From contig JBODTK010000153.1 of assembly GCA_050613775.1 (NCBI GenBank), positions 1 through 64,000 on the forward strand: DNA of 64,000 nucleotides, given 5' to 3'. Origin of the DNA: Neocallimastix sp. 'constans' (taxonomy: Eukaryota). The notes under the pieces were generated by a model. It was not told the origin of the DNA. It searched no databases and saw only the letters and a list, made by a program, of their open reading frames with translations. The position numbers and the translations under genes are program-made. Each line of letters opens with the position of its first letter. Positions within the stretch are counted from its first letter, which is position 1. Of this stretch, positions 1 to 64,000 are shown piece after piece.

Positions 1-88
1 AATAAATTTATAAATAAAAATAATAAATAAATAAATAAAATTTGTGTTTCCTTACTTTATTTTTATTTAATTCTCTAAAACCTTAACA
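1..88. mobile_element. Probable terminus (...CCTTAACA) of another LTR element inserted 17 bp inside the host chromovirus 3' LTR; the rest lies outside the window
   Basis: 89-105 equals the host LTR end at 18673-18689. The match stops abruptly at a ...AACA end (TGTTAAGG on minus), which resembles an LTR terminus. Confidence 0.55.
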
Positions 89-107
89 CTGAGGATTTCG
101 TTACATG

Positions 108-1048
108 TGTAAAATATTTAATAATTTGAATACGTATTTAAATGTAATGTAATGTAAATTATTGTGGATAAAAATGTTTTCCAAATTTTTAATATAAATT
201 TAAATGTATTCCAAATTATTAATTTAATTAATTTTCTCAAAAATGTATGACTAAATTATTTGGAGAATTTACATCATTATTACTCACTTTGAATCATGAA
301 ACTTGTAAATTAAAAATAATTAGTCATGAAACTTGTAAATTAAAAATAATTAGTCATAAATTAGTTAAATTAAAATAATCAAAGAAAAATTGCCTTTTCC
401 GTTTGTTTACAAAAACTTGCCGTTTTGTTTATTTATTTTTAGAAATATTAGATAGTTTTAAATAGTTTTTATATTAAAATAATTCATAACATTTCATGTA
501 ATTTATTATTAAATGTAATTACAAATATATAATAATATTTTAGTTAGTTTATTACAATCTATTCAATTTAAATTTTAATTTTCAAAAAGTATAAAAAGAG
601 TTAATTTTCAACTATTGAACGATAGTTGGAAAATAGTATAGAAAATAGTATAGTTTAGTTAGAAAATAGAATAGTATAGGAAATATTATAGATAAGATAG
701 ATAGTACAAATTTTATATTTTATTAATTAGTATTATAACTATTATTAGAATAGTTATCTTTTATAAAACAAATTTTATTTTAAATTTTATTTTAAAATCT
801 TAACTGCTAGTAGGCTTTCCGGTAAAGGACCCTACGGTACCCAGTTAAGTGATTGTTGATTTTAGAATAGTTAAATTCAACAAATAAGAAATATTAATAA
901 AAGGATTTTTTTTATAAAACAAAAAATTAAATTAGTTTTTTAGTTTTAGTGTTTTATTTAATAATTAATTATAGTGTTGATAAAATAAAATAGTGTAAAA
1001 TAAATTATAGTCTGTCCTCGCCGACTTAAGCTATTATTTTATTTTACA
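108..1048 (+). repeat. 5' LTR of copy 1
   Basis: Direct repeat of 5807-6747, TGTAAAAT...ATTTTACA. Confidence 0.97.
590..634 (+). promoter_or_regulatory. LTR TATA box (590-597) and predicted transcript 5' end / self-primer AGTTGGAAAAT (624-634)
   Basis: 624-634 is the exact reverse complement of the 11 nt after the LTR (1049-1059). TATAAAAA starts 34 nt upstream. Confidence 0.8.
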
Positions 1049-1059
1049 ATTTTCCAACT
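1049..1059 (+). promoter_or_regulatory. Self-priming PBS ATTTTCCAACT (copy 1; same sequence at 7705-7715 in copy 2)
   Basis: No TGG tRNA-type PBS; 11/11 complementarity to the LTR. Confidence 0.85.
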
Positions 1060-1204
1060 CGTTAGATTAGTATAGTTTACCTTTGTGTAGGATAGACTAG
1101 TAATAGTATAAAAATTTTTTTTTTTTTTTTGAAATAATAATTAAAAAGTGGATTTAGTAATACTTTATAGTTTAATTTATAGTTTAATAAATAATAATAA
1201 TAAG

Positions 1205-4200
1205 ATGAATTACATAAATATCAACAATCAACATCCAGGAGCTAGGGGAGACTTTGACGCAGCCTCTGAAGCCAGCTCCATGGAAATAGAAAATGAGGTT
1301 GGTAATAACGTCAATACCAGGGCACGCCTCATTCCGAAACCAAAAGCATTCTCCGGAAGAAGAAACGAACTACCAGCCTTCCTTGGTCAAATCAACCGAT
1401 ATTTTAAGTACAATTTAGACGAAGAAGCTGCTGCTGATGACGAATTCAAGATTGATATCATAAGTAGTTATTTGGAGGGAAACGCTGCTGAATGGTTTGC
1501 TGATCTAGTTAAAGAAGAAAGTCCACTATTGGAAAATTATGAGAATTTTATTGACGCTTTGCAACAACGTTACAAATCCTGTGCGAGTTCAGATGTCGCG
1601 AACAGTCGACTTACCAAGATACGTAGCCAACAATTTAGAACAATAGCCGAATACTGCAATCAGTTCGAGAAAATAGCCAGAGATTCATCATTTAATGACG
1701 AAGCTAAAATCCATTTTTTCATTGAGGGTTTACCAACAAGAGAAAAAGAAAGAACCAAACTAATTTATCCTAGAATTAGAAGAATTAATGAACTAATTAA
1801 TGTTGTAGCTGCTAATGCTGAAGAAGATCGTCGTGTTAACGGAAATGACCCAATGGATATAGATCAAAGAAGAATTAGACCTTTTCGTAGGGATTTAGGA
1901 TCAAGCCGTTACCAAAATAATTACCGAAGTAGCCAAAATTACAGGGATTCTTCACCAAAGAGGTCAAACAAACCGAAGAAGTGTTTTATATGTAAGAGCA
2001 CAAGCCACTTAAAGGAAAACTGTCCCAAGCAACAGGACAAAATTAGAAGAAGAGAAAAGATCTTACAGATTAAATTGAGCGAGAAAAGTTTAACTCACAC
2101 TTACAATGTTGTTTTTAAGTACAAAAATGGTTTTATTATGTCCGCAATTCTAGATACTGGCTCAGATCTTAATATTATGGATAGAGCTACCGCCGATAAA
2201 TACCAGATCCCAGTACAACGAATCCGCCATGAGAAAAACGTTATCGGATTTAACGGAAATGGAACAATTCGTTATGAAACCATTCCATTAACTATGGTCA
2301 TGGGTCAACATATCGAAACCATTCAATTTTACATTTATAGTTTACCAAAAGGAATTTCGGTTATTTTAGGAAATCCATGGTTGAAGAAGCATTGCCCAAC
2401 AATTGAATTTGATAAAGGTAATATCAGATTCAGTTCCCAATACTGCAAGAGAAATTGTTGTGCCACCGCTGAAGATATTATGAGAAGAACAACTGAAGAA
2501 AAGAAGAAAAAAGATGAAATCCGCCGAAGTAAGATACAATTAGCTAGAGAAATTATTAATAATTATAATAATGTATTAGATAGTTTAGATAATAATGATG
2601 TTAAAAAATTAGTCGATAATAAAAATAAATTATGTAGTAAAAAATCACGTAATATAAAGGCTATTATGAAAAAAGCCTTAGTTAAAAAAGAAAAATGTAT
2701 TAAAAGAAAAGAATTAAATAAAGGAAAATTTGAAAATTATGCTTTCTGTTATGTTTTAAAAAATGAAAATAAAGATAAAAGTGTTATTAAATGTGATTAT
2801 AATAATGAAAGTGTTAAAGAAAATAAAAGTTTGGAAAGAATACCAAAACAATATGAGAAATTCAAAAATGTGTTTGATGAACAAGAGTGTAACGAATTAC
2901 CACCACACCGTCCATACGACTGTAAAATTAGATTAAAGGATGATGTAGACTTATTTTATGGACCATTATATCCATTAACGGAAGAAGAACGTGAAGCTTT
3001 AAAAGAATATATCAAAGAAAATTTAGAAAAAGGCTTCATTAGACCTTCAACATCTCCTGCTGGTGCTCCAATTTTATTCGTTAGAAAAAAGGATGGAAGT
3101 TTAAGACTCTGTGTCGATTATCGAAGACTTAATGAAAATACTATAAGGGACTCCTATCCACTCCCTTTAATCACCGAGCTTTTTGACAGATTGAGAGAAG
3201 CTAAGTATTTTACTAAGTTAGATTTAAAATCAGCATATAATCTAGTAAGAATTCGTAAAGGAGATGAGTATAAAACCGCTTTCAGAACAAGATACGGTCA
3301 TTATGAATACCGAGTAATGCCCTTTGGATTAAAGAATGCACCTGCAACTTTCCAACACTTTATTAATGACGTTTTAGGAGAATACTTAGATGAATTTGCT
3401 TTTGCCTATATCGATGATATACTTATTTATTCTGAGACATTAGAAGAACACCGTACACATGTTAAGAAAATACTTAAGAAATTACAAGAAAGTGGTCTTT
3501 ATGCAAAATTAAGTAAGAGTGAATTTGAAGTCCAGAAAACAACATTCTTGGGGCACGTAATATCCAATCAAGGAATTTCCATGGATCCGGATAAAGTTAA
3601 GTCTATCTTAGAATGGCCAATACCAACTACAGTCAAAGAAGTACAATCATTTATAGGTTTATGCAACTACTACCGAAGATTCATCCCAAACTTTGCTAAA
3701 ATTGCTAAGCCGTTACACAACTTAACAAGAAAAGATGTTAAATATGAATGGACTGAAGAATGTTCTGTCGCATTCGAAACTTTAAAGAAACTCTTTACAA
3801 AAGAACCAATACTTGTTCATGCAGATCCAGAATTACTGTTTATAGTAGAGACAGATGCAAGTAATTTTGCAATTGGTGCCGTATTATCTCAAAGAAATAA
3901 GGATACAAATGAGTTACATCCAATTTGTTATTATTCAAGAGGTTTAACAAAATCTGAAAAGAATTATCCAATATATGACAAGGAATTATTAGCTGTCAAG
4001 TGTGCGTTACAAGAATGGAGACATTACTTAGAAGGGGCTAAGCATCAATTTACAATTTATACCGATCATAAAAATTTAACTTTTCCACGTAAACCTGAGT
4101 TGTTATCTCAACGTCAAATAAGATGGAACTTATTCTTATCTCGATTTGATTACAAAATACAATATAGACCAGGAAAAGAAGGTGGAAAACCAGATGCTTT

Positions 4201-5773
4201 TTCGAGAAGACCAGATTATGAAAATCAAGAAATAGATGATGAAAAAGAAACTTCAACTTGTCTTACAATACAAGAAGCTACAGAAGATTTATGTTTGGTT
4301 GCAATTCAAGGGAACTTAAAAGATGAATTGATAAAAGAAATTAAAGATGATGAAGTCATACAAGAATTAATCAAGATCAAAAAAGGAGAATCTACTTCTA
4401 ATAATAAATATAAAAATAAAATGAAAGACTTTACTATTGACGAAGAAGGTTTATTATTATATAAGGGTTTAATTTTCGTTCCAAAGAAGATGAGAAATAT
4501 TATCATTGCTATTCATCATGATAATCCAGTTCAAGGTCATTTTGGTATTCTCAAAACCAAAGAAATTATAAGTAGAAATTTTGTTTGGTTTAAGATGACT
4601 TCCGATATTGTTAAGTATATCGCATCATGCAAAACATGTGCTCAAGTAAAAGATGATCGCCACCGTCCTTATGGATTACTTCAACCTCTTCCTACTCCAA
4701 AAAGACCATGGTTCTCAGTCTCAATGGATTTTATAACTGATTTACCTAAGTCAAGAGACAAAACAGTTATAATGGTCGTAGTTGATAGATTAACAAAGAT
4801 GGCTCACTTTATTCCATTTAGAAGTATACCTACTGCTCAAATCGCTGCTGATGTATTTTTTAGAGAAGTTTTTCGTTTACACGGATTACCAGAAGATATT
4901 ACTTCCGATAGAGGATCTCAATTCACCTCCGAATTCTGGCAAAGACTTTGTAGTTTATTAGATATTCGTCAAAATTTGTCAACAGCACATCACCCTCAAA
5001 CAGATGGTCAAACTGAACGAGTTAATGGTATATTAGAACAATTTTTAAGGTGCTATATTAACAAAAGAAAAAATAACTGGATGGACATTCTTCCTTATGC
5101 TGAATTCGCATATAATAACACATTACAACAATCGACTAATCAGACACCATTCTTCTCAAATTATGGTTTTAATCCAAAATTCAATCCAGTTATACCTGCT
5201 GATAGCAGAAGAACAAGTACCATTGACCATGTTGAACAAATAAGGAAAAACATGCAATTCCTCAAGAAAAATTTAGAAAAAGCTAAGGAAAGATATAAGA
5301 GATATGCAGATCACTTAAGAATTGTAGGACCAAAATTAAAAGTAGGTGATAAAGTTTGGTTAAAGCGTCCAGATTTGCTTCCTAAAGGTCCAGCTAAGTT
5401 AACAAATAGAAAACTCGGTCCTTTTAAAATTATTGAAAAAACAGGCCCTGTTTCTTATAAATTAGAATTACCTGATACTATTAAATGCCATAATGTTTTC
5501 CATATTTCAAATCTAGAACCTTACAATGAAAGAGAATTTAATGAATCAAGTGCAAGTACTATTACTCGAATTACTTCGATCGCTACTGATACTGAAGGAA
5601 AGGAACCTTTGAAGATTGTTGCCGCTAAAGTTGTTAACAATAAACCTTTTTACTTTATGTTATGGAAAGGACTTCCAGCTACTGAATGTACTTGGTTGTC
5701 TGAAGATGAAATCACTGATCCTCAATTAGTTCAAGAGTTCAATAAAACAAATAGAGTTCCTTCTAGATTATAA
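1205..5773 (+). CDS. Gag-PR-RT-RNaseH-IN-chromodomain polyprotein
   Basis: CCHC knuckle CFICKSTSHLKENC, protease ILDTGS, RT YIDD, RNase H TDAS, integrase HHCC plus MDF/SDRG/TERVN, GPF motif, C-terminal chromodomain. First ATG is at 1205 (the ORF track begins at GTG 1148). Confidence 0.97.
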   Translation: MNYININNQHPGARGDFDAASEASSMEIENEVGNNVNTRARLIPKPKAFSGRRNELPAFLGQINRYFKYNLDEEAAADDEFKIDIISSYLEGNAAEWFADLVKEESPLLENYENFIDALQQRYKSCASSDVANSRLTKIRSQQFRTIAEYCNQFEKIARDSSFNDEAKIHFFIEGLPTREKERTKLIYPRIRRINELINVVAANAEEDRRVNGNDPMDIDQRRIRPFRRDLGSSRYQNNYRSSQNYRDSSPKRSNKPKKCFICKSTSHLKENCPKQQDKIRRREKILQIKLSEKSLTHTYNVVFKYKNGFIMSAILDTGSDLNIMDRATADKYQIPVQRIRHEKNVIGFNGNGTIRYETIPLTMVMGQHIETIQFYIYSLPKGISVILGNPWLKKHCPTIEFDKGNIRFSSQYCKRNCCATAEDIMRRTTEEKKKKDEIRRSKIQLAREIINNYNNVLDSLDNNDVKKLVDNKNKLCSKKSRNIKAIMKKALVKKEKCIKRKELNKGKFENYAFCYVLKNENKDKSVIKCDYNNESVKENKSLERIPKQYEKFKNVFDEQECNELPPHRPYDCKIRLKDDVDLFYGPLYPLTEEEREALKEYIKENLEKGFIRPSTSPAGAPILFVRKKDGSLRLCVDYRRLNENTIRDSYPLPLITELFDRLREAKYFTKLDLKSAYNLVRIRKGDEYKTAFRTRYGHYEYRVMPFGLKNAPATFQHFINDVLGEYLDEFAFAYIDDILIYSETLEEHRTHVKKILKKLQESGLYAKLSKSEFEVQKTTFLGHVISNQGISMDPDKVKSILEWPIPTTVKEVQSFIGLCNYYRRFIPNFAKIAKPLHNLTRKDVKYEWTEECSVAFETLKKLFTKEPILVHADPELLFIVETDASNFAIGAVLSQRNKDTNELHPICYYSRGLTKSEKNYPIYDKELLAVKCALQEWRHYLEGAKHQFTIYTDHKNLTFPRKPELLSQRQIRWNLFLSRFDYKIQYRPGKEGGKPDAFSRRPDYENQEIDDEKETSTCLTIQEATEDLCLVAIQGNLKDELIKEIKDDEVIQELIKIKKGESTSNNKYKNKMKDFTIDEEGLLLYKGLIFVPKKMRNIIIAIHHDNPVQGHFGILKTKEIISRNFVWFKMTSDIVKYIASCKTCAQVKDDRHRPYGLLQPLPTPKRPWFSVSMDFITDLPKSRDKTVIMVVVDRLTKMAHFIPFRSIPTAQIAADVFFREVFRLHGLPEDITSDRGSQFTSEFWQRLCSLLDIRQNLSTAHHPQTDGQTERVNGILEQFLRCYINKRKNNWMDILPYAEFAYNNTLQQSTNQTPFFSNYGFNPKFNPVIPADSRRTSTIDHVEQIRKNMQFLKKNLEKAKERYKRYADHLRIVGPKLKVGDKVWLKRPDLLPKGPAKLTNRKLGPFKIIEKTGPVSYKLELPDTIKCHNVFHISNLEPYNEREFNESSASTITRITSIATDTEGKEPLKIVAAKVVNNKPFYFMLWKGLPATECTWLSEDEITDPQLVQEFNKTNRVPSRL

Positions 5774-5806
5774 GTCGCTCAGGGGCTCGACTTAAACAGA
5801 GGGGCA

Positions 5807-6747
5807 TGTAAAATATTTAATAATTTGAATACGTATTTAAATGTAATGTAATGTAAATTATTGTGGATAAAAATGTTTTCCAAATTTTTAATATAAATTT
5901 AAATGTATTCCAAATTATTAATTTAATTAATTTTCTCAAAAATGTATGACTAAATTATTTGGAGAATTTACATCATTATTACTCACTTTGAATCATGAAA
6001 CTTGTAAATTAAAAATAATTAGTCATGAAACTTGTAAATTAAAAATAATTAGTCATAAATTAGTTAAATTAAAATAATCAAAGAAAAATTGCCTTTTCCG
6101 TTTGTTTACAAAAACTTGCCGTTTTGTTTATTTATTTTTAGAAATATTAGATAGTTTTAAATAGTTTTTATATTAAAATAATTCATAACATTTCATGTAA
6201 TTTATTATTAAATGTAATTACAAATATATAATAATATTTTAGTTAGTTTATTACAATCTATTCAATTTAAATTTTAATTTTCAAAAAGTATAAAAAGAGT
6301 TAATTTTCAACTATTGAACGATAGTTGGAAAATAGTATAGAAAATAGTATAGTTTAGTTAGAAAATAGAATAGTATAGGAAATATTATAGATAAGATAGA
6401 TAGTACAAATTTTATATTTTATTAATTAGTATTATAACTATTATTAGAATAGTTATCTTTTATAAAACAAATTTTATTTTAAATTTTATTTTAAAATCTT
6501 AACTGCTAGTAGGCTTTCCGGTAAAGGACCCTACGGTACCCAGTTAAGTGATTGTTGATTTTAGAATAGTTAAATTCAACAAATAAGAAATATTAATAAA
6601 AGGATTTTTTTTATAAAACAAAAAATTAAATTAGTTTTTTAGTTTTAGTGTTTTATTTAATAATTAATTATAGTGTTGATAAAATAAAATAGTGTAAAAT
6701 AAATTATAGTCTGTCCTCGCCGACTTAAGCTATTATTTTATTTTACA
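5807..6747 (+). repeat. 3' LTR of copy 1
   Basis: No differences from 108-1048 seen by eye. Confidence 0.97.
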
Positions 6748-6752
6748 ACATG

Positions 6753-7704
6753 TGTAAAATATTTGTAAAATATTTAATAATTTGAATACGTATTTAAATG
6801 TAATGTAATGTAAATTATTGTGGATAAAAATGTTTTCCAAATTTTTAATATAAATTTAAATGTATTCCAAATTATTAATTTAATTAATTTTCTCTAAAAT
6901 GTATGACTAAATTATTTGGAGAATTTACATCATTATTACTCACTTTGAATCATGGAACTTTGTAAATTAAAAATAATTAGTCATGAAACTTGTAAATTAA
7001 AAATAATTAGTCATAAATTAGTTAAATTAAAATAATCAAAGAAAAATTGCCTTTTCCGTTTGTTTACAAAAACTTGCCGTTTTGTTTATTTATTTTTAGA
7101 AATATTAGATAGTTTTAAATAGTTTTTATATTAAAATAACTCATAAAAATTCATGTAATTTATTATTAAATGTAATTACAAATATATAATAATATTTTAG
7201 TTAGTTTATTACAATCTATTCAATTTAAATTTTAATTTTCAAAAAGTATAAAATGAGTTAATTTTCAACTATTGAACGATAGTTGGAAAATAGTATAGAA
7301 AATAGTATAGTTTAGTTAGAAAATAGAATAGTATAGGAAATATTATAGATAAGATAGATAGTACAAATTTTATATTTTATTAATTAGTATTATAACTATT
7401 ATTAGAATAGTTATCTTTTATAAAACAAATTTTATTTTAAATTTTATTTTAAAATCTTAACTGCTAGTAGGCTTTCCGGTAAAGGACCCTACGGTACCCA
7501 GTTAAGTGATTGTTGATTTTAGAATAGTTAAATTCAACAAATAAGAAATATTAATAAAAGGATTTTTTTATAAAACAAAAAATTAAATTAGTTTTTTAGT
7601 TTTAGTGTTTTAGTTAATAATTAATTATAGTGTTGATATAATAAAATAGTGTAAAATAAATTATAGTCTGTCCTCGCCGACCTAAGCTATTATTTTATTT
7701 TACA
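6753..7704 (+). repeat. 5' LTR of copy 2
   Basis: Direct repeat of 12459-13410. Confidence 0.97.
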
Positions 7705-7856
7705 ATTTTCCAACTCGTTAGATTAGTATAACTTACCTTTGCGTAGGATAGACTAGTAATAATATAAGAATTTTTTTATTTTGAAATAATAATTAAAAAG
7801 TGGAATTAGTAATACTTTATAGTTTAATTTATAGTTTAATAAATAATAATAATAAA

Positions 7857-10800
7857 ATGAATTACATAAATATCAACAATCAACATCCAGGAGCTAGGGG
7901 AGACTTTGACGCAGCCTCTGAAGCCAGCTCCATGGAAATAGAAAATGAGGTTGGTAATAACGTCAATACCAGGGCACGCCTCATTCCGAAACCAAAAGCA
8001 TTCTCCGGAAGAAGAAACGAACTACCAGCTTTCCTTGGTCAAATCAACCGATATTTTAAGTACAATTTAGACGAAGAAGCTGCCGCTGATGACGAATTCA
8101 AGATTGATATTATAAGTAGTTATTTGGAAGGAAACGCTGCTGAATGGTTTGCTGATCTAGTTAAAGAAGAAAGTCCACTATTGGAAAACTACGAAAACTT
8201 TATTGACGCTTTGCAGCAACGTTACAAATCCTGTGCGAGTTCAGATGTCGCGAACAGTCAACTTACCAAGACACGTAGCCAACAATTTAGAACAATAGCC
8301 GAATACTGCAATCAGTTCGAGAAAATAGCCAGAGATTCATCATTTAATGACGAAGCTAAAATCCATTTTTTCATCGAGGGTTTACCAACAAGAGAAAAAG
8401 AAAGAACCAAACTAATTTATCCTAGAATTAGAAGAATTAATGAACTAATTAATGTTGTAGCTGCTAATGCTGAAGAAGATCGTCGTTTTAACGGAAATGA
8501 CCCAATGGATATAGATCAAAGAAGAATTAGACCTTTTCGTAGGGATTTAGGATCAAGTCGTTACCAAAATAATTATCGAAGTAGCCAAAATTACAGGGAT
8601 TCTTCACCAAAGAGATCAAACAAACCGAAGAAGTATTTTATATGTAAGAGCACAAGACATTTAAAGGAAAACTGTCCCAAGCAACAGGACAAAATTAGAA
8701 GAAGAGAAAGGGTCTTACAGATTAAATTGAGTGAGAAAAGTTTAGCTCACACTTACAAAGTTGTTTTTAAGTACAAAAATGGTTTTATTATGCCCGCAAT
8801 TCTAGATACTGGTTCAGATCTTAATATTATGGATAGAGCTACCGCCGATAAATACCAGATCCCAATGCAACGAATCCGCCATGAGAAAAACATTATCGGA
8901 TTTAATGGAAATGGAACAATTCGTTATGAAACCATTCCATTAACTATGGTCATGGGTCAACACACCGAAACCATTCAATTTTACATTTACAGTTTACCAA
9001 AAGGAATTTCGGTTATTTTAGGAAATCCATGGTTGAAGAAGCATTGCCCAACAATTGAATTTGATAAAGGTAATATCAGATTCAGTTCCCAATACTGCAA
9101 GAGAAATTGTTGTGCCACCGCTGAAGATATTATGAGAAGAACAACTGAAGAAAAGAAGAAAAAAGATGAAATCCGCCGAAGTAAGATACAATTAGTTAGA
9201 GAAATTATTAATAATTATAATGATGTATTAGATAGTTTAGATAATAATGATGTTAAAAAATTAGTCGATAATAAAAATAAATTATGTAGTAAAAAATCAC
9301 GTAATATAAAGGCTATTATGAAAAAAGCTTTAGTTAAAAAAGAAAAATGTATTAAAAGAAAAGAATTAAATAAAGGAAAATTTGAAAATTATGCTTTCTG
9401 TTATGTTTTAAAAAATGAAAATAAAGATAAAAGTGTTATTAAATGTGATTATAATAATGAAAGTGTTAAAGAAAATAAAAGTTTGGAAAGAATACCAAAA
9501 CAATATGAGAAATTTAAAAATGTGTTTGATGAACAAGAGTGTAACGAATTACCACCACATCGTCCATACGACTGTAAAATTAGATTAAAGGATGATGTAG
9601 ACTTATTTTATGGACCATTATATCCATTAACGGAAGAAGAACGTGAAGCTTTAAAAGAATATATCAAAGAAAATTTAGAAAAAGGCTTCATTAGACCTTC
9701 AACATCTCCTGCTGGTGCTCCAATTCTATTCGTTAGAAAAAAGGATGGAAGTTTAAGACTTTGTGTCGATTATCGAAGACTTAATGAAAATACTATAAGG
9801 GATTCCTATCCACTCCCTTTAATCACCGAGCTTTTTGACAGATTGAGAGAAGCTAAGTATTTTACTAAGTTAGATTTAAAATCAGCTTATAACCTGGTAA
9901 GAATACGTGAAGGTGATGAATATAAAACAGCATTTCGAACAAGATATGGTCATTTCGAATATCTTGTTATGCCATTTGGTTTGAAGAATGCTCCAGCAAC
10001 TTTCCAACACTTTATTAATGACGTTTTAGGAGAATACTTAGATGAATTTGCTTTTGCCTATATCGATGATATACTTATTTATTCTGAGACATTAGAAGAA
10101 CACCGTACACATGTTAAGAAAATACTTAAGAAATTACAAGAAAGTGGTCTTTATGCAAAATTAAGTAAGAGTGAATTTGAAGTCCAGAAAACAACATTCT
10201 TGGGGCACGTAATATCCAATCAAGGAATTTCCATGGATCCGGATAAAGTTAAGTCTATCTTAGAATGGCCAATACCAACTACAGTCAAAGAAGTACAATC
10301 ATTTATAGGTTTATGCAACTACTACCGAAGATTCATCCCAAACTTTGCTAAAATTGCTAAGCCGTTACACAACTTGACAAGAAAAGATGTTAAATATGAA
10401 TGGACTGAAGAATGTTCTGTCGCATTCGATACTTTAAAGAAACTCTTTACAAAAGAACCAATACTTGTTCATGCAGATCCAGAATTACCGTTTATAGTAG
10501 AGACAGATGCAAGTAATTTTGCAATCGGTGCTGTGTTATCTCAAAGACAAAAATATACAAACGCATTACATCCAATTTGTTATTATTCAAGAGGTTTAAC
10601 AAAATCTGAAAAGAATTATCCAATATATGACAAAGAATTATTAGCTGTCAAGTGTGCGTTACAAGAATGGAGACATTACTTAGAAGGGGCTAAGCATCAA
10701 TTTACAATTTATACCGATCATAAAAATTTAACTTTTCCACGTAAACCTGAGTTGTTATCTCAACGTCAAATAAGATGGAACTTATTCTTATCTCGATTTG

Positions 10801-12425
10801 ATTACAAAATACAATATAGACCAGGAAAAGAAGGTGGAAAATCAGATGCTTTTTCGAGAAGACCAGATTATGAAAATCAAGAAATAGATGATGAAAAAGA
10901 AACTTCAGCTTGTCTTACAATACAAGAAGCTACAGAAGATTTATGTTTAGTTGCAATTCAAGGGAACTTAAAAGATGAATTGATAAAAGAAATTAAAGAT
11001 GATGAAGTCATACAAGAATTAATCAAGATCAAAAAAGGAGAATCTACTTCTAATAATAAATATAAAAATAAAATGAAAGACTTTACTATTGACGAAGAAG
11101 GTTTATTATTATATAAGGGTTTAATTTTCGTTCCAAAGAAGATGAGAAATATTATCATTGCTATTCATCATGATAATCCAGTTCAAGGTCATTTTGGTAT
11201 TCTCAAAACCAAAGAAATTATAAGTAGAAATTTTGTTTGGTTTAAGATGACTTCCGATATTGTTAAGTATATCGCATCATGCAAAACATGTGCTCGAGTA
11301 AAAGATGATCGCCACCGTCCTTATGGATTACTTCAACCTCTTCCTACTCCAAAAAGACCATGGTCCTCAGTTTCAATGGATTTTATAACTGATTTACCTA
11401 AGTCAAGAGACAAAACAGTTATAATGGTCGTAGTTGATAGATTAACAAAGATGGCTCACTTTATTCCATTTAGGAGTATACCTACTACTCAAATCGCTGC
11501 TGATGTATTTTTTAGAGAAGTTTTTCGTTTACACGGATTACCAGAAGATATTACTTCCGATAGAGGATCTCAATTCACCTCCGAATTCTGGCAAAGACTT
11601 TGTAGTTTATTAGATATTCGTCAAAATTTGTCAACAGCACATCACCCTCAAACAGATGGTCAAACTGAACGAGTTAATGGTATATTAGAACAATTTTTAA
11701 GGTGCTATATTAACAAAAGAAAAAATAACTGGATGGACATTCTTCCTTATGCTGAATTCGCATATAATAACACATTACAACAATCGACTAATCAGACACC
11801 ATTCTTCTCAAATTATGGTTTTAATCCAAAATTCAATCCAGTTATACCTGCTGATAGCAGAAGAACAAGTACCATTGACCATGTTGAACAAATAAGGAAA
11901 AACATGCAATTCCTCAAGAAAAATTTAGAAAAAGCTAAGGAAAGATATAAGAGATATGCAGATCACTTAAGAATTGTAGGACCAAAATTAAAAGTAGGTG
12001 ATAAAGTTTGGTTAAAGCGTCCAGACTTACTTCCAAAAGGTCCTTCTAAATTGACTAACAGAAAACTCGGTCCTTTTAAAATTATTGAAAAAACAGGCCC
12101 TGTTTCTTATAAATTAGAATTACCTGATACTATTAAATGCCATAATGTTTTCCATATTTCAAATCTAGAACCTTACAATGAAAGAGAATTTGATGAATCA
12201 AGTACAAGTACTATTACTCGAATTACTTCGATCGCTACTGATACTGAAGGAAAGGAACCTTTGAAGATTGTTGCCGCTAAAGTTGTTAATAATAAACCTT
12301 TTTACTTTATGTTATGGAAAGGACTTCCAGCTACTGAATGTACTTGGTTGTCTGAAGATGAAATCACTGATCCTCAATTAGTTCAAGAGTTCAATAAAAC
12401 AAATAGAGTTCCTTCTAGATTATAA
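7857..12425 (+). CDS. Gag-Pol polyprotein, copy 2 (first Cys of the zinc knuckle replaced by Tyr)
   Basis: Same motifs as copy 1; the knuckle reads YFICKSTRHLKENC. Confidence 0.97.
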   Translation: MNYININNQHPGARGDFDAASEASSMEIENEVGNNVNTRARLIPKPKAFSGRRNELPAFLGQINRYFKYNLDEEAAADDEFKIDIISSYLEGNAAEWFADLVKEESPLLENYENFIDALQQRYKSCASSDVANSQLTKTRSQQFRTIAEYCNQFEKIARDSSFNDEAKIHFFIEGLPTREKERTKLIYPRIRRINELINVVAANAEEDRRFNGNDPMDIDQRRIRPFRRDLGSSRYQNNYRSSQNYRDSSPKRSNKPKKYFICKSTRHLKENCPKQQDKIRRRERVLQIKLSEKSLAHTYKVVFKYKNGFIMPAILDTGSDLNIMDRATADKYQIPMQRIRHEKNIIGFNGNGTIRYETIPLTMVMGQHTETIQFYIYSLPKGISVILGNPWLKKHCPTIEFDKGNIRFSSQYCKRNCCATAEDIMRRTTEEKKKKDEIRRSKIQLVREIINNYNDVLDSLDNNDVKKLVDNKNKLCSKKSRNIKAIMKKALVKKEKCIKRKELNKGKFENYAFCYVLKNENKDKSVIKCDYNNESVKENKSLERIPKQYEKFKNVFDEQECNELPPHRPYDCKIRLKDDVDLFYGPLYPLTEEEREALKEYIKENLEKGFIRPSTSPAGAPILFVRKKDGSLRLCVDYRRLNENTIRDSYPLPLITELFDRLREAKYFTKLDLKSAYNLVRIREGDEYKTAFRTRYGHFEYLVMPFGLKNAPATFQHFINDVLGEYLDEFAFAYIDDILIYSETLEEHRTHVKKILKKLQESGLYAKLSKSEFEVQKTTFLGHVISNQGISMDPDKVKSILEWPIPTTVKEVQSFIGLCNYYRRFIPNFAKIAKPLHNLTRKDVKYEWTEECSVAFDTLKKLFTKEPILVHADPELPFIVETDASNFAIGAVLSQRQKYTNALHPICYYSRGLTKSEKNYPIYDKELLAVKCALQEWRHYLEGAKHQFTIYTDHKNLTFPRKPELLSQRQIRWNLFLSRFDYKIQYRPGKEGGKSDAFSRRPDYENQEIDDEKETSACLTIQEATEDLCLVAIQGNLKDELIKEIKDDEVIQELIKIKKGESTSNNKYKNKMKDFTIDEEGLLLYKGLIFVPKKMRNIIIAIHHDNPVQGHFGILKTKEIISRNFVWFKMTSDIVKYIASCKTCARVKDDRHRPYGLLQPLPTPKRPWSSVSMDFITDLPKSRDKTVIMVVVDRLTKMAHFIPFRSIPTTQIAADVFFREVFRLHGLPEDITSDRGSQFTSEFWQRLCSLLDIRQNLSTAHHPQTDGQTERVNGILEQFLRCYINKRKNNWMDILPYAEFAYNNTLQQSTNQTPFFSNYGFNPKFNPVIPADSRRTSTIDHVEQIRKNMQFLKKNLEKAKERYKRYADHLRIVGPKLKVGDKVWLKRPDLLPKGPSKLTNRKLGPFKIIEKTGPVSYKLELPDTIKCHNVFHISNLEPYNEREFDESSTSTITRITSIATDTEGKEPLKIVAAKVVNNKPFYFMLWKGLPATECTWLSEDEITDPQLVQEFNKTNRVPSRL

Positions 12426-12458
12426 GTCGCTCAGGGGCTCGACTTAAACAGAGGGGCA

Positions 12459-13410
12459 TGTAAAATATTTGTAAAATATTTAATAATTTGAATACGTATT
12501 TAAATGTAATGTAATGTAAATTATTGTGGATAAAAATGTTTTCCAAATTTTTAATATAAATTTAAATGTATTCCAAATTATTAATTTAATTAATTTTCTC
12601 TAAAATGTATGACTAAATTATTTGGAGAATTTACATCATTATTACTCACTTTGAATCATGGAACTTTGTAAATTAAAAATAATTAGTCATGAAACTTGTA
12701 AATTAAAAATAATTAGTCATAAATTAGTTAAATTAAAATAATCAAAGAAAAATTGCCTTTTCCGTTTGTTTACAAAAACTTGCCGTTTTGTTTATTTATT
12801 TTTAGAAATATTAGATAGTTTTAAATAGTTTTTATATTAAAATAACTCATAAAAATTCATGTAATTTATTATTAAATGTAATTACAAATATATAATAATA
12901 TTTTAGTTAGTTTATTACAATCTATTCAATTTAAATTTTAATTTTCAAAAAGTATAAAATGAGTTAATTTTCAACTATTGAACGATAGTTGGAAAATAGT
13001 ATAGAAAATAGTATAGTTTAGTTAGAAAATAGAATAGTATAGGAAATATTATAGATAAGATAGATAGTACAAATTTTATATTTTATTAATTAGTATTATA
13101 ACTATTATTAGAATAGTTATCTTTTATAAAACAAATTTTATTTTAAATTTTATTTTAAAATCTTAACTGCTAGTAGGCTTTCCGGTAAAGGACCCTACGG
13201 TACCCAGTTAAGTGATTGTTGATTTTAGAATAGTTAAATTCAACAAATAAGAAATATTAATAAAAGGATTTTTTTATAAAACAAAAAATTAAATTAGTTT
13301 TTTAGTTTTAGTGTTTTAGTTAATAATTAATTATAGTGTTGATATAATAAAATAGTGTAAAATAAATTATAGTCTGTCCTCGCCGACCTAAGCTATTATT
13401 TTATTTTACA
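12459..13410 (+). repeat. 3' LTR of copy 2
   Basis: Shares the copy-2-specific variants with 6753-7704. Confidence 0.97.
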
Positions 13411-13740
13411 ACATGGTCCGCCTCCAGGATTCGGATACCAGACGAATCTAACAGTTAGGCATAACTATACTAAAATTAAGCAAACTAAACTAAACTAAAC
13501 TAAATTAAAATAAAATAAAATATAATAAAATAAAAATAATTAATTAACCATTTTATAGTACGAACTTTTTTGAATAAAATTACATGATATTAATAAAGTT
13601 ACATGAATATAATATATAATAAGAATACATGAATATTAATAATATTTAATAATATAAAATAATATTTAGTAATATTGATATTAATAAATTAATATAAGTT
13701 TGATATTAATAAAGTAAAGATTCATTTTCAAGTTTTAATT

Positions 13741-16182
13741 TTAGTTATTTTTGTTAAATTCTTTTAAGAGTTTAGGGCAATTTAAATTTTCTTCGGGTTC
13801 CCAAGATGCTTCAGATAAAGGATAGCCTTTCCATTTAATAAGATATTGGGTTTTGCCATAATGTTTTCTTTTATCAAGAATTTTTTCAACTTCGTATTCT
13901 TCTTCATTGTCAATAATTATCGGTGGTGGTGGTTCTTTCTTTCGTCCAAAGTGATCTTCATAAAATGGTTCAAGTTCAGAAACATGTATTACAGGATGGA
14001 TTCTGATTTCTTTTGGTAAGTCTAACTTATATGAAACGGGAGAAATTTTCTTAATGATTTTATATGGACCAAGTTTTCTGGGTTTAAGTTTTTTATTTCC
14101 ATTATGAATTATAAGTGAACTATTAATCCACACTTTATCACCAGGTTCAAAATTTGGAGCTTCAATACGATGTTTGTTTGCGAATTCTTCTTGCTTTTTT
14201 CTTGCTTGTTGTAAATTTCCATTAAGTGTTTTGAATAATTCTGAAAGGTCTTTTGTAAATTCATCAGCTCTAGGAACATCTGTACTGTTTGGAATTGATG
14301 GTGAATATCTTGGATTATATCCATAGTTTGCATAAAAAGGTGAGTGCTTAATTGATTCTTGAATTGAATTATTATAACTGAATTCTGCTAGGAATAAAAA
14401 ATTATACCAGTCAGAACCTTTAAAGTTTGAATAACATCTTAAGTATTGTTCAATAACGGAGTTCACCCTCTCCGTTAAACCATTGGTTTGGTGATGGAAG
14501 GGAGAAGCAAGTTTCGTTGTGATATTGAAAGATTTACAAATAGCTGACCAAAATTTTGAAGTGAATTGAGAACCTTTATCAGAAAAAAAATCGGAGGGTG
14601 GTTTATGAATAATACGAAAGAGATCATTTAGGTCTTTCTTGGGAACAAATGAAACAGAAGCAGCAGCTGGAGATATAGATTTACTAATAAATTTTTTGTC
14701 TTCATTTTCTTTAATATATTTCTTCGAAGCTAGAGATTCTTTTTCAGTTAAGGGGTAGATTGGATCATAATGAAGTTTTTCATTTTGTTTGGGTTTAATC
14801 TCGCTATCAAAAGGACAATAAGGAGGTGATTCATTAGTGTATATTTCACTGAAAGTGTCTATAAATGGAAGTAATTTTTTTGGTAATGATTTGCTTATTT
14901 TATTATTGATTTCTTCATTTTCATTTTTGTCATTTTGTTTAGTAGTATTTAAAGGAACATAAGAAGTAAAGGAGTTAGGGATGATTAAACAATTTTCAAC
15001 GCAATAATTGGAATTAAATCTTAAGACTTTATTTTTGAAGTCAATATCAGGATTGTGAGTAGAAATCCATTCGAAACCTAAAATAGCACAATAAGAAGGA
15101 AGGTCAACCACATAGAATTGAGTTTTACATTTGTGATTTTTATAAGTGATGGAAATAGGAAGAGTTTTTCCAAGAATAGTTTGCTTTCCACCGATGCCAG
15201 ATACCTTAGGGAAATTAGTTTTGGTTGAATACGGGATATTATTTTCTTTAATATAGTAGATATCCATTAAATTGATTTGAGAACCAGTATCGAGAAGAAT
15301 TTTAGCGGTAGAATTTGTATTATCAATACTTAAAGAAAATTCGTAAATAGGAAGATTTGAGTCAGAAACTCTAGGTCTAGAAATAGGTTTTGATTCGGGA
15401 TTAGAAACATAAGTGCTACTTGATGAAGGTTTATTTTTGTATTTATTTTTAAGTGGACAATTGTCGAGAGAATGTTCAGAGGATCCACAATATAAACAAA
15501 GATTTTCTCTTCTTCTTCTTTCTTTTTCTTCTTGAGATAGAGGTCCATGAGGTTTGGATTTAAATTGCTTTTGGAAAAAGAATGATTTTTTGCCCTTTTT
15601 ATTTTTATTATTATTACTATTATTTGAATTTTGACCATGAAGATTGGAAAATTGTCTATGAGTAGAAATACGATTATCGATTCGAGATGCAATTGTTTGC
15701 ATAGCAAAGAGGGTTTGAGGTCCAGGAAACATTTCTAAAATTCTAGTAGCAATATGGTCATGTAGACCGACAAGAAAGGCGTCCATCTTGGCTTCTTCAT
15801 TCCAAGAAGATTCATCGGCGTATTTATTAAATTCTAAAATATAATTTCTGACTTCACCAATTCGTTTTTGTTTGATTGTTCTTAATTTCTGGTTGGCAAT
15901 AAAGGTAGAGTCGTAGCTTCCAAATACTGATTTTAATCTAGCAATGAATTGATTATAATTAAGGAGACAAGGATCTTGGTTTTCAATAAGGGTAGCAGCC
16001 CAATTCATGGCGTTTCCATACAAACGAGAAATGATATAGATTACTTTAGCTTCATCGTTTGCAAATCTTTCCGGTTGAATCATAAAAATAAGTTCCATTT
16101 TAGCTAGAAATCCTTTAAAGAATCGACGATCACCAGCAAAACCGTCCTTAAAGGTAGGATTTTCTTGGTTATAGTTGTCCAT
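13741..16182 (-). CDS. Gag-protease-(RT/RNaseH deleted)-partial integrase-chromodomain ORF
   Basis: [21 protein letters not shown], degenerate RT start ending FVPKKD fused in frame to integrase ([12 protein letters not shown]), GPY, canonical chromodomain YEVEKIL...WKGY. Confidence 0.93.
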
Positions 16183-17232
16183 ATTGAAATAAATAAGGTA
16201 GAGTAGAATAAGTTTTCAAAGATAAAGAATAGGCGGTAGAATCCAGAAGTTCCCAAAGTGGTAGTAGAGATTCCAATAATCCAAAAGGTAGATAGGTAGT
16301 AGAGATTCCAAAAGTTCAAAAGTTGTTTATTGGTAGGTTTCCAAGGTTAATGGATAAGAACACAAAATTTTAATAACACTTTATAATATTTTATAATTGA
16401 ATATTTCTTATTTTATAATTATTTATCAAAAATTACTGAAATATAAACTAGATTATATAGTATTGGACCAACTAAATATATAATCTATCAAAGTTTTATA
16501 CGATAAGTTCCTTTAGCCTTTTAGTGATAACGCAGATAAAATCGATTGTTAATGTCTTATAGACAAAAGGAAGTAATATTGTTAGATTCTTTATTATGTC
16601 TAACTTATTGTTAGCTGAAAAGAATAAAACAAATTATTTTCCCCTATATCAATAGTATCTGAACACTAAAATGTTACGAAAACAGAGACCAACTTCTGTC
16701 GCTTTGGAAGTCGTATAAACCTTATATTTATATTTTAATCTTTGTTTTCTTAATTATAAAATTATAATATTAATTATAAAATTATTAATTGATAAAATAG
16801 AATAGTACTATTGACTCACAACTATAGAAAAAACCGTCAGTACTATTATAACTAGTGCCGCGAGTAAGCACGAAATAAAATTTTAAAATACTATATAATT
16901 TTAATCTTACGCCTTCGGTGACGTAAGCTCCTTATTCGCCAGAGTTGTTGCAAACCTAGAACCGTTTTCCTTTATAATAGGCTACGGTGCTCTCTTATAG
17001 AGTTTTACCTAGTCTAGAACCAAATCTATTCGTCGAGTGCAACACTAAAGAAGATAATTCTTCTAACTCTGTATATGAGCTCTATTCGCTCGTATAAACG
17101 CCTTTTTAAATAAATAAATAAAAAAAAATAAAATTGAACAGGTTTTTCTTGCTATTATTTCAAGCAAGTAATTTATTAAAATAATTAAAAATAAAAAATT
17201 ATTATTACAATTATTAATATTATTATTATTAT

Positions 17233-17267
<35 letters not shown>

Positions 17268-17519
17268 CTAAGCTAATTTAAAAAATTTATTATTTTTGTA
17301 ATAAATTAAATGAAAAAAAATTTTTTTTTTTTTTTTATTTATCTAGAACTAATTGATTTATTCACTAAATTAATCTAAAATATTTATCTAAAAATTAAAA
17401 ATTTTTTTCTTATTAAATTAATTTAATATTATTTATCTAATTATTAATTAATTTTGTTGGGTAAATATTAGAATTAATTTTGAAGGGTTAAGGTAATACA
17501 AGATTAATTTAATATTATC

Positions 17520-17571
<52 letters not shown>

Positions 17572-18044
17572 GTTAAGGTAATGTAAGTTTTATCTTAATA
17601 GGGTAGTACAAGTTTAATTTGAATTATATGATCGGGTAGTACAAGAATTTTTGTTATAAAAATTAATTTCAACAACCATAGGATTAGGATTATCCGGTAA
17701 TATAATAGATACAAAGGATTGAATTATATAATAGTGAGGGTAACTCAAAACAGACAAGGTGATAATTTGAATAGGAATCAATAGGCAGTAATTATTCGTC
17801 TGGGAGGAGATAGAATCCGAGATTAAAAGATATAGAAGTCCGGTATTAAAGAGATAGTAGATAAAAAGATTTATTCAAAGATTATTAGATTAAGATAGAG
17901 AGAACCGGAAGAGTAGGTATTAGTAAAAGTAGAAACCCAACGATTGCCAAAAGATATTAAGAAAGTAGAATTCCTAAAAGTGCGGTAGAATGTCTGCGGG
18001 ATAGCGCAAAGGTATTGAGGGCTTGGATTAGCAGGTGCTTTTAT

Positions 18045-18689
18045 TGTAACGGAGGTGCTTCTATTGTAACGGCGGGACGGGGTATAGAAACACACAAAAG
18101 AAGAAAACTCAATAGGTTTACACTATCTGTATAAATAATTCGTTTTATTAGAAATATTTTTTATTAATTATAAAATTTAAAATAATTATTAATATTAATC
18201 AACAAGGTAATATTTCGAATTACTTATACGTTAATTATTATTAATAAAAGCACGAAGAAAAATATTTTCATTCGTGAAGTTCGCACTATTTATACTTTTA
18301 ACGGAAAAACAGTTTTAACATGTAAAAATAATTTTAAAGAAATATTTAGAAATATGTTTGTAATAATTAATAATGTAAAGTTTCTAGAATATAGATTTTA
18401 ATTGATGAAAATGAATCTTATCAAAAAAGAATAAAATAATTTATATAATAAGAATTTCTAAATTCATTTCGGTTGAATTACGAACCGAAAGAATCTTTAA
18501 CTTTCTATAATTTTATACAGAAAGAATATTCAAGAAGATATTATTAATAATTAATAAAATAATTAATAAAATAATTATTTATGCAAAATGGGTTGAGGTG
18601 TGAGTCGAACCCATGAAGTATTGGTCATGGTCAATGTAACTAACCATTGAACCAAAGTTCTAATTTTACTAACTGAGGATTTCGTTACA
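18045..18689 (-). repeat. 5' LTR of host chromovirus (645 bp)
   Basis: 7-bp terminal inverted repeats TGTAACG/CGTTACA; TATAAATA at 18294-18287; self-primer 18253-18244; first 17 nt recur at 105-89. Confidence 0.85.
18585..18661 (-). promoter_or_regulatory. tRNA-like Pol III internal promoter (A-box and B-box) within the LTR
   Basis: A-box TGGTTCAATGG (18654-18644), B-box GGTTCGACTCA (18611-18601), tRNA-like spacing, T4 run just downstream. The cloverleaf is degenerate. Confidence 0.6.
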
Positions 18690-19735
18690 GTATTATTATT
18701 AGTTATTGTTTGATTAGTTGGTGGTTGTGAATCCTCAAAAATTTCAATAGATTCATTGAAAGTAACATTTTTATGATCTTTATTTTCTTTAAATTCTTTA
18801 CCTTCTTCTTTTTCTGTTGATAGTTTGACATTCGTTCCTCCCTCATCTATTATCATATCAGGTGTTCCTGTAGTTGCTAATTTATTAACGTTTAATTTTC
18901 TTTTCATAATAGTATTTTTCTTCATAGCATTTGTAATAATTGGAACTGGATTATCTATAAGCTTTTTCTTTATTTCTTTGGTATATGGGGAGATTTTTAT
19001 TGAATTATTTTTACCTTTCTTTTGGGCAACAGCGATAATTTCCTCATTATGGTAATTATCAAAATTATTATAAACATTATTTGAATTAGGTTCATTATTA
19101 ATTTTCTTTTCATTATCATTTATAGAAATTCTATTTAAATCAATTTCATTGTTACTTTGATCATCATTATTATTTTTATAAGTATTATTTATATTAACAT
19201 CATTGTTAACTTGTTTATTAATAGTGTCATTTTCATAGATGTTGTTATGATTACTATTATTTAATTTATAACCGTTACTAGTATTCTTACTAAGATATTC
19301 TATATTATTTAAGTTATTATTATTATTATTATTGGAATAAATATTATCAATACTTGTATGATTATCATCAAATAAACTGTTTGTATAATTTATTTTATTA
19401 TTCTTATTTAAATAATTATTGTTTATATCATAATTATGTGAATTATCATTATAAGGATATCCATTATTTATTACATCATTATTTGAAGTTGCACTAGCAT
19501 TATATGAATTATTATTATTATTATTATTATTATGTAAGTTATTATTATTATTATTATTATGTAAATTATTATCATTAGTATTATTATAATTATTTTTTGT
19601 TTTCATAGTATTATTATTTAACTTGGGAGAGTATGTTAAATTTACATATTCTTCATTAATACTATTATTTTTATTATAAGTTTGGAGTTTGGTTTGGTTA
19701 ACGGGAGTTGTCCTTCTCCCATTATTTAGTTTAAA
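18690..19735 (-). CDS. ORF2 (presumed pol N-terminus, Asn-rich) reached by -1 frameshift; truncated by the host-element insertion
   Basis: The -1 frame is open from the slippery site into ORF 19606-18575. The last ~37 aa of that ORF are read-through into the inserted LTR. Confidence 0.7.
19703..19735 (-). promoter_or_regulatory. -1 programmed ribosomal frameshift signal
   Basis: T TTA AAC in frame just before the gag stop, 8-nt spacer, GGGAG-AAGGACAA-CTCCC hairpin. Confidence 0.85.
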
Positions 19736-21030
19736 TTATTAAAGCTATCTCCATTATTATTATTATTATTTACATTAGCTTTGAAATTACTATTAATATT
19801 TGAACTAGTAGTATTAATATCCTGATTTATTCCATTAGAATTTCTATTAAAATTATTATTTCCAGTGGGAATATTATTCTCATTAAAATTATTATTATTT
19901 CTATTAGCAATATTATTTCCAGTAAATTTATTATTTTTATTAAAGTAATAATTACTACCATTAAAAGAATTATTGTAGCCATTTTTATTACTATTATTAT
20001 AATAATTGTTATATTTATTACTATTATTATTATAATCAAAATTATTATTATAATTATTACCCATATCATTATTATTCATATTATAAAGATTATTATTTCT
20101 ATTACTACCATTATTTTTATTATTAGGACATTCATAAGCTTTATGTCCTACTTGTTTACATGAGTAACACATAACTGATTTTCTAGCTTTTGGTTCGTAG
20201 TTATTATAGAATCTTCTTGTATCATAAGTATTATTTTGTTGAATTTGTTCTACTCCGTGATAATAATTATTATTATTATTAAAACTTTTATTTTTATTGT
20301 TACTATATCTACCTGGTGTAAACATTCTATTATTGGTGGAGTTTTCATTTATATAACCCATAACATATGATGACGCTTGATATGAATTATCTAAATTATT
20401 TCCATGTTCTCTTAAGCTCTTATAAATTGGATGATTTAATAAATTGTTATTATTTTTATTTATGTTGTTTTGATATACCATAACATTCTGAGAATTTTTG
20501 TTTGTTATAGTTCGTACTTCAGCTTTTTCTGCACGTTCTGCTACTTCGAACGCTTCTGTTAATGTTTTACAGTTGGCCAAAATTACTTGAGAATGTACAT
20601 ATACCCTATCATGTATAGCATTTAAATAATCATCGACACATATTAATTTTTTATATTCCAAGTCAAGTCGATGATAAAGAGTTAAATAATTATAATTAAA
20701 TCCTTTAATTGTTTCATTTCTTTTTATTTTTAAGGCCTTTAAAATTGAACACTTATCATTTTGAGTAATTTCTAAATAATCTTCAATGGCTCTCTGGATT
20801 TCTTTATATGAGGGAAACCTTTTAACATTATTTCTTGTAGTACATAAAGATTTTAAAAGGTTTTTTATGTCAGCCTCTACTGCGTTCTTTACCCAAATAA
20901 AAATTCTGTTTGGTTCCTCAATGTTGTAAATTTCCATAACATTTTTGAAATCTTCTATCCAAGAATCTATGTCCTTACCATAATTTGCTAAGTATGGTAA
21001 GTCTCTTCTAATTTTCGAAGCGTCCGCCAT
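19726..21030 (-). CDS. Gag with CCHC zinc knuckle and Asn-rich tail
   Basis: CYSCKQVGHKAYEC; capsid-like N-terminal half; lies downstream of the PBS. Confidence 0.85.
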   Translation of the reverse strand: MADASKIRRDLPYLANYGKDIDSWIEDFKNVMEIYNIEEPNRIFIWVKNAVEADIKNLLKSLCTTRNNVKRFPSYKEIQRAIEDYLEITQNDKCSILKALKIKRNETIKGFNYNYLTLYHRLDLEYKKLICVDDYLNAIHDRVYVHSQVILANCKTLTEAFEVAERAEKAEVRTITNKNSQNVMVYQNNINKNNNNLLNHPIYKSLREHGNNLDNSYQASSYVMGYINENSTNNRMFTPGRYSNNKNKSFNNNNNYYHGVEQIQQNNTYDTRRFYNNYEPKARKSVMCYSCKQVGHKAYECPNNKNNGSNRNNNLYNMNNNDMGNNYNNNFDYNNNSNKYNNYYNNSNKNGYNNSFNGSNYYFNKNNKFTGNNIANRNNNNFNENNIPTGNNNFNRNSNGINQDINTTSSNINSNFKANVNNNNNNGDSFNNLN

Positions 21031-21116
21031 TTATCTAATTATTATTTTAATTTGAAATTATATTCTTATATACTTTTACGAGTATAATAATATTATTTTT
21101 ATTATTGTTATTATTA

Positions 21117-21169
<53 letters not shown>

Positions 21170-21797
21170 TCTTATTTTATATACTATTACTAAAATATTA
21201 CTATTATTAAAATATTATTTATTATTATTAATTATTAATTCACTATTACTAAAATATTATTTATTATTATTAATTATTACTTAATTCACTATTACTAAAA
21301 TATCATTTAATTATTATTATTATTATTATTAATTCTTATTTTATACACTATTACTAAAATATTACTATTACTAAAATATTATTTATTATTATTAATTATT
21401 ACTTAATTCACTATTACTAAAATATCATTTATTATTATTAATTATTACTTAATTCACCATTACTAAAATATTATTTATTATTATTATTAAAATATTATCT
21501 ATTATTTTTTTTTTTTCCTAAATATTATCACATATACTATTAATAAAATATTATTTAATATTAATTTTTATACTAAACTATTACTACTTTTTATTATAAT
21601 ATCATTTCTTAATTAAAGGTTTATTCGTTTTTATACTGGTCCGAATTCCCAGTTGTCTTTAATTACTAATAAAGATGATAATAAAAAAAAATTAACTATA
21701 CTAATAATAATAATTAAAGACTTATTCGTTTTTATTCTGGTTCGAACTCCCAGTTACCTTTAATTATTATTTAATAATAATCATAATAATTTTAGGC

Positions 21798-21849
<52 letters not shown>

Positions 21850-21977
21850 TTTATATATTACTATTATAAAAAAATTAATTATTTAATTTTAATTTAATAT
21901 TAATTATTTAATTGTCTTTATTTTTTAAAAAGTAAATATCAATATAAATATAAATTTCATAATATTCTTGGTTTGCA

Positions 21978-21995
21978 CGCCCGGATTCTCCACCA
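21978..21995 (-). promoter_or_regulatory. PBS complementary to the tRNA-Ala 3' end
   Basis: Plus strand reads CGCCCGGATTCTCCACCA, similar to eukaryotic tRNA-Ala ...ATTCTCCA-CCA. Confidence 0.8.
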
Positions 21996-21999
21996 TTTT

Positions 22000-22619
22000 T
22001 GATACGATATTTTATTAAATACCGTATATGTTAGTTGGGAGTTTGTGCAAAAGGGAATTACTCCAAGAATATTATATTACAATAATTATATTTACTTTTT
22101 ATTTATTTATCTTTTATTATTTTATTTATTATATTTTATCATAAAAAAAATACATGTTTTATTATTATTCCTTAAAAAAAAAAAAAGAAAATATTTATTT
22201 ATAAATTATTTTCATAATTATATTTTTTTACTAATTTTATAAATTTTATTTATCGAAACACTAAAATTAATTAATAAATATAAATATTCATAACTTTTTA
22301 CTTATAACTATTAATTCATATTGTTTAACATTATTTAAAAATTATTTTAATATTAACATCAATTTAATTAAACATTCAATCTCCGTTATAATTAATATAA
22401 CTAATTTTACTATATTATCAACAATTCTTTTAATATTTTTAATATTATTATTTAATTTAATATTTTAATAATTAATAATAATAAATTATCTTTAATAATA
22501 TATTAATAATATATTTTAAGATTCATTATATAAAATTAATTTTTAATAAATATTTATATTAATAATTTTTCTAAATAATTTTTCTATTATTTTCTATTAT
22601 TTTTACTGGACATGCATCA
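22000..22619 (-). repeat. Candidate 5' LTR of the outer element
   Basis: TGAT/ATCA termini, 4 nt from the PBS. The far boundary is inferred because no partner LTR is visible. Confidence 0.6.
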
Positions 22620-22627
22620 ACAATATA

Positions 22628-23158
22628 GTCGTTCCAGGTTCTATCCTGGCTGTTAAGGCGTTAGGTCTTAAGGCATAAGGCTCCTGGTTCGAATCCGCTC
22701 TATGACCTTATCAGTTTTCCCTTCGGGTTTTTATGATAATGCGTTGATAGAGCAATTACAGATAAGTATATTGGATTAAGTATGATGGATTTGTGGGTGA
22801 TTTGGACTCTGGTCAAAACTAAGGTGTTTTGGGCATATTTAGGAAAAACGGCACAAACCTGTCTAGATACATAAGTTATATCCAAATTGTAAATAATATG
22901 GTCAATTTCCTTAATTATACCATCTCAAAAACTAATTAAGATTTCTGCTATTCCCGATGATAGAGGGGTGGGTGGTATGACGGTCAGTCTGGATTTTCGT
23001 AATCTGTTGGGGACCATGCCTAGTACTTTAAATCCCTCTTAGAGGTAGTAGAGCGTCGACGTCAAAATGATAAGGCATGTAAGGATCTGTTTATTAAAAT
23101 ACACTCATGTGACCTACCAATGATGTAGAAATCATGTGAGAAAGTCTAAAAAAAAAAA
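22628..23158 (+). mobile_element. tRNA(Leu-like)-headed SINE
   Basis: GTTAAGGCGTTAGGTCTTAAG resembles tRNA-Leu(TAA); perfect B-box GGTTCGAATCC at 22686-22696; non-coding body; AGTCT followed by poly(A). Confidence 0.75.
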
Positions 23159-23194
23159 TTTTTTTATATATTAAATATTATACAAATATAAAAA

Positions 23195-23370
23195 TAAAAT
23201 AAATAGTAGAAATATAAATATAAAGTACAGATTGAATAAAATAAAATAAAATAAATAGTAGAAGCATAAATATAAAGTACAGATTGAATAAAATAAAATA
23301 AAATAAATAGTAGAAGCATAAATATAAAGTACAGATTGAATAAAATGAAATAAAATAAAATAAAATAAAA
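23195..23370 (+). repeat. ~52-bp minisatellite x3 (AAATAGTAGAAGCATAAATATAAAGTACAGATTGAATAAAAT...), with a diverged unit at ~24655-24710
   Basis: Direct repeats visible. Confidence 0.8.
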
Positions 23371-23392
23371 TAAAAAAATAAAATATATATAA

Positions 23393-23430
<38 letters not shown>

Positions 23431-23605
23431 CAGTAATATATTGATTTGAAATTGTATAAAATATTAAAATTAATAATAATACTAAAATAAAAAAGTATAA
23501 TAAACAATAAATAAATAATAAATTAAATAAAACATTATACTAAAAATATAGGTAAATCCTTTGAATTATTAGAATCTGTCAAAGAAGATTATCAAATTTA
23601 AGAAT

Positions 23606-23807
23606 TGATTCAGAAAAAATTAACAAACTTTCAAACTTTTAATTATAAATTATAAATTTAATGATGATTAAATTTTATGTTAATTTAACTTTATATTTTT
23701 ACTTTATTTTTCATGAAAAATAAACTATTAAGTTAAATTAACATAAAATTTAATCATCATTAAATTTATAATTTATAATTAAAAGTTTGTTAATTTTTTC
23801 TGAATCA
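23606..23807. repeat. ~200-bp near-perfect palindrome (fold-back or MITE-like)
   Basis: TGATTCAGAAAAAATTAACAAAC... pairs with ...GTTTGTTAATTTTTTCTGAATCA; centre TTTTTCATGAAAAA. Confidence 0.9.
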
Positions 23808-24212
23808 TTAATATATATTAATTAAATATTTATTTAAAAATATATCAATAACATTATAAGAAAAAATTTTTGAGATATTTTAATACAAAAGTAAAATATA
23901 TAATTTATACTGTTGAAATGATTATATATAGATATATTCATTAAATAAAATTTGTTCTCATCCAAGTTATTTTTATATATTTTTATTAATTATTTATATT
24001 TAAGAAGATAAGATAACTAAAATATATATATATAATAATTATTTAAACTTTTTTTATGATTTATATAACAAAAATAATAGTTTATATTTATGTAATTTTA
24101 ATATTATATATAGTTTATATTTATGTATTGTTAATATTATATTTATATTTATAAATAATATAAATGAAAATATTTAATTATATAAATATATTATTTATTC
24201 TATGATGTATAT

Positions 24213-27200
24213 TTATTTGGGATTTTTATGTGATATATTTTCTATGTTAGAAACATTTTTTTTTTTATTATTTATCATTTGAATAATTTTTGAACAGTAA
24301 TTAAAGTCCAATAAATAATTATCAATTTGATTTTCAATGTTGTCGATAGTAACATTATTAGATTTATTACAATTACAATTATATATTCTATGTTCAAAGC
24401 AAAAATTAATTGATGGATATTTAAAGAAAAATTTTGTATTATTTGATTGCTTATTGATAATTGTATATACAATATTGAACATATAAAGGCAATATAGTGA
24501 TAGATAACATATAATTATAAATATAGATAATATAAGTATTTCCGAGTATAAATTACTTTTAAAGGCAATACTGAAAATCATCTATACAATAATAATATTA
24601 TTATTATTATTATTTATGTAATAAAAAAAATATTAAAATAAAATAAAATAAAATAAGTAGTAGAATATGAATAAAAAGTAAAGTGCAGATTGAATAAAAT
24701 AAAATAAAATAAAATATTAGTGAAGAACTATGTACTATTAAAGTATTAATACAAATAAAATAATATCATATAATAATTTTTTATTACCTTTGCTAATGGT
24801 CCAGTAGTTACCCATATTGGTATTGAATAATTTAAGTAATTAATCATTTTAAATATACATTCATAAGACCATACCTTTCTACATTTAAGTATTAATGGGA
24901 TTAAAAAAAGAATTTCAATCATACTTAATCCTGTATTATAATGTGTTAATGAACAATTATATATATATTTTTTGGAAATATCTTTAATATATCTTTCATT
25001 TTCATCAATTTCATTATTATTTTCCTCAAATCCTTTTACTGTTATTATTATAACTAAAATTATAATAAGTACTACATAACAACTTAATATTAATGAGTAT
25101 AGTGATTTAATTGCCATTATATTTTTAAATAAGTAATTAATATTATTGGTATTAATTGTTAAATGTAATTTTCGTTCAGAGATATTATGATTTTCTGTTG
25201 AAATATTATTATTTATATTTTTAATATAATTATCCTCACTAACATCATTTTCAGAAAAAGAAGTTCTATTCTGAGAATATTTAATATTATTGTTTATTGG
25301 ATCTATTCCTAATGCTATATTTAATTGATATATAATGATTATTACACTGTATATTAAAAATAATCCATAATGGTATAAAATAAAATTTAAAGCGCAAAAG
25401 AAATAATTTTTATACACTCCAAAGAATGAACTTAAAAATATTAATATTGTTCCCACAGAATAAATTATATGTTTATAGAAACCTGTTTCTTTAATTACTC
25501 TTTTGTTTCTATTAATATAAATAAATATTATATTTAATATAATCAATACTATTATAATTCCATTAATATAAAATAAAATTTCTTCAAAACCCCTTTTTTC
25601 AAATATTTTAACATTATTTATATATAAGTATTAATAAAAAAAATTTTTTTATTAATCATTTACATATATAACATAGATAATATATAAATATTTATTAATA
25701 ATAGTATAGTAAATATTTACACTGATTCGATTACAATTCTTTCTGAACAGAATGTTCCTTTATAACCATCAAAGCATCGGCATTCATTTGTTTCAATTGT
25801 ATTTTTTTCAGTGTTATTATATTTTGGGAAGCATTCTCCAGAATTTAGATTACATTTTTCATTACAAATTGGATTTTCACAATACAATATATTGTTTTTT
25901 ATATAATTAATTTGATTTGTATTACAAGTATTAATAGTTACATTGATACTATTTAATTCAAATTTAATTTTATTGTAGTGATTTTCGAAATTAATATTTA
26001 ATGTGTAATTTGTTGGATTTGCGAACAATCTTAATTGTGATAAATCACAATTTCCTAATAAAAATTTGTAATCAATAAAAATATTGAAAATATAATAAAT
26101 TCAATTTTTATATTTAAATTTAATTGTATTCTGCAATTAATAAATATTTTGTAATATATAAAAAAATATTATAATCTATTGTATATTTATTAATATATTA
26201 CCTTTATAAAAACTACAAGTATTTCCATGAATTTCATATTTAGAATTATTATTATCATTTCTATTATCTTTAATACTAATGCTTAGTAAAATTCCAGAGT
26301 ATATATTAAACTTATCATTAATAAATTCATCATACTCGTCATAAAGTGAAAATTTTAATGGAATATAATCACCACTCTTAACATTATAATTGATGTTTTT
26401 ATTATTTAGTTTAATATGGGATACTTCCGTTGTATAATCATTTCCATAAGTTTCTCCTTTATTATTAATAAATTCACATTTTGATATATCTAATGATTTC
26501 TTTTTGATATTATTAGGTACATAAATTGCACCTCCTGCTCTTCTTGCAATATTTCTTTCAAATACAACATTGCTGATTTCAGCTAAATATAATTTATCAT
26601 TATTAGAGTATAATGCTCCTCCAAAATCATTAGCATTATTACTTTTAAAAATAACATCTGTAAAATTAATGAATGGTTGAAAATTATCCCCAATTAAATT
26701 TATACTGAAATACATTGCACCTCCATTAAATGCTGTATTTGAAATATATTGAGAAGATTTGATTGATAAATTTAAATCATTCATATCTTTAAAGCATCTA
26801 TACAAAAAAGTATATCATTTATGTTTTATATGTTAGAATAAATTTATTAATTATTTATATTGATCAAATTTAAATATAATTTAAGTAACTATATATATAT
26901 ATAATAATTATTTTATTTACATAACTCCCCCATTATTTTTGCTTGTATTATTTGTAAATACTGAATTTGATATTGAAAGATCTATAGAATTTTCTAATTG
27001 AATAGTACCACATTGGTTTTTATCTAAATTTTCATTTTTATTAAAATTTACATTTTGAAAAATAATTTTTGACTAAAAAAGTATTTATATATATTATTAT
27101 TAAGATATATAAAAAATAACATATATCATAATATAAATATTATATATATTAATATTTTATTTTTTTTTTTTTAAAAAATTAATAATTCTATTTTATATTT

Positions 27201-28322
27201 TTAATTAATACTAAATAATATTTATTAAATATTTTGATTAATTACTTTTTTTGAAAAATTTTTAATAATAGGCCCATATGAAATAATATTATTAATATTT
27301 GAATTTTCTATATTAATAACATTTGTATTCCCTTTAATACTTAAAAATGATCCATTGGTTTTTCCATTATCTATTGAAACATTATTTAAAAATAATTTTT
27401 GATTCTCTTCTCCAGAATCAAAATATAGAAATGAAGCATCTCCAATATCTCCTTTATTGTATACATTTCTAATTGTTACATGGTTAAAATAATTGGAATT
27501 ATATATTAAATATAAAACAGCTTTTCCATTAGTTGAAATGTCACTTATATTAACATTATTAAATGTATATTTTGCTTCTGAACCAATTATACTAGTTCCT
27601 GTTCTTTAATTTATAAAATTATGTACATTAAAAAATAATAATAATAATAATAATAATATATAATTTTATTAAAAATTAATTTGAGATATTTAAAAACCTT
27701 ATGTTTTGAAAAGTTGAGTTGGTAATGTTAAAACTTGTATGTTTGCAGTCATTATGAGGTGGAATGGAACTTTTTTGAGAATTGATATTTTTTAATATTG
27801 AATTTTTAAATTCAATGTAATTATAATATCCTCTAAATACACTACTAACATCTTTTTATATATTAATAAATTTAAAATCATATAATTAATATATATTCAA
27901 TTTTTTTAAATAAAATAATCAAAAAATACTTTATAATATATTTTTAATAGGAATATCATACCATCAAAAATTGAATTGTCAATAATAAATTTATTTTTAT
28001 CTATACTTTTATCAACATTAATTAAATATCCAGAATTACTATGACATTTTGAAAATGTTACATTTTGCAACCTAAATAAATTTAAAAAAATTTTGGAAAA
28101 TTTAATTTATTTTTTTGTTTATTTTTTTATTTTTTTTTTGCATATGTATGTATATAATCTTACAAAATTGTATTTTCTATAAAATGCATGAATGGTACAC
28201 TATTATCTATATTACTATTTTTAATAATAGAATCTTTAATTACGATATTGTTATTTTTTGTTTTTGATTCGATTATTGATGCGATATCCATAGAAGAAGT
28301 TGATATATTTTCAAAGGAAGCT

Positions 28323-28394
<72 letters not shown>

Positions 28395-29337
28395 AATAAA
28401 TGCAATTAATAAGAAATAATTAAATCAAGAAATTTTATGATTATTACTCATATATATAAATTATAATATGGTTACATACAATTAATAATATTTATATCAA
28501 TATTGTTTAATGTAAATAAATTATTACTATTTATAAAATGGCAATTCAAAAAATTTATTTTGTTACATAATGATGTTTCTTCACTTGAATCTCCAATTTC
28601 ATTATATGTGTGCATAATTTTGTATATATTATTTCTTTTTTTTTAAAAAAAAAAAAAAAGAAAAAAAGAGAAATAATATAAAAAAAAAGTATAAAATTTA
28701 ATATTTCAGAATATAAAATTCATATATGTATATATAAAGATAAATAATATTAATAATATCATTTAGATTTTTAAACCTACATAAAACTACAATTAATAAA
28801 TAATGTATGTGGTTCTATTTGTGTTACTTTTGAACATCTGGAAACAGATAAATAAAGATTTGATGAAATATCTTCAAAAAGACATCTTTCAAATACCAAA
28901 TGATAATTTATATTTATTTCATTGTAATAAGATTTTATTAAGTAATGGTCATCTGAATTTGAAACAAAATTTTTAAATTTTATATTAACAAATTTCAATA
29001 TTCCGTTATTTCGAAAGTCTATTTGAATACCTTTACTATTTTTATTTTTAAAATTAAAAATAGTTTTTCCTATTTTTTCATTATAAAATGTAACATTTGA
29101 TGAAATACGAAAGTTTAATGTTGTGTATATAAGTGAAAAATCATATTCTTTATCGGGAAAATATAAAATTAAATTTTCATTTTGGTTCTCTTGTATTACA
29201 TTTTCTAAATTAATTAAATCGTTATATGAATTATATATCTTAATTTCTTTTGTCTGAGAATAAGATATTAAATATAACAAAATAAGGATATAATTATGAA
29301 TAAGCATTATATAATCAAAATTAGAACTAATTAGCAT
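24213..29337 (-). CDS. Multi-exon membrane receptor: signal peptide, beta-helix (pectin-lyase/Pmp-like) repeats, EGF-like domain, multi-TM (class C GPCR-like) region
   Basis: GGAMY/GGALY/GGAIY and FxxN motifs in 26176-26805; CRCFDGYKGTFC in 25717-26028; TM segments in 24746-25546 and 24213-24581. Middle exons were not all frame-checked, so the gene may be damaged. Confidence 0.7.
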
Positions 29338-31351
29338 TATTTAAATCTATTAGTTCTTTATGTAATATAAAAATAATTATAAATATATTGAATTAATTTT
29401 ATTTAAACAATCGAGTTAAATTTTTTTTTCTCTTCCATTATTAATTGAATTTTTTATTTCTAAGATAACTATTATTAATATAATTTTCTTTATTAATTTA
29501 TTCTTGAGTTTAAAATGAAATTTTTACTATTACGATTAAAATAAAAATTAATTAAAATATTCATTATTTTGTAAATTTATTAAAAAGATTTTTTTTTTAT
29601 TTTCTATTATAATTATAATTATAATTATAATTATTATTATTGTTGTTGTTAATACTTTAGTATTAGTAAAAAAAAATTATTTAGGGAAAAATTTTCTATA
29701 AATAAATACATTAAAATATAATTTTTTAAGACATAATTTATATAAATAAATAATTAAATTTAATATTTAATCATTAAAAAAAATTAGTATAAATTAATTA
29801 ATTTTTAAAAAAATAATGGAAATATAGTTTTAAATTTTTTCTTTATAAAAATAAACAATTGTAAGTTATTTTTATATTGTATTAATTTTGATTATTATGT
29901 ATCATATATACTATTTAAATTTTTGATTTTAATAAATATCTTTTGCTCTCTAAAAAATTTGATGATTTATTATTATTTATTTTATTACTTAATATGTACT
30001 ATTATAATTAATTAAATTTTATTAAATTATGATTTAAAAAAGAAAAAAAAAAAATTAATTAAAAAAAAATATGTTTAAAAAACATAATTCGATTAGGTTT
30101 AATTTTCTTTCTGATAAATGATTTCTTAAGAATAAGATCAACTTTAGTATATTTAAATAAATTTATGTGATTATTAAAATGAATATTTTCACATTATAAC
30201 GTGCAATTATTTATGTTCAAAAAAAAGTTTATTTATTATAGAATTTAATCCAATAATTAATTTTGTTAAAATAAAATAAATATTTAAATACTTTATTTAT
30301 TAATAAATTATTAAAATTATTTTTATTATATTTTTCGTAATATGTATATTTTTAGTAATATGACAAGATTAAATAAGATTATTTAAGAATTATAAATAGT
30401 ATTTAATAATTAATCTATTAAATAAACTATATTATATATTATTAGTAATATTTTATTTTATTCTTGAATAAATGATGATTTTAACATCATTGATATTTAT
30501 ATAAATCATAATATTCTATTTTTTTTTACATTATTAAATTATCATACTATAAAAATTTGAATATGAATAAAGTTTTTTAAAGTAATATTTTGAAATATGG
30601 ATGAAATATCTTATATTTATTATACTTGAAAATATAATTGAAATTTTTATACATTAATTTTTATAATTAATGTACTATATTATACTATTAATAATTAATA
30701 ATATAATTTATTTATTTTTTAATAGTTGCATCATAGGAAAGTAATTTTTGATTATAAAGATATATTAATGATTTAGTATACCAATTTGAAAAAGTAATAT
30801 TTTTAGTTCTATCAACAAAAAAGTAATATTAATATATTAATATATATATATATTTATATATTATATATTTATGTAAACCTATATATTTTAGTAATAAAGT
30901 ATTACTATTACGTTATAATATATTAGTCATATAAATTTTTATTAGCAGTTAAAATTTTATATTTTAAAAAATGCTGTATTTATTATTTTTTATATACTTT
31001 ATTAAATTAGAATTAGAAATATAAATATAAAATTGTATTTTAATAACTTAATATTATATATATACATTTATATACATGATTTATATATAAATAATATATT
31101 TATTTTTTAAAATAAGGGGTAATAATAAATATAAATTTGTTAATAACATAATAAAGTATTTGCTTTTTTTCTTAATATTCAATTTAAAAAAATTTACAGT
31201 TTATTTAATGATTTAAACAGATCACTAAGTATTTCAGTTATAGATGTATTACTTAAACCTCTGAATGATTTTTAAAAGTATTGTTAAATTATTATTAAAT
31301 ATATATATAATATATAAATCATTTATTTATTTATTTATTATTTATTTATTT

Positions 31352-31419
<68 letters not shown>

Positions 31420-32360
31420 TATAGAAATAATCATAATAAAAAAGATTTTTTACATTTCTTTTAAATCAGTTAATTCTACAACTTCTGTTGGAATTTTTTT
31501 TAATTTCTTTATTATTATCTAATAAATATTAATAAATATATAAATAAATAAGTAAATTTATAAATTAATAATAGACAATAAGATTTATATCTTATTAGGT
31601 TAACTTTATTTATTAATTATAAAAAGATTACATGTTTCTATATTTTCTAATTGTTTCTAAAATTGTTTCTAATTGTTATGTAAAATAGATGCAAATTACA
31701 TGTATTTATATATCTTAAATGTGGCTTAACATTATTAGCAATAGCTTAATACATGAATATTCTAAGAACTATTACATTAGTAATGTATTATTAATTATTA
31801 GTAATTAATATATTAATTCACATATTCTAACATTCCCCCTTAAACCTAATTATTCATTAATGAATAAATTGGTTTACTGGTGAATATGTGTATTTAAAAT
31901 TATCCTATTCTGTAATATTATATACTTGATATTATTAAACTACAAATTATTTCTTTTCTAACCTAATTTTTCTTTTTCATAAATAAAATAATTTTACATT
32001 ATATTAATTCCTTAATTAAATTTAAATGTTGCTAAAATAATTTCTTATATATATTTTAATCTAATAATTTTCCCCTAAAACTAAGTATTTTGAAATAAAT
32101 GTTTGGATTGGGATATGAAAATTGCAATTTGAACGAAATAATTTAATTTAATATGCATCATCATATTTTATGAAAGTAAAGTTAAAATATATTCATCATC
32201 AGTTAATAAGTAAAAATGATCATATTTGACTCTATGGTGTCAGCTCAGTCGATTTGAAAATGTGAACCAATCGGTCGGCGATAGTTTACTTTAATAGTAG
32301 TAATAATATGAGGGGTTCATTTACATTTATGTTAATGTTGCTATTTAAGTGTTTAAATTT

Positions 32361-32560
32361 TCATTCATGGTTAAACGTCATGAATGGAATATAATTTTCA
32401 TCATTCATGGATAAACATTATGAATGGATTAATGCTTATTCATCATTCATAGATAAACATTATGAATGGATTAATGCTTATTCATCATTCATAGATAAAC
32501 ATTATGAATGGATTAATGCTTATTCATCATTCACAGATAAACATTATGAATGGATTAATG
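32361..32560. repeat. ~42-bp tandem repeat (4-5 units), each with an internal hairpin
   Basis: Unit TCATCATTCATAGATAAACATTATGAATGGATTAATGCTTAT. Confidence 0.9.
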
Positions 32561-32728
32561 TTAATATTTGTCAGGATATATAATGGTATTGTTAAAGCCA
32601 TTTGATACATAATATCTTGTTTGATATTGATTTCTTGTTAAAAGAATCCTTTGTTCCTAAATTCTTCTTGACATAATTTTTAGGTCTGGCTATGGATTTA
32701 TTGTTATAAGGATCCTTTTAAGAGTCAG

Positions 32729-32867
32729 ATGAGACTCTTAATCTATTAGAAAATAAGAGCAACTAAGAGTTTATTGAGAGCACTGAGACTCTTAATCTAT
32801 TAGAAAATAAGAGCAACTAAGAGTTTATTGAGGGCACATGAGACTCTTAATCTATTAGAAAATAAGA
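32729..32867 (-). repeat. Triplicated LTR-end plus PBS unit (period 54-55 bp)
   Basis: TGAGACTCTTAATCTATTAGAAAATAAGA at 32730, 32784 and 32839. Confidence 0.92.
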
Positions 32868-33763
32868 TTTATATCTTATTAGGTTAACTTTATTTATTAA
32901 TTATAAAAAGATTACATGTTTCTATATTTTCTAATTGTTTCTAATTGTTATGTAAAATAGATGCAAATTACATGTATTTATATATCTTAAATGTGGCTTA
33001 ACACTATTAGCAATAGCTTAATACATGAATATTCTAAGAACTATTACATTAGTAATGTATTATTAATTATTAGTAATTAAAATATTAATTCACATATTCT
33101 AACAACTAATAAATAAGTAAATAAAAAAATGATTTTATATTTATTAAAAATTTGTTTCATTTTTATAAATATATAGAATAATTTATTATAGAATATTATT
33201 TAGTTTATTATTTTTTCAATATCAATTTTTTTTATAATTTGAAAAAAAAATTTTTTTAAAACAATATATTTTTTTTTACTGAACTTTTAATTGTCAAGGT
33301 ATAAATACATCATATACATTATTACTTGTAACATTATTAAATATTTAATACTATTATTAATATATATGTTAATTTATAAATAAAACCACTTTTAATTTGT
33401 ATTATATATAATATTTATAATAATTATAATAAAGTGTTTAAAATACCGATAAGTCGATAGTACCAGCTATATCATTTTCTTATAAATAACTAAAAGTAAA
33501 ATGAAATTAAAAAGTTATCATATATATATATATTTTTTATTGTTTCAATAGTTTATTAATATTGTTATTATTATGAACACAAAATTTAATAAAAATAAAT
33601 GTTTACAGATATTGAATATTTGGTAATTAACTGGATTAATATGGAAATTGCCTAAGTTCATTCCACTTAAAATTACTATATAATTTTTAAAATGATAATA
33701 ATAAAAAAAATAATAATAACAATTAATATTTAGGAATCCTTTTATTATTACTATTATTATTAC

Positions 33764-33826
<63 letters not shown>

Positions 33827-33827
<1 letters not shown>

Positions 33828-36354
33828 GATAACTGTCCTAAAATTATGTATATAATAATTATTGATGCACGTGATATACATGAATCTAATGTGGCACAAA
33901 TGATGAATTGCTAAATATATAAAATGCTCACTGTAATATTTACATAAGAATAGAGGTTTAATTCCTAATAAATAAAAATAAATAAACAACATTAAAATTT
34001 ATTAATCATAAATTTAAGTGTGTTAACAGATTAAGAGTCTCAACGGCTCCAAAACAAAGCCCATTATTATATATTAACAAATAGTAGAATCAGAATATAA
34101 ACATTAGCTAGTACGAGAACATATATATAAAACATCTTTACTCTAAATTTTGTGTTTACTAGAATTTAAAAATCATGACAAAAGAATTCATACTCAATAA
34201 AGAACAATTCCTAAATGGCTCAAACTTTGATCCATGGTTCGGAAGGATAAAAACAGCCTTGGAAACCAGAAAATTAGTAAAATATATAAATAAAGATGTA
34301 ATAGCATCCATAAAAGAAAACTTCCCAAATGACGTAGAAAAGTTAAAAAAGGCTGAAAAGAAAAACTCCAGAGCAAAATCTTTAATAATCAACAATATCA
34401 CAGACGACGTATATGAACATGTGAAGAATCTTGAAAACTCATTTGAGGTAATGAGCAAACTTAAATCGTTATATAAAAAAGATAAAGCAATCACTTTACA
34501 AGAATGGATGGACAAACTACAAAAATTAAAGGCAAATAAATTAAATGAAATAGTAAGTACACTATTCAAAATAAGAGAAATATTTAAAGCCATGGAAGAT
34601 ACCTCTTCTAACATCGGTGAATTAGAAAAAGTAAAAATTATGTATAACTCCCTTCCTTTATATGCAAAATTTTTTATCCATCCAACAAAAGATTACACTA
34701 GTGAAAGATTTTTTAATGAAATAAACAATATAGTAACTTTTAAACTATATGCTGGAGATTCAAAATTAATTGAAGAAAATTTAGACAAGTATTTTGTCCA
34801 TGATAGAACACAAGATAATGAAAACGAAACTTCAATAAATTTAATTTCTAAATATACAAATAGAAAAATTAAAAATAAAAATAATTTTAAATATAAACAT
34901 AAGACTCACAATAATAAATATTGTTATATCTGCGAAAAGAAAGGACATACTACTAAAGAGTGCAGATATAATAAGAAAAGAAAACATTACTCAAATGAAG
35001 AATCTTCCAGTGAAAGTGAAAATGAAAATAAAAATAAACAAAAACAAAACAACAAAGCCAACAATATGGGAAAATCGTTAAATTTTATTGCGGCTGAAAA
35101 CTACGATGACAACAATGATTTTGACGCCAATGTTGACTTTAATGATATTAGAGAAATGTTTTAGCCACTAATTTAATTTAAATAAAAGGAAGTATAATAT
35201 TAATATATATATAAATAAATTAAAAAAAAAATTTTTTTATATATTATGTTACTAATAAATAAAAATTTTTAATTTATTATCCACTCTATAAATCCTAAAA
35301 TGATAAATACAATAAGAGTGAAACATCTCTACAGTTAATTAATTAATAATACTACAAATAACTATGTTTTATATATTATTATAATTTTATTATTCATAAA
35401 AAAAAAAAAAAAAAAAAAAAAAGGTGAGAATGTATTGTAATATATTTAAGAATGAATTATATTCATTTATTTACTCATAATTAAATTATATTAATAAGAA
35501 GAATGATAAAAGTAACTAATAAGATGACCATAAAATGGTTAATAAATCATCCTTATTAATGTAACATTAATAAGAAGAAAAATAATAAAATAATTTATCC
35601 TTATTAGTGAAATATCAATATAAGAATTGAATTTAAATCAAATTCTATTTATAAATATTAACAGAAATAACCTTATTTAATAAGAAGTCAATTAAATTTT
35701 TATTTTAATAATCCTTATTAATAAAGGTAATAAGATGATTAATTTACAAAAATCCTTATTAGTAAAAATAATAAGATGATAAATTTATTAAAAAAAAAAA
35801 AATCCTTATTAATATTAAATAATATTTTAATTTATAAAAATCCTTATTAATTTTGAAATTCATTTAAATTAATAAGATGAAAGAAAAGTAAATAAATAAT
35901 ATTTCATTCTAACATTAATATTGTGATAGATGATTTTCTTTTTAAGATAAAAATATAATTGTTTAATACAATTTAAATCCTATCATAATTATTAATATTG
36001 ACAAACCCATTTGTGCAAATTAATGATAAACAATAATAATGAATATTTAATATATTTATTTAGATCAAATTTTAATCCAATAATAATATACATAAATTAT
36101 TTTATTAATATCCAATCTTAATTTATTTTAATAAATCAAGATTGAGGGAGAGTGATAACTGTCCTAAAATTATGTATATAATAATTATTGATGCACGTGA
36201 TATACATGAATCTAATGTGGCACAAATGATGAATTGCTAAATATATAAAATGCTCAATGTAATATTTACATAAGAATAGAGGTTTAATTCCTAATAAATA
36301 AAAATAAATAAACAACATTAAAATTTATTAATCATAAATTTAAGTGTGTTAACA
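33827..36354 (+). mobile_element. Gag-only copia-type LTR element inserted in an (ATT)n microsatellite
   Basis: 202-bp LTRs at 33827-34028 and 36153-36354 (one mismatch seen); TSD ATTAT; PBS 34029-34042; PPT GAGGGAGAG. Confidence 0.95.
34175..35164 (+). CDS. Copia-type Gag
   Basis: LNGSNFDPW N-terminal motif, AKSLIINNITDD, CCHC CYICEKKGHTTKEC; no pol follows. Confidence 0.92.
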   Translation: MTKEFILNKEQFLNGSNFDPWFGRIKTALETRKLVKYINKDVIASIKENFPNDVEKLKKAEKKNSRAKSLIINNITDDVYEHVKNLENSFEVMSKLKSLYKKDKAITLQEWMDKLQKLKANKLNEIVSTLFKIREIFKAMEDTSSNIGELEKVKIMYNSLPLYAKFFIHPTKDYTSERFFNEINNIVTFKLYAGDSKLIEENLDKYFVHDRTQDNENETSINLISKYTNRKIKNKNNFKYKHKTHNNKYCYICEKKGHTTKECRYNKKRKHYSNEESSSESENENKNKQKQNNKANNMGKSLNFIAAENYDDNNDFDANVDFNDIREMF

Positions 36355-36443
<89 letters not shown>

Positions 36444-37613
36444 TTAATTTGTAAAAGATATATAAAAATTTTTATAAATGTAATTACATTTCCATATGCG
36501 AATTATGTATATTAAAATCTGAAGGAATTTTTGAAATATTTGATTCATAAACTACTTTATATATTTTTTAATATGTTCAATTAATAATAAATATAGCAAG
36601 GAATAAATCATACAATAAATTTGAATGTTTACAAATTTTATTTATTTTTATTTTTTCAATTTTTCCAATGTAAAAAATTCAAAAAGCATTTAGACAATTC
36701 ATTTAAATTTTTTTACCAATATTTCCAATTACAAAATATTATAAATATATTTAATTTTTATTAAACATGCAATTTTGTCTTTCCATTTTTTTTTAATTAA
36801 ATATATGTGAATATATGTAGTAAAGCATATAAATATATATTTTATTTATTTACAGATATTTTAAATTTGAAAAAAGTGGAAAGTTATTAAAATTTGTAAT
36901 ATCACATATCATATAGTTGAGAATTCCTCTTAAATTTATTATTGATAATGTAAAAAAAATAGTATTATTTTATTAATTAAAATTTAAAATTTATATATAT
37001 ATATATATATATATATTATACGAATTTTTGTGTTTTATTTTATTTTTTTCTTTGTATTTTTATTTTTATTTTATTATTTTTATTTTTTTTTATTGTTTAC
37101 TCTATAATTAAATTTTTTACTTTAATGTTGCCATCTACATCACATTCAATTGACGTTCCATCGCAGCAAATAGTGTTTAAGCCTCTTTTTGAAAAGAAAT
37201 TTAATTTCTTACGATCTTGCGATACTTTTCCATATGTTACTGTCCAAATAATAAATATATTTATTGCTAAAATATACATAAAAAAATTCATTTTATACAT
37301 ATATTTGTTATACATTTTTTAAGCTCAAATATTTTTTTTTTATTTATATTTATTAATATTCTTTTTTATAATTATATATTATTCATAAATATATATATAT
37401 TAAGATAATTATTTTTTTTTTTAAAAATATAATGTAATAAGAATAAATAACAATGATTAAAATTAAAATATTTTTTATATAAAATGTTTTATTAATGTTT
37501 AACTTAATTTTTATTAAACTTTTCCTTTTTTTTTATTTTTTTTTATTTTTTTATGTTTTATATTTTGAATTTTTAACAATACCTTAATTATTTTTATAAT
37601 TTGATAAAAGTTT

Positions 37614-38026
37614 TACGCACATAAGGTTTCTGGATGGACCATGGGACTACCTTCTGAATATATATTAGTTGATTTTCATCCTCCCACTGTGTTTTTTCCC
37701 TATAAATGAAGTTGATATTAGCTCACTACGGTAATTATTCCTGTATAATTTAGTGAAGAGAAAACTTGATTCATGAAAGGATTAGTGTTGATGTTCCTCC
37801 CTCAATGATGGTTCAAGAGATCACATAAAAGAAGCCCATCTTATAAAACGGCGTATAGGGAATGTCTTTTATATTAGCCTTGCATAGAGAGAGGTTCTTG
37901 TCGACTCTGAAATAGTTGCCAAAGAATCCAATGAGAGACTAATATGTTTGAAGGATAGATTCAAGGCCACACTGTGCACCTCTAAGGTTAATTTTAGTCT
38001 AAAAAAAAAAAAAAAAAAAAAAAAAA
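37614..38026 (+). mobile_element. SINE-like element (family B), 5'-truncated
   Basis: Colinear with 63415-63815; TAGTCT followed by A26; imperfect TSD GATAAAAGTTT/GATATAAGTTT. Confidence 0.7.
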
Positions 38027-38599
38027 GATATAAGTTTCAACATAAAAAAAAAAGGGAATTATATCTATTAAAAAAAGTTAAAATGAAAGAAACAATAAAA
38101 AAAAAAAGTGGTACATATATTATTTTTTATTTTATATGTTTATTCTAATAATTATTCTAAAAATAAAATTTTCGCAATATATATTATTTTGAAAATAAAA
38201 AATCTAACCTTTTTTTTTTTTCATTAAAAAAATATATGTCTCCAATTAAATTTATTTTATTTTTGTTTATTAATGAAATATTTATATTAAAAATTTTTTT
38301 ATATTTATATATTCAATAATAATAATATTGATAATTATAATTTTATGAAATTTATAATATTAAATATATAGAAAAAAATATAGTTATTTTTAATTTTATT
38401 TTTATAAAAATTGTCAATATATACTACTTATCAATTACATATTTTGAAATTATTAATAATATATTTTTGTTATATATATTATTAATAATTTTTTTATTTC
38501 TTTTTTTTAATTTAACAATTTTATTAATAATTCAATAGAAAATATTTAATAGAATACTTTAAACATAAATAATGAATACCATATTTATTTTATTTTACA

Positions 38600-39090
38600 T
38601 CTTTTTTTTAAAAATAAAATTATTATAAGTTGATTTAGAAGAATAATTATTAAGAAATAAATTTAGTCTATTATTACTAGTTTTGGAATCTTTGGAATAT
38701 ATCAAAATATTTGAATTATTAGATAAATTTAAAGATTCCATAAAGAATGTTTCAGAAGCACGCTCTTCGTTTGCTATATTATCTTTATCATAAAGACTTC
38801 TTAATATTATTTTATATATGTTTTAATAAAGGATAAAATACACTTATATTTATATGGCTTGGATTTGAACTCATACCATAATATGGAAAGACAAAAGCGA
38901 TGATAATTTAATATATTAATTGAAATAACTTCACCTCTTGAAATTTCAATATCTGTAGTAATTAATAAAGATATTTTTTTCTTCTTTTTTAAAAATAAAG
39001 TTTGGATCATTTTGTTCATAGCTTTTTAATGTTATCAAAATTTAAATTTAATAGTAGTCATGTCAAGCATAAGTATGATTCAAAAAGCTT

Positions 39091-39121
<31 letters not shown>

Positions 39122-39250
39122 CATCTTTATATCCATCCATTAATTATTTCGGAAAATTTCGATAATTTTTAATATATTACAATTTTGTGTTATACCACTA
39201 GTTTCCAAAGAAGTTTCAAAGAAATTCTTTAGTTTTTCCGTTTTTTTATA
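38600..39250 (-). pseudogene. Degraded coding-like sequence, product unknown
   Basis: Codon-like composition with frame breaks; no recognisable motif. Confidence 0.25.
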
Positions 39251-39789
39251 ATTAATTTTAGTAATATTTAGTTAAACTTTTTATAGTTTCCATTTTTATT
39301 TCAATATTATAATTAAAAAATTTAAAATATTTAAAATTAAAAAAAATATTAGATATTACATTCATTATATAAATTATAAGGCCAATACATGACATTCATA
39401 AAATATTTATGTAATTTCACATGAAAATAAAACTATGATATTACCAAAGATTAATGAATTAATGATAATTATATTTTATAATTGTATATTTTCAAAAACT
39501 AAATCTAATATCTTATAGTTTATATAATCACCATGAAATATGGAACAAGAACTTTTTTTTATATATTATTTTAATATAATTAATAATGAAATATTTTATT
39601 GATTAATAAAAATTATTATTTTTATCTTTGTATAATGGATGAAATTTGAATCAATATGTCATTCGATGTTATATGATATCATATATCAAATAAATAATAA
39701 TAGTATTATTTATTCTTCAAATAAATGAATATTTTATAAGTATATATTTTTATAATTATCCTAAGAAAAAACAAAACAAAACTGCAGTG

Positions 39790-40100
39790 TTTATTTATAA
39801 ATTGACCTGCTATATCTAATTGTTTCCTACATGTTACTTTTAAATGTATAATTCTTCGATTATTACTTCAATATTCTCAATTATTTAAAATAAAATGGTA
39901 ATAGAAACTATTTGAAAATAAATGTAAAATATTTACACCATAAAAATTATTGTTAAATTTTTCTAAAATAATATTTTGAAATGCCAAGGTTATATCTTTA
40001 CTTATGTTAAAAAAAAATGAATCGTTTATATCATTATTAAAATCAAGAATTATTCTATTTATATTCACTATAAATAAATTCTTTTCTATTGTCATTTCTA
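39790..40100 (-). pseudogene. Fragment resembling the N-terminal exon of the receptor family at 24213-29337
   Basis: Loose similarity (ILDFNN...LAFQNIILEKF vs IFNFKN...LKFVNIKFKNF). Confidence 0.35.
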
Positions 40101-40256
40101 TATTAAATTAATAAATTTTAACATAATGATTATCAATTAATTACAGTGTCAATTTATCGGCACTATTTTGGTTATTATGAATAATATTTTTTATATCATA
40201 AAATTTATGATCTTCATAATACAGCATCACTTGGTAATATAAATAATTTATCTTTT

Positions 40257-41310
40257 TTGATTAAGACTTCTTCTGGTAATCATGAACTTTTAAAGAAAAT
40301 GAATTATTCAACTGAAAATAGTTCATTACAAGCAAATAGTTTTCAACAACAAATTTATAATACTAATAAGAGTCTACAAAGTAATTATATTAAATTTAAT
40401 TCAAAGTATTTTTTATTTTTATTATATATATATATATAAATTATTAATTAACTATATATTAAATAAATATAATAACAATAGTAATAATTAATAATAATAA
40501 TAATATATAGATAATAAAAAAAAAAAAAAAAAAGTATTAATGATAATAATAATAAAATAAAGAATAATATATATTTGATATAATTAATCCAGAATCATCT
40601 AATCTATTGAATCATCCTATGAATTCATCAAGTAGTAATCAATCCTTACCAAGAGGATATTCAAACTTTAATTAAATGTTAGGTTTTTCTTCATCATCAT
40701 TTCAACAACTACCACCATAATCACTACTACCACAACAATTACTAAAATAGGAAAATATTAAAAAATATTTCTGTGATAAATAATAATAAATCAGTATTAG
40801 ATGATTCAACCTTATTTAATTCTATGTCTATTTCAACTTCTATATATAATAATAACTATCCTAAAAATCAAAATTTATATTATCAATCTCAATCCATAGA
40901 TCGTATTATGGAGTATTTAGATAAAAATATAAATGTAAATAATAAAAATACTAATTGCGATTATCCAACTTCACACTTTAATTCAAATAATATAATTTAA
41001 AACAATATAAATATAAATAGCAATACCAATAATAATTTCAATAATCATATTTATACAACTTTTGTCACTGTAGCTTATTCATCCTAATAATAGTATTACT
41101 AAAACAGAATCAATACCTATTCAGAATTATTCGAGTAACTTTGATAAATTATTTAATTTAAATAGTTTGTTAGTTGACAATACTAAAAGTCAAGAACCAC
41201 TTCAAGTTCAATCAACTAATCATAATGGAAATATAGTACTACATATTATTATTACATCTGCTACTACTACTAATGTTAATAATACTAATACCAATAATGA
41301 CAAAATTAAA
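40257..41310 (+). pseudogene. Fragmented S/N/Q-rich coding remnant
   Basis: Successive short ORFs in different frames with internal stops. Confidence 0.35.
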
Positions 41311-41816
41311 ATTTTGTATGATTTACATAAAAAATTTTTTTTTTTTCAAAATAATTTAATAAAATTAATTAAAATTTGGTAATTAGTGTATTTATTTTAT
41401 ATTTATTTTGTTTTGTATTATATGTCATTTTCTTAATATTTTTACTTTATAAAAAAATTTAAATAATGAATATAATAATAAATTTAAAATTAAAAATAAT
41501 ATTAAAAAAAAAAAAAAAAAAAAAAATCCAATTCTTTTATATTTCTAAATTTACTATTTGATATAATGAACATATGTAATTATTAACATACTAACAAATA
41601 AAAAAATATAATAGTTTAAAAGTTAAAATATAATAAAAAATATATATATTTTATTATTTATTTTTTCTTTTGTAAATCCTTATTATTATTATTAATTTTA
41701 TTTATCAAAAGATTTTGTATTAGAATATATATAGTATATAATATATTAATATTATATAAAAAATATATATATATATTTTTTTTTTTCTTTAAAGATTTTA
41801 GTATATATATATACAT

Positions 41817-41869
<53 letters not shown>

Positions 41870-42634
41870 CAATGAAATCAATAATAAAAATAATATGATT
41901 TATGATTTAATAAATTATCATAAAAAAATTATTAATATATTGAATTAACATTATTCATTTTTTTTTTTTTTTTTTGAATGTATTTCTAATCTAAAATTTT
42001 TAAATTTCTATTTTTCAAATATATTTTAACATATTATATATTTAATTTTAAGTTTTTTATAATTTCTATTTTTTATAGTTTATATAATATATATTTTTAG
42101 TTGAAATGTAATAATATATTCTATATATTTATTTATTTTTTTCTTTATTTTTTATTTTTATTCTTACTCTTTTATTATTATTATTATTATTATTTATTTA
42201 TTTATTTTATTTTATTCTATTTTATTTTATTCTATTTTATTTTATTCAGAAAATGTATTTGTACTTTTTTTTTTTATCATTAATCATATATACATCTTTA
42301 TATATATATTTTAAAATTATTATATGAAAATAAAAATGTATAAATATATTAAGAATTCATTTTTTATATGTAGAATAATATATATTATTTAAACTGTACG
42401 TATTAATATTAATTTAATTATTTATATTATTACTTTACTTAAAATTTTTAATCTATTATGTATAAATATTTAATTAAAATATTGATTGAATCGTTTATTT
42501 TATTTCTAAAAAATTAAAAAAAAAAAAAAGGATAAATAATTTATATCTTTTTTTTTTATCTTGAGGCTGAAATTTTTTGTGCATTTATTTATTTTTGGTT
42601 TTACTTTTTATTTTTACTTTTTATTTTTTTTTTT

Positions 42635-43375
42635 CTAATTTTGTTTCATGTTCATTTCATGATATTTTCTTAAAATTGGAATAACAATTTTTTGATATAA
42701 TGTTACTTTACCATTTCCATAACCAGCCCAATAAATACCGATAATTTTTATGAGCCAATAATACCAGTATGGATTTTTATTTTTAGTACCGTATTTTTTT
42801 ATAGCCTTTTGAGTATTAGCACTGACCATGTTATCAGAGATATGAAAAACACCATAAAATAACCAATAGATAACCCAATACTTGTATCTATCTTTATTTG
42901 TAATTACATCTTTATCTTTATTTATAATATTATTTTTATAATTATTTAAATAATTATTTGATTCATATTCATCGTCATCATTGGAAGAAGAATTAGTCAA
43001 ACTTTCAGAATAAATTAATTTAATACAAGAAGAACTAGGACCAGCAATAGCAAACGCATCTGAGAGAAGACGAGGTCTTTTAGACCATAAATAACGTATA
43101 TAAGAAGAAATAGAAAAAAGCGCTATTGCAAATAAACCTAAAAAGCCATATTTCTTTGGAATATTAAGTGAATTACATAGTTGAGTGAAGGATGGATTTG
43201 AGCAAATTTTATGCTCTACTATTGATAATTTTGGAATTAAATTTTGTTGTAAAGAAAGTAAAAAATTTTTAAGAGCTTCCAATGAAGGTTTTGAAAAGTT
43301 TGGATTTTCTATAGTACGATCAATGTAAACCGAAAGTACCTTTGAAATAGATTGAGTATCATTCCTATAATTCAT
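42635..43375 (-). CDS. REEP/Yop1 (TB2/DP1/HVA22)-like membrane protein
   Basis: YWVIYWLFYGVF and YYWLIKIIGIYW...G..TLYQKIVIPIL match the family pattern. Confidence 0.7.
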   Translation of the reverse strand: MNYRNDTQSISKVLSVYIDRTIENPNFSKPSLEALKNFLLSLQQNLIPKLSIVEHKICSNPSFTQLCNSLNIPKKYGFLGLFAIALFSISSYIRYLWSKRPRLLSDAFAIAGPSSSCIKLIYSESLTNSSSNDDDEYESNNYLNNYKNNIINKDKDVITNKDRYKYWVIYWLFYGVFHISDNMVSANTQKAIKKYGTKNKNPYWYYWLIKIIGIYWAGYGNGKVTLYQKIVIPILRKYHEMNMKQN

Positions 43376-43736
43376 TTTTACTTTTTTTATTTTACTTTAT
43401 TTTATGTATTTACTTATTTTTTAATATCTTATATTTATTTCTTTTTAATTGATAAGCCAAAAAAAAAAGAAAAAATTACGATTTTAATTGTATAAATTTA
43501 TTTTAATAAATAAAAAAATATATATTTATATAAATTAGTATAAAGAATTAATGTTTATAAATTTAAATAATAATATTAATAGTTCTATTATTATTGTATA
43601 GATTTTAAAATAACAAAAAAAAAAAAATAAAAAATTTAAATTATAAGAATTTATATATATAATATAATACTTATTTTTGATAATATATATATATTTTTTT
43701 TAAAAAACTAAAAAAAAAAGTTTATTTACATTCCAC

Positions 43737-43776
<40 letters not shown>

Positions 43777-44123
43777 GCATTATTATTTTACATTTCAAAA
43801 AATTCTATTTCTAAATACTCTTTTCAAATTTATTAAAATTAGTATCAATTTTACTTACTTATAATTATATTATCGTTTTAATTTTAAATGTTCGTATTTA
43901 TATAACTTTGAATTATTTTTTATTTATCTATTAAATTTAATCTTCAATGTAAATCATAAATATTACTTTTTTATTTCTTTATTTATATTTTTTTATTAAA
44001 GAAATAAAAAAGAAAATATTATTTAAATAATATTTATTAACAAATATTATTATATATATTATATAATTTAATTCATTATAAAGTAATAAATATTAATATA
44101 ATTTTAAATATATTCTAATATAC

Positions 44124-44162
<39 letters not shown>

Positions 44163-45180
44163 ATTTCGTTATAAAATATATTTATAATTTAATATATTAA
44201 TAATATATTTTTTTTTAAATATGAATCATAAGAATTATTAATAAAAAAATTTAAATATATAAGTTTTTTCATAATAAAAATATATTTATATATATATATT
44301 AATGAATAGTGTCATTTTTTGATGATAAATATAAAAGTTAATTTGTAATGTTAAATTTTAAAAACAAAGTAAATATAAAATACCAAGAATAAAAAAAGTT
44401 TGAATATGAATAATTATTTGATTTTTTTTTTTTTTTTTTTTTTTTAATATTATCTTATATTTTATTGGAATATAATTTATATTTTATTATGGTTTTTAAA
44501 TTTTAATTAATATTTAAAGTTTGTTCTTGAATTTTTTTTTTAAGATTTATAAAATCAAACATTATTATTCAATTTTTTATTATTTAATTATTTATTATTA
44601 TTATTATTTATTATTTATTATTTATTATTTATTATTTATTATTTATTATTTATTATTTATTATTTATTATTTATTATTTATTATTTATTATTTATTATTA
44701 ATTATTATTATTTATTATTTATCATTTATTATTTATTATTTATTATTTATTTATTTATTGTTATTTATATATTTTTTTATTTCATTTGATTAAGATTTAA
44801 TTTTTCGATTTAATTTGATTATTATATTATAAAATATAATTAAATATTATATTTATAATTAAATATTATATTTAATTATAATATTGATAATAATTTTTAT
44901 TGTACTAAATGTTTTTTTGAATTAAATTTTTTTTAATTTCAATTAATTAAAATATTTTAAATAATTTCCATTGGTCAAATTACTTTAAAATAAATATGAA
45001 AGGAAAAATTCTTTTTCCTTTTTTTCCTTTATGGTAGTTTTTATAAATTAAATGTAAACTTGAAATTACTTTATTATATGTTCTTTCTTTTTAATTTTTT
45101 TATATTTATTTGATAAAAAAAATATTACATATATACAGTAGGAAAATTAAAATGATATATTAATTCATCATTAATTATAG

Positions 45181-46017
45181 TCATTTATAAAACTATAAAA
45201 TGAATATTACATTAATATAGAATTATATATTCAAAGAAATATTAATTAGAAATAATGATCTGAAAAATACAATAAAACTGAATTATTATTTGTAGTAATA
45301 TTGCTATCAATAATATTAGTATTATCAGAATTATTATTAATACTATTATTATTATTTGCTTTACTATTAGTTAAACTATTTAATATTGACTTTTCATTTT
45401 TATAAAATTTTTGTATGGAAGTATATAATGGTGATTTATTAGAAGTGCTGGCATTTTTATTAATATTACTGCTGGCATTGTTGTTGCTATTATCATTACT
45501 ATTTATATTATTTATTGAATTAATATTAATTATATGATCATTTTAAATAAGTAGTGAATCATGAGTAGAATTTAATGGTGAAAGGTAAGAATGTAACGTA
45601 GCTTTTTTATTTCTATAAGCAGCTAATGAACTTAAATGTTGAATATGACTTCTAATAGATTATATTATTATAACCAAAGTCATATTCAACATTTAAGTTC
45701 ATAATATAATCTATTAGACGATTCTATTGGTTGCGAAGATATAGATTTATATTGAGAAAGTATAATATTAATATATAAAGATAATATATATGGGTTCTTT
45801 TCATAGCTCAAATTTAATTATTATGTTTTATATATAATAATTCAGAAGTAGAATTTATATATGAAGGTATCGGTGGTAAATCATGTATTATACCCGCTCT
45901 AGATGGATTTTGTCAATTATAAATAATAAATTAATTAATAAAAAAAAAAAATTAATTATATTAAAATATTTTAATAACTTATTATATTTTTAACATTATA
46001 TATCCAATATTTTATTA

Positions 46018-46059
<42 letters not shown>

Positions 46060-46900
46060 AAAAACTTAACAATATTTATAATTTCTCGAATTTTCCATTT
46101 CTGAATTTTTTTTTTAATGCATTTTATTAAATTTTCTTCATCTAGTTGTAAGTTATGAATTTCAACATCCTTTTGACTATTTTTTTTTTAATTAGGTAAT
46201 AATTGTTCCTTTTTGGGATTCTTGCTTTATATATGATATATTATTAATAATTTTTCATTATAACTCTTCATTGTAATTGAACATCTAATTCATTTTTAAT
46301 AATTCTAGTATCATTAACAATATCAGTTACATATTTCTTGAAATTTGGTGCTAACGTTTGAATTTTTTGAACTCGATTCATTATATTCTGTTTATATATT
46401 TTTGTTTTATAATAAAGATTATAGTATTTACGAGTCCTGTATTTAATTTCATTTTCAAAATTTAATATTTTTGATTGAGTTTTTGCTAGAATATATTCTT
46501 GTTCATCATTGATTTGATTAAGATGAGAATGTAATTTACAATTGATTTCAATTAAATATTTATAAACTTGATACAATTCATCATTTCTAATCTTCAACAT
46601 ATACAATGAGGATTGATCTGGTGTAATTTTATTTGAATTAATAATTGTATTTTTATAGTATTTCTTAATAACTTTACTTCTTTTTCAATATCTTTCATAT
46701 CATCTAATGTATATTGACATCTTGTAATTAATTATTCTTGCTTATTAATTGTTATCTTTAATTTATTATTTATATTATTTTTCATATTAATTGTATTATA
46801 AATATTATTGGATAGATACTTTATAATAAGCTTTAGATATAAGGGACATAGAAGATAATGGAATGGTCATTTTGACTTTTATCATCACTTTCATTTTCTT
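45181..46900 (-). pseudogene. Degraded coiled-coil / low-complexity gene remnant
   Basis: 112-aa coiled-coil-like ORF 46268-46606 with flanking broken coding-like sequence. Confidence 0.35.
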
Positions 46901-47818
46901 GATTTTTTAATCTATTCTTTAAATAGTTAATTTGTTAATAAATGACATCATTCTGAATTGTAAATTTATTAATATTTACATTAATTACTGAAGTTTTCTT
47001 TTAAAGTTGATGGAATGTAAGTTTTACTATTAATTTCTTTAGAATATATTAAAAAAAATTTATTGTAAAAAAATAAATTAAAAATATAAAAAAATATACA
47101 TTATTAAATCATATTAAAAAATGTGAAGTATATAATATAAAATTATAATCATAATAAATAATATAATTTTATTAAGTACATTATAACATCAAAGCGATGT
47201 AACACAAATATAAATATATATTAATAAAAAATTTATATTTAAAATAAATAAATAAATAGTGAAATATAAATAAATGAAATCAATAATAAAATATATAACT
47301 ATATAATATAATAAAAAAAAAAAATAATTATTTAACAAATAAAATTGATAATATTTTAAATATTTTTTTTTTTAATAATAAATAATTATATTTATTAATT
47401 TTAATTATATAAAATAATTTTATTTATTTATTTATATATTATTATTTATCAAAAATTTGAAATTATTTAATTTGTTGATTTTTAATATAGACTAATTTTA
47501 ATATTAATAAAATTTTTTCAATTATATTAAATATATATTAAAAAAATGGTGAAAAAATTATTCCCCTTATTTTATTTTTTTATATTAAAAAAAAAAAAAA
47601 TAAAAATAAATTTTTTAAATAAAAAAAGTGAAAAATTGTTGAAAGGGTCATATACATATTCTTTAAATAGAATAAATTTATAAATTGAATATCATAATAT
47701 TCAAAAATCTTTAATAAAAAAATAAATGCATTCATTATAATATATTATTATATATAATATAAATAAAAATTACCGAAATTTATATTCACAAATTAAAAAA
47801 AATAATAAAATAGAAAAA

Positions 47819-49893
47819 ATGACCGAAGAAAATAAAAAATCAAAAGTTGAAGTTACTGACGATGATCTTGATGATTTCTTAGATGGTACTTAATATTTAA
47901 TATTATATAAATAAGATATTATAATTTATAAAATATTATATATTCGAAAAATAAAAAAAAAGAAAAAAAAGGCATTTATATGTATATTCATTCAAAATTT
48001 TTTTATGAATTTAGAAAAATAAATAAAAATTTGTAAGATAATACAAATATAAATTATAATAATATAAATTTTAAATTTTATCAATTAAGGTGTAAAAAAA
48101 TGATAAAGAGAATGAGAATTGATAAAGTTATTCTAATTAAATTAAAAAAAGATATTATAATTTTAAATAAAATTTAAAATGTTTTTGTACAAATATGAAA
48201 ATAAATATAAATAATAATTAATATATATATTCTATTTATTATTTAATATGTAAATACATTTTTCATCTTGTTAATAGGTGTTTTAGACAATTTCGATAAT
48301 CAAAAAATTCCAATTGTTCAAAGTATAAAACCAAAAGTAAATGAAGATAATGATAATTCAAAAGATGATAAAAATGACCAAAAACAATCTTTAAATTTAC
48401 CAGACCCATTTGATTTAGATTTAGAAGGAATTGATGATGAAATGGCAAAACAATTAACACAAGGTATGTTTCAACTTTTGCAAGGTATGGATCCAAATGA
48501 TGCCTCACAGTTTGAAAATAATTTAGAAAAAATTGCTGGAGATTTAGAAAAGAATTTAAATGTTAGTGATAAAGAAGGTAAACCAATAACATCCGGTAAA
48601 GGAAAAAAATCAACTACAACTTCATTTCAAGATACTATTTCAGAAACTATTAATAATTTAAAGAGCAGTTCTGACAAAGTCGAGGTAAATAATTTATCTT
48701 TTTAATAAAATATATTTATATATATATAATAGTAATATATCAATATAATGAAATTTTAAATTAATTATTAATAATATATATTGTATTATTTTGCATATAT
48801 TTTTTTTTTTTGTTAAAAAAAAAATAATAATTAATAAATATAATTTTTTTTAAATTAATAAACAATAAAACAAACAATTTGAAACAATAATTTTTTTCTC
48901 CGAAAATAACAAAAATATCGAAAACGATAAAAAAAATTATTATTATTAATGAAAAAAATAAAAAAAAACAAAAAAAGGCAGAAGTTTCTGAAACAAATAA
49001 TGATGTTATGGAAAAATTATTAAAACAAATGGAAGGATTAGTTGACGAAGACTTTTGTGATATTTTATCAGGTGTTATTGATCAATTAATGTCAAAGGAA
49101 TTATTATATGATTCTATGAAAGATTTATCTGATAGAGTAAATATTAAAAAAAAAAAAAAAGATAATATATATATATATATTTTTCTTTTTATTTTGCAAT
49201 AATAATAATTATTTTAAACAATTATTTTTAAATATGAAAGTACCCATCATGGATAGAAGAAAATAAAGGTAAACTTTCAAAGAAGGATATTGAAAACTAT
49301 CAAGGACAATACGCTTGTTGTAAAGAAATAGTAGATATCTTTGAAAAATATGATACCAATGAAGTTTCAAAGGAAGATAATAAGAAGGTTTCCGAATTAA
49401 TGCAAAAGGTAAATATAAATTGAAAATCATAAATTTTAATAATATATCATATATAAGATAATTAATAATTAATAAAACTTTTTTCATTTATAATTTATAT
49501 ATTAAATTATTTATTTAATAATAATTTACATCAATAATAATAATAATAAATTATAATAATAATAATAAAAAAAATTAATAAATATATTAATAAAATTATA
49601 TTTAAAAACTTTTTTTTTTTAGATGCAAGGATATGGTAATCCGTAAGTATTTAATAATAAATAAATAAAAAATATATATTATATTATTTATATTATTTTT
49701 ATTCAATTGTTAATTTCTTATATTATTATTTTTATTATTATTGTTTTTTTAATTTAAATTATATTCATAATATATAATAATTAATAGGCCAGCTGAAATA
49801 TTGAAGGAATTGGCTCCAGATATGATTGTTGGACCAGATAATGTTCCTCAAATTCCAGATAATATACCCGAAGGAGATTGTGCTCAAATGTAG
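47819..49893 (+). CDS. PEX19: Peroxin 19 (6 exons: 47819-47885, 48278-48684, 48978-49136, 49241-49408, 49623-49642, 49788-49893)
   Basis: N-terminal DDDLDDFLDGVLDNF, LMSKELLYDSMKDLSDRYPSWI, LMQKMQGYGNPPAEI, C-terminal CaaX CAQM*. GT-AG junctions are in frame. Confidence 0.95.
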
Positions 49894-50016
49894 AAAAAGA
49901 AAAGAATAAAATAAATATATAGTAATAAAAGTAGTAAAAGAAAAAATAATAAAAATAAAAGCAATTAAAATAAAAATAAAAAATAAATTAAAATAAATAA
50001 ATAAATAAATAAATAA

Positions 50017-50051
<35 letters not shown>

Positions 50052-50530
50052 CATAAGTAGAAATAAGGAAATAAAGATTTTTAGACTAAGATAAAAAAAA
50101 AATTCATATTCAAACACAATAATACAAAAATAATTATAAAAAAAAAAATTTTTTTATTAAAGTTTTTATTTTACATTATATAATAAATAATATTAGTTGT
50201 AATTACAATTTTATTTCATAAGTACAAAACAAAATAATTATATATATTTATATATATATTTTTTTATTTTTTAAATCAAAATTAACTATCGTTTGAATTA
50301 AAATAAATGATAAACTGTTATTTATTATTAAACATATTTATAAATAAAAGTTACTCTAGTCAAACGATTCTTTGTAAAGGAACGTTTAACTGTTATGAAA
50401 TAATTATTTTTTAATAATTATAGAAATTTATTTTAAAATTAAATGCTATAACAATAAAATTAAATACACTATAATAATAAAATTAAATACTAAAGGAAAA
50501 ATAAATAATATTACTTATTTAAAATATTTT

Positions 50531-50945
50531 ACCCATTATAATCCATTTGACAGCCTAACCCTAAATCGAACAAGTCATCGTCTACACTATGATCGTGCTT
50601 CTCAGTTGTACGCATACATTGCCTGAAGCGGGGTGATTCCTGCGTATTGTAAATCCTCATTAGTTAATGTATCTGCGTGTTCATCACGTGTTAGGATAGA
50701 TTTCCTAATTTGGAGAAAGGTAATGTAGTAAATAAATAATAATGTTATAGTGTATGTAGTTGTGGCTTGCCGTATCCATCATCTTCAAATCTTGTGGTTC
50801 TGTAATCCGTGACTGAGAGCGTCGACGCCGAAATGGTATGGCATGGGAGCACTTTGTTGTATCCTGATACACCCGATATAAAGTTTGTCTGATATTAGTT
50901 GTCTGTTGTGGCTGGGATGATATGATCAAGACCTACAAGGGATAG

Positions 50946-50985
<40 letters not shown>
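50531..50985 (+). mobile_element. SINE-like element (family C)
   Basis: GC-richer non-coding block sharing GAGCGTCGACGYCRAAATGRTAWGGCATG, GACCTAC and AGTCT-poly(A) with 22628-23158; weak TSD AAAATATTTT; no tRNA head seen. Confidence 0.6.
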
Positions 50986-50988
<3 letters not shown>

Positions 50989-51598
50989 TTTTATTTATAA
51001 ATTTATTTATTGTATTAATTTTATATTTATTTATTTTTTCTTTATCTCTCTTCTAAAATTTCACATTTGTTTATTATACTATTTACATCTATTAATGAAT
51101 TTTAATATATTCTAATACAAACTAATATAATCAACGTACAAATAATTTAATACAATTTTAATACATTTTGTATTTCTTCAATAATTGTTTTTTATAAAAA
51201 TTCTTTATCATAATAATGTAATTATTTTCTTTTTTAATTTAATAGTAAAAATATATATATACATATATATTTATATAAATTAATAAATATTTTATTTTGT
51301 TAATAAAAGTTCTATTCTTTTTGTTTTATTTATTAATTTTTTTATCTATTTTTGAGATATTTATTTAAGGTTAAGAATAATTATATTGCTATTAAAAATT
51401 TTCTATCTTATTTCAAGGATATTATAAGATATTCAATAGAATAATAATAATAATAATAGTAATAATAATAATTCTTTGAAACTACTTTTTATTATGATTA
51501 TTACTATCATTATTATTCCAAAAAAAAAAAAAAATTTATTCATAAATAAACTTAATAATAATAATAATAATAAAATGGTATTGTTAAAAAAAGATTTT

Positions 51599-52865
51599 TT
51601 AACCGACTCTCTTAGCAAGATCACTAGGTTTATATTTATCTTGTGCCCAGGTCATGATACGTTTGATAGATTGAATCCATTTTCTTTGTGATTCATCGTT
51701 TAATACATGGGCTACTTGAGAAGCAAAAATTTTTTCACGTGCTAATAGAATATAAATTAAAAAAAATAATAATAATTTTTATTAATTAAATAATTAAATA
51801 TTTCTCATTTCTTTATATACATATACATATATATTTTTTTTATATATATATATTTATAATTTAGTAGATAATTATTTAAAATTATAAATAATATTTACCT
51901 GAACGTTCATGAATACCAACCATAGTTACACCTATTGGCCATGGAGCATTACCAATAGAAAGTTGAAGATAGGATTCATTTGCTTTCATATATTCTCTTT
52001 CTTGCATGAACTGTGCAATTTCAGATACTCTAGCCAATACATCTGCTTGAATAGTTTTATGCTTTAATTCTTTAAAGAATGGCTTTAAATAGTCTCTGGT
52101 TTGCTTTTGAATAGCTGTATCACGTTTTCCCTTATAACTTCTTTTAACTTCTTCACTTCTTTTATTTAAATCATCTTCCCATTCATCTAACAAACGTCTG
52201 AAATAAACACTAATAAGAAAGCATGCTTTATCTATATCTTTTTGAATTAATTCTAAACTAATTATACTGGTATCCACATCACTATAATCCTTTTTCTTTT
52301 TATTTTTCTCCTCTTCATTATCAAGACCTGCTTGTTTTCTTAAGGCTTCTAAATCTAAATTACGATCAGTATCCTCCATTGCATGCATAAATTCATTTTG
52401 TTGACCTTCAGTTTTCTCTTCTGCTGCTTCCAAATGTCGAAGACGAATAATTCTTTCTTGATCGGTTTCACCAAAATATCTAATAGGTTCTCCGTGACTT
52501 CTTAAACGTTTTATAACCTCATCTTGACTAATATTTTCAAATATTTTGGTAAGATTATCATTTTCTTCATCATCTAATTGACCATTTTTTGAGTCATTAC
52601 TTTTGTCTATTGAATCAGCTGATAAACTATTATTTGATGGATTAGAACCATTATATTGTTCAATATATTCTTTCTTTTTTTTCAATTTGATTTCTTTTTC
52701 CTTTTTTTCTTTTTCTAAGTCTTTGTAATATTTTTTTTTCTCAAATTCCTCAATATCACCTCTTCTTATATATTTTTTTTTACTAGATTTATCACTTTTA
52801 GCTTCATCAATTAATTTCCTTTTTTTGGAAATTTCTTCATCAATAATTGACTTCAAAAAATCCAT
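51599..52865 (-). CDS. PRP18: Pre-mRNA splicing factor 18 (exons 52865-51899 and 51741-51599)
   Basis: [18 protein letters not shown] motif and conserved [29 protein letters not shown]...AHVLNDE. Confidence 0.97.
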
Positions 52866-52927
52866 GAATATAAAATATATAAAAAATAAAAAAAAAAAAA
52901 AAAAAAATAAAATAAAAAAAATAAAAA

Positions 52928-52958
<31 letters not shown>

Positions 52959-53619
52959 ATATATATATAATATAAAATTATTTAAGAAATTTAAAATAAA
53001 TTATTTTTTTTCAATAATTATTATTTATAATAATTTTAAAATTAATATATATATTATTTTATTTGTTATTTCCTCTTCTAAAACGATAAAATATAAAAAT
53101 TATTTTATTTGTTATTTTTTTTTTTTTAAAAAATATATATATATATATTTAAATAAAAGAAATAATAAAAAATAAGAAATGTAATAAATAATAAAGATTA
53201 TAAAAGGTATTATATAAATATGTAATAAAAATTATTAAAATGAATAAAAATTATTATATTATCTTTGCAAATAAAGTTACATAATACTTTGAAATAATTA
53301 ATTATATAAAAGGATCTTACACTTTTTTATTCTATATTGTATTATTTAATCTGAACAGAACATATATTTTTTAAATAAAAAAAATTAAAAATTAAAACAA
53401 ATCTTCTAAATAATTAATTATATATAAAATATTTTAAATTTAAATAATCAAAAAATTAATATATAATAATTAATAAAAATTAAAAAATTTTTTATTAAAA
53501 AAATAATATATGTTTAATATTTATTCAAATTTAAATAATATTTAAATAATATTAAATTAATAATATATAAATAATAAATAATATAATTGAATAATAAAAA
53601 AATAAAAAAAATAAATAAT

Positions 53620-53955
53620 AAATTATAAATAATAAATAATAAATAATAAATAATAAATAATAAATAATAAATAATAAATAATAAATAATAAATAATAAAT
53701 AATAAATAATAAATAATAAATAATAAATAATAAATAATAAATAATAAATAATAAATAATATAATAAATAATAAATAATAAATAATAAATAATATAATAAA
53801 TAATAAATAATAAATAATAAATAATAAATAATAAATAATAAATAATAAATAATAAATAATAAATAATAAATAATAATTGAATAATAAATAATAAATAATA
53901 ATTATAATAAATAATAAATAATAAATAATAATTGAATAATAAATAATAAATAATA
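53620..53955. repeat. (AATAAAT)n microsatellite; a related tract at ~44570-44760
   Basis: Visible 7-mer tandem array. Confidence 0.9.
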
Positions 53956-53980
53956 TTTAATCATCAATTTTGCATAGATT

Positions 53981-54048
53981 ATTGAAAAGACGCCTATATA
54001 AAGCGGCATATAAGGAATGCCTTTCTTATTAGCTTTACATAGAGAGAG
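53981..54048 (+). mobile_element. Internal fragment of SINE family B
   Basis: AAAGCGGCATATAAGGAATGCCTTTCTTATTAGCTTTACATAGAGAGAG aligns with 37845-37893. Confidence 0.7.
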
Positions 54049-55863
54049 TATATTTATTTAACATATTTATTTAACAATATAAATAGATAACATTTATCAA
54101 TGATTAATAACAATTAATATAATAATGATAGAAAGAAATTTTATTATTATTAATTATTTTTTATATATAAAGAAAAATAAAAACAAATTTTTAATATTAA
54201 AAAATCCACTTTTTATAGAGGTATTATTTATTTTTATAAAAAATATTTTATATTACCTTTTTATATATTACATTTCTACCTTTTATTTTTTATTAATTTA
54301 TTTACTACTACTACTACTACTACTTTTATTATTATTATTATTAATATTAATTGATTCTAATTAATTTATATTTGGAAGAAAAAATTTCCATTTATATTAA
54401 AGTCATGTTTATTAAAAAGTTTAAAAAGTCTTAGTATATATCCCAATCATCTGAAATAAAAACTTTAAAATCATTTTGTTTAAACTATTTATTATTTTAT
54501 TTTATTTTCTATTCTATATTATATTTTATGTTATTTTATTTTTTATGTTGAATTTTTGTATTACACATTTTTAATTATTATATATTTGTTTTAAGAAATA
54601 TTAAAATGCAATATATAAAAATTAATAAGTTTTTTTTAAGAAATATATAATAATACGTAATAATTATAATATATTCTTAATTTTATAATGCATATATTGT
54701 ATTGATTTATTCATAATCATTATATATAATTAAATTATTCATAATTATTATATTTTGTATTTTTATTTATAATTTTTAGTTTTTTATGAATTTAAATTTT
54801 TTTAATTTCATAAATAATAATTCAGGATTATTTCATAGTTAAAATTATTAATTTTATATATATTAATTTTAATCTATATATAATTTTTATAATACCAAAC
54901 AATTTAACAAATATATGATAATATTTTGATTTTTTATTGTATATTTTTAATATTTAATATTAAATATGCTTTTTTGTATTTATTTTTATTAATATTTTAT
55001 TTTAATAACACAAAATAAAATAAAAATAAAGTCTACTTTATTATATCTTTTTTATTAATAAAAAAAAATTTTTTGGAAACAATTACATTTTTATTTATAT
55101 ATATATTACTTTCTAATTTACATAAAATAAATAACATAATACTTTAATACCTATTTACTTTATGTTAAAAAAAAAAAAAAAAAAGACAATAAATAAATAA
55201 AATAAATAAATGAAAAATAATATTTATTATTTATTAATAAATAAATATTTATTTTCCATCATAATATAAATCATTTTTTTTAATATATATATCAAATAAT
55301 ATTTTTATATAGGCTAAAAAATAATTAAAATAGATTTATTATTGGTTTATGAAATCTATTCTTATAATTGTTTCAAAATTATTAAAAGTATTTTTTTTTA
55401 CATATTTAAGAAATATATAAATTAAATCATAATATAATGAAATGTCTCTTAAATATAGTTAATAAATCAAAAATTATGAAATAAAATATAGAAATTATTA
55501 TATACAATTATTAATAGAATTTTATAATCAGATTGATTAAGATTAAAAAAATTACATAATATACATCACAATTATAATACTTTCTTTTATTTTATTGAAA
55601 GTTAATAAATAAATAAAATACCATAGAACTAAAATGTTTAAATAATAAATCATATTGAAATAAAATATTATTTTAAATTAAAATATATATATTAAAATAT
55701 TTTATAATAATAATAATAATTATAATAATAATAAAAGCAATAATATTTTAAAATTTATTTTTATTTTCATTATACAAGTTTTTAATCATAGCTTTATTTA
55801 ATAAAAATATATAATATTTAACAAATTTTAGTATATTCTCAATAGTAGCTTGATTAAATTTGA

Positions 55864-55898
<35 letters not shown>

Positions 55899-56191
55899 AT
55901 ACGTCATAATACTTCATAATAGATACAGATACTATTATTATAATAGCTATAATTATTAAAAAATTATATTTTAATATTGTATTGTTCACAGTATTTTATT
56001 CCAGTCATATTATCATAAAATAAAGATATAGATAATTATAAAAAATAAGTAATATAATAAAAAATATAATATTTTTAATAATAAAAAACATAAATATTTA
56101 CTGTGGAATTGAAAAATAAGAACAAAAGACAAGAAAATTTTTATTTTAATAAAATTATTTAAAATTGTTAAAATAAAATTATAAATAAATA

Positions 56192-59100
56192 ATGTCTAAT
56201 TCATACCAAAATACCATAAATGCTGGAGCTTCAGCAAATCTTTCTTTAAAAGAAAAACAGTTAGATAATCAAAAAAAAGAAAATTTAAAATTGTTACAAC
56301 AGAGGTATAATAATTCAATGAATATTCCAAGCTCAACAAAACAATTATATTTATTACAACAACTTCAACAACAACAATTGCAGCAAAGGCAATTACAACA
56401 ACAACAAATACAACAACAAATGATATATAATAAAATACAAAATAAAAGAAAAATTGATAGAGAGAAAATGTAACTATTTTTTTTTTTTTTTTTTTTTTTT
56501 ATTTTTTTAAATTTATTATCAATATAAAATTTTTATTTATGAAATGTGTTTTAATTGAATTTCAAAATAGTTATAAAATCGTAGTTCTAATTAATTAATT
56601 AATTAATATTATTGTAATTACTATTATTTTTAAATATTAAAATATATATATATTTTTTAATAAAAGGTTAGATACGTATATTTATGATTATTGTATAAAA
56701 AGAGACTATAAACAGACTGCAGAATTGCTTAAACAAGAAGCAAAAATTTCAGCAGAAGATATACAACAGATTAATTCTGAGGGATTTTTATATGAGTGGT
56801 GGACTGTATTTTGGGAAATATATTCTGCAAAGGAAAATAATGAAGAAGATACCACACCTGAAGCTTTAACATATATTAATATACAAAATTTAAAAGCTAA
56901 ACAAAATGAATTATTATTACGTCAAATGAATAGTATTAATTCACAAAAAGCAGTTAATTCAAATACTCTAACTACTCAATTATTGAATCCTCAGTTAAAA
57001 CAACTACAACAATTACAACTTCAACAACTTCAAAAGGGACAAACTAATACAATACAGACTAGTACTTTGCCACAACAATCTCAGCAAAATTTAGCAGTAC
57101 AACAGCTACAACAATTACAAAGTAAACAAGCTCAAGCACAAGCTCAATCACATTCAAATAGTTCATCATCTATAATAAATAGTAATCAAAATCATTCTTC
57201 AACTCTTAATAATAGTAATAGTGCTTTACCATTATCAGCAAATGCAAATACAACGTCAGGTACCGCAACTACTAAAAATCCACAGATTTCAACAAGTAGT
57301 AGTCCACAATTTAATATCAATGGAACATTAACTGGATTAATAAATAATTCTACCTATTCAACACAGAATTTAACTAATACTAGTCAAACATCATTAATGA
57401 AAACTGGAAATGTTGTACAACCTCAACAACCAACTCAATCACCTCTTCTTTCAACTAATCCATCCCCACAATTAGCACAAGGAATATTAAGAGGTTCCAA
57501 CACAAATAATTTACAAAATATAGGTAGAAGTAATGCGAGTGCAACCTTGAATTTATATGCTGCCGCAATAAGGGGTAATGCATCAAATCTTTCACTTCAA
57601 GATAAAAACCAACTATTATCAAATTCCCAGTTAATGAAAATAGTTCATAATAAAGTTTTAAAGTAAAGAATAAAAAAATATTTTTTTTATGCTTGTTTTT
57701 ATAAAATTTTATTAAAAAAAAAAAGATAATATAATTATAATTATATTTATAAGAAAAATATTATAGAAATATTTTTTTTAATATTATGGGTGTATATATA
57801 TATTGTATATATTTTTTATTCCATTTTTATTTTATTTTATTTTATTTTTATAATTTTTTTGAATATTTATTTGTTTATTTACTAATTTTTTTATTATTAT
57901 AATATTATATAGTCAAATGAAACAACAACAAAAAACAGGTTTGACATCAACTATAACTACTACTGTAACAAATGCTACTAATATAGTTGCCCAAAGTTCA
58001 AATTTAGGGATAACCTCACATATTAATGTAAGTATTATTATTATTATCATTATTATTTTAAAATTTAATATATATTTATTTATTTTTGAATAATTTATAA
58101 TAATCTTTAATACATACGTAATATCTATGTATAGACAAGTAGTATAAATAATGCATCAATTTTAAAGAAAGGTATATTATCACCAACAGATACTTCACAA
58201 GATATGTCGCCACCTCCATCAAAACGTTTACGTGCAAATGGTGTTCAGTATAGTCCGGTTTTAACGAAAAATATTATACAAAGTCCAGTATTAACGACAC
58301 AGCAACAACGTATATAATTTAATTTTATTTATATATATATATTAAAATTTTAGTAATAATATTGTATCAATATATTATTATGATTAATTAAAACAATAAA
58401 TTATTTAAATTTTTTTTTTAAAAATATAATATATTTTATTTAAATATTAAAATCACCAATAATTTAAATAATAATAATTATTTAATTTTAATTTTTATTA
58501 TTTTTATATTTAATTTATTACTTTTATTTATAATTTACATTAATTCAATCTACTTATATATATAAATATATATATAATTGAAATAATTTAATTATAAATA
58601 AAATATAATGGTAATGATAATGATAAATGATGATAATAAATATATATACATTTATAGAAAATATAAGCATTAATACAAGTCCTGTTATGAATTCTAACAA
58701 TTTATTAAATGATATATCAGCTTGTAAATATTTTAACTTTCTTTTAATTTAATATTGATTAGTATTACCCATTTTTTTTGTTTTATTTTTTTTTTATTTT
58801 TTTTTATTTTATTTTTTTATTTATTTATTTTTATTATTTATTTATTTATTATATATATATATATATTTAATTTTTTTATTTTATTTAAATAATTTTTATT
58901 TTAAAATATATATATATATATTTAAATATGTATATATGTTTAATGACATAATTTTAAATATAAATCATTTAATATTTTATTTTGAATTTTATACTATTAT
59001 ATTTATTCATTTTTATTATTACTCTTAATTTATTAAAAGTATTATTATAATAATTATTATTTTCTTATTAATATTTTTTTTTAAAAAAAAAAAATTAATA

Positions 59101-61921
59101 GATATTATTTAATTATTTCGTTTTCTCCAATATATATTTATTTATTATTATTATTATAATATATATATATATATAAATGGATGTAATGAAATAATTAAAT
59201 TTATATTACTGATTAACTATCAATAAGTAAATATATAAATTACTAAAATTTTATATATATATATATATTATTATAAAATTTTTATTTAAATTTATAATAT
59301 AAATATTATAATCAAATAACATAGCACAATTAATTGGTAAAAATTGGTCAGTAACAAATAATCAACTTATGAATCAACAATTACAAAATTCAAATAATCT
59401 TTTATTGAGAAGACAATTACAACAGCAACAGCTAGGTAAATATTAATAATAAAATAATTTTTTATATTGTTTAATATTATTATAATCATAAATAAATATT
59501 TTTTTAATATTATTATTTATTTAAATTAATGATATTGTTGAATTGATTTGTAAAATAAATGACTTAATTTATTTTATTCCATTTTATTCATATATATATT
59601 GATATTATAAAATAATTTATTAATATTTCTAACTATATATTTAATAAAAATATATCTATATGTATATATATAATAAAAATATATATATGTATATTTTTTA
59701 GGAATACCAAAAACTGATGCACAGGAATTATTATTAAAGCAAAAAGCTCTACAAGCACAAGCTCAAGGATTAAAAAATACTAAAGCTCAACTTCAATATA
59801 ATTTAAAATTACAACAGCAATCTGTAAAATGAATACTTTTAATATTAATCTAATATCTAAATAATTAATAATAATTTAATTAATTTATTATTAATATATT
59901 ATATTTATACATTTTCTTTCTTTCTCTCTTTCCTTTCCCCTTCCTGCGTCCCTTTCTTTCTTTTTATGAATAATTTATGAATATATATATATATTTTTTT
60001 ATAATCAAAATAACATTTTAATAAAAATTTAGCAATCTACTAAATTATCAATGGCAACAACAAATTCGGTATTGACATCTACAAATACATCAAATTTTCA
60101 GTCACTTAAAGCGGCAAATATAAAGCTACCGCAAAATACGCTTACATCAGAACCGCAAATGAATATGACTACAATACTATCAGCAGTACAAACTGATTCG
60201 ACTGATTTAAAGCAAGGTAATTTAACATTACTATAAGAAATTTTAATTCATTCTAAATTTTATACAAATAAATTAAACTAAGCAAAATTTTATTAATAAT
60301 TCAATATTATACGATAAATATTGGTAAGTTTTTTTATTTTTTTATATATAAATTTTTTTTATAATATATATATAATAAATTAATATTAATTTATTAAATA
60401 AAAGAGTTTAATAATAATAATAATTAATATAGTATATTATATATATATTATTTATAATATTAAAAGATACAAAATCTCAAGAAGATAATAAAACTATACC
60501 ATCAACAACTTCGCAAGAAGATGATCCAATAAAAGCCACAAATGAACAGTTGCAACTATCATTGCTTCAAAAGCAGGCTAATAAAAATATAGATAAGGTA
60601 TTTTAACAATATATTGAATTAAATTAACAAAAATTAATTTAATTTATTAATTTAAAATACATAATTTCATATATTTATATATTGTTTATTTTAATTTGTA
60701 TATAATAATATTATTTATAAATCAAAAATAATAATATTTTTATATTATATTATATTATATTATAATTTATTATTATTATTCTTATTATTATTATTATTTT
60801 TAATTTTAATTTTAATTTTAATTTTATTTTTATTTTGTTTTATGTTTATTTTTTTATTTTTTATTTTATTATTATTTTTTTTTATTGTTTTGTTTTTGCT
60901 TTTGTTTTCATCCATAATCTAATTTAATAATAATTAATTAAACGTATTTATTTATGTAGCTTCTTCAAAATACATTAGTTGACCATACTGTTAATGATAC
61001 TGATGTTTTTAATAAAAGCATGGAATTACTTTTAAATTATCAAACTCCTATGATTCCACTTGATGAAAATATTAATAAAACAGAGTTTAATAAGATTGAT
61101 AATAATAATACTATTTTTGATTCATTACGTGTATTAACTAATGGAAATGAAACTGGTGTTGATGAAGATCCTGAAAAAATTTTTTCATTACCAGTTGAAT
61201 CCGTATTTTATGGTACAGGATCTAATCCAATAGAGTTATCATCAGAAAAACAAAATGAATTAACAAAAAAATCAAATTTTAATCAAAATTTTAATCCTAA
61301 TCAATTACAAATATTAACTCCATTAGGCTCATTGCAAGGACATAAACAAAAAGTATCTGTTTGTTCTTTTAATAGTATAGGAAATACATTAGCTAGTGGT
61401 TCAAATGATAATAAAGCTATTATATGGGATATAAGTAATATCAATGTCAAACCTAATCCATTATGGATCTTAGAAGGTCATAAGAAAACAGTAAATGTTG
61501 TTAGTTTTTGTAATTTGACAGGTGTTGTAGGTAATGCTATTACACAATCAACAGCTGAATCAATTTTAGATAATATACCATCATTATTAGTAACAGGTAG
61601 TATTGATAAAACTGTAAGAATTTGGAAATTAAATGGTTTAAAAAAGAATGGTGTAGTAAATATTAAAGAATCTTATGAAATACTATCTGTATTTGAGGAA
61701 CATAAATGGGGAGTAACTGCAGCTGATTTTTGTCCAATTGGTGTATGTAATAGTCAAAATGTTGATGGATTTGGTGAACCAAATAAAAAAGTTAATGTTT
61801 ATTGTGGTAGTTTGGATGCTGAAGGGGAACTTAAAATTTGGAATGTAGTGAATAAAAAAATAATAAAATCAGTTAAATTGGTAAAATGAAATTAATAATA
61901 TTTATTATAAAATTTATAAGC

Positions 61922-61975
<54 letters not shown>

Positions 61976-62848
61976 CTTCATTTTCTAAAATTTACAGTAT
62001 TATTTATTTATTTATTTATTTTGTATTAAAATTCAATTATATAATAAAATATAAGCATATATATTAATTTTAATCATAATTTATTAAAAATAAAATTTTT
62101 ATTCATATATATATATGTATATATGTAATATTTAATTTAAAAATAGAATAAATCATCAAAATTCGATTATCTTACTAATCCATTGAAATTTAGACCAATA
62201 AATAATGATTCAAAATTAATACCTGATTCAACTATAGTATCTATAGTTGCAGCCTATGCTACTTCATTAATTGTAGTAGATTTTTTATTACCTTATAATA
62301 ATTTAAATGAGGATTCAACCGAAGATTATACCATTAGGACAAGACAAACTGATCATAAAAAATATATATCAACATTAGAATGGACAAATGATGGTCATAA
62401 TCTTGTTACTGCTAGTGAAGATATAATATATGTATGGAATATTGATGCAAATAATGAATTTCAGATTATATATTCTATTTCATCATCTGAAAATGAAAAA
62501 ATATGTTCTTGTATTATACTTCCTGATCCATATCGTCAACTACCTAATACAGTAATAACAACAAATAATATGAAAACATTACGTATTGCATATAGTGCTT
62601 ATGGTAATATATATATTTGGGAATCAGATAAAACTAGTAAAGCAATATATTCTCAATATACACAAGCAATAGGAAAAGTAAGTACATATATTAAAGCACA
62701 TGCTGGAATCATTTGTTCATTAAGTAGTTGTTTAAGACCAAAATCAATTATAAATAATATGACAGAGGGTCCTATTAATGAAATTATTTTAGCATCATCA
62801 AGCAATTCAAAAGATAATAATTTAAAATTATGGAGTTTAAATTTATAG
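56192..62848 (+). CDS. LUFS(LisH)-Gln-rich-WD40 transcriptional regulator (LEUNIG/Flo8-like), 11 exons
   Basis: MLDTYIYDYC...EGFLYEWWTVFWEIY LUFS domain, Q-rich linker, SPPPSKRLR, GH...WD repeats. All ten GT-AG introns keep the frame. Confidence 0.88.
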
Positions 62849-63414
62849 ATTTATAAATTTTATTTATTACCGCTAATTTTATAATTTTATAATTTTTTTT
62901 CTTAAAAAATAATTAAATATATATATTATTGTATTAAATTTTTATTATTTTTATTTTTTTTTATTTTTTTTTTTTTATTTTTATTTTTTTTTTCTTTTTA
63001 TTATTTTTTTATTGATATAATTCAATTTATTATTTATTATTTAAAAGTATTAAAATTATATTATTATTAAAATATATATAATTTAAATGAATTACCGTTT
63101 TACTTGCATAAAAATAATACTATATAAATGTTTTAATTTATACATATTTATATATATATTTTTTCAAATAAATTAATATTTGCAATTTCAATTTTTAATT
63201 TAAAAATTATTATCATTTTTTTAAAACATTTTATTACTATTGTATGAAGAAAAAAGAAAAAGAAATATATATATATATATAAATGTTATAATACCAAAAC
63301 AAAGCGAAAGTGCTTATAATTGAACTTCATATATTATTTATTTATGTATTTAAAATATATATATAAAATTTAGTTTAAAATAAATAATTTTATATATAAT
63401 AATTATTATTTCTT

Positions 63415-63815
63415 GAAATTTCCAGTTTTTACCCTGTTTTCTGGTGTAACTTACATATATATATGGTTTCTGGATCTAACTCACAACTACATTCTAAATT
63501 TATTATTAGGCATCCTCCCAGGATGTTTTTCTCTATAAATGAAGTAGATAAATTTGCTATACTATATAATTTTTAGTGCAGAGAAAACTTGATCTGTGAG
63601 AGGATTTGTAAAGTTGTTCCTCCTTTGATGATTAATCAAGAGATCACTGAAAAGAAGCCTATCGTATAAATCGATGTATAGGGAATGTCTTTCATCTTAA
63701 TCTTTCTTAGAGAGAGGTCCGAATCGATGCTGAAATGTATGGCAAAGAATCCAATGAGAGTTTAATGCATTCAAGAGAGACTGGAGTCCCTCTCATTAAT
63801 CCAAGTTAAAAAAAA
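63415..63815 (+). mobile_element. SINE-like element (family B), diverged, near full length
   Basis: Colinear with 37614-38000; 5' TTCCAGTTTTTACCCTG resembles TTCCAGGTTCTATCCTG at 22632; short A tail; candidate TSD TATTATTTCTT (63404-63414 / 63820-63830). Confidence 0.7.
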
Positions 63816-64000
63816 TAAATATTATTTCTTTTATTATTATTATTATTGTTGTTATTATTATTATTATTCTTTTTATTATAAATAAATAAATAAATATATA
63901 TTATTTAATATATATTTATATTAAATAATATTTCAAATGGAGTTCCCTTTTTTTTTTTTTTTTTTTTTTGATCTAAATTAAGCTTAATCATGGATTTATA

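Follow-up and report, generated by a model that had tools for sequence, protein, structure and literature searches.

A TSD-separated tandem of two chromovirus copies at the polypurine tract/3′-LTR border of another chromovirus in Neocallimastix sp. 'constans'

The genome of Neocallimastix sp. 'constans' harbours two copies of a chromovirus family (E), here named E1 and E2, which lie head to tail in the order ACATG-E1-ACATG-E2-ACATG with four whole LTRs, at a site that straddles the border between the polypurine tract (PPT) and the 3′ LTR of another element, H. In the window, meaning the whole stretch of 64,000 nucleotides that was analysed (GCA_050613775.1, contig JBODTK010000153.1, positions 1 to 64,000), the three copies of the ACATG TSD were confirmed on the plus strand at 103-107, 6748-6752 and 13411-13415, the middle copy representing the sole bases that separate E1 (108-6747) from E2 (6753-13410). 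The plus-strand LTRs of E1 (108-1048 and 5807-6747) are 941 bp each and identical, and those of E2 (6753-7704 and 12459-13410) are likewise identical at 952 bp each. The E2 type departs from the E1 type at 9 substituted positions and two 1-base indels, and also carries an 11-base terminal duplication. All 12 of these differences are common to both members of a pair and none is private to a single LTR, so that separate reverse transcription of E1 and E2 is needed to explain them. The arrangement is that of a double-insertion dimer, as the TSD is present between the elements as well as at both outer ends and the 12 LTR differences distinguish the two as separate transposition products; it is not that of a shared-LTR tandem, in which a single LTR lies between the internal regions without an inner TSD. 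The chance that a five-base spacer equals the outer TSD is approximately 5e-4 (26 in 50,585 bases), and the internal regions of E1 and E2 are 97.7% identical. Coordinates and pairwise identities thereby bear out the preliminary description, which had reported three ACATG copies, four complete LTRs and a matched LTR pair for each element, and had rejected a shared-LTR tandem.

As judged from their sequence, E1 and E2 are intact chromoviruses of a Neocallimastigomycota genome that carry a group II chromodomain and are predicted to be self-priming. The 5′ LTR of E1, which has a 9-bp terminal inverted repeat, is followed on the plus strand by a putative primer-binding site (PBS) of the Tf1 self-priming type at 1049-1059, an 11-base complement to LTR position 517 (window 624-634), by a single intact gag-pol ORF of 1522 aa at 1205-5773, and by a PPT at 5794-5806. 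This ORF encodes Gag, PR, RT, RNase H, an IN with D,D(35)E, an SH3-like domain and a chromodomain, and the Gag-PR-RT-RNase H-IN order between LTRs, established with Pfam, is that of chromoviruses (Ty3/gypsy). The gag-pol ORF of E2 (7857-12425, plus strand) is also intact and differs from that of E1 in 93 codons (62 synonymous, 31 nonsynonymous), which are grouped in blocks. The chromodomain at the integrase C-terminus (5612-5746 in E1, plus strand) matches PF00385 with an E value of 1.1e-7 and has HP1-family matches. Group II chromodomains, by the definition in the available part of PMC5006619, have lost the first and usually the third aromatic cage residue, and the cage positions read K/W/L in E as compared to Y/W/Y in H. 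The changed cage extends to the 16 closest relatives checked, 15 of which are without the first aromatic residue while the remaining one (P0001) retains it and has the other two changed; H and 9 relatives retain the aromatic cage. A metagenome scan with the E LTR end yielded 1 locus, with a 5′ LTR and then a PBS and no flank, and relatives L002-L006 from the protein search lie on short contigs without usable flanks. Six RNA runs contain 37-48% of the words, and no claim on expression is drawn from this.

H is a non-autonomous chromovirus of a lineage other than that of E; the quick tree, built on the C-terminal half of IN, comprised 118 search hits and no named reference chromoviruses. All parts of H lie on the minus strand. 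Its 5′ LTR (18045-18689), the sole LTR candidate between 16182 and 18700, is 645 bp with a 7-bp terminal inverted repeat and is followed by a PBS at 18035-18044, a 10-base complement to the H LTR that likewise predicts self-priming. The 813-aa ORF (13741-16182) encodes Gag, protease and the start of RT, after which most of RT, RNase H and the IN N-terminus is deleted, and then the C-terminal half of IN with a group I chromodomain. The PPT (13414-13425) lines up with the corresponding region in E and in four relatives, and on the far side of the tandem the start of the H 3′ LTR (1-105), which runs off the window, matches the H 5′ LTR over 18 bases (88-105), for which 2.5e-7 chance copies are expected, and then diverges. 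This divergence falls at a TG, where another insertion is possible, and H itself sits within another gag element. The bases at 13414-13433 (plus strand) were also considered as a tRNA primer-binding site, having TGG after an LTR-like CA; this was judged less likely, as the H ORF, 5′ LTR and self-priming PBS are all on the minus strand, and as the bases belong to the PPT alignment described above and have no Rfam match. The H junction had 0 matches in scans of viral and prokaryote-genome collections, and no relatives of H by protein were found in viral contigs.

Evidence for recurrence at this site was obtained from sequencing run X4, the contigs of which contain all three ACATG junctions. The middle junction is spanned without mismatches by a 97-base k-mer contig (6696-6792) at depth 152, with 52 and 40 letters on its sides, and this bridge argues against a collapsed haplotype. 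In addition, X4 holds the start of the E LTR joined to the same CATGT on the PPT side of H, i.e. an insertion in the opposite orientation with the same cut; among the loose-end rows listed (24 of 212 and 6 of 33 over the runs compared) the type-1 LTR start adjoins the PPT-side CATGT of H from both sides, with 8 letters before 6763 and, in 2 contigs, 12 letters before 13402. For the right junction, where a 16-letter break was observed, a k=31 graph model without fitted parameters gave this length only if the opposite insertion was included, and 25 letters without it; one fitted flank variant then yielded 9, 21 and two contigs, and a second yielded 12. These two parameters were fitted, and both flank variants may belong to a single locus as alleles. 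The opposite-orientation junction is probably present in two H variants. H is a multi-copy family, given that empty H-family sites occur in 2 contigs and that depth at the H PPT region is 3,600+ as compared to 152 at the junction, while full-length E copies number about 10 by a rough depth ratio of 9.7. Taken with the two insertions of the tandem, the opposite insertion brings the independent insertions at one nucleotide of the H family to at least 3, and likely 4-5, all evidence of recurrence coming from X4, a run possibly made from the sample that the window stems from, and a reference that contains the TSD favouring contigs that carry it. The claim in the preliminary description of two recent, independent and nucleotide-precise integrations at the PPT/3′-LTR junction of another chromovirus is supported by these data and strengthened by the finding of those five bases joined in the opposite orientation. 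The outcome that it named as refuting, random flanks in other copies, is borne out in part by run X12, from another organism, in which LTR-start flanks were unrelated to the site in 2/2 cases among the rows listed; in X4 the same H site recurs. In runs X1 and X3 no LTR-terminal loose end was present among the best 6 rows of each.

Random insertion gives a probability below 1e-8 for two further insertions at H in all 12 assumed settings. On balance we favour the view that in two separate retrotranspositions the same two bonds were cut by the E integrase, probably positioned by a tether beside the PPT/LTR border of H. Since the same spot in H is also occupied in the opposite direction, E likely aims at an exact position in H, probably by docking on a putative bound protein, and this preference is probably not exclusive. 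The putative tether would be a protein bound beside the H border that sets the position of the integrase; the first E insertion would have duplicated the five-base site and kept the context of one flank, the second would have reused the duplicated site, as in double insertion of the P element, and other H copies would have been struck likewise in either orientation. The second insertion had half of the original target context left, which is compatible with a one-sided tether. Each E insertion parts the PPT of H from its 3′ LTR, and as an occupied H would consequently not be copied onward, each locus would represent its own event. Whether E has evolved single-nucleotide-precise integration, in either orientation, into the PPT/3′-LTR border of a rival LTR family we regard as an evenly balanced proposition; such a border would offer a renewable safe haven, with each copy sterilised, and E, through its LTR integrase, would be a retrotransposon that parasitises another site-specifically.

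The same independent insertions could instead have arisen from direct readout of DNA by the E integrase, either of a half-site exceeding 7 bases or of the shape of a G-rich/AT-rich PPT-LTR border resembling its own LTR end. The minus-strand target, GGAC-CATGT-AACG, indeed has 7 contiguous bases in common with the PPT/LTR junction of E itself, a match that the preliminary description had pointed out, with the hint that it accounts for the target. This hint was not supported, as CATGTAA is too common to be a sufficient target, with 10 occurrences in the 50.5 kb that lie beyond the elements, and as a model of 7-mer readout, under assumed copy numbers, puts the probability of two further H insertions at 1.5e-4 to 0.027. 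Lengthening the target core to 9-10 bases leaves 0-1 occurrences in 50.5 kb, so that a modestly longer motif would suffice in rarity. Against this, the site is asymmetric about the TSD although both orientations show the same cut, half the context was at the disposal of the second insertion, no self-insertion of E appears among the loose-end rows listed, and the X12 flanks have nothing in common with the site. We hold direct readout to be possible but doubtful. It is less probable still that the H LTR border is simply open chromatin struck by many elements, with one-nucleotide repeats imposed by local DNA bending and no family-level preference in E. The nested locus, with H inside another gag element and its 3′ LTR diverging at a TG, possibly through another insertion, and the unrelated X12 flanks would agree with such a hotspot, as would the preference of nested plant LTR elements for 3′ UTRs in the part of PMC6911290 available; that same part describes regional preferences with the lowest rates in LTRs, and at least 3 events at one base among about 10 full-length copies are difficult to reconcile with it.

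A single insertion that underwent tandem duplication via the five-base TSD, followed by replacement of one copy through cDNA recombination, with the opposite junction due to inversion between the 9-base terminal repeats, is in our estimation very unlikely. In yeasts, cDNA commonly recombines with elements already resident, according to the available portions of PMC5371812 and PMC11042837, and the differences between E1 and E2 fall in mosaic blocks (variance 33.7 versus a mean of 5.4 per 250 bases); against this, such routes yield tandems with one common LTR in the portions of PMC11899658 and PMC11042837 at hand, the 11-base difference at the extreme LTR end beside the TSD leaves at most 11 bases of homology for conversion, three rare microhomology events would be required, and the opposite junction occurs in two contigs. 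Integrase-independent insertion by PPT homology, as set out in the accessible part of PMC11042837, was ruled out for E1 and E2 by the clean five-base TSD at the junctions. Most improbable of all is a false tandem merged from two haplotypes with different insertions, which the preliminary description had named as the outcome that would overturn it: no long read was seen across the tandem and X4 may derive from the same material as the window, but the X4 contig across the middle junction speaks against collapse, and even in that case one base would have received two insertions.

Double insertion and nucleotide-precise targeting by Ty3/gypsy elements are both already known. In a literature search that was judged on listings and the opening of abstracts and had subscription papers and bioRxiv supplements outside its scope, no LTR element targeted to the PPT/LTR border of another family was found, and no LTR dimer separated by a TSD. 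From the E1-E2 tandem, LTR elements are seen to be capable of dimers that retain four LTRs and have a TSD between the copies. For LTR integrases, precise targeting is known through a few tethers at host genes (Pol III starts and Sap1 sites), and for Tf1 single-nucleotide targeting is reportedly described in the primary paper. If the proposed preference is true, a precise target inside the replication signal of another retrotransposon would add to the kinds of target known so far; it would also show directly how one LTR family can disable another, and would give a clue to the function of group II chromodomains. Genetic tools are scarce for anaerobic gut fungi, in which an intact, recently active and site-preferring integrase would be useful.

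Among known systems, and within the portions of the cited sources that were available, the closest to E1-E2 are the dimers formed by double insertion of the P element, jockey and R1 (McGurk and Barbash, 10.1101/158386, PMC5932611), which are likewise head to tail, with a TSD at the junction, two distinguishable copies and preferred sites. The TSD evidence presented there comes from DNA transposons and non-LTR elements, and LTR tandems are attributed to recombination with a common LTR, whereas E1-E2 retains four LTRs. The rice IDENTAM (PMC11899658) and the integrase-independent tandems of Tf1/Tf2 (PMC11042837) resemble E1-E2 in being adjacent full-length Ty3/gypsy elements within one outer TSD, but they contain three LTRs and lack a TSD between the copies; E1-E2 has a fourth LTR and a TSD in that place, with junctions that are not seamless at PPT homology. 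Tethering of a Ty3/gypsy integrase to within a few bases is represented by Ty3, for which TFIIIB is the tether, Tj1 and DGLT-A (PMC5911963, PMC4600332), and the insertion of DGLT-A in either orientation is as in E, while the self-priming of Tj1 is predicted for E as well; the target of these elements is the start of Pol III genes, whereas the window contains no tRNA gene and, to the right of the E site, no 5S gene either, with 102 bases available to the left, and no Rfam match occurs at the site. Tf1 of S. pombe offers self-priming and, in Sap1, a DNA-binding host protein that serves as its tether and binds LTRs as well, but inserts at many sites at Pol II promoters, unlike E at H (PMC5371812, PMC7175516). 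Skipper-2 of dictyostelids is, like E, a chromovirus that has a group II chromodomain, occurs beside group I relatives and has changed to a target specific in position; this target is a stretch downstream of tRNA genes, and that of E one base in another LTR family (PMC5006619). That in Skipper-2 group II chromodomains accompany a shift of target, as far as PMC5006619 was available, was counted in favour of the preferred reading of E.

The two + strand copies of the chromovirus family E lie head to tail, E1 at 108-6747 and E2 at 6753-13410, with the target site duplication (TSD) ACATG present before E1 (103-107), between the copies (6748-6752) and after E2 (13411-13415). The LTRs measure 941 bp each in E1 and 952 bp each in E2, with no difference within either pair; the two types are set apart by 9 substitutions together with two 1-base indels and a duplication of 11 bases right at the LTR start. 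All 12 differences are common to a pair, none being private to a single LTR, and the four LTRs are whole, in agreement with the preliminary description of two copies with their own matched LTR pairs. The chance that the inner spacer equals the outer TSD is near 5e-4. The pairing of LTR types points to separate reverse transcriptions, while the clean 5-base TSDs and intact integrases argue for integrase-mediated events, and the double insertion as such very probably arose by independent events.

Each copy encodes one intact 1522-aa polyprotein (Gag-PR-RT-RNase H-IN-chromodomain by Pfam), in whose translation YIDD and D,D(35)E are readable, and has a PPT. The predicted primer binding site (PBS) comprises 11 bases complementary to the element's own LTR, an arrangement described for Tf1-type self-priming in the available text of PMC4600332. 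The chromodomain carries K/W/L at its cage positions, and by its sequence is group II as defined in the accessible portion of PMC5006619; among 16 aligned close relatives the first aromatic cage residue is likewise absent in 15, and the other two are changed in one. Relatives of E at 60-69% identity (L003-L006) are short contigs inside prokaryotic MAGs, and likely represent fungal contamination. The internal regions of E1 and E2 are 97.7% identical, and their 93 codon differences (62 silent) are clustered in blocks, with a mean of 5.4 per 250 bases and a variance of 33.7, thereby suggesting recombinant subfamilies. Dense, mostly silent blocks lie at 3235-3343, 3874-3913 and 5374-5407, with both alleles present in contigs of sequencing run X4.

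The target is the PPT/3'-LTR border of H, a non-autonomous minus-strand chromovirus with its 5' LTR at 18689-18045 (minus), a self-complementary PBS of 10 bases and an 813-aa ORF without a counterpart of E residues 631-1204 (most of RT, RNase H and the IN N-terminus). The frame stays open across this deletion (13741-16182, minus); the 5' UTR spans ~1.9 kb, and a 20-base near-duplication occurs at the end of the 5' LTR. A canonical Y/W/Y chromodomain is followed by the PPT and the start of the 3' LTR, the TSD spanning the last two bases before this LTR and its first three. The PPT region is alignable with those of E and four relatives, and in a quick tree, built from the IN C-half of 118 retained rows out of 123, E and H lie on separate branches (SH-aLRT 96 and 99, respectively). 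Only the first 18 bases of the H 3' LTR match its 5' LTR, and beyond them the two diverge. At 1-87 the divergence point reads TG on the minus strand and there is no match to the H 5' region; this stretch may be a third element inserted 17 bases inside the LTR, or else a different LTR subtype. The H PPT region at 13414-13433 (minus) resembles a tRNA 3' end with CCA, had no Rfam match, and may be a decoy for a tRNA-targeting element or a coincidence.

The junction region was partly present in 20 of 24 runs listed, and junction contigs were examined in four, with two rounds for X4, possibly the window's own sample. X4 contains all three junctions, the middle one bridged with zero mismatch by a 97-base contig at depth 152, which makes the false tandem of collapsed haplotypes, envisaged at the outset, unlikely.

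The evidence for recurrence at this site comes from this one run, X4, read against a reference that contained the TSD and so favoured contigs carrying the H site. Eight letters of the H PPT side are fused to the start of the type-1 (941-bp) LTR; read from the opposite end, two contigs pass from the H PPT side and TSD into the reverse complement of that start. This junction is absent from the window and represents an opposite-orientation insertion at the same cut; recombination between LTRs should be unable to produce an LTR-start junction from an LTR-end one. In a k=31 graph model assembled from slices of the window, empty H sites alone gave 25 loose letters (flank departing from the reference) at the right junction, as against 16 observed, and addition of the opposite insertion gave 16. 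With one H variant then fitted at ten bases from the LTR, the model also matched the 9, 21 and two contigs seen in X4; fitting a second variant yielded 12 at the left junction, again as observed. The claim of two independent integrations, borne out by the paired LTR types, is thereby extended to a minimum of three insertions (E1, E2 and one opposite); four or five would be likely under the model if the fitted variants are separate H loci and not alleles. H is multi-copy, since X4 has empty H-family sites with a different LTR variant (two contigs) and a depth of thousands over the PPT region; for E, internal depth is 9.7 times that at the junction, which gives no more than a rough copy count.

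With the genome size taken as 50-200 Mb, the number of sites as 30-100 and that of insertions as 12-50, the probability of two further hits is below 1e-8 for random insertion and 1.5e-4 to 0.027 for choice among CATGTAA sites only, so that this minus-strand 7-mer is insufficient to explain the target. Loose ends were drawn from the rows listed (24 of 212 in the four-run survey, 6 of 33 in the second X4 round). Random flanks at other copies, named beforehand as a refuting outcome, find partial support in X12, from another organism, where 2/2 listed LTR-start flanks are unrelated to the H site. In X4, three of six listed survey rows lie at LTR ends and 3/3 of these are the H site, although the TSD-bearing reference favours such contigs. 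At the X12 loose end before 6763, the flank closes with a putative tRNA-gene 3' end and a run of seven T's, lying 12 bases from the LTR; should this resemblance be real, insertion of E downstream of tRNA genes, as in Skipper-2, may occur as well.

The first insertion left each junction with just half of its former context, and nevertheless the second cut fell on the same bonds; insertions in either orientation share this cut despite the asymmetry of the site. The likeliest cause, towards which we lean modestly, is a tether that would hold the E integrase at a constant distance to one side of the H PPT/LTR border. Direct readout by E, whether of DNA shape or of a half-site of greater length, is unlikely, and a mere local hotspot somewhat more so. 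Duplication with cDNA conversion is very improbable, and an artefact, against which the bridging contig stands, is barely credible. Insertion of E would part the H PPT from its 3' LTR, and H copies carrying such an insertion would consequently fail to amplify.

In the available text of 10.1101/158386, P elements, jockey and R1 form double insertions that retain the TSD in the junction, as do E1 and E2, and LTR tandems are ascribed to shared-LTR recombination. The plant (PMC11899658) and fission-yeast (PMC11042837) tandems have one LTR in common in the portions seen, whereas E1/E2 keep four. From similarly partial texts, precise tethered targeting is described to Pol III genes for Ty3, Tj1 and DGLT-A (PMC5911963, PMC4600332) and to Sap1 sites for Tf1 (PMC5371812, PMC7175516), a group II chromodomain, as in E, is paired with a new target in Skipper-2 (PMC5006619), and nested plant elements show regional preference for 3' UTRs (PMC6911290). 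Double insertion and precise Ty3/gypsy targeting are thus already known; the target here is unusual, and a literature search that covered few subscription papers yielded no LTR element that targets the PPT/LTR border of another family. The E tandem is real and more than a one-off, and family-level targeting of the H junction has about an even chance.

H is itself nested in another element (18575-22000, minus), giving three nesting levels. The latter carries a zinc-knuckle gag-like ORF of 434 aa (19726-21030, minus), an overlapping Asn-rich ORF interrupted by the H 5' LTR, and a PBS-like stretch starting with TGG at 21995. A short copia-type element (33827-36358; gag ORF 34163-35164) has 207-bp LTRs, 99% identical, and TTA repeats on its flanks. 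A 7tm_3 ORF adjoining a Chlam_PMP-repeat ORF (24746-26814, minus) likely represents exons of a large GPCR-like gene. The segment at 48-63 kb contains Pex19, Prp18 and LisH/WD40 genes, and the Prp18 identities (97% to the Orpsp1 protein, 91% Anaeromyces, 90% Piromyces) assign the window, by sequence, to an anaerobic gut fungus.

Follow-up and report, generated by a model that had tools for sequence, protein, structure and literature searches.

Several retrotransposons carry Pol III promoter motifs inside their LTRs. Kojima (2024) described Helenus (TRIMp3), short non-coding elements of 311-1263 bp with tRNA-like LTRs, found in rusts, a few Agaricomycetes, animals and one plant (PMC10886601). 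The A and B boxes conserved in these LTRs are proposed to drive the element, and the accessible part of the paper makes no claim that they serve as insertion targets. The same source states that 'not a few' Repbase LTRs resemble parts of tRNAs, of which only short ones were analysed, so Repbase or the supplements of that paper may list longer carriers. Cassandra and Ajax also have Pol III promoter motifs in their LTRs; these are of the 5S type, both elements are short and non-autonomous, and Cassandra is transcribed from its module (PMC10886601).

A second group of elements uses Pol III genes as insertion targets. Tj1 of Schizosaccharomyces japonicus is self-priming and inserts 5-11 bp upstream of Pol III genes in a fixed orientation (PMC4600332), and the dictyostelid element DGLT-A integrates 13-33 bp upstream of tRNA genes (PMC5006619). 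The distance for Ty3 is about 15 (PMC4600332, PMC5006619), and Skipper-2, likewise from dictyostelids, is tRNA-associated at about 100 bp downstream (PMC5006619). Isolated B boxes have been reported to attract TRE5-A, a non-LTR element, the boxes lying on the rDNA palindrome and not being mobile (PMC3159450). A full-text literature search, outside which most subscription papers fall, returned no report of A/B boxes in the LTRs of autonomous chromoviruses, and none of such modules as the targets of other elements or in Neocallimastigomycota.

The DNA analysed here, called the window, is the 64,000-nt stretch of Neocallimastix sp. 'constans' presented above. Within it, a chromovirus, element A, carries an A box and a B box (the module) in its LTR, and two copies of another chromovirus, element B, are inserted at the edge of that LTR. 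The system resembles Helenus in its Pol III motifs and Tj1 and DGLT-A in insertion at a fixed distance, and it departs from Helenus in size, coding capacity and priming. Shared with Helenus are A/B boxes conserved inside LTRs, the improbability of a functional tRNA and the occurrence in fungi. The first-pass annotation knew of no system like the one it proposed in fungi and left open whether one had been described; tRNA-like LTRs as such have been described there (PMC10886601). However, A spans about 5.9 kb with an ORF of 813 aa, and its relatives encode 1300-1431 aa, whereas Helenus is non-coding. Helenus is tRNA-primed with fungal members tied to Copia, whereas A and four related LTRs are self-priming, with a Ty3 capsid and a chromodomain. 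The boxes of Helenus are proposed to drive the element, whereas the gut-fungus carriers have a separate predicted Pol II promoter. Finally, the carriers of the module are Ty3/gypsy chromoviruses of Neocallimastigomycota, many of them autonomous, and not elements of rusts and a few Agaricomycetes.

The retrotransposon stack and the module of element A

The window is strongly AT-rich and eukaryotic. It encodes a Prp18 that shares 97% identity with a protein of Orpinomyces, 90% with Piromyces finnis and 83% with Anaeromyces robustus, and of 20 sequencing runs containing the stretch, 13 carry a feces or gut metagenome label, which identifies the host as an anaerobic gut fungus. Six RNA contig sets contain the stretch. 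Four retrotransposon families are stacked in its first 23 kb (Table 1). Element A was inserted within the second ORF of element D. That this ORF stays open through the module until a stop codon at 18575 was treated as chance. An A-free alternative junction at 18690 was found in run X3, and the listed piece of X5 contained no A-D bridge. The 5' LTR of A measures 645 bp once a 20-bp tandem duplication ending at 18045 is included; the duplication (18045-18084) covers the LTR end and the primer site, with a mismatch in the first primer-site copy. Contig depth is high across this LTR region, from about 18090 to 18690.

Table 1. Positions of the features discussed, numbered along the window
Feature	Positions	Strand	Description
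Element A, 5' LTR	18065..18689	-	625 bp; TGTAACG...CGTTACA termini; first 17 nt recur at 105-89
A box, TGGTTCAATGG	18644..18654	-	LTR nt 36-46; 0 mismatches to TRGYNNARYGG
B box, GGTTCGACTCA	18601..18611	-	LTR nt 79-89; 10/11; begins 43 nt after A box
T4 run after B box	18585..18588	-	LTR nt 102; not distinctive in AT-rich LTR
TATA-like box, predicted Pol II promoter of A	18287..18294	-	LTR nt 391-405 0.92 conserved among 6 LTRs
Predicted transcript start and self-primer of A	18244..18253	-	LTR nt 437-446; complement of primer-binding site; 0.93 conserved
Self-priming primer-binding site of A	18035..18044	-	10-nt complement to LTR nt 437-446
A ORF	13741..16182	-	813 aa; gag, protease-like region, integrase C-terminal part, canonical chromodomain
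Polypurine tract (PPT) of A	13414..13425	-	matches PPT-LTR junctions of L005, L011, L014
A 3' LTR remnant	89..105	-	first 17 nt; between C and B insertions
Element B1	108..6747	+	autonomous self-priming chromovirus; LTR pair 0 mismatches; diverged chromodomain; no A/B module
Element B2	6753..13410	+	own LTR pair 0 mismatches; same site as B1
Element C, 3' end of an LTR	1..88	+	inserted after A-LTR nt 17, abutting at 88
Element D	18690..22713	-	LTR 22713-22000; TGG-type primer site; zinc-knuckle gag 21030-19726
Second tRNA-like module, antisense, 5' edge of D LTR	22628..22707	+	perfect B box 22686-22696; one copy

Both A and B have a Ty3/gypsy gag-pol with a C-terminal chromodomain (Pfam) and a primer site complementary to the LTR interior, of 10 nt in A and 11 nt in B. 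This self-priming arrangement was found also in four related loci (L005, L009, L014, L017). The ORF of A has undergone an in-frame deletion of RT and RNase H, its Ty3 capsid, SH3 and chromodomain were matched by Pfam, and it is 85-93% identical to the full-length protein P0021. Among proteins of solved structure, B is closest to Ty3 Gag-Pol, with an E value of 2e-157. In the chromodomain of B the first and third cage aromatics are absent, and its C-terminus has few relatives (4 matches, the best at 42%).

Copies of ACATG flank B1 and B2 at 103, 6748 and 13411, corresponding to a 5-bp duplication, with two full LTRs around the middle copy. Because each LTR pair is free of mismatches yet the LTRs of B1 and B2 differ at 9 positions, B1 and B2 are two separate integrations at the PPT-LTR junction of A. 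Both are antisense to A and share one orientation. Since the site is exactly this junction, and Tf1 has an integrase-independent recombination pathway acting there (PMC11042837), the tandem copies might instead have arisen by such recombination. This is extremely improbable, as clean target-site duplications largely exclude it: two full LTRs and a 5-bp duplication lie between the copies, whereas Tf1 tandems formed in that way mostly have a single LTR in common (PMC11042837). In addition, B is antisense to A, and the flanks of B are unlike its own PPT or primer site.

The A box and the B box both lie where the first-pass annotation had placed them, at LTR nt 36 and 43 nt downstream, and the three insertions that it had seen at the other LTR copy are B1 and B2 at the edge and C after nt 17. 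The B box was scored against an 11-base consensus. The core of this box has been given as GTTCRAnYC (PMC3159450). In the 64 kb, on both strands, this is the sole pair made of a perfect A box and a B box with at most one mismatch, and no such pair arose in 3000 dinucleotide shuffles of the LTR or in 150 block shuffles of the window. The T4 run that had also been noted is present, but it was rejected as terminator evidence because 2.2 such runs occur per 100 nt on the module strand. The module is not a tRNA gene. ARAGORN found no functional tRNA gene in the window or among nine modules at thresholds 100 and 90, and below threshold 90 it proposed inconsistent tRNA types for the modules; Rfam gave no match. 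From the RNA run X23, 18 low-identity reads matched, none of them over the boxes. Summed contig depth, which is not a measure of copy number, drops over the module in X1 and X3.

The antisense tRNA-like module at the edge of the D LTR was recognised by ARAGORN as Leu(taa)-like at lowered thresholds only. Element D is unrelated to A, and a purine-rich tract precedes its LTR; the D module may represent another capture event, independent of the first, at a similar position. Both C (in run X1) and D have TGGTGGAG primer sites 5-6 nt from the LTR end (window 88 and 21995), which presumably fit an alanine tRNA primer. In X1 the LTR end of C is followed by this TGG-type primer site at high depth.

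Elsewhere in the window, a GC-richer repeat of about 300 bp was found at 37621-37943, 63461-63766 and 53985-54048, two copies being 73% identical and one followed by a long A run. Direct repeats of 130 bp (99%) surround a copia-type gag ORF (34163-35164) at 33828-36283. Exons with weak 7tm_3 and Chlamydia PMP-repeat matches at 24746-29340 (-) possibly form one receptor-like gene.

Conservation and predicted folding of the module in related LTRs

Using an A-like protein alignment, 16 metagenome loci were retrieved via gag and not via the boxes. These loci contain eight TGTAACGAA LTR starts, seven of which have an A box at nt 35-36. A B box follows 42-44 nt later in six of the seven, and the other one, with a perfect A box, ends at the contig end; the eighth LTR start is broken at nt 20. 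The conservation across copies by which the first-pass annotation had proposed to judge the module is seen in this fixed place, held in seven of the eight gag-found starts. The same A/B pair was present in a more distant element, L009 X, which is outside the eight LTR starts and whose 'nt 36' is set by the chosen window.

Across nine modules, the constrained A-box positions show 4 mismatches in 81, and the free positions vary between TC, AT and CT. Mean pairwise identity among six LTRs is 0.97 for the B box, 0.70 for the A box and 0.61 for the spacer, with 0.47 for nt 10-35 and 0.44 for the rest of U3. The B box ranked second in conservation among 615 sliding 11-mers of these six LTRs, behind only the same site moved by one base. 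By identity, the A box alone ranked only 122 of 615 windows, its changes falling mostly on free positions. Conservation of the TATA and the self-primer is about equal to that of the B box, and the first nine LTR bases (nt 1-9) do not vary and keep a constant distance to the boxes. The module is very probably real and conserved.

Three carriers, L005, L011 and L009 X, are intact gag-pol elements with ORFs of 1300-1431 aa, which makes the module a feature of the clade and not only of a deleted derivative, and the view that a non-autonomous element spreads it too narrow. Short-read contigs can mis-join LTR and interior, but the PPT-LTR junctions resemble one another in L005, L011 and L014 and read through without a break. 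In L009, two module-bearing LTRs stand head to head (723 on the minus strand and 848-901 on the plus strand), with an A-type LTR start about 117 nt upstream of the tRNA-equivalent start of the other LTR. Pattern searches gave one unrelated coding match for LTR nt 1-17 in viral contigs and no match for LTR nt 13-33 in metagenome contigs. The degenerate module pattern was absent from viral contigs, and in prokaryote genomes it gave one bacterial tRNA-like chance match.

tRNA-like boxes in an LTR are the hallmark of Helenus, and the module might accordingly promote transcription of its own element, the role that such motifs have in Cassandra and are proposed to have in Helenus (PMC10886601). This reading is very improbable for the carriers, which are protein-coding elements of 5-6 kb, and autonomous elements must use Pol II according to Kojima (PMC10886601). 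T runs occur 4-23 nt past the B box. A separate TATA and self-priming architecture lies some 350-400 nt downstream of the boxes and puts the predicted start at LTR nt 437. With a TATA in front of this start and about 400 nt between it and the A box upstream, the module cannot plausibly drive a 5-6 kb element.

The module may also matter as RNA. For each of eight modules, 975-1000 of 1000 spacer-only shuffles fold less well, and single-sequence folds predict an A-box hairpin, plus a B-box hairpin in most modules, suggesting that the module likely forms hairpins that pair both boxes. In a hand-drawn two-hairpin structure 78.5% of cells are paired and 6 of the 18 pairs have changed on both sides, an outcome reached by none of 500 shuffles, although the structure was drawn after viewing related sequences, which biases these controls. 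RNAalifold recovered the B-box hairpin only, with a covariation term of +0.49 and no covariation bonus. The module could therefore have been selected as a two-hairpin Pol III transcript or as a 3' genomic-RNA structure by the polypurine tract, with the insertions at its edge reflecting general piling of retrotransposons; indeed, A-type LTRs lie within other retrotransposons at five of six sites with readable flanks (the window, L007, L008, L014 and L017, the exception being L009). Such selection as RNA is unlikely: the hairpins change register from copy to copy, the B-box hairpin (hairpin 2) is gone from the window copy, and three insertions at one base are not explained by general piling.

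Insertions of element B at the LTR edge

Contigs of runs X1, X5, X10 and X14 were compared with window positions 30-190, a comparison that detects one orientation and window-like LTR variants only. In X5, three contigs contain the start of B, joined to the PPT junction (depth 33.8), to an unrelated flank (4.9) and to an A-type LTR edge (10.2). The last, a contig of 443 nt, joins the B start to A-LTR nt 1-10, followed by a different A-type LTR; its nt 11-40 differ from the window and reach TGGTT at nt 36, with 2 differing letters unplaced. A 47-nt contig of X14 has the same B junction and leaves the window sequence at nt 11, at a depth of 135 versus 2012 for the B start. The X5 and X14 junctions are possibly one insertion in related strains, so B is counted as having integrated three times or more at this one LTR position, with two or more LTR variants hit.

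ACATG occurs at 29 sites in 40.8 kb, and at least two B flanks are without it (the X14 loose end and X5 record 27), the X14 flank showing no module in the 30 nt displayed. Since the motif is frequent and other B flanks are without it, a five-base preference cannot explain the recurrence of B. A preference of B for the A-type LTR edge is highly probable. Among the seven module-bearing LTR starts of the fetched loci, none has an insertion in nt 1-35 or B at the edge, and in X3 the PPT-LTR junction is empty. The patterns for the B junction and the C end were absent from viral contigs, where B pol matched one GC-rich element with its flanks absent.

Counted from the tRNA-equivalent +1, C ends 16 nt upstream and B 30 nt upstream. 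The distance for C, which the first-pass annotation had likened to that of Ty3, holds as a count but rests on an assumed 5-bp duplication, the second copy of which lies left of the window together with the remaining A LTR. No C junction at the site after A-LTR nt 17 was found in X5, X10 or X14, though the C end is deep in X10 and X14, and in X1 the same three-way junction recurs with one base changed and was not counted as independent. Of the nested insertions, those of B recur at one LTR base, and that of C is one event of an abundant element, unrepeated in three of four runs.

In L007 (4318-4892), an A-type LTR start interrupts a chromodomain ORF, and 20 nt on another self-priming LTR starts, with 12-bp terminal inverted repeats; the case is ambiguous and may involve a third family. 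It was left out of the count of targeted insertions, as its nt 13-20 repeat the start in inverted form and the contig does not contain the second target duplication.

Element B shares its Ty3/gypsy affiliation with Ty3, Tj1, DGLT-A and Skipper-2, which integrate at set distances from Pol III genes; at least three B insertions lie at one distance from the A/B boxes, which is at the same time a fixed distance from the invariant LTR end. It further resembles Tj1 in self-priming and in the single orientation of both window copies (PMC4600332), and Skipper-2 in the same loss of the chromodomain cage (PMC5006619). The targets of these four elements are host tRNA or 5S genes, whereas the proposed target of B is a module inside another retrotransposon. 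TRE5-A is alike in that a B box outside a tRNA gene can draw a Pol III-targeted retrotransposon (PMC3159450). The 30 nt of B exceeds the distances of Ty3 and Tj1 and comes close to the upper limit of those for DGLT-A.

The module could instead be a real TFIIIC-type element while B is drawn by the invariant LTR end, or by a host protein bound there in the manner of Sap1. This is a minority possibility, unlikely though not slight. All B insertions observed at A-type LTRs share 12 target bases, save the 2 unplaced differences of X5, LTR nt 1-9 are invariant, and the distance matches neither Ty3 nor Tj1. Moreover, Sap1, the target selector of Tf1, has a binding site in the Tf1/Tf2 LTRs (PMC5371812). 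The likeness is that an LTR binds a target-selecting factor, but Sap1 is not a Pol III factor, and Tf1/Tf2 both carries and uses the site (PMC5371812). On the other hand, the flanks of B without ACATG indicate that B is not strictly sequence-specific, and no candidate protein site near the edge is better conserved than the boxes. With nt 1-9 of the LTR invariant and always equally far from the boxes, the same data are predicted whether B is tethered by Pol III factors or recognises the LTR end, directly or through a Sap1-like protein.

A possible role for the module

Our preferred explanation is that a self-priming chromovirus clade keeps A and B boxes 35-90 nt inside its LTR, where TFIIIC likely binds, and that Pol III factors likely tether the unrelated chromovirus B 30 nt upstream of the tRNA-equivalent start. 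Binding and tethering are each judged likely; the account as a whole stands at close to even chances, and the landing pad is plausible, not proven. The module would be kept for the benefit of its carrier, most likely as a chromatin boundary upstream of the carrier's own Pol II promoter. The canonical chromodomain would place A in repeat-rich chromatin, and the landing pad would be a by-product. This suggestion draws on the canonical chromodomain together with the precedent of MAGGY, whose chromodomain binds methylated H3K9 (PMC4600332), on the boundary activity of extra-TFIIIC sites in yeasts (PMC3159450) and on the five of six insertions inside retrotransposons. More speculatively, hairpins masking the boxes might keep the 3' copy in genomic RNA from tRNA-like folding and from cleavage by tRNA processing. 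That autonomous chromoviruses of gut fungi carry a hairpin-masked, tRNA-derived TFIIIC site, at which a second chromovirus integrates base-precisely, is put forward tentatively, at somewhat below even probability.

Independently of targeting, a conserved tRNA-type module at the upstream edge of U3, in autonomous elements apparently driven by Pol II, points to an LTR function, boundary or small RNA, for which no description was found. In the usual view, the number of host tRNA genes sets a limit on Pol III-targeted retrotransposons. If the tentative reading above is true, the Pol III landing pads of one retrotransposon family are made by another, and should functional A/B boxes be spread by an LTR family, safe target sites would multiply along with the carrier. 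This could help to explain the nested retrotransposon stacks in the repeat-rich genomes of gut fungi.
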